Shown one piece after another: positions 1-64,000 of a stretch of DNA of 64,000 bases; position 1 is the first letter of the stretch, and each line of letters starts with the position of its first letter. The translations under genes and the position numbers were made by a program. The notes beneath the pieces were generated by a model that was given only the letters and a program-made list of their open reading frames with translations, was not told the origin of the DNA and ran no database searches. Source of the stretch: Selaginella moellendorffii (Eukaryota > Plantae > Lycopodiophyta); NCBI RefSeq assembly GCF_000143415.4, contig NW_003314300.1, positions 1,595,014 through 1,659,013 of the forward strand. The letters are read 5' to 3'.

Positions 1-1486
1 TGCTTGGGTTTTAGATTGATGCAAACATGTTTTTCAATAGCTTTTATATTGATATGTTGAGAAGGATATTATAGATTATAACATGATTTTTATTTTGGCA
101 TTCATTGAAGTTGGTTTATATAAGACTTGTGATCCTAGTTATACAAGACTTTCTTATACACTTCTTTGAACTTTTAGTCCTTTAAGTTGAGAATTATATT
201 TATTGTTCTATTTGTTTACAATTGTCAAGGAAGGCATTTTGGCTCATTAGTTTTAATATTCAAGTTAGTTCTCACATTTAACAATCATTGGTGTGATTGA
301 CTATCATCTAAAATAGTTGATTGTCCTTATTAGATGTCTTGCTTGATTATTATTGATGTTGAATGATTTGCCGTTCTTCAAGATGATGGATTGATATTTA
401 ATGATGACTATGGATCTTTATTGAAGGAATCATCAATAATATTTCATGATAGTTAGTTCTTATTTAAAGGATTTTGGCTTTTTGTATTATCATATATTCT
501 TTATGGTTTTTTTTAAATTGTTAATGCTTACTTTAGCAACTTTTATTTCTTAGTATTATTGATTGAGATTTATTCAAATTAACTAGAGCGACAATTGACA
601 TGAACAAGTGTTTATTGGCCCTTGCAATATTCATTCTATTTTATGGATTATTGATAAGGTTGGTTCTGATAAATTGGGGTGTTATTTCTTTTAGATAATA
701 TATTTATGAGTATTCTTATTATTTAGTTGATAATACTTTGTGTTCTTTGAGCTATTTTTCATAAATTCTTTGGCATACTAAGTTTTATTTTCTTGATGAT
801 ATATTTGTTATTGAATATTTTTAGATGATTAATCCTATGACTTTAAACTATAGTGATATTGATGGTTCCTATATTGTATTGATTTATTAGATGATGACTT
901 AATTAGAATACTTTTGTGTTCTAATATAAACTAATAATTTGGTCTCTAAGATATCATTGTCGATAATTTTGATATTGTCCATCTATTGATCTTTAAGTTT
1001 AGACCAGTATACGCAGATTAGCTTTGGCATTTTATGTGCATAGTGAAATCTATATTTATGGGGTATTTACTATCAATTGGTAATGTGACCTGTCTCTTTC
1101 TCAAAATTCCTCATTTTGTTAAAAAGATATGATTTTATAAACAACTTTAACTATTTGTTTATAGTAGTCCCAATGAGTTTAGTTTATTTACTCAGGATAA
1201 TTAAGGCTTTTAGCTTCTCTTTTTATATTACCTATAGGTAAAGGAATATTGTCTTTTGTAAGTTGTGTGATAGGGTGGTTAAATCCATTAATCATTTCCT
1301 TATCAGTGATGGCCGAAAAATGTTGAGTTGTAGAGTATTTATATTAGACAGAAAGGTTGCCTATAATTCATTCATTTCTCACAAAGTTTAAACACCATAA
1401 TTTTTTTTTAGAATTATTTCCTTAGCAGTGGTCTAAATTAGAGTATGAATCAACAAGGATGTTAATCTTTCCTAAGGAGGGGAGAG
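1..1486 (+). mobile_element. Highly degenerate Ty3/Gypsy pol (integrase 3' end) remnant ending in a polypurine tract
   Basis: AT-rich, CpG-depleted, no ORFs. Translation near 1045-1110 (KSIFMGYLLSIGNVTCLFLKIP) resembles the integrase GPF/Y 'PRFVGPF..IGNVAYRLxLP' segment. PPT AAGGAGGGGAGAG at 1474-1486 is followed directly by TGTTGTA. Confidence 0.4.
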
Positions 1487-1957
1487 TGTTGTAAATGTGA
1501 TTGCAAGTATTAAAAGTTACATGTGAGTGAGTCTTTTCAAATATTTTTTCCTTACTACAATAATGGCAAGAGATTAGTATTGTTAATTCCCTTTTCAGTC
1601 TTTCTTATTCAAGTGTTAATAAGCATTTATACTTGGCTAGGCAAATATAAGGAATTCCTAAGTGTTTATTTAGCTAAGTATATTTGGCTTGGTTTATTAG
1701 TACTCTTTTATTCTATCTTGCACTACCTTGACAAGAACCCTCATAATATTAATTTTAGTCCCTCAATACTCATTAAGTGATAGCTTACTATGTTAACCAA
1801 GACACACTTGCTATCATGCCCAATGTGTTAGTTCTATTTGGTCCTATTAGCTATTTATAAAAAGTGTCTATATCTATTAGTAAGGCATATATATGGAATG
1901 TAAAAATTGTTCTAAACACGATGGTGTTGCTCTCATGTTTAAATTCATAATATAACA
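1487..1957 (+). repeat. Putative degenerate 3' LTR
   Basis: Starts TGTTGTA right after the PPT; TATAACA at 1951-1957 would be the imperfect inverted terminus. No partner LTR in the window. Confidence 0.3.
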
Positions 1958-2479
1958 CCATTTTATATTTAATAAGTTTTCATAATTGTCTCAAAGACTA
2001 ACTCCTATATCTAGGGTGAAAGCCCAAAGTATGTATTTTTGGTGTGTGTGTGTGGGGGAGGGGGAGTATGTGCGGCTATAGAGGGTTCTAAATATATAGT
2101 AGAGATAATGGGTAGATCAAGTAAAACCAATCAATTTGAGGCATAATTTATATTTTTACTTGTATACCTGTTCTTGTTCTATATCTAGCTTGGGTCTAAG
2201 CCTAAGTTCCATACTATACTAACTAGTGGAATATTCATATCCTTAAATTAGTTCACTAGTATGCTAAGATTGCCTTAAACTCCATTGGGCTTCATTTTAT
2301 GTGTTGGTTTTGGCATTGGGATGCTAATTACTTTAGAACTATTTTCATGTCATTCCATGTTTTAGTTCTTTCATTCCTTCACAAAGAGATAGATGGAGGT
2401 TTTGTAAAACTAGTGGCACTAGAGCAAGTGATGGCTTTGCATTGCTAGGCAGCTCAAAGCAACGAAAGCAACAATGGAC

Positions 2480-3095
2480 TCAAAGCTTGTAGCAATGTTA
2501 GGGCAAAGTAATTGGGACAAAGAGCTTACACAAAGATTTGCCATTCTTAAAGAGCAATTAAAGAGCAACTAAGTCATAGCGACGTGCTTGGTTGACTTCT
2601 ACTGCAAAGTTGGAAGTATGGTCTCGGCTTAACAAGTTTTCAACTTGATTTTGTCGAAAGATCTTGTGGTTTGGACAGCATTTATAGCTGGATACAATTG
2701 TCAAGGAGATACTACCCCCATGTTTAAAAGAGCTCACAGTATAGGAGATCTCAACCTTCATCTTGATAGGTTTACATTCCTCTCAATCATCAACACTTGC
2801 AACTATGCAAGGCTTATGAAACAAGGAAAGGAGTGCTTATATAATGGAGGATTTATCTTGGCAGTGAGCACTACTATAGAGTGGTTGATCTCTTAGGGTG
2901 AGTAATGAGACAATGATGGTGTTAGAATTCATGCCTCTAGAGTCGAGTTGTGTAACTTAGACTACCATTCTGAGTGTATGCAAGAAGTGGAAAAATGTGT
3001 AAGTTGGGAAGATTGCATATAACACTTTGGTGAAGATCGATAAGAGGAATAAAGTTGCATATATGCTTATAGCTAATCTATATGAAAATTAATAT
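2480..3095 (+). pseudogene. PLS-class PPR pseudogene fragment
   Basis: DLVVWTAFIAGYNCQG...DRFTFLSIINTCNYARLMKQG and downstream E-domain-like 'TILSVCKKW...AYMLIANLY' with stops and frameshifts. Confidence 0.7.
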
Positions 3096-4168
3096 TTGCA
3101 TATTTGCTGAAGGAACAAAAGTTGGCAGCTGTGATATAAAAAACACTAAAATAGTACTCCATTATAATGTGTGATGTTGTGATAAGATGAGAAGCTCCTA
3201 TTCAATACCTCAATTTTGATGATGGTGCTTCTTGTCCCACTTCTCCATAGATCACTCATGAATCATAATATTATAAAAGGAAAAGATTTATCTCATATAA
3301 TATAAATATTTACATAAAACCATTGCTAGATTTGTGGTGATGGGCATCAGTCTTACATAGAAGCTTGAGGTGTCATGCCCTATGTATACATGGCATATCC
3401 TATGACAAAAATATAATACACACAATCATATTTCAATTATTTATATAAAAATTTTAAAGTAATTATGTGCATAATTTAAATGCATCCAACTCAAAAAAAT
3501 ATATCCTTAAATGTGTAAATATATAATACTCCCATGTGCAAATGTGACATGAATAGTTCAAATTTTAATTCAAATTTGTACTAAAATGATTATTTTTAAT
3601 TCAGAATAATTTTTTTAATTTGAATGTCAAAAACCCTGATCTGGGGCTGGATATAATATATTTTTGAATTAATGTTCTAGATCTTTCAATGCTACTCATG
3701 AAAGGAGTACTTTCAATACCATAAATATTTGTATTGCAAAATTTTCATTTTTCTAAAATTCAATCAATGGCTAATAGAAGGAATTGGTACATAAAACAAT
3801 TGAATATCCTAGATTTATATATGTTATGTCTCTTGGTTAGTAGTGTACTATTTTGTATGGCTTGACTCATATCCTTTCTTTGATTTGAATCATTCAAATA
3901 AAATATTTTAGGAAGGCTAATTCCACTTAAACTAAGTGTTGATTAAAGAATATAAATATCTTCAGCAGAACTGGATTCCTTGCTAATATACTTCCCCAGC
4001 ATATACCATTATCACATCATTTTCGCAATTCCTACTAGGCTGAGCAAAAGTGGAAACCTGGATTTTCATCTTTATGTGGCTGGTTAGATTAAGAGGAAGT
4101 TTGTTGAAATTCAGAGCTTTTAAAAGTTATCACTTAACCTTGGAAGAATCACCAATTCAAGCATTAGT

Positions 4169-6327
4169 TCAAGAACTTGCTGGGCTTCCACCAGCAGCCA
4201 ACATTGCATTTATTAACAATGCCTTGTTCTTGTAATCCTTGGGGTTGAGCCCGTAGTCCTGCTTCGCCATCTTGTCCAATTCCTTTCGTGTCAGAGCTAG
4301 AAGTCCAACACCATCACCCTGCACTTCCGAGTAGCTGGTGTTCCATGTCCGGCTGCTTGTGATCTCAACTAGTACGCCGTAGTCCTCTGCAGCCAAGCCT
4401 GGAATTGCTTTGTCATCAAAGGGTTGCACATGTAACACGTACTCTGGAGTCCCCCAAACAGTGCCATTTTTGAGCTGCTTAATACTGGCGAGCTGGACAC
4501 TGCGGCTATATCCAGGCTGGGAGCTACACCCCACAAATGCGAAGTGAAGATTGATGTTCCCCAGATGCTTCTCTATGTCAGGAAACCAGAGCCGCAGAGA
4601 GGACAAGCTCATGAACTGGTTGGCAGACTTCCGATGCTCATCTACGTTGACAGTGTACTGCAGCGCAATGATATTCACTGCTCCCGTTTCATCCACCCAG
4701 ACGATCACAGCATCTACGTCTGGAAAGCTTAAATCTCTGGGTTTGAAGTAGTAGCCTGTGTTGACGGCCATCTTCTTGATGCTTTCGATGCTCCTCGATG
4801 GAATTTTGTCAAACTCTTGCACCGTGATGGTTCCGCAAGCAGCATGTATATCACTGCCGAGACGCAATCCCTTCCTCGCAACTACTGCAGCCAGAACATC
4901 TTCACAGAGCTGGCCAACAGTCGACCAGTTGATGCGGCCCTTATCTTGCAAAAGCCTGCTAGCATAAGCCATCCACGCCCCATCAGCGTAAGGTTTCACT
5001 GCTTCTTCCTTCTCACGTACCGCATTCAAGTAGATCCTCTTGATAAAGCTGGAGCAGTACTCCCCCGTGCTGGCGTCGAGAACGTAAGTCGGATCCAGAC
5101 GTGCCATATTTGCATCTGTTCTGCACGCACCTTGTACTTGTATCTTACTGGCCTTTTTCCGCACTTCATCAATCTCACTGTGTTGAGTAAAGGCCCGCAG
5201 AACGCAATCCCAATACTCGTCCTCGTCGTTCAACATAGCTATCACTTCATCGGTTGCTTTCGAAGCCAGCGTTCGACCAAAGTACAACCACGCCGGCACG
5301 CCTGGAAATGTGTTTGTTTCAGGGACCACCAAGTCTCCAAGAACAGTCTCGCAGCAGGTGGCCATAACATCAAGGAAAAGCGGGACGAATCCAGTGTAAA
5401 GTTCGATGCTGGAGCGACGGGCTGGAAGTTTACCAAGCAAGCAATTCCCAGCGAAGGTTGAGTACTCTTGCTGAAAAAAACATTCCAAGCGTAAAAACCG
5501 GGCACAAAATATTGGCAGCTTCTTACCTCGTCAAAGACAGCTTTCTGGCGTTTATAAGTGAACGATGGCAATTGATTCTTCCTGCTTAAAATACCTGCTT
5601 TCGGACTAGTGCACCAACAAATTCTTGTACCCGCGCTCAAAAGGACGCGCAGATCCTTCTTCGCTGCCGACTTTGCATCGTGGTCATACACTGGCGTCCC
5701 AAGGAAATCACTTGGATCAAGTGCCTCGCCTCCATCTATAAAGAAGTAAAACACTTCTGCTTTGTTCTTCTTGCGCTCCTTGATAAACCCAAGCGCCTCC
5801 TCCATCGACACGATGCTCGCGATGGCAGCTTCAGTCTCTTGCCAGCCGTCGACTTGCCTGATCTCGTCCACAAGATATGAGAAGAGAAGCGCGTTCTTGG
5901 TTGCCTCTACATGATCGATCAGGAACGTCTCTGCCCACAGAAAAACTGGCCGGTACTTCACACCCTCACGCAACTGGAGATGCATGCGCTTCTCTCGATT
6001 CTCCTCGTCGTCGGGAGTGTTGAGCCACTTGTAGAGAACACACGCCATGGCTCGAAAGTCGGATGACTTCCCAATGCCTTTGGGACCGAGAATCAAAACC
6101 TCACGACCAGAAATCCAGACGCCCAGGAGCTCAAACAGCGTATTCCCTCGACCCACGTAGTTGAGCGCCACCGGAGGCCTGCTAACCGGGTCTCCTATGC
6201 CTGGATATGGCAGGAGAGTGGACTTGCCTTTGATGAAGATATCGTCTTCATTCATGTCGAGGATGGTCTTCACCGCCTCCCTTGCTTCCTCTACCGTAAC
6301 ATAATCGCGGCTACGCTTGGCACACAT
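4169..6327 (-). CDS. P-loop NTPase + PD-(D/E)xK-like restriction-endonuclease-fold protein with C-terminal HEH/Rho_N-like motif (Crinkler/RHS 'CR' effector-like), ~700 aa, 2 exons (6327-5527, 5470-4169)
   Basis: A 56-nt GT-AG intron joins two long ORFs in frame. Walker A GPKGIGKS, Walker B FYFFIDGGE, 'CTSP' strand motif; YYFKPRDLSFPDVDAV...IIALQYTV...H nuclease-like motif; C-terminal LTRKELDKMAKQDYGL...NKALLINAM. The paralog at 10809 shares the intron position. Confidence 0.75.
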
Positions 6328-6519
6328 CTCAACCAAAAACCCTAAGAGACGCTTCACAAGTTCCAAGACACTCATTTTATGTGACACAAAATGTAACCCT
6401 CCATATTTTTAGGAATCGGAAATAGATTTATGACGTGATTGAAAGCAGAGAACGACTGAGAAGGTCAAGCTGGTCAAATCTTACCTTCAAAAAACTTACT
6501 AACTGAGATCCTGAGCCTT

Positions 6520-7744
6520 TCAACAAGCTTGCACAACCTGGAGCATTGCCAGACATCAACGACGACTACACAAAAAAAGCAAACCTGTACAGCATTGTTG
6601 AGGTACTGGGTCCGAATCGATTGCTTAAACACGGTCACCTGAATCCAATCTCTCGTAAGGCGAAAATATGTGACGTTGAATTCACCTTGGACAGGACGAT
6701 GACTGCTCCTGGCACAATGTCCCTGCCGAACTCAGTCTCGGCAAGCACTCTCTTGTGGACGGTTCCACCAATCGTGCCTGTCGGATCCTACTCCAGGAAC
6801 TTTGCTCAAATTATGTTTTCTTTCCATGACGACTGTACCTTGAGTGTCACAAAAGCGTCTCCGCATCCATTTGGAGTACACGATTGGATTATCGCAAGCA
6901 GCTGATCGAGAAAACCATGTAAACTACGGGGTAAAGAAGATGGTCGTCCAGATAATGGCAATATAGTTTACCTGGGGAATACGTTCGACACAAGAGGATG
7001 ACTTGATATGGCTGATTGTGGAATCACGGCGTGAGTACTTCACTGTCGTGGAAATCAAGTCATGAAAGAGAGAGAAGAAAGAAACAAGATGAGCTTACCC
7101 GGATCAATCTCGCCGATCTGACAGTAGCGAAGGGCCGCCAGCCACGCAGAACTTCTAAAGTCCGAGTGATCAAAAGGATTTTCTTTGCGCGAAACTTCGC
7201 AAGGCTCTGATCGTTTTATGCCCAGCTGCATGGCCCCGGCTGGTCCTGGAATCGTGTAAGCAAGCTTTTGTGACTTTGCTCCAAAAATCTCTGGAGCACC
7301 AAAGTCGTTTTCTAAGCTCCGTTGTGGAGGTTCTTCGTCGGCTCTTGCAGGACTGCTGGCAACGTTGAGAGTCCTTGGCACAGTCCAGTCCCGACTATCC
7401 TCCATGTCCAGGAAATCCAAGAACATCGGCTCCTCTGATGCGGTCTTGGCTTTCTTCTGGACGTTACCTTGATCGTTTTCTCGCAAAGATCGCTTGGCAC
7501 TCGTGCCTAAGATCCTTGCGCTCTCTCCAAGGCCGAAATCCCGGAAATCAGAGCGGCTCGAGCTTGGATTTTCTGGAGGAGGCGAGACTGCCCGATCGCT
7601 ACCCGCAAAACCCTGACGGAAATCTGGAGTTGTTGTTGGCTCTGGCGTGCCAGCTGCTGCGATCGATTCACTGACCTCTTCTCGATCGCCATTCTTGAGG
7701 AACTCGCCAAGATCGAAGTCTACCTCAAAATCTTCGAGATCCAT
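6520..7744 (-). CDS. HROB: HROB/MCM8IP (C17orf53, DUF4539)-like OB-fold protein, multi-exon; 3' end uncertain
   Basis: Spliced translation gives DFRSSAWLAAL...RIPQLLAIIQSCTPNGCGDAFVTLK|DPTGTIGGTVHKRVLAETEFGRDIVPGAVIVLSK|VTVFKQSIRTQYLN, the hallmark HROB OB-fold; GT-AG introns; ATG at 7744. Confidence 0.75.
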
Positions 7745-7913
7745 AAACCCTAACCCCCAAAAAAGATGCAAGAGAATATTCAGTTTTCAAAACGATTCCA
7801 GAGAATATCCACTTTATGATCCTGTCCATGTGTCATGCCACGTAGGCGAGGGCTAGAAAGGCGCTCTTTTTTCTCTTTTCTCGGGCGATAGTAGAATGCT
7901 GGCTTGATTGGCT
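7745..7913. promoter_or_regulatory. Short bidirectional promoter (HROB / DPE1) with telo-box and G-box-like site
   Basis: 169 bp between divergent ATGs; AAACCCTAA at 7745-7753; TGCCACGTAG near 7836. Confidence 0.5.
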
Positions 7914-10640
7914 ATGGCGGCTTCCATTCGATGCCCTAGTTTCAATCCGTCCACAGCTCTTCGCCTGGAAGAATCGTCGGCATCGTCATCCGTGGTCGCG
8001 GCGCCATCGGCCACAGCAATCCAGGTGAGATTTCGCCGGATCCGTCCAGCAGCAGCGGCATTGAGCAGCATTTCTTGTTGCGATCCGGGGAGGTGTAGCT
8101 GTAGGGTTTATAGCGCTTTGCCAGGTTTTTCACATAGGGAATGGATCTCTAGAAAGGATTTCACGCATTGGAGCAGCAGACCGTCGAGAAGGAGAATGGC
8201 TTCCAGTGCTCTATCGCCGGGGGATGATTTGCCAGACGAGTATGAGAAGGATGATCCTTCAAAGAAGGCCATGCCCAGAAGAGCTGGGATTATTTTGCAT
8301 CCTACTTCATTGCCTGGACCCCATGGGATTGGAGACCTTGGTCCAGACGCTTTTAGATTTCTCGATTGGCTCGAGTCTACTGGATGTCGCATTTGGCAGG
8401 TATTCTAGCTCTTTGTTTCGTTTGTCTTTGAATCATTCACTTATAGGAACTCAAGTTTGTGTTCTCGTAGGTTCTGCCATTGGTACCTCCTGGGAGAAAA
8501 GCCGGAGAGGATGGATCGCCTTACGCTGGACAAGTAAGCGGCGTTTTTCTTTCATCCGAGATCTTATGTTTTGCGATTGACAGGATGCTAACTGCGGGAA
8601 TACTCTTCTGATCTCGCTGACTGAACTCGTCAAAGATGGTCTTCTGGAAGAAGAAGATATTCCTGAGGCTATGTAAGCTGGCTTCTTTTCTTCCTTCGGA
8701 AATGACTTGTTGCTTACAGACCTGTCGAGAAAATTAACTATGAAGCTGTAGCCGAGCTCAAGGATCCATTGATCCAAAAGGTCTGCCAGTTTCGTTTGCA
8801 TCACCGCTTTATTCTTTCCCGTTGTTTCATAGGCTGCAAAGAATTTGGTGCAAAATGGAGGTTCTTTGAAGAAGGATCTCGAAACTTTTCGAAAGAGCCC
8901 CCAAATTGCATGTAAGTCCATGTTGTGCTTTTTAATGGATGCTCTAATCATGCACCAAATGTAGCCTGGCTGGAAGAAGCTGCTTTATTTGCAGCTATAG
9001 ATTCACATCTCGATGACGGAGCCTGGTGGCTATGGCCAGAGCCTCTACGAGATAGAAACCCTTCGGCACTAGATAAAGCTCGGAAAGAGCATAAAGACTT
9101 TGTAAGAACAAAGTGCTAGTTGTTCTAGTTCTAACTCGTTCTATTACAGATTGACGTTTTTATTGCGCAACAATTTTTGTTTCAAAAGCAGTGGCAAGCT
9201 TTGCATACGTACGCAAATGAAAGAGGAATCAAGATTATTGGCGACATGCCGATTTACGTAGGAGGTCATAGTGCTGATGTTTGGGTCCATCGGACACAGT
9301 TTATGATGGTACGCTTCCATTTTCTTTTTCAAATACAAGGAAGAACTCAATATCTCGCAGGACGAAAAAACATGCGAACCCGTTCTAGTTAGCGGTGTTC
9401 CACCTGACTGTTTTAGTGAAACTGGCCAGCTATGGGGAAGGTGAGAGCTCCAAATATTTAAGTTGCACTTGCTTACCTTGTCTTTCAGTAATTTTCCAGC
9501 CCTTTATACAACTGGAAAGCGATGGCAAAAGATGGCTACAAGTGGTGGGCCTCAAGAATGAGGCGTGCTTTTGAGCTTTATGACGAGTTTCGAATCGATC
9601 ACTTCCGTGGGCTTGCAGGATATTGGGCAGTTCCTGCTGGTATGTCCAAAACAACACTGCATATCAAGATATTTGCTGACATTCTTACGTTGCGTAACAG
9701 ATGCTGAAACAGCAATTGATGGTCGCTGGAAAGTAAGCTTTATGAGTCTGCATGATGATAGTACCTAAAATCGAATTGCAGATGGGACCAAGAGTCGAGT
9801 TTTTCAACGCTATAAAGAAAGCCGTGGGGAAAAAGATTGACATCATTGCCGAAGACCTGGTAAGGACATCCTTTTGAAAGCAAACTAGCGCTCATGCTAT
9901 GCGCAGGGGATCATAACCACGGACGTTGTGGAGCTTAGAAAGGCGATTGAAGCGCCGGGCATGGTTGTGCTACACTTCGGTATGGTTCCAGCGTTATACT
10001 TATTCTTTCACTCTAATGTATCCAATGCAGCCTTTGGGAACAACCCAACGAATCCTCACATATTGCACAACCACGAGGTAGACCAAGTTGTTTACCCGGG
10101 AACGCACGACAATGACACAGTAATTAACTCTTAACTCTGGATGCTTGTTTTGCCGACTAATCCATGTCTTTTAGAGTGTTGGATGGTGGTCTAAAGCGAG
10201 CGAAGAAGACAAGGAAAAGGTGTGCTTTTAATTTTCGTGAACGCAGTGGTTTTCTAACAAGTTTAACGTGCCTACAGGCAAGAAGTTACTTGCGCCTGGA
10301 AGACGAGGACGCCGTCTCCTGGGAGCTCATGAGGGCGGCATTCTCGTCCGTGGCACGCACGGCAATCATCCCAATGCAAGACGTCTTGAGCCTCGACAGC
10401 GATGCTCGGATGAACACACCGGCGGTGAAGGTAAGTACCAACACAGCGTGGTATCTTCGTTGCAAGCAGTACGCTGACGAGCTCTTCTACTTTGGCTAGT
10501 CTGGGAACTGGGCATGGAGGATCGGCGAGAGCTCCATCTTTGACGAGCTCACAGAAGAAGGCGAGAGAATCAGAGGACTTCTTCACGAGTACAACCGGTT
10601 GCCGCGCTCGGAAGAAGAGCATCGTTTGATTGAAAAATAA
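7914..10640 (+). CDS. DPE1: Plastid 4-alpha-glucanotransferase (disproportionating enzyme, GH77), many short exons
   Basis: Transit-peptide-like N-terminus; RRAGIILHPTSLPGPHGIGDLG, IIGDMPIYVGGHSADVW, SGVPPDCFSETGQLWG, FRIDHFRG, IIAEDL, YPGTHDNDT, RMNTPA, GNWAWRI; stop TAA 10638-10640. Confidence 0.95.
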
Positions 10641-10808
10641 GTTTTTGGTCGTTGGGCCGTTGACCGTTGAACAGGCATTGACCGGTCATAGTTTTTGACC
10701 ATTTAATGATTCAGAGAATTGGCGCGAACTCTTTGAATTTAGGCCGTTGGATGTAGGGTTTAGGGTTCTTGGTGTCTTTAGGGTTTTTTAGGTATTGTAG
10801 GTGCTTGG

Positions 10809-12590
10809 ATGGGTACCAAGCGCGAATATGTTACGCTAGAGGAAGCAAGGGAGGCGGTGAGGACCATCCTCGACATGAATGAAGACGATGTCTTCATCAA
10901 AGGAAAGTCCACTCTCCTGCCATATCCAGGCATAGGAGAGCCGGTTAGCAGGCCTCCGGTGGAGCTCAACTACGTGGGTCGAGGGAACACGCTGTTTGAG
11001 CTCCTGGGCACCTGGATTTCTGGGCGTGAGGTTTTGATCGTCGGTCCCAAGGGCATTGGGAAGTCATCCGACTTTAGAGCCATGGCGTGTGTTCTCTACA
11101 AGTGGCTCAACACTCCCGACGACGAGGAGAACCGAGAGAAGCGCATGCATCTCCAGTTGCGTGAGGGTGTGAAGTACCGGCCGGTTTTCCTGTGGGCAGA
11201 GACGTTCCTGATCGATCAGGTGGAGGCAACCAAGAACGCGCTCCTCTTCTCATATCTTGTGGACGAGATCAGGCAAGTCGACGGCTGGGAAGAGACTGAG
11301 GCTGCCATCGCGAGCATCGTGTCGATGGAGGAGGCGCTTGGGTTTATCAAGGAGCGCAAGAAGAACAGAGCAGAAGTGTTTTACTTCTTTATAGACAGAG
11401 GCGAGGCACTTGATCCAAGTGATTTCCTTGGGAAGCCAGTGTATGACCACGACGCAAAGTTGGCAGCGAAGAAGGATCTGCGCGTCCTTCTGAGCGCGGG
11501 TACAAGAATTTGTTGGTGCACTAGTCCGAAAGCTGGTATTTTAAGCAGGAAGAATCAATTGCCATCGTTCACTTATAAACGCCAGAGAGCTGTCTTTGAC
11601 GAGGTAAGAAGCTGCCAATATTTTGTTCATGGCTTTCATGCCTGAAAGCTTTGTTTCAGGAAGAGTATTCCACCTTCTCTGGGAATTGCGTGCTTGGTAA
11701 ACTTCCAGCTCGTCGTTCCAGCATCGAATACTACACTGGACTCGTCCCGCTTTTCCTTGATGCTATGTCCGCCTGCTGCGAGACTGTTCTTCGAGACTTG
11801 GCGCTCGCGGAAACTGACACACTTGAAGGCATGCCGTCGTGGATGCAATATGGTCGAAGGAAGACATTACAAGCAACCAATGAAATGATAGCCATGCTGA
11901 ACGACGAAGATGAGTATTGGGATCGCGTTCTGCGGGCGTTTGCTCAACACAGTGAGATTGATGAGGTGCGGAAAAGGGCCAGTAAGATACAAGTACAAGG
12001 TGCGTGCAGAACAGATGCAGATATGGCACGTCTGGACCCGACTTACGTTCTCGACGCCAGCACGGGGGAGTACTGCTCCAGCTACATCAAGAGGATCTAC
12101 TTGAATGTAGTGTGCGAGAAAGAAGAGACGGTGAGGCCTTTGGATGGCTTATGCTAGAAGGATTGCGTCTCGGTGCAGGACTTTGACAGGGTTCCATTGA
12201 GGAGCATCGGAAACATCAAGAAGATGAAGGTCAGCACAGGCTATTACTTCAGGCCCAGGGATGGAAGTTTTCCGGGTGGATGTGACGGGATCATAGCGCT
12301 GCATTACACGTAGATGAGCACCTCCTCAAGTCTGTCAACCAGTTCATGAGTATGCCATTGCTGCAGTACGACATAGAGAGGCATCTGAGAAGCATCAATC
12401 TTCACATCGCACTTGTGGGGTGTATCCCCGCTGGGATATTGCCAAGCATTTCATGAAGAAGTTCAAGAGAAGCTCAAGAATGACTACATGTTACATGTGC
12501 AACCCTTCAATGATAAGACATTTCCAGATGAGGACTATTGTGAGACTATTGTGTGATATCACATGGAGCATGAGCTATCTTGATGGATTT
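10809..12590 (+). pseudogene. Inverted paralog of the CR-like NTPase-nuclease gene; NTPase exon intact, nuclease half deleted/frameshifted
   Basis: Exon 1 (10809-11603) nearly identical in protein to 6327-5527; intron 11604-11659; frameshift and stop at 12157; remnants YYFRPRDGSFP and IIALHYT lack the DVDAV segment; Walker B changed to IDRGE. Confidence 0.8.
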
Positions 12591-13388
12591 AATTTGATTT
12601 GATCCATTGAAATTAATTTCAATGTGATCTAAAAAGAAATTACAACATTTATCAATTATTTTTCTTTCAAGTTATGCATGGTATAACAACTATATTGTAG
12701 ATTGAGATGTGAAATCTTTCAAGGAAATTTATAATTTTGCATTTTGCATTTGAAAGCTATGAAAAGAAATAACAATAAATGAGATAAATGAGATAAAGAT
12801 GAATGGGGTTCATAGCAAATGTATAAAACTTTATATTGTATAACATATTAAAAAATCCTTTATGCAAATTTTAAATTTATAATTAATAAAATATTATTAT
12901 ATTATTATATATAATTAAAATTAAATATCAATAAAAAATTTAAATTTATTTTAAGAAATAAAAAAATACTATTAAAATTTTGACATTTTTCTTTTGAATA
13001 CCAAAAATTATTCAAGTACTTAGAAAATAAAAACTAAACCACATGAATATCTGTGTTACTTTTTATATTTTTGATGAGTTCAATCTCTAAATTTAATGAG
13101 GTGTAAAATTTATTTTTAAAGATTACTTTTAAATGCAAAGAAGAATAAATAATTTAAATATTATTTTAACATATTTAATAAAACATAATATTTAGCATCA
13201 GCCACCTTTATGCCTCTAGAAAGGTGTTAATGATAAATGCAAGGCTTGTGCTAAATGCAAAAGCCGTGTTTCCGCCATGATTATTTTATTTATACTAATA
13301 AAATTAAAATATTTTCTTTCATTAAATACTAAGTTTTTTAGAAAGTAGTACAAAAACTCAACCATATAAATTTTTGTATTACTCCATA

Positions 13389-13563
13389 TATGAGGGCCAA
13401 GTGTACGGCTATGATGCCATATACTAATATTAACATAGTGGGATTTGATAATTGTCAGATTGGTTTCAATCCGGACTACTCACTCTTGTATATAAACTAG
13501 GGATTTTGGGATAATTGATATACACATTTTTTATATTCCCTTTCCATATTTCAAGCATTCATA
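13389..13563 (+). repeat. 5' LTR of Gypsy element, followed by PBS TGGTAGAGGTGAGGGG (13565-13580)
   Basis: Aligns end-to-end with 21615-21790; termini decayed to TA...TA. Confidence 0.88.
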
Positions 13564-16500
13564 TTGGTAGAGGTGAGGGGCAATTTTCCTTATCCCTGAG
13601 GAGTGCTTAGATTTGGGATTTTGGTTTAGATATAGCTTTTGCATTGTTTAGATCTAGTTTTTTCCATTCTCTTTCTTTTGTTCTTTCTTTTCAGGATTTT
13701 GGTTTAGATCTAACTTTTCCATTGTCTACATCTCTCTTTCTTTATAGTTTTTTCTCATTTCCCTTTTTTTGTTTTTTCCTTTTCATTCATTTTCATGGTA
13801 GAGTAGTAGTCTCCTCTTTTGACTTTGGAGTAGCAATTGGTATAATTGTTTGATGCCATGCATTTGCAATTGAACAACCAGACTCAATTGATAGCAACAT
13901 TCATGGCACGTGGTACAACTCCTTCTACTCTTGGTGCCAATCTTCACGTTTGGCCGGAGTTCTTTTGTGGGAATCCTGGGGATGATATATACCATTAGTT
14001 TGATCACTTCACAGTGATTGCCACATATCATTCTTGGGATGATGTTCGACGTTTGCATAAGTTTCTCACATGTCTCCAAGGGACGGCATTGCAGTGGTAC
14101 AATGGTTTGAGCACAGCCACTTGGGGGGATTGAAGTGTTCTCCCGGATGTCTTCAAACATGCATTCAGATATGTCGACAATTGTGATGATGTTCAACAAT
14201 TGCATCGTCTTCGTCAAGGGCCATCTGAGTCGGTGATGCAATTTGGTGTTTGTTTCCAAAGCCTCTTGCTTCGTGTGGAGCCAAATATATCTGAGCGGAT
14301 CAAGTTAGAAATGTTGTGGCCAGCACTTCGTCAAAATCTTGTCAGACTTGTGCATGCACTTGCTCCCGCCACCCTTGACAATCCTCTTTGCTTGGCACAA
14401 TGTTATGAGACTTCGCCTTTTCCACTTTTCGCTGCATGTCCTTTAGCTCCACTTCCTATGGGTGATGGTCCTATTCCAATGGAGGTTGATGTTATTGCTG
14501 CTTGAGTTCAAAGACAAAGGCGAGGCCATGGCCTTGGTCGTGATGTTTGTTACTAGGCGTGTGATGAAGTTGGTCACACTTATAATTCCAGATTGGCAGC
14601 CACCACTTCCTAGGTAGAGATTTTGGCGTCAACAACGTCCTGTTGGTGTTAGTGTAGTGGAACGTTTGGACACCGAGATGCATCTGGGAAACAAGGAGTC
14701 ACACGAGTAACAAAGGGATCTTGCGCGAATAAGTCAGTGACCCCTCCATCTTTCTTTCGGGAGTATTATCAAGCAGTTCACTTAGCACTAGTTTATCCAA
14801 TGTTTACTTTCCAAGCTTGTTTTTATAACAAGCAATCTCCTATTATTCTCTCCGTGTTGGTTGATACATGTTTGAATTTATCTTCTATTGTTTGATATAT
14901 TGTCACACGTTGCCATATACACTTGCGTTGTGTAGTAGAGTCAGTTTTCATTCTTTATGGCAACAACTGTACACATGCATGTGTATAGGATGAGGCGGAC
15001 CTGGTTGTGCGTTTGGGCAATTTTGAGCTTGGGTTGCAATCATTGTGGGTGGTGCCGAGTCAAGCTTTTGACCTCATCCTTGGTATAGATAGGTTGCAGC
15101 ACAATCATGCCAAGTATGACTTTGAGGCTTCTCCCCCTTGTCTCATACTTTTTTATATTTCATCCATTCTTCTCACTTCTGTACTTCTTTGTCAATATAC
15201 TTCTACCTCTGCTTCCATTACTTTTGTCCCCCCACTATTTACTCCTATGTTTCCATCTTGTTCTGCTCTTCCCTTTTTCGATCCCTCCGATAATCTTTAT
15301 GCTGTAGCAGTTGACCAGCTTATGAAGAAGTATTCTGATCTCTTTGAATTTGACCTATTGTTTGGGGCCAAGATTGCCACACGTCATCCGATTCTAACCT
15401 GGGATGCTCGTCCAATCAAGGTTTTTATTCGTCGTTGATCACCCAAAGAGATCAAGATTTTACATACAAACGTCAAGGAGATGTTAGAGAAGGGTGTTAT
15501 TTGGAAGTCACGGAATCCTTGGGCATGTGAACCTTATTCTGTCATGAAGCTTAATGGAAGTATTCGTTTCTGCATTGACTATCGTTTATTAAATGAAGTG
15601 ACAATCCCAGATGTGTACCCTCTTCCTCACACTATTGATCTCTTGAATCATCTGGGGTGAAGTCGTTGATTCACCAAGCTTGATCTTGCTTCTGGTTACT
15701 GGCAAGTACCGATGGCCGAAAATGATATTCCTAAGACTACTTTTCATACACCATTTGGTTTGTATGAATTCTTGGTGATGCCATTTGGTTAGAACTATGC
15801 TCCAACAACTTTCCAACGGATGATGGATGAGGTTTTTTGTGATATGCTAAAGGTGACTGTTGATTTCATCGATGATGTCTTGATTCACTCGAAAAGGACG
15901 TGGGAGGAGCACATTCGTAATGTTTGTAAAGTGTTGAATTGGCTATGCAACGTTGGTTTAAAACTGAAGTGGTCAAAGTGCATATTTGGATCCCAGGACA
16001 TGACTTATCTTGGGTACCGTATTTCTCGTGAGGGTTTGCAAATTGATCTTGACAAACTTGTGGCTATTCTAAAATTCCCTACTCTGAATATCTCGGTGCA
16101 ATATCTCGGTCATTTTGTGGATCATCTTTCTAATCGCACTGCCATTGCAATCGTTGCTGAAGTTATCAATGTCATCTTTCATTTGGTCTCCGGATTGTGA
16201 GTAGGCGTTTATGGATCTTAAAGAGCTGTTGATGACTCCTCCAATTTTAGCATATCCTCACTACACTCAACCTTTTATTTTGCTCATGGATGCTTCTGAT
16301 ATTGGTTTTGGAAGTGTGTTGATGCAAGAAAGCTTGAGTGTGCCTGGTCAATGCCACCCTATTGCATATATAAACCATACGTTACAACCAGTGGAAGTGA
16401 ACTACTCCACGACAGAGAAGGAGTGTTTAGCAGTAGTTTGGAGTTTCGAGAAACTTCATGCATATCTACATGGTTCTCGGATGTTACTTGAAGGTGATCA

Positions 16501-17943
16501 TGTTGCTGTTACTTCATTATTGAAGCGAAAGAACCTGGTTAATCCTACTGCTCAATGGGCTTTGAAGCTTTAGATATATGATTTTGATATTGTTCATTGC
16601 CCAATGAGTTCTATGGCTAATGCGGATGCCCTTTCTCAAGCTCCTCTTCCTTCTCCGCTCTCTTCTCATGTTTCTGACGAGTCTGTTGTTCCAATGTTTA
16701 TAGATTTTCTAGACAATGATTTTGTGCCGCCGGCAGTTGTTGTACCTGACGTTCAGTGTCCACAAGATGCAGAGAAAGATCTACCTTCTCTGAAGGAGGT
16801 TCGCAAGGCTCAAAAGATTGAGCTGTGGATTCGAAGGTTTTGAGATGGGTTTGAGAATCTTGCATCACTTGCTAATGATTTGCCCTTCCGGCATTTACAT
16901 TCTCAATATTGCCTTGAATAAGGCTTTCTTTATTTTGTGAAAACGGATTCTGATGATCCTTTATGGCTGGTGGTGCCTTCCATCTTTATTCCACAGTTTC
17001 TCCATGCCTACCACGATTCTCCTATTTTAGGTGGGTATATAAGACATCATCGTGTGACCGAGAAGCTACACAAGTCTTTCTATTGGCCGGAGATGCGACG
17101 TGATGTTATCTGGTATGTGTATAGTTGTGTTTGGTGCCAAGCTCATAATACTCCCCCTCGTGCCGTAGAACGATAGTTGGAGTCAATTACAGTTTCCCAT
17201 CTGTTTGAGTTGGTGGTGCTTGATCTTATGGGACCTTTTCCACGATCGATTGTTAGCAATGAATATGTTATTATTGCTTCTGACTATTTGACTCATTAGG
17301 TGGAAGTTAGTGCTCTTACTAGTGCCTTTGCAACTATTGTGGGATACTTCCTCCTTAATCAAGTGGTGTTCCAACATTCTTGTCCGGAGCGGATTCTTTC
17401 GGATAATGGTCCCGCATTTATGGCTGAGGCATTTCATATTTTGATGTCTCAGTTGGGGATATGCCACACTTTCATGAGTGCTTATTATCCATAGTCAGAC
17501 GGTTTGGTGGTACGGCTCATTCAGAAATTCAAAGGAATGATCGCAAAGTACGTGAACTTTCGACATTCGGATTGGGATGGTTATTTGTCGTCTCTTCGAT
17601 ATGCATATATCACAGGGGTGTAGAGTTCTGTTGGTGTTTCACCATATAAACTTCTATATGGTCATGATCCAATATTACCGACGGAGTTGGGTTTACCTTC
17701 ACGATTGCCCCTGTGAGACACAAAATCCCTAGGCCCCAAAGTGGAGCCGGAAAGGGTGCCACGTGGTAGTGGCTGAAGCGAGAGCCAAACGAGCGTAACA
17801 CGTTTGGACCAAAAGCTCCGACTTGAAAAGTCAAGAGCGGGAGTGGAACTCCCAACGAAGTGCTCGAGGAACGAGCACGAAGCGAGCAAAAAGCGAGGCT
17901 CCAAAAAGGGACCCAAAAGGACCAACACATGACACGTGGAAGT

Positions 17944-18417
17944 GTCCGAGATGGACCCGAGTTGGAGTCCGAAGTGGAGTCCGAGATGGACCCGAGTTGG
18001 AGTCCGAAGTGGAGTCCGAGATGGAGTCCGAGATGGAGTCCGAGGTGGACCCGAGATGGACCCGAAATGGAGTCCGAGATGGAGTTCGAGATGGAGTCCG
18101 AGGTGGACCCGAGATGGACCCAAAATGGAGTCCGAGATGGAGTCCGAGATGGACCCGAGATGGAGTCCGAGATGGACCCGAAATGGAGTCCGAGATGGAC
18201 CCGAGATGGAGTCCGAGATGGACCCGAGATGGAGTCCGAGATGGAGTCCGAGATGGAGTCCGAGATGGAGTCCGAAGTCGAGACCGAGACCGGGACCGAG
18301 ACCGAGACCGAGATCGGGACCGAGACCAAGACTGAGGCCAAGGGCAAGGCCGAGGCCGAGTCTGAGTCCGAATCCGAGTCCGAGTCCGAGTCCGAGTCCG
18401 AGTCCGAGTCCGAGTTC
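17944..18417 (+). repeat. Minisatellite of GGAGTCCGAGAT / GGACCCGAGAT (11-12-mers) grading into (CCGAGA/CCGAGT)n hexamers
   Basis: Directly visible tandem array; explains the low-complexity MESE/WSPR/RTR ORFs. Confidence 0.92.
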
Positions 18418-19105
18418 GAAGCCTGAGAGGGTGAAAGCCCAAAGCGTTCGTCTCCCAGACCCTAGGGGGTTTGGTGAGCTCCAAAAGTATAGTAGGGGGG
18501 AGGACTGCAGTGGAGCCAGTTTGGCCAGGAAAGGCCAGTTTGGCCCAGGAAGGCCGGACCCAGTGTTGGGTGATGAGCTGCCCACTAGGAAGTCCAAGAC
18601 TAGAGTGAACACAGACCGAAAAGCGGGGTAGCTTGGTGAAGTGTTCAAGAGCCGGCTCTAGTTCCCCCGGGAGATCGACTGGCCGATGCTCCCAGTCCAA
18701 GTGTGGGTGGCACTACCTACTTGGATACCTGGTGTGGCTCAACGGAACTCGCTCTAAGCCCATGGCTAGAGCACCCAAGGGCAGAAGGCGAGGAGAGTAC
18801 CTAGGTGGCTCGCGTAAGGCCACGGTGTTCCGAAATGTTGTCCCAAAGGCCCAAACTGTGGAAAGGAAGAGGAGCAGTCCTCTGGGGTAGTGACCAAGGA
18901 CACAGTCGTGTGGTGAGGAAGTCCCAGAGGACCATGGGACTTAGTGGTCGGGCCTGTGGGTCTTGATCCAGTGGCAGTGTTGGCAAACACGGCCAGGGGC
19001 AGAAAGGGACTTAGTGGGGACTGACAGAGGGATATTGGGGAAGGCTATTCCCCTTGTCGGTGGGCATCCTAAGGATGCTAAGGAGTGGATCTGAGATGAC
19101 CACTC

Positions 19106-20850
19106 TGTAAGCGACTAAATTTTCCATTCTACTTTAGTCATTTAACCACACCTCTGACCACTTGGAGGAGTCTCATTCACAACCTCCATAAGTCCAATCC
19201 AGGACTTGGGACTTGCTAGCCCCGAGAATGGCATCCATGCCACTCAACATTTGCACTTGGTCCGAGTGCTCCACGTGTCCGATCCCATGACCGACACTCA
19301 AATGTACCACCGACATAGCAGCCCGTTACGCTAAGGCCATGCCCAATCACCTTTGCCACACTGGTAGTCCAATACCACTTGCATCACCGTCTTGGCTCTC
19401 CAAGACTAGGCAAACCATCCGTGAGTGGTCATCTCAGATCCACTCCTTAGCATCCTTAGGATGCCCACCGACAAGGGGAATAGCCTTCCCCAATATCCCT
19501 CTGTCAGTCCCCACTAAGTCCCTTTCTGCCCCTGGCCGTGTTTGCCAACACTGCCACTGGATCGAGACCCACAGGCCCGACCACTAAGTCCCACGGTCCT
19601 CTGGGACTTCCTCACCACACGACTGTGTCCTTGGTCACTACCCCAGAGGACTGCTCCTCTTCCTTTCCACAGTTTGGGCCTTTGGGACAACATTTCGGAA
19701 CACCGTGGCCTTACGCGAGCCACCTAGGTACTCTCCTCGCCTTCTGCCCTTGGGTGCTCTAGCCATGGGCTTAGAGCGGGTTCCGTTGAGCCACACCAGG
19801 TATCCATGTAGGTAGTGCCACCCACACTTGGACTGGGAGCATCGGCCAGTCGATCTCCCGGGGGAACTAGAGCCGGCTCTTGAACACTTCACCAAGCTAC
19901 CCCGCTTGTCGGTCTGTGTTCACTCTAGTCTTGGACTTCCCAGTGGGCAGCTCATCACCCAACACTGGGTCCGGCCTTCCTAGGCCAAACTGGCCTTTCC
20001 TGGCCAAACTGGCTCCACTGCAGTCCTCCCCCTACTATACTTTTGGAGCTCACCAAACCCCCCAGGGTCTGGGAGACGAACGCTTTGGGCTTTCACCCTC
20101 TCAGGCTTCGAACTCGGACTCGGACTCGGACTCGGACTCGGACTCGGACTCGGACTCGGACTCGGACTCGGATTCGGACTCGGACTCGGCCTCGGCCTCA
20201 GCCTCGGTCTCGGTCTCGGTCCCGATCTCGGTCTCGGTCTCGGTCCCGGTCTCGGTCTTGGTCCCGGTCTCGACTTCGGACTCCATCTCGGGTCCATCTC
20301 AGACTCCAACTCGGACTCCACCTCGGACTCCATCTCGGGTCCTTCTCGGGTTCATCTCGGACTCCATCTCGGGTCCATCTCGGGTCCATCTCGGACTCCA
20401 TCTCGGACTCCACTTCGGACTCCATATCGGACTCCACTTCGGGTCCATCTCGGACTCCACTTCGGGTCCATCTCGGACTCCACTTCGGGTCCATCTCGGA
20501 CTCCATCTCGGACTCCACTTCGGACTCCATATTGGACTCCACTTCGGGTCCATCTCGGACTCCACTTCGGGTCCATCTCGGACTCCAACTCGGGTCCGCC
20601 TCGGACTCCATCTCGGACACTTCCATGTGTCATGTGTTGGTCCTTTTTGGGTCCCTTTTTGAAGCCTCGCTTATTGCTCTCTTTGTGCTTGTTCCTCGAG
20701 CACTTCGTTGGGAGTTCCACTCCCGCTCTTGACTTTTCAAGTCGGAGCTTTTGGTCCAAACGTGTTACGCTCGTTTGGCTCTCGCTTCGGCCACTACCAT
20801 GTGGCGCCCTTCCGGCTCCACTTTGGGGCCTAGGGATTTTGTGTCTCACA
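19106..20850 (-). mobile_element. Second copy of the same solo-LTR family (1745 bp), inserted in opposite orientation inside the first
   Basis: TGTAAG...CTCACA termini with 5-bp TSD CACTC (19101-19105, 20851-20855); its reverse complement reconstitutes the uninterrupted outer element. Confidence 0.9.
20109..20617 (-). repeat. Reverse-complement copy of the same minisatellite with a different unit order and number
   Basis: (CTCGGA)n and ATCTCGGACTCC units inside the inner solo-LTR. Confidence 0.92.
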
Positions 20851-21614
20851 CACTCACGGATGGTTTGCCTAGTCTTGGAGAGCCGAGACGGTGATGCAAG
20901 TGGTATTGGACTACTAGTGTGGCAAAGGTGATTGGGCATGGCCTTAGCGTAACAGGCTGCTATGTCGGTGGTACCTTTGAGTGTCGGTCATGGGATCGGA
21001 CACGTGGAGCACTTGGACCAAGTGCAAATGTTGAGTGGCATGGATGCCATTCTCGGGGCTAGCAAGTCCCAAGTCCTGGATTGGACTTATGGAGGTTGTG
21101 AATGAGACTCCTCCAAGTGGTCAGAGGTGTGGTTAAGTGACTAAAGTAGAATGGAAAATTTAGTCGCTTACAGCCCCAAACTGCCAATGCTAAGTCATGG
21201 GATCAGTATTTGACGATCATTTTTCCACTTGTCCGAGCAGAGTTTGCCGAACACTTAGGCCGCATACAAGTGGGACAACAACAGCACTACAACTCCCATC
21301 ATCGTCCATTTGTGGAGTACAAAGTGGATAACTTGGCGTTGGTCCATTTTCCCCATCTTACGATACGTGGTTTATTTAAGGGGTTTCTTACTCAGTAGAA
21401 AGGACTATATCAAGTGTTGCGGCAAGTTGGACCATAAGTTTATGAAGTTTGGCATGACGTCAAGCAGGCTGATCCTCTAGAAATTGTGCACGTATAGCTA
21501 TTGAAATGCTTCATACCAAGGGATTCGGATCACTTGGTATGATGTTCCTCTAGATCTCAGCCTATATATAATAAAACCCTGATGGTCTTTCATTATTCTG
21601 AGAGGAGGGGATGA

Positions 21615-21790
21615 TGTGAGGGCCAAGTGTATGACTACAATGCTATATATTAATATTAGCGTAGTGGGATTTTGGTAGTTGTTGGATTGGTTTTGATCTG
21701 GATTACTTGCTCCTGTATATAAGCTAGAGTTTTTGGGCTAATTGATATGCACATTTTCTGTATTCCCTTTCCATATTCCAAGCACTCACA
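21615..21790 (+). repeat. 3' LTR of Gypsy element, preceded by PPT GAGAGGAGGGGA
   Basis: Perfect 6-bp terminal inverted repeat TGTGAG...CTCACA; homologous to 13389-13563. Confidence 0.9.
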
Positions 21791-22474
21791 CATATATTTT
21801 TGGAATATTATTCTTACATAAAATTCCTAATTTAAATATATGTATTTAATGGGTGTCATATTTTTTTAAAAATATATTTAATATATATATATAAAGGTTT
21901 TATTTTGGTCACAAAAAACATAAAGTCCAAAAATGCCATGATGATAGGTTTGTGCATAGTGATTTATGGTTTCCCAATTTGATATGCATGAGGTGAGTAA
22001 AATTTTCCAAAACTAGCAAATAATGTAACCTTATTTAGTTTTTTTTTTTTTTGCAAAAGCCCTAATTTGAGGTAATTTTATTTGTTATATTATATTTATA
22101 TACTTAAAACTTAGAAGTAAAAAATGTAATTTCCTTTAATTTAAAATTTTTATACTCTTTTTATATGTTAAATCATTTTTAAATTATATATATTATTAAT
22201 TTAAAATATTAGCATTAATAAATATTTATTATTTCAAGGGGCTAAAAAACATATTTGAATTGCAATTTATAACTTTGTAATAAATAATGAGAGTAAATTT
22301 TATAGTATTCTGAGATAACAGCAACAATAATTTAGTTTTTAGCTTATAAAGTTAAAACATTAATTACCAACTCAATGCTTAAAAGTATTAAAGTTTTATT
22401 AGGTGCTATGATACTTAAATTTTTTCTTTCTTTCTTTTCATATTATTAATAAAGTGAGTTGAATGTGAGGTGTC

Positions 22475-24613
22475 TCAGAAATGTGCGCTAGTGCCTGTAG
22501 AATGTGATACAGCTCGGCGGTACTTGTACCATCTCGCACAGATGAGGTAGAGCACCAGATTCACAGACGACACCACCGCCAGCAGCCAGTAGAAATCATC
22601 CAGTCGGCTGCGATTCAGATTATTGACGATCCATCCGCCACTGCCGCCGCCCCTGGTGACACTGTCCACCACCGATACCAGAAAGCTGCTGAGGAAGAAC
22701 CCTAGCGAGATGGTGCTGAGGAACAATCCCACTCCCAGGCTCTGCATCCCATCCGGCGATTCGCGGTAGAAGAACTCCAACTGCCCAATGTAAGTGAAGG
22801 CCTCACCTATCCCAACCAGCACGTACTGTGGGAGGATCCACAGCACGCTCATTGGAACCGGCACGTCGGGTGAGTCGAGTAGCTTGTTCTCTCTCGCGAT
22901 TCTAACTCGTCGCCTCTCGACCGTGGCAGCCACCACCATCGCCAGGATCGCCACCACCAGACCCACGCCGATTCTCTGCAGTGTCGTGATTCCTTGAGGA
23001 TGGCCCGTGAGCTTTCGCATCAGAGGTACGATGAAGCGATCATAGACCGTGACTGTGACCATGATGGTCGCGAACAGGAACGCTGCCGAGGACGCTGACG
23101 GGAAGAGGAAGCTGCCCATCTTTCTGTCCATCTTGGAGCCTTGGACGACCGAGAAGGTGAGCATCTGAGCGTAGACTGTGTAAAAGGTGATGGTGGTGGC
23201 CCAGATTGGGAGTAATCTAAGCACCATCTTGACTTCTTCGATCTGTGTTACAGTGCACAGCCTCCATGGCTTTGGATTCTCGTCGTAAATCTCGTCGTCG
23301 CTGGGTTCTAGAACCGCGGCCTTGTCGAGGAACCTGTACTGATAAGGCTGTGAGCGCAAGTTGGCGGGGCAAGATGACAAAACGACCAAACTCATATAAG
23401 TGGAGGTAACTTATCTATGCAATCTATATGCTAGAATGCTTTGTCGCGATGATAGGAGAGGGACTGGACTTATCAGCGAGGGTTTTACTTCTTTCCCTGC
23501 TCTCAACGAACTAAACTAAACTTAACGTGTTCTTCAGCGGACAGGAGAAGAAAGCAAAAGACGAACAAGCAAAGCAAAAGAAGCAGAGGAAGCAGAAAAG
23601 GATGGAGTTCACGTGCCTGAATTGATTAGTGTGCCTGGCGCTCTGGTCGGTGGCTGGATCTTCAGCGTCTTTGCCAGGGCCAAGTGACCCATACAAAGAA
23701 CTTTGGTCCCGGGGGAGCTCCAGCTTGTGCTTCCTGACAGCGGCTACGACAACTTTCGCGATGCGAGTTAAGGGGCTTCCTGACGGTGCCTTGTAGCGGT
23801 ACATGCGAGTGCCGGCCAGGAAAATGACGATGGCGAGCAGCATGGCAGCAGCGCAGATGCCGTATCCCCAGCCTCTGCCGACGTTGTCCTGGATGTAGAC
23901 GAGCACAGTGAGGGAGAAGAGAGCTCCCACCGAGATGGAAACGAAGAACCAGTTGAAAAAGTAAGACATGAGCTTCTGCTCCTTCGGTTCGTTCTTATCG
24001 AATTGATCGGCTCCGAATGCAGAGACGTTGGACTTGATGCCGCCGGTTCCCAGTGCGGAGAGGTAGAGCGCGAGATAGAGCAGGCTGAGCTGCTTGGCTT
24101 TCGCGGGAGGGCAGTCGTGGACGCAGTGAGGAGACCTCAGTGATGGAAGTGAGGTGAGAATGGTGAGAACAAGCATTCCCTGCGAAAACCATGAATCATT
24201 GTTTTTCAGCTTCTAACTCTGTACTTCTTCAGCTTACCAGGAACTGGATTGTTGCGGCGATAGCGACCGTCCAGAACCGGCCGATGTAAGTATCGGCTAT
24301 GAATCCTCCCAGAAGGCACAACATGAAAGAAGTACCCAGGAAGTTCGTGACGATGTTTGGAGCTTTGGTGTTGGAGAGGTGCAGATCGTTGGTGAGATAA
24401 GTCACCAGATTCGTGGCAACACCCAGCGTCGTCATTCGTTCGCAGAGCTCCGGTCCTGTTACGCAACCAACAGCGAAACTTAGCCTACCAGGAAGAGACA
24501 ACTTTGAACTACATACCGAAGACCAGAACGGCTCGTTTCCATCCGCCGGTAGCGGACCTGATGGCGGGATTTCCTTTGTGATCCAAGGATCCATCTCCTA
24601 CAACCTCTGCCAT
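22475..24613 (-). CDS. NPF (NRT1/PTR) nitrate/peptide transporter, NPF6/NRT1.1-like, 4 exons
   Basis: ATG 24613; TGGW, ELCERM (ExxER), TNFLGTSFMLCLLGGFIADT, LGTGGIKSNVSAFGADQFD, FRFLDKAA-like, PWRLCTVTQIEEVK, GQLEFFY. Confidence 0.93.
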
Positions 24614-26440
24614 GACTGCACGAAAGCTGCGAAAAGCTTAGAATCAAGGAGTGAGCCTCGGAACTTTCTTCTAGCGGACGAGAAGTGATAGACTACGGGA
24701 GAAACTAATCTTTGAGGTAGCCTTCGCCTATACACAGTACAGGTTCTCTTGGTTTTTTCGCTGATTCTATGTGTTTCTTGACCAGGATTGACGAATTTCA
24801 AGGTACTCTATGACACAATGAGTGTGGTGATGAGTTTGCTCGAGCGTGGAAGCAGTTTGTAAAAAGCAGGCAAGGACAAGCTAGCAGGACTCTCTTTCTC
24901 TCTTGCTCGACTCACACGCTCGCTCAGTGTTGTAGGAAGAAGCGGAAGACTGGACGCTTTATACTGAGGCTGGGAATCGGGACCACCTATCACAGGATGT
25001 TGATCCCGAGGTAATTGGAGCTTTGTTTATGTTCTTTTCCAGATCACGATAATTATCAGGCTGATGACTTTGTTTTCTTAGATGCCGAGCTGTTCAATCA
25101 TATCGCACCGAAATCCTTGACTGTGGGATAATCAGATCACACCTACAAAAAGCTTTAATTTGGTAAGCGTTCGTTTTCATTGAAAGCTTTTTGTCTTAGT
25201 TTCTTTCTCTGTGATCGACACTGGGACGAAAGGATTCGTTGGTCCTCTGGCGCTGGAGCTCAAACTTTTGCCATGGACGAATCCAGAGAAGGAGAAATCT
25301 ATAAAACGATCGAATTTGTAGTCAATTTCAAGCACTTCCATTCTTTCTGCTCTCCAGGCACGTGTGAAAGTTCTTGCTTTTGGTTCTCGACTTTCGGACC
25401 CACAGCGCAAAAACGTTCATTCGTGGCTGCTATCTCGCGCAGAAAGAAAACGTCCTAAACAAAAAGTCCTAGGCGAAAAGTTGGCATTTAGTTCCACAAG
25501 CCCTAAACCATAAAACCTCGCAAGAAAGTCACTTAAGAGAGAAAAACTGGAAGCATTCATTGGGAGCCAAATCTCTTTGGATCTTGGGCGTGATCATCTT
25601 ATCTTGAGGAATCTTGAGGAACACTACAGTGGAATTGTCTCTTGGGATCCAAAGGGTTCTTCGCAAGCCAAGTCGTGAGCTTAAAATATGGAAGAGCCCA
25701 GCTCGTGAATCCACGATCGAGATTCCAGAGCGGCTTACGACGGAAAGCCTGTCCATGGATTTGGGGACATCCAATGCGTTTTCCGGATCATTTTAATCTT
25801 CTCTGTTCCAGAGAAACAATCTAAGCGACGACAAATGTATAGTAGTTTTGTCTTGATGGAATGGGTTTTGATGATGTATATATACCGTTTCCAAGCAAGC
25901 CATGCCAAACTCTCCCCGATTGAAACTCACCACCTCTCGGGATTGTTTGGAGAGCGCTTTCTTTTCTGGTTAAGCCATCAAAACTTGGCTTGTCTCCCTC
26001 GCTCAAAAGGACCCCACTCGAATAAAAGGAACTCTAAACTTCCTCTTAGTTCGTGCGGTCTCGTCGTCGATATATCATTTCTCCAACTCGAGAGTTCATG
26101 ATCGATAATCAATGGCTCCAACATCACAAGCACACAGGCTAATCATCGCCCAGGGAATGATTATCGAGCAAAAAATGAATTTTGAGACCGGAATTCTTTT
26201 AGCAAAGCGATGCATTTTTAGTGGAGGGACTCTCTTCCTTCCGTTCCAACTAGGGCACTTAAAAAGCTTTTGCTGTTCTCCGGATCTCCACTCTCCATAT
26301 ATTTCTCTCGATCGAGGCTTTGCATCTTTTTTCTAGATTTTGATCCAATCGAGCTAGAAATCTGAGAGAGAGAGGGAGAAAGCATCAAATTGTGTAACTT
26401 TCTTGAGTAGAAGTTTGCTTCTTTCATTCATTTGGATGCG

Positions 26441-27908
26441 ATGGGAAGAGCTAGCAAGTGGCTCTCGCTGGTCAGGAAAGCCAAGGCTTTTGTTTCACTC
26501 AAGGGGCTCAAAGGATTCAAGAAGAAACTGGGCGATACAAATGGAATCCTCCTGGTAAGCTTTCTTTCGAGTCAGTCGTAGTCATTCTTCTTGATGATCT
26601 ACTACTGGTTGATAGGTTCACGAAAAGAAGAAAGAGCTGAATTCCAATGGTAAGATTTTGGAAGAGAAAAACGAGGTCCAGCAAGAAGCTGTAACAGAGG
26701 AATGTGTTACAGTGCCACCATCAAATTCTCCTCCTCCCAATTCTCGCGAGAATTCTCCCGAGAATTTAGAAGAGAATGTGGCTGACTCCATTCCAACGCC
26801 GGAGAAATCCCAGGAGGAACTGGCAGCAGTGAAGATTCAAGCAACATTTCGTGGGGTCGCAGTAAGAAAATTCGTATCAAAATGAGATTTTTATCAGTGA
26901 ATCTTTGTACCAGGCGAGGAAGAAAGTGAAGGCGATGAAAGCCCTGCAGAGGCTCCAATCCATGCTGCATGGAAAGGCGGCGAGCAAGCAGACCTCTCAC
27001 GCAATGCGATGCATCCAATCCTTCGCGAAGATGCAATCCCAGGTACGATTGGAGCGAGCCAGATTCCGAAACCACCCTGGCGAGCAAAAAGAAGACCAAG
27101 ACAAACAAGAGGTGACGTTTTCTACCTCGAAAGAAAGAGATTTTGGGCAAAGATATCACAAGATCTCTGGATGAACAGGAAGAACAAGTTGGCGATTGGG
27201 ACGACAGCATCCTGTCCAAGGATCAAATCCGCGCAAAGATTCAAAACAAGAACGCAGCAGCAGCGAAACGCGAGCGCACTCTGGCCTATGCCTTCTCACA
27301 CCAGGTAAGAAACAAGAAAGAATCCAATTTTATTCCCTTGGAACCACACTGCCTTGTAGCTATGGAGGTCGTATCCCAAAGACGCATCACCGCCGAGTTC
27401 TAGCAGTGACGACGATGACAAGCCTGTGTGGAGTTGGAGCTGGCTGGAACAGTGGATGACTTCCAGATCCTGGGAGAGTTTGGAGGAACCCAAGCCAGGG
27501 AGTAATTCTCCTGCGAGGCTACCGGCAGTGATCCAAAGCCCCGGGAGAAGTAAGCAGCAAGTTCCAGCTTCTTACAAGAAGATCGTCGCCGACATCCAGC
27601 CAAAGTTCGCTCCGGGATCGCCAAACACGAGGTTTGGAGTCCAAGCCCAGCGGAAGTTCTCGTCGATCTCGTCGCCCAGCAGGATCCAAGCCCAGGCGAA
27701 ATCTGCCAAGGTTCACAATGATAGCAGCGAGGAGAAATCCATAGCGAGCATCAAACCTGGCAGCGTGAAGCACGAGTCTGCTGCTCCAGAGGGGATCTCT
27801 TCTCCGGTGGATACCAGGAAGATGAATCGACCGCTGCTGGGCAAGACAAATGGAAGTATAGGGAGCAGTCCTGGACGATCGCCAAGAGTTGGCAAAAGGA
27901 TTCCATAG
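26441..27908 (+). CDS. IQ67-domain (IQD) calmodulin-binding protein
   Basis: MGRASKWLSLV start; AAVKIQATFRG|ARK..ALQRLQSMLHG split by the typical IQ67 intron; WDDS, KRERTLAYAFSHQ, WSWSWLEQWM motifs. Confidence 0.9.
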
Positions 27909-28224
27909 CTCTCTAAAAGCGGGAGATTTAAAAATTTGAAAATCTTAAAGCACACCCACCGGTGAATCTGTGACATAAGCTTGGATGACACGAACCAAAA
28001 ACTTCTTTCTCGGCAACCAAAAAACTTCTTTCTCAGCGGCTGCATTCTAGGTGCATGGACAAATCACAACATCTCTGATCACAAAATCTGCGACGGTACA
28101 ACCAAATTAGCACCAGAAACAAGAAGAAGAGCCAACCGTACCAGTTCATATGAAAATCCATCTCAACTCTCCATTGATTTCCCGGAACCCCTCGGAATGG
28201 AAAACACAAGAAGTCAGCTTAGAA

Positions 28225-30134
28225 TCATATCGCTGCGGAAGAGCCATTGGCAAATCTACAATCACATGTGCATACATTCCGGCCTCCATCCACTAGGCGT
28301 TGTGCTCGTCGGATGTGCAGCCTTATCGACTGCAGCTTTCCCGCGACCTGAATGGAAAAGCCTCAAACACCGACAGTGCAAGAAATTTTGCGTACCGCCT
28401 GCCAAGTTAGATCTTCGGGACCAAGTTGCTGAGCAGGGCTCGAGTACTGGAAATGTCTCGAAAACTGCAAATAGTATCCATAACGAAGATGTGAAGATAT
28501 ACCATATTCAACATACCTCTAACATATGACTCCGTAGCATTGACAACTGTCGAGCAGTAATGGCTCGCAGGTAAGAAACCAGCCATCCCTTTTCAGTTGT
28601 TTTCACCGATGGAACAAACAGAGCAACCTGGAAAGGAAGATTGTTCTCAGCAGCGAAGAAAAGGCTTTGAGGTTGATTTACCTTGCGATAATCAACAAGC
28701 CCTTCGAAAGGTGGTTCGAGCTCGTCACTGACAATCACAGGAATGCAGCCACTTACTATCGCATCGAAGAGCCGTGCAGATGAAGGCGTGTCACCAGCGG
28801 GGCTTAAGCAGAAAATGGAGCTGTCCACGGTTGTAAAGGTTAGAGGATCGAACAGAGGAAGGAGAAAATACCTCCGCATCCCCTTTTGAGTCGCCCGTCT
28901 TCCAGCCTCACCTATTGATCCTTCTTCAATGATAACTCCAGCTTCGTTCTGAAGAGCTGCTGCAAGTTTACTTCGAATCTTTCCACCCTGCAGCAAGCAA
29001 ACAGCTTCAAGGACTTAGCATTCAGCAAGGCATGGGAAAAAAACTCGGCGTACCGCATTGCGCTTTGTCCGACCTCGAAAGAACAACAATGTATGCCTCT
29101 GACTCCAAGAAGTCTCTAGGCAATATGCATCGCAGGCATCGACATTGGGAACATAAGGAAGTACAATATCTTTGGCGAGGGAGACTTCTCCCGGCTTATA
29201 CCTGCAAGAAAACACGAGGTTACCAAATCAAAACTTCGCTACTCGTCACAACTCACCAGTTTCCAGTGGAATCCAGGTCTGGCAGAAGCCAGATAGCCGT
29301 TTTCATAAACCGGCGAACCGATTTAAATGACCACGGATGGTGAACTGGAAGAACATGGTCTCGTCCACCCGACCTTTTCCAAGCCGCTTGATTTGTAACC
29401 CAGCTCAAAGCTTCCTGTGAGGAACATATCAGGACAACGTACTCAAAAAAGAATGTAGAGAGTACGCACACCCTATAAAGCTGCTTGCACTGTTGCTTCT
29501 CCATGAGAAAATAGCTGATAGTCGTGAAGAAAGGGATGTAGAAAATGTCTGCTTCAGTGGGATTGAGAACTCGCTTCACAGATTTTAGAAGGCGCTGGGA
29601 CTCGGGTGCTAGCAAGTCGGCATAGAGCCAGTAGTCTATGGAGTGCTGTAAAAGAAAAGAAAGAGAAAACGAAAGAGTAAAGATGCTTGGAGGCAAAACA
29701 AAGAAGAAACAAACCTGTTCGATCAATCGATGAACTGGGCTTCCATTCGACGTCAAATTCGCAGTCTCCTTGTATGTATCGCGAAACAATCGCAGGAGTT
29801 GGAGTGTAAACTTCTCAGGCATGTCATACACATAAACTCGAAGAACCTGCGAGGATCTTGCTCGATCTTCCATACCCCTGTCCAGATCCTCGGCGCTTCC
29901 AGTCCAAGGGACGGACAGCCGCGACCTAGCGCCCAATCCGCGCTCCAGAAACCGATCCAGGGAGCTCAGGAACGAGCGATCCGGAGCCGAGCCTGGAATC
30001 ACAGCGGCGTCCATCGGCGGCCGGTACGCGGAGAAGACCGACGAGAGGGCCGTGACAATGCAGGCGATTGCGACGATCGCGACGAGCAATGTAGGGATTG
30101 CGCCTACCTGTTTGATCCCGTGCGCTCTTCCCAT
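28225..30134 (-). CDS. Exostosin family (GT47) glycosyltransferase, ARAD1-like
   Basis: N-terminal TM; LRVYVYDMP, EQHSIDYWL, ADIFYIPFF, WKRSGGRDH, FCLSPAGDTPSSARLFDAIVSGCIPVIVSD; final exon ends VCTCDCRFANGSSAAI*. Confidence 0.93.
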
Positions 30135-30389
30135 ATTTCTAGGGTTTATTGAGAATCTAAGCAATATTTCTAGGATATTCCTTAACGTGATTAACTTAAA
30201 CCGAGGGAACCTTTAATATTATTTAGCTGAGAAATGTGTATATGAATGAATCATAACTTGTCCACATTGGCAAACAAGTTGACAACTAATGATGTAAGTG
30301 ATCTTTCCAACTTGAGTGTTGCTAGAAAAATCTTCACCACTTTAGATAGTGCAATCAATCTTAATGCTGGCAGTGCAAAAGGTATTGTT

Positions 30390-31023
30390 ATGAATAGCTA
30401 GTGCTTGATTTGGGTCCTTGCGGTATACAAGAGATGAAGGCGGACTGGGTTATGCTGGAGAAATCTAAATCAACACTACAGGTGCTTGAGTTGTCTGCTT
30501 CTTTGTGGACAATTATAAGCAAGTTTCCAAAGCTCTCTCGCACATCAGACCGAGAGACGCCACTTTTGGAGATGCTCTTCTGCATCTTGCTCATTTCTAA
30601 AGCCTCGGGGAAGTCTCTCTCAAGTACCTGAAAGACTTCAGCTGTCAAGGGGATACAGAGGTTGCTGACAGCTGCGCCATTCCTCGAAGTTCTTGAATCA
30701 GAAAACTGTAAGCTGGTGGATTCGCAGCAGAGGCCACTCACCGTATCAGGGTTGCAACTTGAAACAGCTTGTGCTGGAGGTAAACCAGTGTGAATTGGAA
30801 TTGAAGTTGGTTGCCACAAGCCGGAGCATATGGAGATTTTGGGAAACAATGTATGGATTTCAAGGGATCACGTTTACATTTTCTACAAAACATCATATTT
30901 GGCCCGCTGGTTGGATTGAATAACGATCAGTTCTCCTACCTCATGTCGACTTGCATGCAGCTGACTCCACATCTGGCTACAGCCGCCTCTGATTGTGAAG
31001 AGCTTCTCGATAAATGCAAATAG
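30390..31023 (+). pseudogene. Fragmented ORF remnant, possibly an F-box/LRR-type gene
   Basis: Short broken frames with LRR-like phrases (STLQVLELSA, KFPKL, CNLKQLVLEV); no intact model. Confidence 0.3.
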
Positions 31024-31207
31024 TAGAGGTTGATTTACCTTGCGATCATCACAGCTCGTCAGTCACAATCACAGAAATGCAGCTATGGCATCGAAGAGCC
31101 ACTAGAAAGAAGCATTCTTGAGCTAAACGAAGAAAAAAAGATGGAGTGAGAGGAGGTGAAGAGTAAGAAATCTTCCATTTCTTTATTCGAGTTTTTAGGA
31201 ACTTCAT

Positions 31208-32990
31208 TTAAAGCTTTGAGCGAGCGTCAGAAGCGGCGAGAGCGATCAGATCCTTTCGCAAGATCTTCCCGGAGGGCAATTTCGGTATGGCATCCAAGAA
31301 CTCTATGCGGTGGATCCTCTTGTGCGGCGCTACCTGCAAAGATCGATCTCAGGGTAGGCATTCTCTCTTTTCTCTTTACCTGTTCGGCCACAAATTTCAT
31401 GGCATCGCTCTTGGACAGAGATTCTCCAGCTGCGCGGACAATGTAGGCCATCGGGATCTCTCCAGCGTCTTCGTCAGGGTACCTGGAAGAAAAACTTAGC
31501 GAGTGATGGATCGATTGAAAGAGAGGAACTTACGGGATCACGCCCGCGTCTACGATGGCTGGATGAGTGAGAAGGACTGCTTCCAGCTCCGCGGGAGCTA
31601 CCTGGTAACCTTTATACTTGATGAGCTCTTTGAGACGATCGACCACGAACAGGCACCCGTTACTATCGAAGAACACAATGTCACCGGTGTGGAGCCATCC
31701 ATCTTTGTCGATGGTGTGGAGCGTGGCGGCCGGGTTATTCAGGTAGCCTTGCATGATACACGGCCCTCGAAGCAGGAGCTCGCCCCTGAAGTTCGGTGGA
31801 AGCGGCTTACCGGTGGTGAGATCGACAACTTTGGCTTCGTGGTTTGCAGAAAGCTTCCCAGATGATCCCGGTGGTCCTTCTCCAAACGCTCCCATTCCAG
31901 TGGTTTCAGTCATGCCGAATCCCTGGAGCCAAAGAAACTTTGATGAGAACTTCTCTCCAGCGGAAACTTCTACGTGTACCTGGAAGAAGTCTTGGATGTG
32001 GGGGAATTTGGTAAGGAACGCCTCCTGGATTTCTTTTTTAAGTGGTGCGGCACCGCATCGTGCTGCTGTCACTGAGCTTAGATCGTATTTTGCAGATGCT
32101 GGGTTCTTCATAAGCGCAACTACAATGGGAGGAACCAGCGGCAAAGTCGTGATCTTGAAGCGCTGGATCGCTTCAAGCATGGCAACCAAGTCGAACTTTT
32201 TGAGCACTATCAAGGTCGAGGCTTTGCGGATCACGAGACAGGCAGAAACAACGAGTCCAGCGACGTGAAAGAGTGGAAGCAACGCAATGGAGACGGAGGG
32301 CTTCTCTTGCTCGGAGAGAATGGTCACGGATGCGATGAGATTCCCGTGAGACAGTATGACGCCTTTGGACGGCCCTGTGGTTCCGGAGGAGTAGAGCAGT
32401 GCCGCCGGGTCGCTGAGACGAATCCTTACCAGGTTCTCCGGAGCCGTGCCGCTCTTGAACTCCAGGAGTTTCCGAAACGGCAAGAACCTGGATCCGTGGC
32501 AACTGGTCTCTCCATCGACTAAGACAATGACAGAGAGCCTGGTTGGATCGCCCAACTTTGCTGCTAGCTCCGGTGACGTGACCGCAAACTTTGCTCCTGA
32601 ATCTCTGAGCTGACGATCTATCTCTCCCGCGGTGTTGGCAGGATTCACAGTCGTCACCACTGCCCCAATGGACAGGGCAGCGTGGAAGATCACTGGAAAA
32701 TGTACAGTGTTCGCGAGGAGCACCAAGACTACATCTCCTTGAGCAACACCAGCGAGCGACCACAGCCCGCCCGCGACAGCCTCCACTCGCTCGCGAAACT
32801 CCCGGCAGCTGATAAAACTCCCAGACGAGGAGTCGACAATCAGTGGCTTGGAAGAATTGGAGGGGTGTCCAACAGGACCGGAGAAGAGAAACGCAGCGAA
32901 ACTCTGGTGTGGATGAGCAGGCAGGCTGATTGCTGCTCGAGAGCTGCGATAGACGCCTTCGTCCTCCTGGTAGCCGCTCGAATCCGCCAT
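31208..32990 (-). CDS. 4-coumarate-CoA ligase-like acyl-CoA synthetase, peroxisomal (C-terminal SKL)
   Basis: [14 protein letters not shown]-binding motif, [51 protein letters not shown]...ARSKL* (stop 31208-31210). Confidence 0.93.
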
Positions 32991-32993
32991 AGC

Positions 32994-32994
32994 T

Positions 32995-33026
<32 letters not shown>
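32994..33026. repeat. (GCAA)n microsatellite immediately upstream of the 4CL-like ATG
   Basis: About 8 tandem GCAA units. Confidence 0.9.
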
Positions 33027-33463
33027 CTAAGGTGAAATACCCCCATCGAGCTACAGTAGAAGCGGTAAACCATTTTTACCTTTTTAACAATCTGTCACAA
33101 TTTTCAAATCATCACGATTTTAAGTAGATAGGTAGCTGTGAAGCAGAGAAGTCTTTGCACTGGTCATTCGTCAAATGGATTATGATTCGACACTGTTAAT
33201 TTGGAAGAGTTGGCAAGATTGCACTACCTACATTAGAATCAAGCAAACACGATCTTATAATAAATCTAAATTTTATTTTAATAGGATAGAAAAAGTGCTT
33301 ACGACTCACAAATGTAATAGGAAGATAGTATAAAGAGAATTATTCATTTTTATGTACTTTTTCCTCATTTTGCGCAACTTAGAATATTCAACAAGTGGCA
33401 TATAAGAGTCTTTAGCATATGCCCATTCTGGGCATACGTAAAGACCATTAGCGCCATCACTGA

Positions 33464-33538
33464 GTTCCCGTAGCTCAGCTGGTTGAGAGCGTTGGTCTTA
33501 TGAGCCGAAGGTGGCGGGTTCGAACCCCGCCGGGATAG
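33464..33538 (+). tRNA. trnI-UAU: tRNA-Ile(UAU), with mismatched acceptor-stem terminus
   Basis: Cloverleaf GTTCCCG-TA-GCTC..GAGC-G-TTGGT-CT[TAT]GA-GCCGA-AGGTG-GCGGG-TTCGAAC-CCCGC-CGGGATA; T-run terminator at 33540. Confidence 0.85.
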
Positions 33539-33792
33539 GTTTTCATATAGCTGTATGTTTTTCATAGTTTTCTATATGCAAAGATGGGTCCCTTGTCCAC
33601 AAAAGTAGTTGTGACTTTCTGGACCACTTGGCCTACATTTGGGAGAGCTTGTGTGTTCTTCCCACCAATATATATTCCAATATTTCTACCTTGTTCTCTT
33701 CTTCTTTTATGTGGGAAGAAACCAGTTAGCTTTGACCATTTTCTTCTCCTCATTCTTTCCTCCCATTTTGCACGAGCTCTAACTGGATCGCC

Positions 33793-34578
33793 ATGGTTTT
33801 GAAGCAGCAAGGATCTGGCGAGGAGGGCGATGGATCGCGCTTGAAGCAGCATCGCAAGATCAGCAAGTTCCGGGGCGTGAGGAAGCGGTCGTGGGGGCGA
33901 TGGGTGTCGGAGATCCGCGAGCCGCACACGCAGACGCGGGTGTGGCTGGGGAGCTTTGCAACGCCGGAGATGGCAGCGCGAGCCTACGACGTTGGCCTTC
34001 TCTATCTCCGCGGCCCCTCCGCGGTGCTCAACTTCCCCGACTCGCCATCGCGCCTGCCTTGCCTCTCGCGGATCACTGTCAAATCCATCCAGGCCGCTGC
34101 CGCCATCGCTGCAAACGCCATGGCAATCTCGAGCACCGGCAATCCTCCTGCAGCGAACGATCCTACGAGCGCTGCAGCTCCAAGTTATAGCACTGGCCAT
34201 GGATCATCACTCGTCGAGCATTGCGATGGCAAGCCATTGTCTCTCTTCGAGCAGATCGAGCAAGACTCGAGCAAGGAAATCAGCGCCACCGACACTCCCA
34301 GCACCGACAACACGGACATCTCAAGCGATCGTCCGAGTGAGAGTATGAGTGTGAGCTGTGTAGATCCGAGGGAAGAACGCTCGATCCACGATGATCATGT
34401 CGTGATCATCGATCAAGAGGTTACGGTTGAACAGCCAATGCCAGGCTTCCCACTGGATGATTGCATGGCCCTCCTGGACGACGCCCCGCTCGAATCCTTC
34501 CCGTGCATCGCCGCGGCCATTGAAGATCACGACGAGGATCCATTCGACGAGCCGATTCTTTGGCCTCACATTTCGTGA
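33793..34578 (+). CDS. AP2/ERF transcription factor, DREB subfamily
   Basis: Single exon; [35 protein letters not shown]...LNFP with V14/E19; acidic C-terminus ending LW. Confidence 0.93.
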
Positions 34579-34833
34579 CCGATCCTTGCATGTACAGAAG
34601 AAAAAAAGACTAAGTGAAGAAAAAAAAGAGCTTTCTATGATTCCTTGAAAGCGAACCAAGTTCTAATCTTTTGATAACTCACCGAATCTTCCCCCCTGAC
34701 CTCGGATGTGAACGAAATCTTGACGATCCCCGCCGCAAAAGCCACGTTGACTAACGCGAAATGGTCGGTGCCAGAAAAGTCAACCCACTTCACGATCAAA
34801 GACATTCAAAGCTCTTGCAACTTGGTTCATAGC

Positions 34834-36885
34834 ATGAGATTTGTGTCTAGAAGGCATGGATTAGATCGAGCGAGACAAAGCACCGACAAGAGCAAATCGC
34901 TACACACGGCAGCGGCAAGAGTATTACAAGTAGATCAAGCAAATGGAGCCGTGGAAGAAGAAGAAGGAGAAGATTATGATGCGAGCAAGCTCGATCGAAT
35001 CCAGCACTGGAGGAGGCCGCGCAACATTCCCATCTGGGCGATCCACTGCTGCAAGGCCATGTCCGCGAATGCCGAAACCGACCACCCACACGAGATCCGC
35101 GCCGCTTTCGACCGATCCAAGCCCCGGACTCTCGTCACCTGGAACACGCTCCTCACGATCTACTCCCAGTCCGGTGATCTCTCGCGAGCCACTCAGGTCT
35201 TCGACGCAATGCCCGGGAGGAGCAGCGCGTCGTGGAAAGAGCTCTTCCTCCGGTATGCCCAGTTCGGGCATATCAATCCAAGCAAGGAATTCTTTGATAG
35301 AATGCCCGGGAGGGATCTCGTAGTGTGGACAAGCTTTCTAAATCTCTTTGCGAGAACTGGCGAGCTAAACCACTCTAAAGAATTGCTTTTCAGGATGCCT
35401 CAACATGATCGAGTGTCGTGGACTACTATGCTTCGAGGATATGCCCAATGTGGGCAAATGCTAAATGCTAAACAAATGTTTGATTCTATGGAAGAACGAA
35501 GCTTTTTCTCCTGGACGGACATGGTATCCGGCTATGCAAGAATGGAAGAATTTGACAACGCTAAATCTCTGTTTGATCAAATGCCTAGCCACGATTTAAT
35601 CACTTGTACCGCTATAATACCAGCAATTGCCAACTATGGGCAAATTGGTGACATTAAGTTCTTTTACGACTCTGTGCCCGAGAAAGATCTCGTGCTATCG
35701 ACCGCGTTGGTGGGAGCTTTCGTGCAAATCGGGAATCTGGTAGAGGCCCGAGGTGTGTTTGAGACGATGGCGACGAGGAACCTGGTTTCGTGGACAACGG
35801 TAGTGTCAGGCTATGCCCAGTATGGATTCATAGACGAGGCCGAGAGGATGTTTTCCCGGATGCCTGAGTGGAATCTCGTGTCCTGGACCGCGATGATTGA
35901 TGGGCTGATGGAAAACGGGGGCCTGGGCCCAGCGAAGCTTCTCTTTGATCGAATGCCGCAGAGAAACATCGTTGCCTACACCGCTCTTGTCACGGGATTC
36001 ATCCGGAATGCGCAGCTCGATCTGGCAAAGGAGCTCTTCGATCGAACCCCGCAGTGGGATCTCGTGATCTGGGCTTCGATCGCCGCCTCCTATGCCCAGC
36101 ACGGGCATGTCGACCACGCGATGGCGATCCACCAGCAAATGCCCGCAAGGGACGTGATAGTGTGGAATCTGCTCGTCGCGATGCTCGGCCAGGCCGGGAG
36201 AATGGAGGACGCGCTCAAGATCCAGCACCAGATGCCGAAATGGAACGTTTTCACCTGGAACGCGATCCTCTCCGGCTACGCGATCAATGGCGATATCCAC
36301 TCGGCTCAGCGATCGTTTGACAGCATCCCGGAGGAGATCGTGAACTGCCAGTGCTGGACGAGTTTGATGCACGCTTACGCTCGCAATGGCCGCGTGATCG
36401 AGGCTCGAGCTGTGCTCGCCGCAATGCCCACGAGAGATCTTGCGGCCTGGAACTTGATGATGGAAACATATGCCCAAACGGGGCATTACAAGGAAGCTAT
36501 CCATCTCTTCCACGAGGCCACGCTCGATGGCGGAGTGAGAATCGATCTCGTCTCATTCATCACCATCCTGTCGGCTTGCAGCCATCTTGGGAAGATCCAA
36601 ATCGCCCGCGATCAATTCGTGTCTATGATCGCCGACTATGGCATTGTCCCAATCCGGGATCACTACTCGTGCGTGGCGGACGCTCTCGCGAGATCTGGGA
36701 GGCTTTGCGACGCTGAAAGTTTGCTCGAGACGATGCCTTTCGTGCCCGAGTCATCCGCGTGGGCGAGCTTGCTGTCGGCGTGCCGTGTCTACCGAGACAA
36801 AGATCGTGGAGCTCGAGCAGCCGCGCAAGCCGTGGAGGTCAATCCCCAAGCTTCGGCTTCGTATCTTCTCTTCTCGCACTGCTAG
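34834..36885 (+). CDS. PLS-class PPR protein ending within the E domain (no DYW)
   Basis: Intronless ORF with many ~31-aa 'LFDRMP.RDLVSWT' repeats; ILSACSH, HYSCVADALARSG, WASLLSAC. First ATG at 34834. Confidence 0.88.
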   Translation: MRFVSRRHGLDRARQSTDKSKSLHTAAARVLQVDQANGAVEEEEGEDYDASKLDRIQHWRRPRNIPIWAIHCCKAMSANAETDHPHEIRAAFDRSKPRTLVTWNTLLTIYSQSGDLSRATQVFDAMPGRSSASWKELFLRYAQFGHINPSKEFFDRMPGRDLVVWTSFLNLFARTGELNHSKELLFRMPQHDRVSWTTMLRGYAQCGQMLNAKQMFDSMEERSFFSWTDMVSGYARMEEFDNAKSLFDQMPSHDLITCTAIIPAIANYGQIGDIKFFYDSVPEKDLVLSTALVGAFVQIGNLVEARGVFETMATRNLVSWTTVVSGYAQYGFIDEAERMFSRMPEWNLVSWTAMIDGLMENGGLGPAKLLFDRMPQRNIVAYTALVTGFIRNAQLDLAKELFDRTPQWDLVIWASIAASYAQHGHVDHAMAIHQQMPARDVIVWNLLVAMLGQAGRMEDALKIQHQMPKWNVFTWNAILSGYAINGDIHSAQRSFDSIPEEIVNCQCWTSLMHAYARNGRVIEARAVLAAMPTRDLAAWNLMMETYAQTGHYKEAIHLFHEATLDGGVRIDLVSFITILSACSHLGKIQIARDQFVSMIADYGIVPIRDHYSCVADALARSGRLCDAESLLETMPFVPESSAWASLLSACRVYRDKDRGARAAAQAVEVNPQASASYLLFSHC

Positions 36886-36965
36886 CTTGACTTTGTACTT
36901 GCGCACGTTGTAAATTTGTATACGTAAAGGTGGTAGGGACGTTTTCCTTGACTGAAGGTCTTGAT

Positions 36966-37175
36966 TTCACGTGAAAACTATAGTATCGTTCTGTCTAACA
37001 TAACGAAAACCTTGTCGAATCTACAAAAAAATATCGGAAAAGCCATGACAATCTTGAGAAAACCACGTGAAAACTATAGCATTGTTCTTTCTAACATACA
37101 TTTTCAACGATCGAACAGCAAAACCTTGTCGAATCTACAAAAGAATCTCAAAAAGACCATCGTGAAAACTCTACC
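36966..37175. repeat. Imperfect ~100-bp tandem duplication between convergent genes
   Basis: CACGTGAAAACTATAG..TCTAACATA..AAAACCTTGTCGAATCTACAAAA occurs at ~36968 and ~37064, with a partial third unit. Confidence 0.7.
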
Positions 37176-37283
37176 ATACACTTTGAAAACGTAGTATTAT
37201 TCTTTCTAGCCTACATTTTCAACAATTGTACAGCAAACCTTGTCAAATATACAAAACAATCTCGAGAAAACGAACGTTTTCGA

Positions 37284-38415
37284 TCACCAAGATCGCTTGC
37301 AAGCATCTGGAGCTCGAAACCGGACCCTCGATTGATCAGATCTTCTTTCGTCCAAGGTTTGCGCCTCGAAACGCTTCCAATCGTCCAGCACAAGCCGGAG
37401 ATCCTCCATCTTTGCGTGGAGCCCCACGCAGCAATTGGCATGCATCGTGCAAAAGCTCTCAAGATCATCCGGCCTCTCGCAGAAGGAGCTAAAGATCCTC
37501 GATGGCAAGAACCTTATTCGCGCTCCAATCCTCTGGAACTCGTCGCTGAACTTGATCTGGTTGAAAACGTCCTGGTCATGGGACTCCGCGTGGATCTCGG
37601 TAGCGTTGTGCCAGAGCTTAAACATCTCCACGGTGCGATTGCTCGACTTTACGTGGAGGAAGCCCGTGTTGGGACCGTTGTGGAGGCTGGCCCCGTCGCC
37701 ATTGAATCGATCGCACGAGACCTCAAACTCGGCTTCTTGCGAGAAGTGTGGAAAGGGGTCTCGGAACCAGAGGAGATCTCCATCCGTGAAAACGAGGCTG
37801 TATCCAAGCTCGAGCACCACGGCCAGGAAAGAAACCTTCCTCCGGGTCATCTTGAGGTAGTCATCCGTCATGAAGAACTTCTCGCCGGAGAAATCCACTC
37901 CTTGAGTGCGCAGCTGGAAGCAGTGGCGATGGATCACCAGGCACCGCTCGAAAGCGACTTGATCCAAGGCAACGATGACCAAGTTGTCTAGGAACTTGCT
38001 CGTGTTCTCGCCCGATCGAAAGCTCTCGAAGAGGTAGTCTAGCATGCTGCCTGGAGCGGCCCACGCTTGATTCAAAGGCGTGAGGATCACTGTACTGGTG
38101 TTCTTGATCGTTGCATTGCGCAAAACCTGGTCCAGGTTCCAGAGCTCTTCCACGCTCTATAGAAAGATCACGTTTGAGGGTCTCTGTGAAGATCCCAGCT
38201 AGAGCACTTACAAAGTTGCTGCTCCTGGCGATGGATTCGATCCGAGTTTGCTGCTCCTGCTGCTTGGAATCACCGGCAATCCCCACCACTCGGAAGTTCC
38301 TCATGATCAGGAAATCCGGGTAGCTCCAGAAGCATATCAAGGCGCCGAGGAGGAGCAATCCGGAGCAAACTGCTGCGATACTCCTGCTCCTCCTCGATGA
38401 AACATTGAAGTCCAT
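37284..38415 (-). CDS. Nucleotide-diphospho-sugar transferase family (GT77-like) protein, 2 exons
   Basis: N-terminal TM; TVILTPLNQAWAAPGS, LVIVALDQ, VDFSGEKFFM, LELGYSLVFTDGD, WFRDPF, NTGF, HDQDV, MHANCCVG. Confidence 0.88.
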
Positions 38416-38670
38416 CACTTGTGGAAGTCGGTCGGTCGAGCACGATCGAAAGCTCCCAGCAATGACGAGGCCCCGTGATCACGAAGAAAGCATCGAAAGT
38501 CTCCGCCACCAGTCAAGCACGCCAGCTAGTCCTTCGATCGGTCGAGGAGCACGATTTCGAAGTTGACAATAGGATTAAAAGAACGTTTGGTCCAATTAAT
38601 TAACTCGAAGAAGTATAGTAGATCAACTGTACAGAAACTATTAGTCCTCGATCTTACTTTCGCCACCATT

Positions 38671-39807
38671 CTAGAACCTATCGTTATATAAAAGCTCTTG
38701 ATCGTCGCCACCATCGCTAGAGGAGAAATCCTCCTCGAACTCTTCCTCCTCCCTGTAAGACTCTGGATAGACGACCCTCGATCTATTGCCGAGAAAGTCC
38801 TCCACACCATTCTCTTCACTCTCCCTGTACCTGTGCTCTTGGCGATGGCCACCATCGCTCGCAAGTTCTTCCACATCGAGAAGCTCTCGCGCTAGCAAGT
38901 CCTGCGCGAGCCACTGCTTGGCCGCTTGAGCGGCGTCCCTTTGCCCGAGACCGCTCATCACATCCTCCCACGAGAGCCAAGCGTCCGAGTAGCGCCGCAA
39001 AGAGCCCGAGCTCCCAATCACCACCGTCCGAGCTCTCCTCCTCCGCGCGTCTCGCAGCACGCCCCCAAATCCCGAATCGTCCGAGACGAGGCACACGCAG
39101 TTCTCTCCAGCGCTGCCGCCGCTGCCCTCAGCGCCGAAGATCGTGGCCTCCATCCGCCGCTTGAGCGCCTCGTCCGCGGCGTCGGGCTTGTCCGAGACGG
39201 TCCGTACGGACACGCCCGCGCGGCGCAGCTCGGCGGCGAGTCCGTACCCCGCCGCCGCCGGCGCCGCCGTGCCCATGCCGCCGCTGCACGCCGCGCGGTA
39301 CCGCTGCTCCTTGGCGGCGATGGCCGACTGGAACTTTGCGCGGCGCTTGCCCGTGAGCTGGTTGAGCCGCGCGATCCTCTTGCCGCGCTCGCGCTCGTGG
39401 AGCTGCTTGAAGTGCTTCTTGAGATCCAGATTGGTCTTGCACTTGCGGCCGCAGAGATTGCATTCGTAGGGCGCCGGCGGCTGGATCCGACCAGTCTTCT
39501 CCAGGATGTCGAGGATCTTCCTCTCGCGGCGCTGCTCGCGGACCCATTCCGGGATGTGGATGAAGGCGTGGCGGTTGGCCAGCGCAATCGTCTCCCTCAC
39601 GCACCCAAACGCGCCCGCCGCGCTCTTGAGCCGCATCGCCACCGTGAAGGGCGCCAGCGCCGGCGGCTTGTTGTCCAAATCCCAGAAGATCGAAACCGTC
39701 CTCGACGGCGTCGCCACCGCGAAGCGCTGCTGCTCCGTATCGATCGATGCCCGGCAGCATTCTCTTCTTACCCGGACCGGGACGCAGCAGCAAGACGCCA
39801 TAGCCAT
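38671..39807 (-). CDS. NYN-domain protein with inserted C2H2 zinc finger, transit-peptide-like N-terminus
   Basis: SIFWDLDNKPP; CNLCGRKC...KKHFKQLHERE; KPDAADEAL; CLVSDDSGF. Confidence 0.85.
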   Translation of the reverse strand: MAMASCCCVPVRVRRECCRASIDTEQQRFAVATPSRTVSIFWDLDNKPPALAPFTVAMRLKSAAGAFGCVRETIALANRHAFIHIPEWVREQRRERKILDILEKTGRIQPPAPYECNLCGRKCKTNLDLKKHFKQLHERERGKRIARLNQLTGKRRAKFQSAIAAKEQRYRAACSGGMGTAAPAAAGYGLAAELRRAGVSVRTVSDKPDAADEALKRRMEATIFGAEGSGGSAGENCVCLVSDDSGFGGVLRDARRRRARTVVIGSSGSLRRYSDAWLSWEDVMSGLGQRDAAQAAKQWLAQDLLARELLDVEELASDGGHRQEHRYRESEENGVEDFLGNRSRVVYPESYREEEEFEEDFSSSDGGDDQELLYNDRF

Positions 39808-39933
39808 AAGAACCCTAGAAAAGCCCTAGACCTAGATTTAAAATTTTAAAAACTCGAAGTTTGGCGCCAAACGCGAACTGACGCCAATTCTTTGTTTCAA
39901 GCTGCTGCATATATGAATCGCCACTTAAGATGC

Positions 39934-41247
39934 AGCCCTCGGCCACGAGACCGACATGGCTGTTGCACGAAGTTAGAACGCTCCGGAACGTCACCTCGTC
40001 CGGCTTGACGCCCTCGAGATTCATAAGCTGGAAGACCTCCACTGCTCGATCGTAGTGCTCGTTTTGCGCGTAAGCCCACACCATGGTCGTCCAGGAAACC
40101 AAGCTGCGCATCTTCATGCTCTCAAACACGCTCCTGGCGGCGCCGAGATCACCCAAGTTGACGTAAGCTTGCGTGAGAGCTGTCCAGCAGACGATGGTCT
40201 TGAGCGGGATCTCGTGGACGGCCTCGTCGAAGTGCCCATTCTCGGCATACGCGAGGAGCATCACGCTCCACGAGACTGGATTCTTCTCCGGGATTTGATC
40301 GAAGATGGTCTTCGCGAGGGCGACGAAGCCTTGGTGGCCGTAAGCTTGCACCATCGCCGTCCACGCCACCACGTCCTGATCCGGCATGGTATCAAAGATC
40401 TCTCTCGCGGTGGCCAAATCCCCTCTTTGAGCATTCACCAAGATCATCGTCGTTCGTGCCACTGCGTTGGTGAAGGGGAGACGATGGAACGCCCTGTCCG
40501 ATTCTTCCAGGAATCCATTCTGCGCGTAGCACACCAGTAGAGTCGTCCACGACACGGCATTCGATCAAAGATCGATTTTGCTGCCTCGATTTGGCCCTGG
40601 TGCGCGAGCGCTGTGATCATCGATTTCCACGTCACGGCCTGGCGCTCTGGGACGTGATCGAACATAGCCTGGCAGTCGCGGATCCGGGAGGCCGCCACAA
40701 ACGCCGCGATCATCGCGCTCCACGAGACAAGATCGCGGAACAACATCCTATCAAACGTGTTCGTGGCAAGCTCAAGATGCCCGGACTGGGCATAGAGTGT
40801 GATGAGCGAGTTCCAAGAGACCACGTCGTGATCCGGCATGGAATCGAAGATCTTAGGATTGCACGACCGCGTTGCAGGACACAAGATTCCACTGCCACAT
40901 TCGATCGAAGAGGATCTTGGATCGCCCGATATTCCCCTCCCTGGCAAATGCGATCACCAGTGCGTTGCAAGAACACACATCGCGATGAGGCATTCGATCG
41001 ACCCTGCGCAGCATAGGCGTGGATCATCACGTTCCAGGTCGTAGCGTCGCGCTGGGGGATGCGATCGAAGAGCTCGGCGGCGCTGGAGGTGTGCCCGGCG
41101 GCGCGGCTGGCCTGGATCATCATGTTCCAGGAGTAGAAATTTCGGCGATCCATAGCGTCGAAGAGATATCGCGCGTCTGCAGCGCTGCCGCAGCGTCCAT
41201 ACATCTGGATGAGGAGATTCGCAAAGAAAATGTCCTTGGCGGCACTC
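39934..41247 (-). pseudogene. Truncated, internally deleted copy of the PPR-DYW gene at 47356
   Basis: Near-identical reverse complement of ~47475-48868 with several deletions/frameshifts; lacks the N-terminus and the E/DYW end. Confidence 0.88.
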
Positions 41248-41315
41248 TTGTCGGGGAAGAATCTTGGTTCTCAGGGAAATTTTTTCCTAGGGTTCTTTGT
41301 CTCGCCCTCTCTCCG

Positions 41316-42809
41316 ATGGGAGATCTTCCGCCGATCGGAGAGCGCGAAAGGAAAATCCCTTGGCCGCCCGTGGTCGTGATCGAGAATGTGGCCACGATAT
41401 ACGATCGGCAGATGGAGAACAGAGAAATTCGCGCAGCGGTCGAAGAGGTGATCAAGGTCGAGGATCGGCGTTTGATTCCCTTGTACAACTACGAGGGCCA
41501 GACTAGCCGCGCGTTCTTGGTCTTTCCGAGCACCGAGATCGGATATGAGAATGCCGTGAGAGTCCATGATGCGTTCGCTCCTCGTCGAGGAGGAATGCGC
41601 AACTCTATGGATACCTCGCTACTCCAGAGGATATGAAGCGCCTGGATTCAAACAAGAAAGCACTCCGGAACTGGACGATCGAGAGCCTCGAGGAGAAAGT
41701 TTTGAGGCCTCGGAGGGAGGCACTCCAGGTGCGATGGAAGCTTTCTTCTTTCTTTCTTTCGTGATCTTCCTCTGTCTCAAGTTTTTTTCTTTTGCGCTGT
41801 TGTTGTAGGAGTATGAGCGCGCGAAGCAGCTCCAGATCCAACTCCAGCAAGAGAATGACGCTGCCGAGAGCGCGCTCCACAACGACAGCCAAAAGGCAGC
41901 GATTTTGCAGGAAGAGCTGGCGAGAAAGAAGGAAGAAATGGAGAAGGAGGAAGAGAAATCAAGGAGGCACATGAGCGTGAGGTAGGATTTCGATGGGCTC
42001 TCGTTTTTTTGATCTTGTCTTTCGCTCTCCAGATGAAGAAGCGAAGGTCACAGCTCGAGGCCCAGCGGGAGATGGTGCTCCGGAGCTTCCGCCGAGAAAA
42101 CGAGGAGCTCTTCGAGAGCCTGAAGAAAAAGCGTGAGGAGACCGACGCGGAGATCACCAAATACCAGAGGGAGGAGAAATCTCTGCGGCAAAACATAGAC
42201 TCTCGCAACATGGAGCTCCAGTAAGTTTTCATTCTCTCTCGAGGATACTTATGCTCTGTTTTTTTTTTTTTTTTCCTTTTCTTTGATTGATCCCAGGAAG
42301 TTTGAGAGGCTTCTCAGCGAGCAAGGCCTTCAGATGAAAATAGGAGAAAGGCTTGCGGCGCTGAAGGAAGAGCAGCACAAGAGGAAGATGGCACTCAGAA
42401 CTCGCTACAACGAGGAGCGATTGCAAGTAAGTATCGCAAGTCTCATTGTTTTTCTTCCCTCATTCTTCTTTCATCTTCTCCTTGGAATTTCCAGCTCGCC
42501 CAGCAGAAGAAGGCAAAGGAGAAGCAACTGCTGGAGGAGCAGCTGCGGAAGAAGGAGGAGCTCGCCCAGTCGATCAAATCTGACGAGAAGAACGCCAAGA
42601 ACGAGAACTGTATCATCTGCATGGAGAAGTTCTCGTTGCGGCGAGGTCTCTATGGTTGGGGCCACTCGTACGTTTGCGAGGAATGCTTACCAGCGGTATG
42701 GGGGGCGAAGAAGGAATGCCCGATTTGTAGGCACCGCAGAAAAAAATGCCCATTCTCACCCATGTTTACTCGCAACCTTTTGGCACTAATCTTGTGCAAA
42801 CTTTCATGA
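41316..42809 (+). pseudogene. Decayed copy of the XS-coiled-coil-RING gene
   Basis: Deletions in the XS exon (frameshift near 41590), RING CGH changed to WGH, 1-nt deletion after CPICRH. Confidence 0.8.
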
Positions 42810-42844
42810 TAAGACAAAACTTTTATTTCTGAAATGTCGTAGCC

Positions 42845-43492
42845 TTAAGAAAACTGCGACTTAAGTTGGCGGACAATGGACTCGTCAAGGAAGAAAGTTT
42901 TGGCCAGCACGTCGTCTCTAATCCCAGATCCGAACATGGAACTCGCGATAAGCTGCGCTCCAGGGTTCTGCTGCGAGTTGAGGGTGGCGATGGCCTTGGC
43001 CGGAGTGTCGCCCACATTGAGCTGCCAGTGAATGAGCGCGCGGGGGATCACCAAAACATCGCCCTTGTTGAGGATTTTGGCGAAGAGCCTGTTGTCCTGG
43101 GTCACAAAGCCGGCGTACAAGCTCCCCTCCTCGACGTAGACGAGCTCGGATGCGAGGGGGTGCGTGTGTGGAGGAATCAGGCCTCCCACCGCGAAGTCGA
43201 GGCGTAGGATTGCGAAGCCGAGGGTGTTGAGACCCGGGAACGTTTGCACGATGCCTGGGAAGCTGTCGGCTCCATAAGCGTTGCTTGTGTTGGCGGGGGT
43301 GGCGAGGCTGAAAACGAAGTCGTCGATGGTGGCGGCATAGTAGTCCTTGCATGGATAGCCGTTGATGGTGAGGTTGAGGGTGAGATCGGCGACGCAGTAG
43401 TCCTGGAGGGGATCGGGATCGGCGGAGTGGCAAGGAAGGATGACTGCTGCGAGTGCCACCATCGCCAATTGCACGAGAATGGATGTAGCCAT
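42845..43492 (-). CDS. Germin-like protein (type A), intronless
   Basis: Signal peptide, DPDPLQDYCVAD, FPGLNTLG, PPHTHPLASE, KGD, IHWQ. Confidence 0.95.
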   Translation of the reverse strand: MATSILVQLAMVALAAVILPCHSADPDPLQDYCVADLTLNLTINGYPCKDYYAATIDDFVFSLATPANTSNAYGADSFPGIVQTFPGLNTLGFAILRLDFAVGGLIPPHTHPLASELVYVEEGSLYAGFVTQDNRLFAKILNKGDVLVIPRALIHWQLNVGDTPAKAIATLNSQQNPGAQLIASSMFGSGIRDDVLAKTFFLDESIVRQLKSQFS

Positions 43493-44164
43493 GATTGAAT
43501 CGGACTAATATGAAGAAGAAGAAGCTTGTGGATGGAGGGATTTGATCGTTTGATGGAGATTTATACTCTGGGTGTCGTGTTGTTTCAGCCCAGGAGAGCC
43601 TTCTTGGATTTTTCATGCTGTAGAATCCGCGTGAATTTTCTCTTCTTATACAGTTATATCGTGAAGAACAAGCTTACGAGTTCTGAACAGAAACATAGAA
43701 AGTATAGAGAAAGAAACCCAAGCTTGACAAAAGATAATGTTTGTAACGTGGAAAGAAAATTGTGTCATCTTTCGAAGAACAAGTTACGTAGAGAGAAAGA
43801 AACCAAACTTGATAAAAACGTGGAAAGAAAATGATGTCTTCCTCTCTTTTTTTTTTAAACACAGAAAATCTAGAATATAAAGTTGGACTTGTTGTTGGCC
43901 TGCACTAACACCACCATTATATAGTATCAAAACTTGCCATAAACACAACCAAAGCTTCAAGTGGATTTTATCTTTGATTAAGTGTGTAAAATTTTCTGAA
44001 AAAGCTTGATGCTGGTTCTCATAATGTAGTTAGACAATGAAATCGCTCATCTTAAGTGGCGATTCATCTATGCAGCAGCTTGAAACAAAGAATTGGTGTC
44101 AGTTCGCGTTTGGCGCCAAACTTCGAATTTTTAAAATTTTAAATCTAGGTCTAGCGGCCGCTCC

Positions 44165-44520
44165 TGTTGCTAAAGTGATTGACTTCCCTCATGGTTATAG
44201 TTCGTCCCACCATCTTGGACGTTCTTGAGGATCCTTAGCTGCGGTCCTTGTTCCACCGCTACCGTCCATCGTCTCACATCCACTGTCACCAAGTCATGCC
44301 CCCAGAGCATGGTCCCGGGGTGGCCAAGATCCTCCAAGTGGACATAAACTTGCGCCCAGCAGAAGAACCTCACTTCCCGGCAATGCAAAAAGCACGCACC
44401 ACGAGACTAGATTTTCGTCCGGCATTAACAAGAATTTGGTCGCCACGTCTTGATCATACATACCACATCCTTGGCGCGAATGTCGATTTTGCTGCCTTTT
44501 TAGTTTTGGCCGAAGGACAA
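44165..44520 (-). pseudogene. Collapsed PPR-DYW remnant
   Basis: Fragments matching EAAK, SLVVHA, VRFF, AQVYVHL.DLG, EQGPQLRILKN and ITMR of the 47356 gene family, with large deletions. Confidence 0.6.
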
Positions 44521-45039
44521 AAATTCAAAGGCTCATCTCATTTTTCTTAATGATTTTCAATTTTCAATCAGCTTTTACCCCAGCAATTGGAGATGCTTCT
44601 CAAAGTTGGCCCATTTCTCTTGTTTCTTTTTAAACTCCTCCACGTAAATCTGCTGCAAGAAGGGCGTACAGAACTCATCCTTGCCTGTCGATGCTAAAGT
44701 CGCCCACAATCTCCAGATCCCTTATTAACAGCCTCGCAGCATAGAAAAGCCCAATGGTCTACAAAAGTGGAAATGACTGAATCCCAGTCTTCCTTGGTGT
44801 CTAACAGCTTGCCCACTTCCTTCGGCGTCAAGTCGGGCAATTCGTCATTGATGGCGCGCTCCGAGGTGGACGTATAACTGTACAAGAAGAGACAAATTCA
44901 CGCGGATTCTACAGCATGAAAAACCCAAGAAGGCTCTCCTGGGCTGAAACAACACGACACCCAGAGTATAAATCTCCATCAAACGATCAAATCCCTCCAT
45001 CCACAAGCTTCTTCTTCTTCATATTAGTCCGATTCAATC

Positions 45040-45687
45040 ATGGCTACATCCATTCTCGTGCAATTGGCGATGGTGGCACTCGCAGCAGTCATCCTTCCTT
45101 GCCACTCCGCCGATCCCGATCCCCTCCAGGACTACTGCGTCGCCGATCTCACCCTCAACCTCACCATCAACGGCTATCCATGCAAGGACTACTACGCCGC
45201 CACCATCGACGACTTCGTTTTCAGCCTCGCCACGCCCGCCAACACAAGCAACGCTTACGGAGCCGACAGCTTCCCAGGCATCGTGCAAACGTTCCCGGGT
45301 CTCAACACCCTCGGCTTCGCAATCCTACGCCTCGACTTCGCGGTGGGAGGCCTCATTCCTCCACACACGCACCCCCTCGCGTCCGAGCTCGTCTACGTCG
45401 AGGAGGGGAGCTTGTACGCCGGCTTTGTGACCCAGGACAACAGGCTCTTCGCCAAAATCCTCAACAAGGGCGATGTTTTGGTGATCCCCCGGGCGCTCAT
45501 TCACTGGCAGCTCAATGTGGGCGACACTCCGGCCAAGGCCATCGCCACCCTCAACTCGCAGCAGAACCCTGGAGCGCAGCTTATCGCGAGTTCCATGTTC
45601 GGATCTGGGATTAGAGACGACGTGCTGGCCAAAACTTTCTTCCTTGACGAGTCCATTGTCCGCCAACTTAAGTCGCAGTTTTCTTAA
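45040..45687 (+). CDS. Germin-like protein (type A), protein identical to the 42845 copy
   Basis: Same 215-aa translation; TATA (TATAAA) at ~44967. Confidence 0.95.
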   Translation: MATSILVQLAMVALAAVILPCHSADPDPLQDYCVADLTLNLTINGYPCKDYYAATIDDFVFSLATPANTSNAYGADSFPGIVQTFPGLNTLGFAILRLDFAVGGLIPPHTHPLASELVYVEEGSLYAGFVTQDNRLFAKILNKGDVLVIPRALIHWQLNVGDTPAKAIATLNSQQNPGAQLIASSMFGSGIRDDVLAKTFFLDESIVRQLKSQFS

Positions 45688-45777
45688 GGCTACGACATTT
45701 CAGAAATAAAAGTTTTGTCTTGAATTATGAAAGTTTGCATGAGATTAGCGCTAAAGTTGCCAAAAGGTTGACTAAGT

Positions 45778-47273
45778 TTACGAGTAAACATGGGTGAGAA
45801 TGGGCATTTTTTTCTGCGGGTGCCTACAAATCGGGCATTCCTTCTTCGCCCCCCATACCGCTGGTAAGCATTCCTCGCAAACGTACGAGTGGCCGCAACC
45901 ATAGAGACCTCGCCGCAACGAGAACTTCTCCATGCAGATGATACAGTTCTCGTTCTTGGCGTTCTTCTCGTCCGATTTGATCGACTGGGCGAGCTCCTCC
46001 TTTTTCCGCAGCTGCTCCTCCAGCAGTTGCTTCTCCTTTGCCTGCTTCTGCTGGGCGAGCTGGAAATTCCAAGGAGAAGATGAAAGAAGAATGAGGGAAG
46101 GAAAGCAATGAGACTTGCGATACTTACTTGCAAGCGCTCCTCGTTGTAGCGCGTTCTGAGTGCCATCATCCTCCTGTGCTGCTCTTCCTTGAGCGCCGCG
46201 AGCCTTTCTCCTATTTTCATCTGAAGGCCTTGCTCGCTGAGAAGCCTCTCAAACTTCCTGAGATCAATCAAAGAAAAGGTAAAAAAACAGAGCATAAGTA
46301 TCCTCGACAGAGAATGAAAACTTACTGGAGCTCCTTGTTGCGAGAGTCTATGTTTTGCCGCAGAGATTTTTCCTCCCTCTGGTATTTGGCGATCTCCGCG
46401 TCGGTCTCCTCACGCTTTTTCTTCAGGCTCTCAAAGAGCTCCTCGTTTTCTCGGCGGCAGCTCCGGAGCACCATCTCCCGCTGGGCCTCGAGCTGTGATC
46501 TTCGCTTCTTCATCTGGAAAACGAAACACAAGATCAAAAAAACGAGAGCCCATCGAAATCCTACCTCACGCTCATGTGCCTCCTTGATTTCTCTTCGGAG
46601 GCGTTTCTCCTTCTCCATTTCTTCCTTCTTTCTCGCCAGCTCTTGCTGCAAAAGCGCTGCCTTTTGGCTGTCGTTGTGGAGCGCGCTCTCGGCAGCGTCA
46701 TTCTCTTGCTGGAGTTGGATCTGGAGCTGCTTCGCGCGCTCATACTCCTACAACAACAGCGCAAAAGAAAAAAACTTGAGACAGAGGAAGATCACGAAAG
46801 AAAGAAAGAAAGAAAGAAGAAAGCTTCTATCGCACCTGGAGTGCCTCCCTCCGAGGCCTCAAAACTTTCTCCTCGAGGCTCTCGATCGTCCAGTTCCGGA
46901 GTGCTTTCTTCTTTGAATCCAGGCGCTTCATATCCTCTGGAGTAGCGAGGTATCCATAGAGTTGCCCATTCCTCCTGGACTCGCGACGAGGAGCGAACGC
47001 ATCATGGACTCTCACGGCATTCTCATACCCGATCTCGGTGCTCGGAAAGACCAAGAACGCGCGGCTAGTCTGGCCCTCGTAGTTGTACAAGGGAATCAAA
47101 CGCCGATCCTCGACCTTGATCACCTCTTCGATCGCTGCGCGAATTTCTCTGTTCTCCATACCTCTGTGCTTCCTGAGCTCCCGATCGTATGTCGTGGCCA
47201 CATTCTCGATCACGACCACGGGCGGCCAAGGGATTTTCCTGTCGCGCTCTCCGATCGGCGGAAGATCTCCCAT
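45778..47273 (-). CDS. XS-domain + coiled-coil + C-terminal RING-HC protein, ~406 aa, 5 exons (47273-46836, 46747-46565, 46513-46326, 46257-46128, 46059-45778)
   Basis: All introns GT-AG and phase-consistent. XS-like IPWPPVVVIEN..GMEN.EI..YNYEG....LVFPSTEIGYENAVRVH..QLYGYLAT.EDM; long E/K/R coil; CIIC-x12-CGH-x3-CEEC-x10-CPIC. Confidence 0.82.
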
Positions 47274-47355
47274 CGGAGAGAGGGCGAGACAAAGAACCCT
47301 AGCAAAAAATTTCCCTCTTTCTTGAGAACCAAAAATTAGGAATCTTCCATGGCGG

Positions 47356-49626
47356 ATGACTGCTGCGATCGCAGGGCTAGAGGAGCGGCATTTCCTGGCG
47401 GATCTCGTGAGGGGTGCTGGCCGTGGCAAGGATCTCCTCCAGGCCCGGCGATTGCACGCCAGATTCTTCCCCGACACGAGTGCCGCCAAGGATATTTTCT
47501 TCGCGAATCTCCTCATCCAGATGTATGGGCGCTGCGGCAGCGCTGCGGACGCGCGATCACTCTTCGACGCCATGGATCGCCGAAATTTCTACTCCTGGAA
47601 CATGATGATCCAGGCCAGCCGCGCCGCCGGGCACACCTCCAGCGCCGCCGAGCTCTTCGATCGCATCCCCCAGCGCGACGCCGCGACCTGGAACGTGATG
47701 ATCCACGCATACGCGGCACAGGGGTCGATCGACGCCGCGGCTCGGCTCTTCGATCGAATGCCCCATCGCGACGTGTGTTCTTGCAACGCACTGGTGATCG
47801 CATTTGCCAGGGAGGGGAATATCGGGCGATCCAAGAGCCTCTTCGATCGAATGCCGCAGTGGAATCTCGTGTCCTGCAACGCGGTCGTGCAATCCTACAT
47901 CCGGAGCTCCAATCTCGGCCAGGCGAAGAAGATCTTCGATTCCATGCCGGATCACGACGTGGTCTCTTGGAACTCTCTCATCACACTCTATGCCCAGTCC
48001 GGGCATCTTGAGCTTGCCAAGAACACGTTTGATGGGATGGAGTTCCGCGATCTTGTCTCGTGGAACGCGATGATCGCCGCGTATGTGGCGGCATCCCGGA
48101 TTCGCGACTGCCAGGCTATGTTCGATCGCGTCCCAGAGCGCCAGGCCGTGACGTGGAACTCGATGATCACAGCGCTCGCGCACCAGGGCCAAATCGAGGC
48201 AGCAAAATGGATCTTTGATCGAATGCCGGCCAAGGATCTCGTGTCGTGGACGAATCTACTGCTGTGCTACGCGCAGAATGGATTCCTGGAGGAATCGGAC
48301 AGGGCGTTCCATCGTCTCCCCTTCACCAACGCAGTGGCACGAACGACGATGATCTTGGTGAATGCTCAAAGAGGGGATTTGGCCACCGCGAGAGAGATCT
48401 TTGATACCATGCCGGATCAGGACGTGGTGGCGTGGACGGCGATGGTGCAAGCTTACGGTCACCAAGGCTTCGTCGCCCTCGCGAAGAACATCTTCGATCG
48501 AATCCCGGAGAAGAATCCAGTCTCGTGGAGCGTGATGCTCCTCGCGTATGCCGAGAATGGGCACTTCGACGAGGCCGTGAGGTTCTTCCACGAGATCCCG
48601 CGCAAGACCATCGTCTGCTGGACAGCTCTCACGCAAGTTTACGTCAACTTGGGTGATCTCGGCGCCGCCAGGAGCGTGTTTGAGAGCATGAAGATGCGCA
48701 GCTTGGTTTCCTGGACGACCATGGTGTGGGCTTACGCTCAAAACGGGCACTACGATCAAGCAGTGGAGGTCTTCCAGCTTATGAATCTCGAGGGCGTCAA
48801 GCCGGACGAGGTGACGTTCCGGAGCGTTCTAACTTCGTGCAGCCATGTCGGTCTCGTGGCCGAGGGCTGGGAACACTTCGTCTCGATCAGCCAAGACTTT
48901 GGGATGGTCCCGAGGAGAGAGCACTACTGCTGCATGATCGACATCCTGGGTCGATCCGGAAGAACTCTAAGCGCCGAGGAGCTCGTCAACTGGATGCCAT
49001 TTCTTCCGGACGTGGTGATATGGATGTCGCTGCTGGGAGCTTGTCGCCTCCACCGCCATGCCGACTGTGCTGAGAGAGTCGCAGCGAAGATCTTCGAGCT
49101 GGAGCCCGGCTACACGACTGCCTACGTCGTTCTCTCGAACATGTACTCTTCGATCGGGAGGAGGGACAAGGTATCGATGATCCGGAACCTGATGAAGTCG
49201 AGGCGAGTGAGAAAAGTTCCGGGGATCAGCAACATCGAAGTTGGCAATGAAGTTCACAGTTTCGTGGTGGGGGATCTTTCGCATCCTCGCAGTGAAGACA
49301 TCGTCGCGGAGCTCCAGAGACTGGCGAGAGAAATGCGAGACGCTGGCTACGTTCCCGACACGAAGGAGATCTTGCACGACGTTGGCGAGGAGCAAAAGGA
49401 GGAGCTGCTGCACTACCACAGCGAGAAAATGGCTGTGGCTTTTGGATTGATTAGCACGGAGCAAGGGTCGCCGCTGAGGATCCTCAAGAACCTGCGGGTG
49501 TGCGGGGATTGCCACTCGGCTATCAAGTTTGTGTCCAAGATGGTGGGACGATCTATAACCGTGAGAGACGCTAGCCGGTTCCATCACTTTAGCAACGGGA
49601 CGTGCTCTTGCGGAGATTACTGGTGA
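47356..49626 (+). CDS. PLS-E-DYW pentatricopeptide repeat protein (organellar C-to-U editing factor)
   Basis: Intronless 756 aa; PPR repeats, PG box (KVPGISNIEV), HSEK, CGDCH, C-terminal CSCGDYW. Confidence 0.96.
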   Translation: MTAAIAGLEERHFLADLVRGAGRGKDLLQARRLHARFFPDTSAAKDIFFANLLIQMYGRCGSAADARSLFDAMDRRNFYSWNMMIQASRAAGHTSSAAELFDRIPQRDAATWNVMIHAYAAQGSIDAAARLFDRMPHRDVCSCNALVIAFAREGNIGRSKSLFDRMPQWNLVSCNAVVQSYIRSSNLGQAKKIFDSMPDHDVVSWNSLITLYAQSGHLELAKNTFDGMEFRDLVSWNAMIAAYVAASRIRDCQAMFDRVPERQAVTWNSMITALAHQGQIEAAKWIFDRMPAKDLVSWTNLLLCYAQNGFLEESDRAFHRLPFTNAVARTTMILVNAQRGDLATAREIFDTMPDQDVVAWTAMVQAYGHQGFVALAKNIFDRIPEKNPVSWSVMLLAYAENGHFDEAVRFFHEIPRKTIVCWTALTQVYVNLGDLGAARSVFESMKMRSLVSWTTMVWAYAQNGHYDQAVEVFQLMNLEGVKPDEVTFRSVLTSCSHVGLVAEGWEHFVSISQDFGMVPRREHYCCMIDILGRSGRTLSAEELVNWMPFLPDVVIWMSLLGACRLHRHADCAERVAAKIFELEPGYTTAYVVLSNMYSSIGRRDKVSMIRNLMKSRRVRKVPGISNIEVGNEVHSFVVGDLSHPRSEDIVAELQRLAREMRDAGYVPDTKEILHDVGEEQKEELLHYHSEKMAVAFGLISTEQGSPLRILKNLRVCGDCHSAIKFVSKMVGRSITVRDASRFHHFSNGTCSCGDYW

Positions 49627-49814
49627 CTAAATTTTGCTCGGCCTGTTTCGAGAGATCGATGTGGAGCGGAGGAGCTTTTCCAGCGACGAGGTAGAGTTTC
49701 ATCTTTGCTTTTCTGGTTGCTTCATCGCGGCTACTTTCTTGCAGTGGAATGCAATCAACAAACTTGCATAGACTCCAAAGACAAGGAGAAAAGAATCTTA
49801 TACACGGGACAATC

Positions 49815-50468
49815 TTATACAAAGTTGGATCGGACTTGGTTGATGCTACGCTCGTCCAAGAAGAAAGTCTTCTCGAGCACCTCGTCCGGCACCTCTGGTC
49901 GGGATCCAAACATGGATCTCGCAATGAACTGGATTCCGGGGAGCTGGGAGTTGAGAGTGGCGATGATCTTCGCGTTGGTCCTTCCTACGTTCATCTGCCA
50001 GTGGATTAATCCGCGAGGAATCACCATGACTTCTCCCCTGTTCATCACTCGGGCAAACAGGCGATTGTCCGCTGTGACGATGGCGGCGTACACGGTCCCT
50101 TCTTCTACGTAGACCATCTCCGAGGCTCTGGGATGGGTGTGAGGAGGGATGATCCCTTCCGGGAGAAAGTCGAGCCTAGCGATGGAGAGACCCAAAGTGT
50201 TGAGGCCTGGAAATCTCAGCACGGTTCCAAAGATCGCACCGGAGCGATTGATGTTTGTGGTGTTGGAGGAGTTGACGATTCCGCTGTAGATGAAATCGTC
50301 CACCGTGACTGTGGACGAGTTCCTGCATGGGAATCCATTGATCCCAGGGACGACGTTGAGATCTCCGATGCAAAAGTCCTGGAGTGGATCTGGATCGGAT
50401 GAAACTACTGCGCACACGAAGAATGCGAGCAAAGCAATCCAGACAGCGTGAGATTTGGAGAGAGCCAT
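49815..50468 (-). CDS. Germin-like protein type B (copy 1)
   Basis: 217 aa from MALSKSH; DPDPLQDFC, PPHTHPRASE, IHWQ. Confidence 0.95.
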   Translation of the reverse strand: MALSKSHAVWIALLAFFVCAVVSSDPDPLQDFCIGDLNVVPGINGFPCRNSSTVTVDDFIYSGIVNSSNTTNINRSGAIFGTVLRFPGLNTLGLSIARLDFLPEGIIPPHTHPRASEMVYVEEGTVYAAIVTADNRLFARVMNRGEVMVIPRGLIHWQMNVGRTNAKIIATLNSQLPGIQFIARSMFGSRPEVPDEVLEKTFFLDERSINQVRSNFV

Positions 50469-50899
50469 AGTCGAAGAACTGGATGAATCTTTGATCGGAG
50501 ACGAGTGGATCGCTGGATTTGTGATGAAGAACCATTGCCTTGAATGATATATATACCTGGAAAACGTGATAGTACTTGGATGCTGCGCGTACACACTAAT
50601 TTGGAAAGCCGAGTGAGCCACCATGTTGGAACACGAAGTTTCAATCACGTTTTTGGTCAAGGTCAGCGGGAAAAGTAAGTACAAGTCGCATTTTGAATAA
50701 CTGGAATATATATTTTACTTTGCTTTTAAAACCATATTTCTTACCGGCTTCGAAGTTCAATGATCGATGACCAAGGTAACGTTCAATGATCGATGACGAT
50801 CAATGACCAAGGTAAAGTATGCATACATTAAGCTTCGTGACCCATTGACACCCAATTGACAATGAGATTCAAACAAGCGTCTAACGAAGTATCTTTTGA

Positions 50900-51760
50900 A
50901 ATCATCAATGACTAATTTTTATCCAGTGGAAGTTGTTACGTATCCAATATGTTGCTCCGAACCTCCAATGTTCATACGTGCGGATAATACCAGCGACACC
51001 ACAAGCAAGCAGGTGACCCGACCACAGCGAGCTTTTCCCAACGGACGAGTCCCGGGAGGTACTGGGGATCCACCTGTACAGGGGGACTGTATACGTAATG
51101 TGCTTGTACAATACGACCACGACGTTCGAGCTCATGCAGTTGAGCTCTGGAAGGACAGTTTGGGAGATGGTGGACTCACATCTTTTGTGTTACAAGGGGT
51201 TTGAGACATGGATGGCGAGATGTACTACACGGAGTCGGGAGATCGCCGGGATAGTTGAACGAGTACAAAAGTTCAAGGCAGTGAGCCGCTGTTTCTCCTA
51301 TGACATCAGGAAGACACTCGGTGGCGCTGGAGAAGATCCAATCCTTGCAATGAAATTCTTCTTTTCCTTGGCTGTCTACCACCAACCTCTAGGACTCATT
51401 CTCACTCAAGCTGATGGTAAGGCAGTCCGTGACGGTATCTGGTGTGAGATCGAGGCTGCCGCCAAGACTCGGATCAGCCACCAGCTCCCATGGTATCCTC
51501 CACTTTTGGCCGTCATGCCAGAGCATGAACACTTCTTACACTTTCCTCATGCTTGTGCTGACTCGCCAATTGCATCGATATCTTGCAACAACAACACATA
51601 AGCTGAAGAGAGCGTGACGGAGTCGTACCTGGATAATCTCTAATTAGGATTTCTGAGCCGAAGCAGCAAGGAATGGATGGTATTACTTACTGCCTGAAGG
51701 GTCGAATGCCTCGTTGGCAGAAGTTTTGCAAGGCATTGATGCTGCTCCAAAAGAAGAAGA
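50900..51760 (+). pseudogene. Interrupted ORF remnant of unknown, possibly F-box-associated, family
   Basis: Adjacent coding-like frames (102 and 167 aa) broken by a frameshift and stops; no recognisable motif. Confidence 0.3.
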
Positions 51761-52054
51761 GTAAGCGATCAAAAGTGAAGAGTTTCATGGGACTGGACCC
51801 GCGAAATGTTGATATTTCCAGGAAACTCGTGTTTATGTTTTAACACTGGAAAGTCCTCCAATGAAGTCTAAAATTAAAACATCTGAAGGATGCCTCTTTT
51901 GATTCGATCTATATGGGACCTTTACTGGATCTGAAGCTTTTTTCTTTATTTATGCTTGTAAATGTACCTGAGAAAGAGCCCATGTGCAATTTTCTAGCGA
52001 AGAGGTTATAGCTGATAGAATCCAGAAAAAGAATTTTATAAACGGGGCAAAGTC

Positions 52055-52708
52055 TCATACGAAGTTGGATCTGACTTGGTTGATGCTACGCTCATCCAAG
52101 AAGAAAGTCTTCTCGAGCACCTCATCCGGCACCTCTGGTCGGGATCCAAACATGGATCTCGCAATGAACTGGATTCCGGGAAGCTGGGAGTTGAGAGTGG
52201 CGATGATCTTCGCGTTGGTCCTTCCTACGTTCATCTGCCAGTGGATTAATCCACGAGGAATCACCATGACTTCTCCCCTGTTCATCACTCGGGCAAACAG
52301 GCGATTGTCCGCTGTGACGATGGCGGCGTAGACTGTCCCTTCTTCTACATAGACCATCTCCGAGGCTCTGGGATGGGTGTGTGGAGGGATGATCCCTTCC
52401 GGGAGAAAGTCGAGCCTAGCGATGGAGAGACCCAAAGTGTTGAGGCCTGGGAATCTCAGCACGGTTCCAAAGATTGCGCCGGAGCGATTGATGTTTGTGG
52501 TGTTGGAGGAGTTGACGATTCCATTGTAGATGAAATCGTCCACCGTGACTGTGGACGTGTTCCTGCACGGGAATCCATTGATCCCGGGGACGACGTTGAG
52601 ATCTCCGATGCAAAAGTCCTGGAGTGGATCTGGATCGGATGAAACTACTGCGCACACGAAGAATGCGAGCAAAGCAATTGAGACAGCATGAGATTTGGAG
52701 AGAGCCAT
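52055..52708 (-). CDS. Germin-like protein type B (copy 2)
   Basis: 217 aa, germin boxes intact. Confidence 0.95.
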   Translation of the reverse strand: MALSKSHAVSIALLAFFVCAVVSSDPDPLQDFCIGDLNVVPGINGFPCRNTSTVTVDDFIYNGIVNSSNTTNINRSGAIFGTVLRFPGLNTLGLSIARLDFLPEGIIPPHTHPRASEMVYVEEGTVYAAIVTADNRLFARVMNRGEVMVIPRGLIHWQMNVGRTNAKIIATLNSQLPGIQFIARSMFGSRPEVPDEVLEKTFFLDERSINQVRSNFV

Positions 52709-53444
52709 AGTCGAAGAACTGGATGAAATCTTTGATTGGAGACGAGTGGATCGCTGGATTTGTGATGAAGAACCATTGCCTTGAATGATATATATACCTC
52801 GAAAATGTGATAGTACGTGGATGCTCCGCGTACACACTAATTTGGAACGACGAGTCAACGGCCGCCCCTGGAACGCGAAGTTTGAATCACATTTTAGGTC
52901 AAAGGTCAATATAAGTACACTCATTTTGAGTAACGGTATTTTACCAAAAATAAAAATAGAATTTTGGAAACCTCTGCCAAAAAATGGTAGCTTTTCAATC
53001 AAAAGAGAAAGGTTTAACGTGGTTACCTCCGCCAATCCTTACAATCGAAACCTTCTTTTTTTCATACTTTTCTGTTGCGCAGGGCTCTGTAAATTTAGGT
53101 GTTGTTGTTCATGCACCGGTTCTTCCTTCGTGGATCGCATTTTAACACTCTCGTGAGCTCCAACAGTCTGTATATTTTCTGTACTTCGATTCTTGTTGCT
53201 CACTGTTTTTTTTTTATCCCAAACTGCTCGACATTCGCTGGAAGGTACGAGCTGAAGGCATTGTGCACGTAAGATTCAGGTTTTCCTCATTCTGATTCTA
53301 CTCCTGACTTGTATGCATTTTAGAACATACAACTTGGAATGTAGACATAAACACAATCTCATCTTCTTTCGTTGGCATTGGTTCACTTGTAAGTCAGATG
53401 CACAGGTCTTCACTCTGTAGATAATTTTTTGGTCGTTTTCTCAG

Positions 53445-54695
53445 GGACGTCGTTAAAAGAGCACCCTAGATGAGTTCCCGAGAACAAGTCAGCTGTTGCA
53501 TTTGGTGATGTCTTGGGACTTACTTGGAAAGAATTTGGGAACACGAGGTAAGTGGATGCATGCTTTTAAAAGCGACTGAAACCAGCACAGTTGTTGTACA
53601 ACCAAACGAGCGGAATAGTTCTGGCTGGAGAAATATCTTCACGAGCGGAATAGTTCTGGCTGGAGAAATATCTTCACGAGCGAAATAGTTCTGGCTGGAG
53701 AAATATCTTCACGAGCTGTATCTTTTTTCTCTGTTCGTTGATGTTTTGTTCCTTGACTTTGCGTCAGTCACGGTGCCAGTATGATTCGTCGAACGCTAAC
53801 TGAACTTTATTCTGAAGCGCATCTCTCTTCCAATGGAACGTTCGGTGTGAGTGCAATCTTTGTTTGGATATATGCTTCGTCCACTTATAGTTATGTTTTT
53901 CTCTTTTCTTTGTTTCGCAGTGATGGGCATCTTGTCGCAGTTGCCTACTACAGATCAGGCTACGGATGATCCTTCCGAGCTGGTATATGTCAGTCATTCG
54001 TGGCTATTTCTTTATTTTCGTTTTGTTTCGCTACAAGGGATGGCACGCGAGATTGCTGCTCGAGCGTTATAAAATGTCCATGGATCTCATACCACTTAGC
54101 TGGAACCAAAAAAGTGCAACAAGAGCTTGCCAAGCCGAATGTATTAGAAAGGTACTGCCATCCTTTGTTTTCAGGTTTGTTCAAGACAAGAAAAACGCCG
54201 CGGAGATCATTCGTGAGTTCTTTGCGGGGCTGTGGGGCCTCAATGAAGAGAGTTACGAGATCATCAACAAACAGCCCGAGCTATGTGTTCTAAAACCTCA
54301 ATGCGAAGGTGGTGGTGAGTTTTGTCTTTCCAAGTTTCTCTCATCGTTTTCGCTTCTCACAGGAAACACCATCTATGGCAGCGCCGTGAAAGCGAAGCAG
54401 ACGGAGGAGCCGGGCTTTCGGCTTATATCCTCATGCAGCGCATCTTCCCATCGACGTACATGTCTTATCTCGTGCGAGGAGGAGCGGAGCGCCGAGAAAG
54501 CAGTCTCGGAGGGAGCTGGGAATCTTTAGCACATACCTGTTTCTTCTTTTTTCCTCTCTCAATTTTTTACAGATTCTTTGCAGGAATGGCGAAAGAGAAA
54601 TCACCAACAAGGATTGTGGTTACTTGCTGAGAACAAAAGCCTCGAAAGTAGATGAGTCGCCACTGGCTTCGCTGTTCTTGACAGCGTCTATCTCT
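53445..54695 (+). pseudogene. Glutathione synthetase (eukaryotic GSS/GSH2) pseudogene, C-terminal part with introns
   Basis: [98 protein letters not shown], with frameshifts. Confidence 0.85.
53606..53716 (+). repeat. 35-bp tandem triplication inside the GSS pseudogene
   Basis: ACGAGCGGAATAGTTCTGGCTGGAGAAATATCTTC x3 plus ACGAGC; single copy in the paralogous pseudogene. Confidence 0.9.
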
Positions 54696-54930
54696 TTCTG
54701 GAAATAAACAAGTGAAAAACTTAAGGGTAAATGATAATTCTAATGGATATGGGTCATTATCTATTTATATGAGGCACTTTGTTTATGCTTGTAAATGCAT
54801 CTTTTGCGCGCATTTATCAGCGAGGTGATAGCTCTTGGCCAAGAGCTATTTTCTAGCGATGGTCTTGGCTATTTTCTTGCAACGACAAACTTGGATAGAT
54901 TTCGAGAGAAGAATTTTTATAAACAAAATG

Positions 54931-55584
54931 TCATACGAAGTTGGATCGGACTTGGTCGATGCCACGCTCGTCCAAGAAGAAAGTCTTCTCGAGCACCTCG
55001 TTCGGGACCTCTGGCCGAGATCCAAACATGGATCTCGCAATGAACTGGATTCCGGGAAGCTGGGAGTTGAGAGTGGCGATGATCTTCGCGTTGGTCCTTC
55101 CTACGTTCATCTGCCAGTGGATTAATCCGCGAGGAATCACCATGACTTCTCCCCTGTTCATCACTCGGGCAAACAAGCGATTGTCCGCTGTGACGATGGC
55201 GGCGTAGACTGTCCCTTCTTCTACATAGACCATCTCCGAGGCTCTGGGATGGGTGTGTGGGGGGATGATCCCTTCCGGGAGAAAGTCGAGCCTAGCGATG
55301 GAGAGACCCAAAGTGTTGAGGCCTGGAAATCTCAGCACGGTTCCAAAGATTGCGCCGGAGCGATTGATGTTTGTGGTGTTGGAGGAATTGACAATTCCGC
55401 TGTAGATGAAATCGTCCACCGTGACTGCGGACGAGTTCCTGCATGGAAATCCATTGATCCCGGGGACGACGTTGAGATCTCCGATGCAAAAGTCCTGGAG
55501 TGGATCTGGATCGGATGAAACTACTGCGCACACGAAGAATGCAAGCAAAGCAATCGAGACAGCGTGAGATTTGGAGAGAGCCAT
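54931..55584 (-). CDS. Germin-like protein type B (copy 3)
   Basis: 217 aa, germin boxes intact. Confidence 0.95.
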   Translation of the reverse strand: MALSKSHAVSIALLAFFVCAVVSSDPDPLQDFCIGDLNVVPGINGFPCRNSSAVTVDDFIYSGIVNSSNTTNINRSGAIFGTVLRFPGLNTLGLSIARLDFLPEGIIPPHTHPRASEMVYVEEGTVYAAIVTADNRLFARVMNRGEVMVIPRGLIHWQMNVGRTNAKIIATLNSQLPGIQFIARSMFGSRPEVPNEVLEKTFFLDERGIDQVRSNFV

Positions 55585-55964
55585 AGTCGAAGAACTGGAT
55601 GAAATCTTTGATGATGAAGAGCCACTACCTTGAATAATTATATACCTCGAAAATGTGATAGTACTTAGATGCTTCGCGTACACACTAATTTGGAAAGCCG
55701 AGTGAGCCGGCCGCCCCCTTAGCCGCCATCTGGAACGCGAAGTTTGAAATACTTTTTTGGTCAAAGGTTACAAGTCTCCTAACTCTCTAAACATGTTTGG
55801 AATTTTGGAAATTAAGCAGCTTTTGTTCTACTCCTACTCCATTGAGAAGGAGTGTATATACATTGCAGATCAAATTCCTTCACCAAAAAATGGTGAGAAA
55901 GCGCAACTCTTCAAGAAGTGAAATTAGAAATTTATCATTTACCCTTAAGTTTTTCACTTGTTTA

Positions 55965-57105
55965 TTTAGAGATAGACGCTGCCAAGCGGTGTCGACGCTT
56001 CCCTCATCTACTTTCGAGGCTTTTGTTCTCAGCAAGTAGCCACAATCCTTGTTGGCGATTTGTCTTTCGTCATTCCTTGCAAGAAATTGAGAGAGGAGAA
56101 AAAAAGAGACAAGGTATGTGCTAAAGATTCCCAGCTCCAAGACTGCCGCTCGCCTCCTCGCACGAGATAAGACGTGTAGGTCGGTGGGAAGATGCGCTGC
56201 ATGACGATATAAACCGAAAGCCCGGCTCCTCCGTCTCCCAGTAGCTTCGCTTTCACGGCGCTGCCATATTTGTTGTTCCTGTGAGACGCGAAAACGATGA
56301 GAGAAACTTGGAAAGGCAAACCTCACCACCGCCCTTCGCATTGAGGGTTTAGAACAAATAGCTCTAGCTGTTTGTTGCTGATCTCGTAACTCTCTTCGTT
56401 GAGACCCCACAGCCCCGCAAAGAACTCACGAATGATCTCCGCGGCGTTTTTCTTGTCTTGAACAAACCTTGGAGTGCTGAAAACAAAGGATGGCAGTACC
56501 TTTCTAATACATTTGGCTTGCCAAGCTCTTGTTGCACTTTTTTGGTTCCAGCCAAGTGGTATGAGATCCATGGACATTTTATAACGCTCCAGCAGCAATC
56601 TCGCGTGCCATTCCTTGTAGCGAAACAAAACGAAAAAAAAAAAAAAAGCCACGAATGACTGACATATACCAGCTCGGAAGGATCATCCGTGGGTTCGTAG
56701 CCTGATCTGTAGTAGGCAACTGCGACAAGATGCCCATCACTGCGAAACAAAAGAAAAGGATCCAAACAACGATTGCACTCACACAGAAAGCGTTCCATTG
56801 GAAGAGAGATACGCTTCAGATTAAAGTTCAGTTAGCGTTCGACGAATCATGCTGGCACCGTGAGTGACGCAAAGTCAAGGAACAAAACATCACCGAACAG
56901 AGAAAATAGATACAGCTCGTGAAGATATTTCTCCAGCCAGAACTGATCATACATATTTGGTTGTACAACAAAGAGCACAGCTGTGCTGGATTCAGTAGCT
57001 TTTAAAAGACCTCGTGTTCCCAAATTCTTTCCAAGCAAGTCCCAAGACATCACCAAATGCAACAGGGACGTCGTTAAAAGAGTTGAGCATTTCCCGAGAA
57101 CATGA
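55965..57105 (-). pseudogene. Second glutathione synthetase pseudogene, inverted
   Basis: Same motifs as 53445-54695 on the minus strand (YYRSGYEPTDDPSE, KVQQELGKP, GYLLRTKASKVDEG), with different lesions. Confidence 0.85.
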
Positions 57106-57360
57106 GAAAAATTATCTACAACTATGAAACACGCAACAGAAAAGTATGAAAAAAAGAGAGGTTTTGATGAAAGGATTTGCGGAGGTAACCACGCCCAGCA
57201 TGAGTTTGAACCCTCTTAGTGGTATCCATTCAACGCAGACTTTTTCTGTGAGATCTGTGAAGTTAGCGAAGGAACCTTTCTCTCTGTTGATTGGTCACTA
57301 TCTATGTGTGCGATGATCTTGGCTATTTTCAGAAAAGAATTTTATAAACGGGGCAAAATC

Positions 57361-58014
57361 TCATACGAAGTTGGATCGGACTTGGTTGATGCCACGCTCA
57401 TCCAAGAAAAAAGTCTTCTCGAGCACCTCGTCGGGAACCTCTGGCCGAGATCCAAACATGGATCTTGCAATGAACTGGATTCCGGGAAGCTGGGAGTTGA
57501 GAGTGGCGATGATCTTCGCGTTGGTCCTTCCTACGTTCATCTGCCAGTGGATTAATCCGCGAGGAATCACCATGACTTCTCCCCTGTTCATCACTCGGGC
57601 AAACAGGCGATTGTCCGCGGTGACGATGGCGGCGTAGACGGTCCCTTCTTCTACGTAGACCATCTCCGATGCTCTGGGATGGGTGTGTGGGGGGATGATT
57701 CCTTCCGGGAGAAAGTCGAGCCTAGCGATGGAGAGACCCAAAGTGTTGAGGCCTGGAAATCTCAGCACGGTTCCGAAGATGGCGCCAGAGCGATTGATGT
57801 TTGTGGTGTTGGAGGAGTTGACGATCCCGCTGTAGATGAAATCGTCCACAGTAACTGTGGAGGAGTTCGTGCACGGGAATCCATTGATCCCGGGGACAAT
57901 GTTGAGATCTCCGATGCAAAAGTCCTGGAGTGGATCTGGATCGGATGAAACGACTGCGCACACGAAGAATGCGAGCAAAGAAATCGAGAGGGCGTGAGAA
58001 GTGGAGAAAGCCAT
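57361..58014 (-). CDS. Germin-like protein type B (copy 4)
   Basis: 217 aa from MAFSTSH; germin boxes intact. Confidence 0.95.
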   Translation of the reverse strand: MAFSTSHALSISLLAFFVCAVVSSDPDPLQDFCIGDLNIVPGINGFPCTNSSTVTVDDFIYSGIVNSSNTTNINRSGAIFGTVLRFPGLNTLGLSIARLDFLPEGIIPPHTHPRASEMVYVEEGTVYAAIVTADNRLFARVMNRGEVMVIPRGLIHWQMNVGRTNAKIIATLNSQLPGIQFIARSMFGSRPEVPDEVLEKTFFLDERGINQVRSNFV

Positions 58015-58279
58015 ATCCAATCCCAGATCGAGGAAAGAGGAAAAACTCGATATTAAGCTCTCGGAGATGAATGTACTACTGGATTTGTGACGAGAAATCA
58101 TTCCCTTGAATGATATATATATACTAGGAATTGCGACGCTACATGCATACACACGGAAGAATTTGAAAGCGAGTGAGCCACCATAATGGAACACCATCAG
58201 ATTTAAGGTCAACGAGAAAAGTCAAAGCTGTCGATCTCATTGCAAGGAAAGGGCCACGGGTTTTCGCTGGAAATTTTGG

Positions 58280-58650
58280 GCTCCAGTAATCTCCACTCCC
58301 ATTGCTAAAGTGATGGACTTCCCTCCCACCATCTTGGACGTTCTTGAGGAACCTCAGCTGCGGTCCTTGTTCCACCGCCATGGTATCTATCGCCTCTGTC
58401 ACCAAGCCATGCCCCCAAATCATGCTCCTGGGGCAGCCAAGATCATCCAAGTGGACATAAACATAAACTTTCGTCCAGTAGAAGAACCTCACTGCCTCGT
58501 CGAAATGCTCCCGGCAATGCAAAAAGCATGCACCACGAGACTCGATTTCTGTCCGGTGTTACAGGCAAGGGCAACAAGAATGGTCACCACAACGTCTTGG
58601 TCATGCCTTGGCCCGAATGTCGATTTTGCTGCCTTTTTTGTTTTGGCAGA
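58280..58650 (-). pseudogene. Collapsed PPR-DYW remnant upstream of GLP copy 4
   Basis: HFDEAVRFF...EQGPQLRFLKN...HHFSNGSGDYW; duplicated at ~61745-62115 (+). Confidence 0.65.
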
Positions 58651-58699
58651 AGGAAAAAAACTCGTCTCATTTTTCCGATGATTTTCAATTTTCAATCTT

Positions 58700-59692
58700 C
58701 AATGTCTACCCCGGCAATTGGAGATGCTTCTCCAAGTTGGTCCCAAGATTATCATTTCTCTTGTTTCTTTAATTCCTCCACGTAAATCTGCTGCAAGAAG
58801 GTTGTACGCATATCTCGAATCCACTTGCCTGTCGATGCTAAAGTCGCCCACAATCTCCAGATCCCTTATTAACAGCCTCACAGCATAAAAAAGCCCATTG
58901 GTCTACAAAAGTGGAAATGACTGAATCCCAGTCTTCCTTTGTGTCTAACAGCTTGCCAACTTCCTTCGACGTCAAGTCGCGCGATTCAGGCCAGCGTCCG
59001 GCATGGGATCCACATCTATAAGATCCCACAGTTTCGCAGTAGCAACTTCTATGCAGACCCTGTCTAGGATATTCAGCGAGTGCGGATGGTTGGCTGCACA
59101 ATACTCCACTTGTTGACGTCTACACGGGTCATCATCTACAACGGCAGCTAGAACCGAAGCCTGCTTGCACTTGTTCCTGCAAATGCAAACATCACAACCT
59201 ATTAGTGACATGCAGGCATGCATGCAAGTGAAGCGACCACAAACCTTGGTGAAACCTTCTGTTCGAAAGACTTTGATCCTGTAGTTGTCCGCCCTTCCGT
59301 ATTTCCTGTAGTGCATAGCATCAGACAACATCCCTAAGATCACCTTGTAGCTACAGAGAACATCCATTATCGACTCGTAAGCTTGGAGGCGCTCCTTGGC
59401 ATCATACCTCCACTTCACTGGGTCCAATCCCTCAACACCATCGACAATGAATGATATCCTCGCCCAGACCCATCCGATCCTCCAGAAAAGCCTTGAGTGA
59501 AGCGAGATCCCTTACAGTGTCGGCCGTGACGTTGGGCTGCTCGGCGTACGCAAGCTTGAGCGCATCAACAAATAAATCAATGAGGCAACTGCTAGCTCGT
59601 TCCATGTTCCATAAGCACAGCACTATGGTCTTCTTCGGAGCTGCAGTGCAAAGGAGAGAGGCAAATGCCCTGAGCCTTGCAAGACTTGCCAT
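58700..59692 (-). pseudogene. Frameshifted gene of unknown family
   Basis: ATG 59692; coding-like frames with a GT-AG intron (~59242-59176) and frameshifts; 3' part also present at ~44540-44840 and ~61223-61700. Confidence 0.45.
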
Positions 59693-60130
59693 CGCCCTTG
59701 GGCCCGACTACCAGTATCTCCTCTCCGGGAAGCATATCAAACCACATCAGAGCATCGGGCAAGCCTACCACGTTGATTGCTTTCCTGGCCTAGGACCCGG
59801 ATCCAAAGTAGGAACTTTGTTTACCTTGTGGACATCGATCAGCTTCCAGGTGGCAGCAGTAACTGATAGTGTATTATTCAATACACTATCCTTAGTCAAT
59901 GTTTGACTTTCTCCACCTTGACCAAAAATGTGATTCATCGGTTCCAGTATGGTGGCTCACTCGGCTTTCAAATTCTTCCCACTCTCACGAGGAGTGTGTA
60001 CGCGCAGCATCCAAGTAGCATCACATTTTCTAGGTATATATATCATTCAAGGCAATCGTTATTCATCACATCCATCGATCCACTCGTCGCAAAGATTCAT
60101 CCAGTAGTTCTTCCCTCTTGATCATCAACT

Positions 60131-60784
60131 ATGGCTCTCTCCAAATCTCACGCTGTCTCGATTGCTTTGCTCGCATTCTTCGTGTGCGCAGTAGTTTCAT
60201 CCGATCCAGATCCACTCCAGGACTTTTGCATCGGAGATTTCAACGTCGTCCCCGGGATCAATGGATTCCCGTGCAGGAACACGTCCACAGTCACGGTGGA
60301 CGATTTCATCTACAGCGGAATCGTCAACTCCTCCAACACCACAAACATCAATCGCTCCGGTGCAATCTTTGGAACCGTGCTGAGATTCCCAGGCCTCAAC
60401 ACTTTGGGTCTCTCCATCGCTAGGCTCGACTTTCTCCCGGAAGGGATCATCCCTCCACACACCCATCCCAGAGCATCGGAGATGGTCTACGTAGAAGAAG
60501 GGACCGTGTACGCCGCCATCGTCACAGCGGACAATCGCCTGTTTGCCCGAGTGATGAACAGGGGAGAAGTCATGGTGATTCCTCGCGGATTAATCCACTG
60601 GCAGATGAACGTAGGAAGGACCAACGCGAAGATCATCGCCACTCTCAACTCCCAGCTTCCCGGAATCCAGTTCATTGCAAGATCCATGTTTGGATCTCGG
60701 CCAGAGGTTCCCGACGAGGTGCTCGAGAAGACTTTTTTCTTGGATGAGCGTGGCATCAACCAAGTCCGATCCAACTTCGTATGA
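60131..60784 (+). CDS. Germin-like protein type B (copy 5, chimeric: 3' end from copy 4)
   Basis: 217 aa ORF; 3' coding end and downstream flank match the reverse complement of copy 4. Confidence 0.95.
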   Translation: MALSKSHAVSIALLAFFVCAVVSSDPDPLQDFCIGDFNVVPGINGFPCRNTSTVTVDDFIYSGIVNSSNTTNINRSGAIFGTVLRFPGLNTLGLSIARLDFLPEGIIPPHTHPRASEMVYVEEGTVYAAIVTADNRLFARVMNRGEVMVIPRGLIHWQMNVGRTNAKIIATLNSQLPGIQFIARSMFGSRPEVPDEVLEKTFFLDERGINQVRSNFV

Positions 60785-62380
60785 GATTTTGCCCCGTTTA
60801 TAAAATTCTTTTCTGAAAATAGCCAAGATCATCGCACACATAGATAGTGACCAATCAACAGAGAGAAAGGTTCCTTAGCTAACTTCACAGATCTCACAGA
60901 AAAAGTCTGCGTTGAATGGATACCACTAAGAGGGTTCAAACTCATGCTGGGCGTGGTTACCTCCGCAAATCCTTTCATCAAAACCTCTCTTTTTTTCATA
61001 CTTTTCTGTTGCGTGTTTCATAGTTGTAGATAATTTTTCTCATGTTCTCGGGAAATGCTCAACTCTTTTAACGACGTCCCTGTTGCATTTGGTGATGTCT
61101 TGGGACTTGCTTGGAAAGAATTTGGGAACACGAGGTCTTTTAAAAGCTACTGAATCCAGCACAGCTGTGCTCTTTGTTGTACAACCAAATATGTATGATC
61201 AGTTCTGGCTGGAGAAATATATAAGTGCAAGCAGGCTTCGGTTCTAGCTGCCGTTGTAGATGATGACCCGTGTAGACGTCAACAAGTGGAGTATTGTGCA
61301 GCCAACCATCCGCACTCGCTGAATATCCTAGACAGGGTCTGCATAGAAGTTGCTACTGCGAAACTGTGGGATCTTATAGATGTGGATCCCATGCCGGACG
61401 CTGGCCTGAATCGCGCGACTTGACGTCGAAGGAAGTTGGCAAGCTGTTAGACACAAAGGAAGACTGGGATTCAGTCATTTCCACTTTTGTAGACCAATGG
61501 GCTTTTTTATGCTGTGAGGCTGTTAATAAGGGATCTGGAGATTGTGGGCGACTTTAGCATCGACAGGCAAGTGGATTCGAGATATGCGTACAACCTTCTT
61601 GCAGCAGATTTACGTGGAGGAATTAAAGAAACAAGAGAAATGATAATCTTGGGACCAACTTGGAGAAGCATCTCCAATTGCCGGGGTAGACATTGAAGAT
61701 TGAAAATTGAAAATCATCGGAAAAATGAGACGAGTTTTTTTCCTTCTGCCAAAACAAAAAAGGCAGCAAAATCGACATTCGGGCCAAGGCATGACCAAGA
61801 CGTTGTGGTGACCATTCTTGTTGCCCTTGCCTGTAACACCGGACAGAAATCGAGTCTCGTGGTGCATGCTTTTTGCATTGCCGGGAGCATTTCGACGAGG
61901 CAGTGAGGTTCTTCTACTGGACGAAAGTTTATGTTTATGTCCACTTGGATGATCTTGGCTGCCCCAGGAGCATGATTTGGGGGCATGGCTTGGTGACAGA
62001 GGCGATAGATACCATGGCGGTGGAACAAGGACCGCAGCTGAGGTTCCTCAAGAACGTCCAAGATGGTGGGAGGGAAGTCCATCACTTTAGCAATGGGAGT
62101 GGAGATTACTGGAGCCCAAAATTTCCAGCGAAAACCCGTGGCCCTTTCCTTGCAATGAGATCGACAGCTTTGACTTTTCTCGTTGACCTTAAATCTGATG
62201 GTGTTCCATTATGGTGGCTCACTCGCTTTCAAATTCTTCCGTGTGTATGCATGTAGCGTCGCAATTCCTAGTATATATATATCATTCAAGGGAATGATTT
62301 CTCGTCACAAATCCAGTAGTACATTCATCTCCGAGAGCTTAATATCGAGTTTTTCCTCTTTCCTCGATCTGGGATTGGAT
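60785..62380 (+). repeat. Inverted, circularly permuted duplicate of the flanks of GLP copy 4 (57360->56925 joined to 59172->58015)
   Basis: Near-identical reverse complement; novel junction GGAGAAATAT-AT-AAGTGCAAGC at 61211-61232. Confidence 0.9.
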
Positions 62381-63034
62381 ATGGCTTTCTCCACTTCTCA
62401 CGCCCTCTCGATTTCTTTGCTCGCATTCTTCGTGTGCGCAGTCGTTTCATCCGATCCAGATCCACTCCAGGACTTTTGCATCGGAGATCTCAACATTGTC
62501 CCCGGGATCAATGGATTCCCGTGCACGAACTCCTCCACAGTTACTGTGGACGATTTCATCTACAGCGGGATCGTCAACTCCTCCAACACCACAAACATCA
62601 ATCGCTCTGGCGCCATCTTCGGAACCGTGCTGAGATTTCCAGGCCTCAACACTTTGGGTCTCTCCATCGCTAGGCTCGACTTTCTCCCGGAAGGAATCAT
62701 CCCCCCACACACGCATCCCAGAGCCTCGGAGATGGTCTATGTAGAAGAAGGGACCGTCTACGCCGCCATCGTCACCGCGGACAATCGCCTGTTTGCCCGA
62801 GTGATGAACAGGGGAGAAGTCATGGTGATTCCTCGCGGATTAATCCACTGGCAGATGAACGTAGGAAGGACCAACGCGAAGATCATCGCCACTCTCAACT
62901 CCCAGCTCCCCGGAATCCAGTTCATTGCAAGATCCATGTTTGGATCCCGCCCAGAGGTACCGGACGAGGTGCTCGAGAAGACTTTCTTCTTGGACGAGCG
63001 TAGCATTGACCAAGTCCGATCTAACTTTGTTTGA
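62381..63034 (+). CDS. Germin-like protein type B (copy 6, chimeric: 5' end from copy 4)
   Basis: 217 aa from MAFSTSH; unique 3' end (ERSIDQV) and unique downstream flank. Confidence 0.95.
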   Translation: MAFSTSHALSISLLAFFVCAVVSSDPDPLQDFCIGDLNIVPGINGFPCTNSSTVTVDDFIYSGIVNSSNTTNINRSGAIFGTVLRFPGLNTLGLSIARLDFLPEGIIPPHTHPRASEMVYVEEGTVYAAIVTADNRLFARVMNRGEVMVIPRGLIHWQMNVGRTNAKIIATLNSQLPGIQFIARSMFGSRPEVPDEVLEKTFFLDERSIDQVRSNFV

Positions 63035-63594
63035 GATTTTATAAAACCTTGAGCAAGAACTTTTTTCGTACGGAATAGTTAGTTGATAATATTAGTTTAG
63101 GGTTTAAGAACCTTTAACTAAACCCTTAAAGGAAGGCTGGAAAAGGAATGGTGCAGTGTTGGGAACCACACGAATATCGCAGCAAACTGCCAAGAACAAA
63201 CAAAGACAAAAAGAAGAAAAAAATTTCGAGATTTGCGGCAATGTGTGGGGGAGATAAGCTGGGGATGGATTTTTTAATGATTTACGAACCTTTGAGAGAT
63301 TGGATTGGAATCAATCAATCACACGAGAACTCCTTCTCTTATCATTTTTCTTTCCTTGGGCCGATTTTTTTGCCTTTGTTTCGTGTACTTGTTTATCCCC
63401 TTATCGGAGTGTTCCCAGCCAGTGCGCGAGACGACGGCGATGGCGAAGAAATAGAAAGAAAATCGCGCAAACAAGAAGAAGAACAAGAAGCTCCACTCAC
63501 GAGGTAATATAAAAAGAGGTTTTTTTCAATCGCGAGTCTATGGATCGATGAGCGAGCCAGAAGAAATCGAGAAAGAAAAGGAGGGAATCGATTG

Positions 63595-64000
63595 ATGAAG
63601 GCCTCCAAAAATCCTAGTGGAGGAGGAGGAGGAGGAGGAGCTCTCCTCCAAGAACTAGAAGCTCTGAGCCAAGCTCTGTACAAAGCCCAGATCGTCCAGG
63701 CGCCCACCACGAATCCAGCGCCAAGACGCGAATTTGATCAGATGGGTCACCGCCGGAGAGTGAGCGAGGCAGTGGGTCGTCCCCAGAAAGCTCCGCCCAA
63801 TCCCTCCGCGCTGGAATCCAGGCACTCCATCTCCGACATTGGCCGCAAGAACACCACCGGTGATAAAGAACTGGACGAATCGTTAGCAGAGGAGGAAGAG
63901 ATCGACGCGGCGAGGCTGGCCGGCGGGGGGAATCAAAAGAAAGGCTTCTGGAATTGGAAGCCACTCCGCGCGCTCTCACACATCGGCCAGCAGCGATTCC
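63595..64000 (+). CDS. PMI1/PMIR-family (plastid movement impaired, NT-C2) protein, 5' part, runs off the window
   Basis: MKASKNPSGGGGGGGALLQELEALSQALY...KKGFWNWKPLRALSHIGQQRF, open to the end of the window. Confidence 0.85.
   Translation, partial: MKASKNPSGGGGGGGALLQELEALSQALYKAQIVQAPTTNPAPRREFDQMGHRRRVSEAVGRPQKAPPNPSALESRHSISDIGRKNTTGDKELDESLAEEEEIDAARLAGGGNQKKGFWNWKPLRALSHIGQQRF

Follow-up and report, generated by a model that had tools for sequence, protein, structure and literature searches.

The 64,000-bp window of the Selaginella moellendorffii genome analysed here contains a 2248-bp unit, composed of the germin-like gene GLP4 with its 5' flank (U) and 3' flank (D) (56925-59172; U-GLP4-D), and an inverted and rotated copy of that unit, in the order GLP5-D-[AT]-U-GLP6. 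Whatever the route, our reading of the sequence is that the unit was duplicated, its ends were joined head to tail, and exchange within a single resident germin-like gene, R, gave rise to GLP5 and GLP6, and we consider this reading very likely to be correct. Specifically, the D end, an AT filler and the start of U would have been connected by end joining, and the D|U joint would now lie within the former R, which would have been oriented opposite to GLP4 and positioned ~1 kb beyond U. Homologous exchange within the 0.66-kb coding region would have split R into GLP5 (R promoter, R 5' half, GLP4 3' half and D) and GLP6 (U, GLP4 5' half, R 3' half and R flank), both of which would have remained in frame with their promoters swapped.

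An inverted and permuted copy of the GLP4 unit

Six germin-like protein (GLP) reading frames are present in the window, all of them intact, 217 aa in length and with a Cupin_1 domain, and GLP1-4 form a tandem array with a spacing of 2.2-2.9 kb. The closest named proteins are S. moellendorffii germin-like proteins; PF00190 was detected in GLP4, GLP5 and GLP6 at residues 68-207 (E-values of 7e-40 to 1e-39), and the germin boxes PPHTHPRASEMVYVEEG and GEVMVIPRGLIHWQMN, with the His/His/Glu and His metal ligands, are found in 6/6 translations. Tandem GLP gene clusters occur in plants, e.g. in cereals, and the genes described here resemble them in number, integrity, spacing and mosaic patterns. GLP5 and GLP6 differ from ordinary cluster members in that they are not products of simple unequal crossing-over: they carry the head-to-tail joint of the GLP4 unit, are reciprocal chimeras, and have the opposite orientation.

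The source unit lies on the minus strand and comprises D (56925-57354), GLP4 (57361-58014; an intact ORF of 217 aa plus stop, Cupin_1 E-value ~1e-39) and U with the promoter region (58016-59172), the outer ends of D and U at 56925 and 59172 being the two breakpoints. Adjacent to U is a spacer, M (59173-60130), which is single-copy save for a 79-86% match to the regions upstream of GLP1-3; its final ~230 bp (59902-60130) are a GLP1-3-type upstream region and the resident gene's own. On the plus strand follow GLP5 (60131-60784), the D copy D' (60791-61220), the AT filler (61221-61222), the U copy U' (61223-62379), now upstream of GLP6, and GLP6 (62381-63034), both genes being intact 217-aa ORFs. 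Homology to GLP4 ends 6 bp past the stop codon, at the start of the 3' flank proper to the resident gene (F, 63041-64000), which has no second match within the window. Of note, the RefSeq model of GLP6 (P0002) begins in an ORF within U' (62014-62199).

Based on reverse-complement alignments, 60130-61220 corresponds to 56925-58015 (1091 nt, 26 mismatches, one at 57268 in D and 25 in the 5' coding part), and 61223-63040 corresponds to 57355-59172 (1818 nt, 16 mismatches, all in the 3' coding part). The copy thus reads [58015..56925]-AT-[59172..57355] on the opposite strand, i.e. the source in circularly permuted order. D (430 bp) and D' are identical at 429/430 positions, and U (1157 bp) and U' at 1157/1157, such that the copied sequence differs from the source at 1/2184 bases (0.05%), while the remaining differences are all within gene parts derived from the resident gene. 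Inverted arms of 1.8 kb with 99.1% identity, including a perfectly identical stretch of 1490 bp, surround a 2-kb spacer. A single new head-to-tail joint at 61220/61223 unites both ends of the source unit (...GGAGAAATAT[AT]AAGTGCAAG...) with a 2-bp filler and no microhomology, and the starts of GLP5 (60131) and GLP6 (62381) are spaced by 2250 bp, i.e. 2248 + 2 bp. The first-pass annotation had described this inverted and permuted recurrence, the novel joint with its filler, the 2250-bp spacing and a pair of reciprocal chimeras, in which GLP5 has its own promoter and the GLP4 3' end and GLP6 the GLP4 5' end and its own 3' flank, and these observations are borne out, to the base, in the assembled sequence.

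Two other sources of such a structure were rejected. Two independent abutting conversions or duplications do not fit, because only 2 bp separate the two tracts at 61220/61223 and their distal limits coincide with the two ends of a single contiguous source. Mobilisation of the unit by a transposon was rejected because the unit ends carry neither inverted nor direct terminal repeats, the only repeat found being internal to U (58293-58987; 78% similar to 44158-44843); the same check returned no tRNA genes, and the ORFs of U and M lacked Pfam domains.

We also considered an assembly artefact, in which near-identical repeats in the two-haplotype Sanger assembly were put together wrongly and gave rise to the copy, or to the order and orientation of its parts. 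The S. moellendorffii assembly mixes two haplotypes (PMC3095285), and because the identical stretches of 1490 and 694 bp are at least as long as Sanger reads, pairing of the arms depends on mate pairs alone. Against this, the window contains no N bases, single reads can span the D|U joint and each of the chimeric genes, all of which are unique sequences, and another scaffold carries annotated GLP5-like (P0027) and GLP6-like (P0028) proteins, making an artefact improbable. A misplaced second haplotype was likewise judged unlikely, because the copy is 0.05% from its source and, therefore, at least 10 times closer than alleles are to each other (PMC3095285). The second scaffold with the GLP5-like and GLP6-like proteins (970,821 bp, encoding SELMODRAFT_123878, 123975 and 123769 and XP_002986433) is probably the other haplotype. 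The protein-level comparison covered 18 of 22 cluster members and, among these, no unsplit R-type or GLP4-type protein was found on that scaffold; a search of the region with the odd first exon of P0028 gave no match.

Mosaic pattern of the coding regions

The 41 informative coding sites among GLP4, GLP5 and GLP6 fall in four runs of 23 (GLP4=GLP6), 3 (GLP4=GLP5), 2 (GLP4=GLP6) and 13 (GLP4=GLP5) sites, and so few runs were obtained in 0/200,000 shuffles. No site is private to GLP4 (0/41), and at no site do GLP5 and GLP6 both differ from GLP4 (0/41). Resident-type sites of GLP5 are at coding positions 7-324 plus 378 and 396, and GLP6 is identical to GLP4 at 1-332 and 361-527 and has resident sites at 333-360 and 528-651. 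Reciprocal donor/target chimeras, arranged as direct repeats with a period equal to the length of the insert, flank the insert, as in an ends-in single crossover. The number of switch points is three, versus one expected for a single crossover. The first-pass annotation had described this as a reciprocal mid-gene patchwork of SNPs; the pattern is weaker evidence than it appears because GLP4 is the reference in both comparisons. If a short conversion tract entered GLP4, then GLP5 and GLP6 would both seem to switch for that reason. The patchwork needs only one crossover and one short conversion tract, and a tract of 19-167 bp exchanged among the three genes would generate the mid-gene patch.

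Direction of copying

An older inverted paralog (53018-54744, minus strand; 80-92% identity) is colinear with 55923-57193 and unbroken across 56924|56925, i.e. across the boundary between D and its outer neighbour, L. The boundary motif is intact at D/L in three copies in the window, and the occurrence that ends at 61220 is the only one in the window without L-type sequence after it. Because the older paralogous block is continuous across 56924|56925, we take GLP4 as the source and the D|U joint as derived; judged from these alignments, the D-L adjacency is old and the D-U adjacency new. The ancestral source context is, thus, documented for the left boundary, while no paralog is available for comparison at the right boundary, 59172|59173. 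The proposal in the first-pass annotation that the GLP4 unit was copied into the resident inverted GLP is upheld by this paralog. The older paralog also contains a 35-bp minisatellite (53606-53716).

The reverse polarity was weighed seriously, as the coding sites are symmetric and equally allow GLP4 to be a recombinant of GLP6 (5') and GLP5 (3'). In this scenario, GLP5-D-U-GLP6 would be an old tandem pair from which recombination between GLP5 and GLP6 popped out a circle (GLP6 5' part and GLP5 3' part) that, once opened at D|U, was inserted between L and M by end joining and gave rise to GLP4. GLP1-3-like flanks are present on both sides of GLP5, and the absence of a GLP4-type protein among those seen on the other scaffold is also in line with it. 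Nevertheless, the older paralog running straight across 56924|56925, together with the three intact copies of the motif, led us to reject reverse polarity, which we regard as extremely improbable.

Routes to the permuted copy

To compare routes, a script built two of them from one inferred ancestor, namely a circle followed by a single crossover, and a tandem duplication followed by a GLP x GLP inversion and an arm flip. The simulated products were identical and mismatched the window at 4/8416 bases. The tandem duplication with two GLP-mediated inversions that the first-pass annotation had listed as an alternative consequently reproduces the same product; its favoured circle with single crossover predicts the observed geometry, but the geometry is not diagnostic.

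Our preferred route, which we hold tentatively, is tandem duplication first, followed by inverted-repeat exchanges. In this scheme, an ordinary tandem duplication in the chromosome would have given the GLP4 unit a second copy and created the D|U joint. That copy would then exchange with the inverted paralog R and thereby invert the DNA in between, and the near-perfect inverted arms of 1.5-1.8 kb would finally flip the 2-kb spacer to the assembled orientation. In the simulation, the assembled form is one inverted-repeat flip away from tandem duplication plus one inversion, and because the arms are perfectly identical over 1490 bp, flipping should be easy. The processes required are all visible at the locus, i.e. 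a tandem array, exchange between paralogs, and other inverted blocks (53018-54744 versus 55923-57193, and the palindrome at 40-48.8 kb), and the mosaic GLP proteins on the other scaffold point to frequent exchange between paralogs. Moreover, exchange between chromosomal partners could take place over many generations, compared with only a few cell cycles for a circle, and a circle would be expected to meet 2.25 kb of perfect source homology before 0.66 kb at 92% identity in R. On the other hand, this route requires three events, of which no intermediates were seen. The divergence of copy and source (1/2184) is below the allelic divergence in this assembly (7-9 bp per cDNA; PMC3095285), leaving little time unless the arms were homogenised by conversion. 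It is important to note that no sequence feature prefers the tandem over the circle, and the preference reflects priors.

Alternatively, end joining with the AT filler would have closed the GLP4 unit, or a duplicate of it, into a 2250-bp circle, which then entered the inverted resident GLP by one crossover (Campbell-type, ends-in). These two steps predict every feature: the period of 2250 bp (2248 + 2), one non-homologous joint, an intact source locus, and reciprocal chimeras with no site at which both differ from GLP4. What tells against it, besides the identical product of the tandem route, is that the source is still in place, so that the circle would have to be made by copying, or from the sister chromatid or homolog, and that its best partner would be its own 2.25-kb source rather than a 92% paralog. 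Vascular plants also seldom integrate extrachromosomal DNA by homology, and no plant germ-line precedent for circle integration was found in the literature searched. Published precedents in which permuted duplicates were attributed to circles do exist (PMC3420103, PMC3245284, PMC7450558, PMC7188851). A search for the D|U joint in metagenome contigs gave no match, which bears neither way on a circle. Inverse PCR, which had been suggested as a test for the circle, would yield a product from the chromosomal D|U joint as well, and exonuclease treatment would be needed. Altogether, integration of a free 2.25-kb gene-bearing circle by one homologous crossover into a 92% inverted paralog in the lycophyte germ line is possible but doubtful. 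The circle is unproven: tandem duplication plus two exchanges gives an identical product, repair copying would give the same structure, and sequence alone cannot tell whether the intermediate was a free circle or a head-to-tail duplication in the chromosome.

Ectopic copying completed by end joining is an established part of break repair in plants, and a third route would generate the same structure in a single event, with the donor untouched and no crossover required. Here, a break or stalled fork in R would lead both ends to invade the inverted paralog GLP4, one end copying through D and the other through U before they are end-joined with the AT filler; in a variant, fork template switching would involve one non-homologous jump from 56925 to 59172. 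The blunt joint with filler and the near-zero divergence fit this scheme. However, extended ends would normally anneal via R sequence to give plain gene conversion, and no specific precedent was found in the literature searched. When worked on paper, a one-break repair model did not give the 23/3/2/13 order of the mid-gene patch without further conversion, a limitation that holds for the other routes too. We regard one-step repair as unlikely and retain tandem duplication followed by inverted-repeat exchanges as our working hypothesis.

Discussion

The rearrangement described here is a fresh example of an already known type of event. In cattle colour-sidedness, KIT underwent serial translocation via circular intermediates (Durkin et al. 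2012 Nature, described in PMC3420103) and, according to that description, the circle presumably returned to its home locus by homologous recombination. As far as that description goes, the two cases share a permuted copy and the idea of a circle returning to a homologous site and creating a duplication. The KIT case spans hundreds of kb, is interchromosomal and has population and phenotype data, whereas the GLP case is local, measures 2.25 kb and has a 92% inverted paralog as target; here, the exchange falls within coding sequence and leaves two intact chimeric genes, and circle-free routes are available. Permuted duplicates have also been attributed to circular DNA for tilapia vasa (PMC3245284) and human segmental duplications (PMC7450558, PMC7188851), based on the same diagnostic, i.e. 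A-B becoming B-A with one joint that unites the source ends, and with joints that have short insertions or 1-2-bp microhomology. Those circles were opened at a random point and end-joined at an unrelated site, while the "opening point" in the GLP case is a homologous exchange in a paralog. PMC7188851 cautions that nested duplications may explain nearby duplicates within gene families.

Two recombination systems offer further parallels. In Campbell-type (ends-in) integration, e.g. of integrative plasmids in yeast or moss, a circle enters by one crossover. As in the GLP case, the direct repeats of the homology region are reciprocal donor/target chimeras with a period equal to the circle length; those systems are experimental and use perfect homology, whereas the GLP case is known from its sequence and a free-molecule intermediate would be an inference. 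Inverted-repeat flip-flop and arm-to-arm conversion operate in human Y palindromes and in the FLNA-EMD inversion. The GLP arms resemble these in being near-identical around a spacer (2 kb here), more alike than alleles, and with a short conversion-like patch, but they are much shorter, and flipping and conversion are deduced from the assembled sequence.

Permuted duplicates are the main sequence-only argument for extrachromosomal circles feeding back into genomes, and the GLP case is unusually clean, being small, almost undiverged, base-exact and of a polarity that can be proved from the older paralog. Because the target is an inverted neighbouring paralog, tandem duplication and inverted-repeat exchanges give the same sequence and, therefore, permutation alone should not be counted as evidence for a circle in gene clusters. 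If the circle were true, one step would have produced two intact promoter-swapped chimeric genes, and this would be a plant case of circle-mediated gene birth through homology, without end joining at the target. The predicted functional outcome is two complete hybrid genes, one of which would have inherited a different promoter. In germin-like arrays, exchange between paralogs thus yields new combinations of coding regions and promoters.

The germin-like gene array and its permuted repeat

The window contains six intact germin-like protein (GLP) genes of 217 aa each, i.e. GLP1 (49818-50468), GLP2 (52058-52708), GLP3 (54934-55584) and GLP4 (57364-58014) on the minus strand, and GLP5 (60131-60781) and GLP6 (62381-63031) on the plus strand. 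All six have a Cupin_1 domain and, as read directly from the translations, both germin boxes; the GLP proteins of the window are exact members of a 22-member S. moellendorffii germin-like protein cluster, where they are seen on a 1,708,524-bp scaffold. Two distant GLP genes (42851-43492, minus; 45040-45681, plus), 54% identical in amino acids to GLP1-6, form a head-to-head pair within a large palindrome (40001-48804; arms 40001-43658 and 44873-48804, 91-95% identity), and the palindrome spacer (~1.2 kb) holds a 78% copy of part of the GLP4 5′ flank (U) at 44158-44843.

The GLP4 unit (56925-59172, 2248 bp) consists of GLP4 with U and its 3′ flank (D). In agreement with the repeat geometry claimed in the first-pass annotation, it forms two inverted pairs, 57355-59172 with 61223-63040 (1818 nt, 16 mismatches) and 56925-58015 with 60130-61220 (1091 nt, 26 mismatches), which meet at 61220/61223 with a 2-bp filler. 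All 16 mismatches of the longer pair lie at GLP4 coding positions 333-651 and, therefore, U (58016-59172) is identical to 61223-62379 (1157/1157). In the shorter pair, 25 mismatches fall at coding positions 7-324, 378 and 396, and one lies outside the gene, at 57268; D (56925-57354) matches 60791-61220 at 429/430 positions; overall, copy-derived sequence differs from its source at 1 of 2184 bases (0.05%). On the plus strand, the right-hand region reads GLP5-D-AT-U-GLP6, which is one turn and a bit of the 2248-bp unit plus the 2-bp filler. The joint is blunt, without microhomology, and the starts of GLP5 and GLP6 are 2250 bp apart, as also claimed. The RefSeq model of GLP6, P0002, is predicted to start in an ORF inside U (62014-62199, plus), spliced in after the signal peptide; this ORF also lies upstream of GLP4 (58196-58381, minus) and is contained in a repeat with a further occurrence at 44191-44262.

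A split resident gene and the coding mosaic

GLP5 still has GLP1-3-type sequence over the ~230 bp before its start (59902-60130; 79-86% to GLP1-3), together with a GLP1-3-like 5′ coding half. In GLP6, the 3′ end of the coding region is private and the 3′ flank is single-copy, bearing out the proposal that GLP5 has its own promoter and GLP6 its own 3′ flank. Put together, the parts retained by GLP5 and GLP6 make up a single resident gene, R, which faced GLP4 in head-to-head orientation, some 1 kb past U.

The 41 informative coding sites among GLP4, GLP5 and GLP6 fall into four runs: 23 sites at which GLP4 equals GLP6, three (333, 345, 360) at which it equals GLP5, two (378, 396) at which it equals GLP6, and 13 at which it equals GLP5; so few runs occurred in 0 of 200000 shuffles. 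GLP4 has no private site, GLP5 and GLP6 never both differ from it at the same site, and the three genes do not differ at all over coding positions 397-527. The mid-gene switching earlier described as a reciprocal patchwork is present, but because GLP4 is the yardstick in both comparisons, the small patch, although it looks reciprocal, is no independent evidence of a reciprocal event. One crossover and one short conversion tract into GLP4 (19-167 bp if from GLP6, or 28-53 bp if from GLP5) would be enough; patchy mismatch repair at the exchange and three crossovers are other possible sources.

GLP4 as the source

The coding sites are symmetric, and fit GLP4 as the parent of both chimeras or as a recombinant of GLP6 (5′) and GLP5 (3′). 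The flanks are decisive. The GLP2-GLP3 spacer holds an older paralog in inverted orientation (53018-54744), 80-92% identical to and colinear with 55923-57193, and this colinearity is unbroken across 56924/56925, with the boundary sequence (...GCTCGTGAAG/ATATTTCTCC...) intact. The 18-mer at the D end occurs five times in the window and is followed by AT and U only at 61220, elsewhere by sequence of the type found left of 56925 (L). The contact of D with L is therefore the ancestral one and that of D with U the derived one, and the GLP4 unit is the source, a polarity read at the left boundary, the right one (59172/59173) having no paralog for comparison. The reverse polarity is highly improbable because the paralog alignment makes the D-L junction ancestral. 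The boundary sequence broken at 56924/56925 is contained in the 35-bp unit of a minisatellite at 53606-53716 (3.2 copies, 98% identity). The paralog and 55923-57193 form an inverted repeat (~1.3-1.7 kb, 80-92%) on both sides of GLP3 and, therefore, a spacer block is inverted among otherwise co-oriented tandem genes; this repeat carries pieces of a glutathione synthetase pseudogene (ORF 53966-54529, PF03917, E 1.2e-8).

Routes to the permuted structure

Using a script, we built the inferred ancestor L-S-M-R-F (S, GLP4 unit; M, spacer after 59172; F, 3′ flank of the resident gene) and applied two routes: (a) circularisation with AT followed by one crossover with R, and (b) tandem duplication with AT, recombination of the second GLP4 copy with R, and then exchange between the U arms. 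The products were identical; compared with the window, they had mismatches at 4 of 8416 bases, three of them patch sites (62713, 62725 and 62740) and the fourth, 60877, paired with 57268. The structure is what the circle re-integration put forward in the first-pass annotation predicts, but the tandem route gives the same sequence; the annotation's own alternative, tandem duplication plus two inversions, resembles route (b). Flipping the spacer 59173-61222 of the assembled sequence gives the route (b) intermediate, and the arms on either side are perfectly identical over 1490 bp; therefore, the assembled form and "tandem duplication plus one inversion" are one easy flip apart. In the Sanger assembly, mate pairs alone tell the two spacer orientations apart. 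What the sequence shows outright is shared by every route: a single head-to-tail joint of the GLP4 unit, made by end joining, and a homologous interaction with R within the coding sequence.

Our tentative working model is that the GLP4 unit would have been duplicated in tandem, its ends joined with AT, after which the second GLP4 copy would have exchanged with R and the U arms with each other, flipping the spacer into its assembled orientation. The preference is slight and rests on priors, not on the sequence: tandem copies, inverted blocks and mosaic genes are all visible products of this locus, and chromosomal partners have many generations for exchange. A free circle, formed by AT circularisation and entering R by one crossover, is a possible but somewhat less probable origin, its best homologous target being its own 2.25-kb source. 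We regard as doubtful a one-step repair event, in which the two ends of a break in R would each invade GLP4 and be extended outward, through D and U, before end joining; other routes share the remainder.

A second scaffold

In this two-haplotype assembly, alleles differ by 7-9 bp per cDNA (PMC3095285). Close relatives of the window proteins, among them one at 98% to the distant GLP pair, are found on a 970,821-bp scaffold, which is probably the allelic region. Its protein P0027 has the GLP5 combination (T51 with G208/N210; 2 aa from GLP5), and the mature part of P0028 (XP_002986433.2) is identical to GLP6 (I39, T49, S208, D210), which makes an assembly artefact improbable. Neither an unsplit R-type nor a GLP4-type protein was found on this scaffold among 18 of the 22 cluster members. 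The permuted structure may, therefore, be common to both haplotypes; if so, the arms would owe their near-identity to inverted-repeat conversion, not extreme youth. In P0028, the modelled first exon has no relation to U and matches the window best (63% aa) at 50967-51162, upstream of GLP1; a region search with this exon gave no match. Either the haplotypes are structurally different here or P0028 is a further GLP outside the window. P0001 (SELMODRAFT_123878), on the same scaffold, is a mosaic GLP with a GLP4-type signal peptide (F3, L9, S12) and GLP1-3-type residues at 39, 49 and 208, showing that paralogs of this family commonly exchange sequence. A scan of metagenome contigs for the joint gave no match, as was to be expected, and this result carries no information.

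Relation to known permuted duplications

Our literature search found no paper describing this Selaginella locus and few cases of germ-line circle re-integration in plants. Permuted duplicates have been ascribed to circles at cattle KIT, where, according to the passage of PMC3420103 citing Durkin 2012, homologous recombination presumably brought the circle back to its home locus, at tilapia vasa (PMC3245284), and in human segmental duplications (PMC7450558, PMC7188851), with the caution that nearby gene-family duplicates may be explained by nested duplication (PMC7188851). Distinctive of the GLP case are its small size, an entry point set by homology instead of end joining, an inverted paralog as the target, and two intact promoter-swapped chimeras. 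Permuted duplication is thus already documented as a type, and the GLP4-GLP6 locus is a new and very clean case of it.
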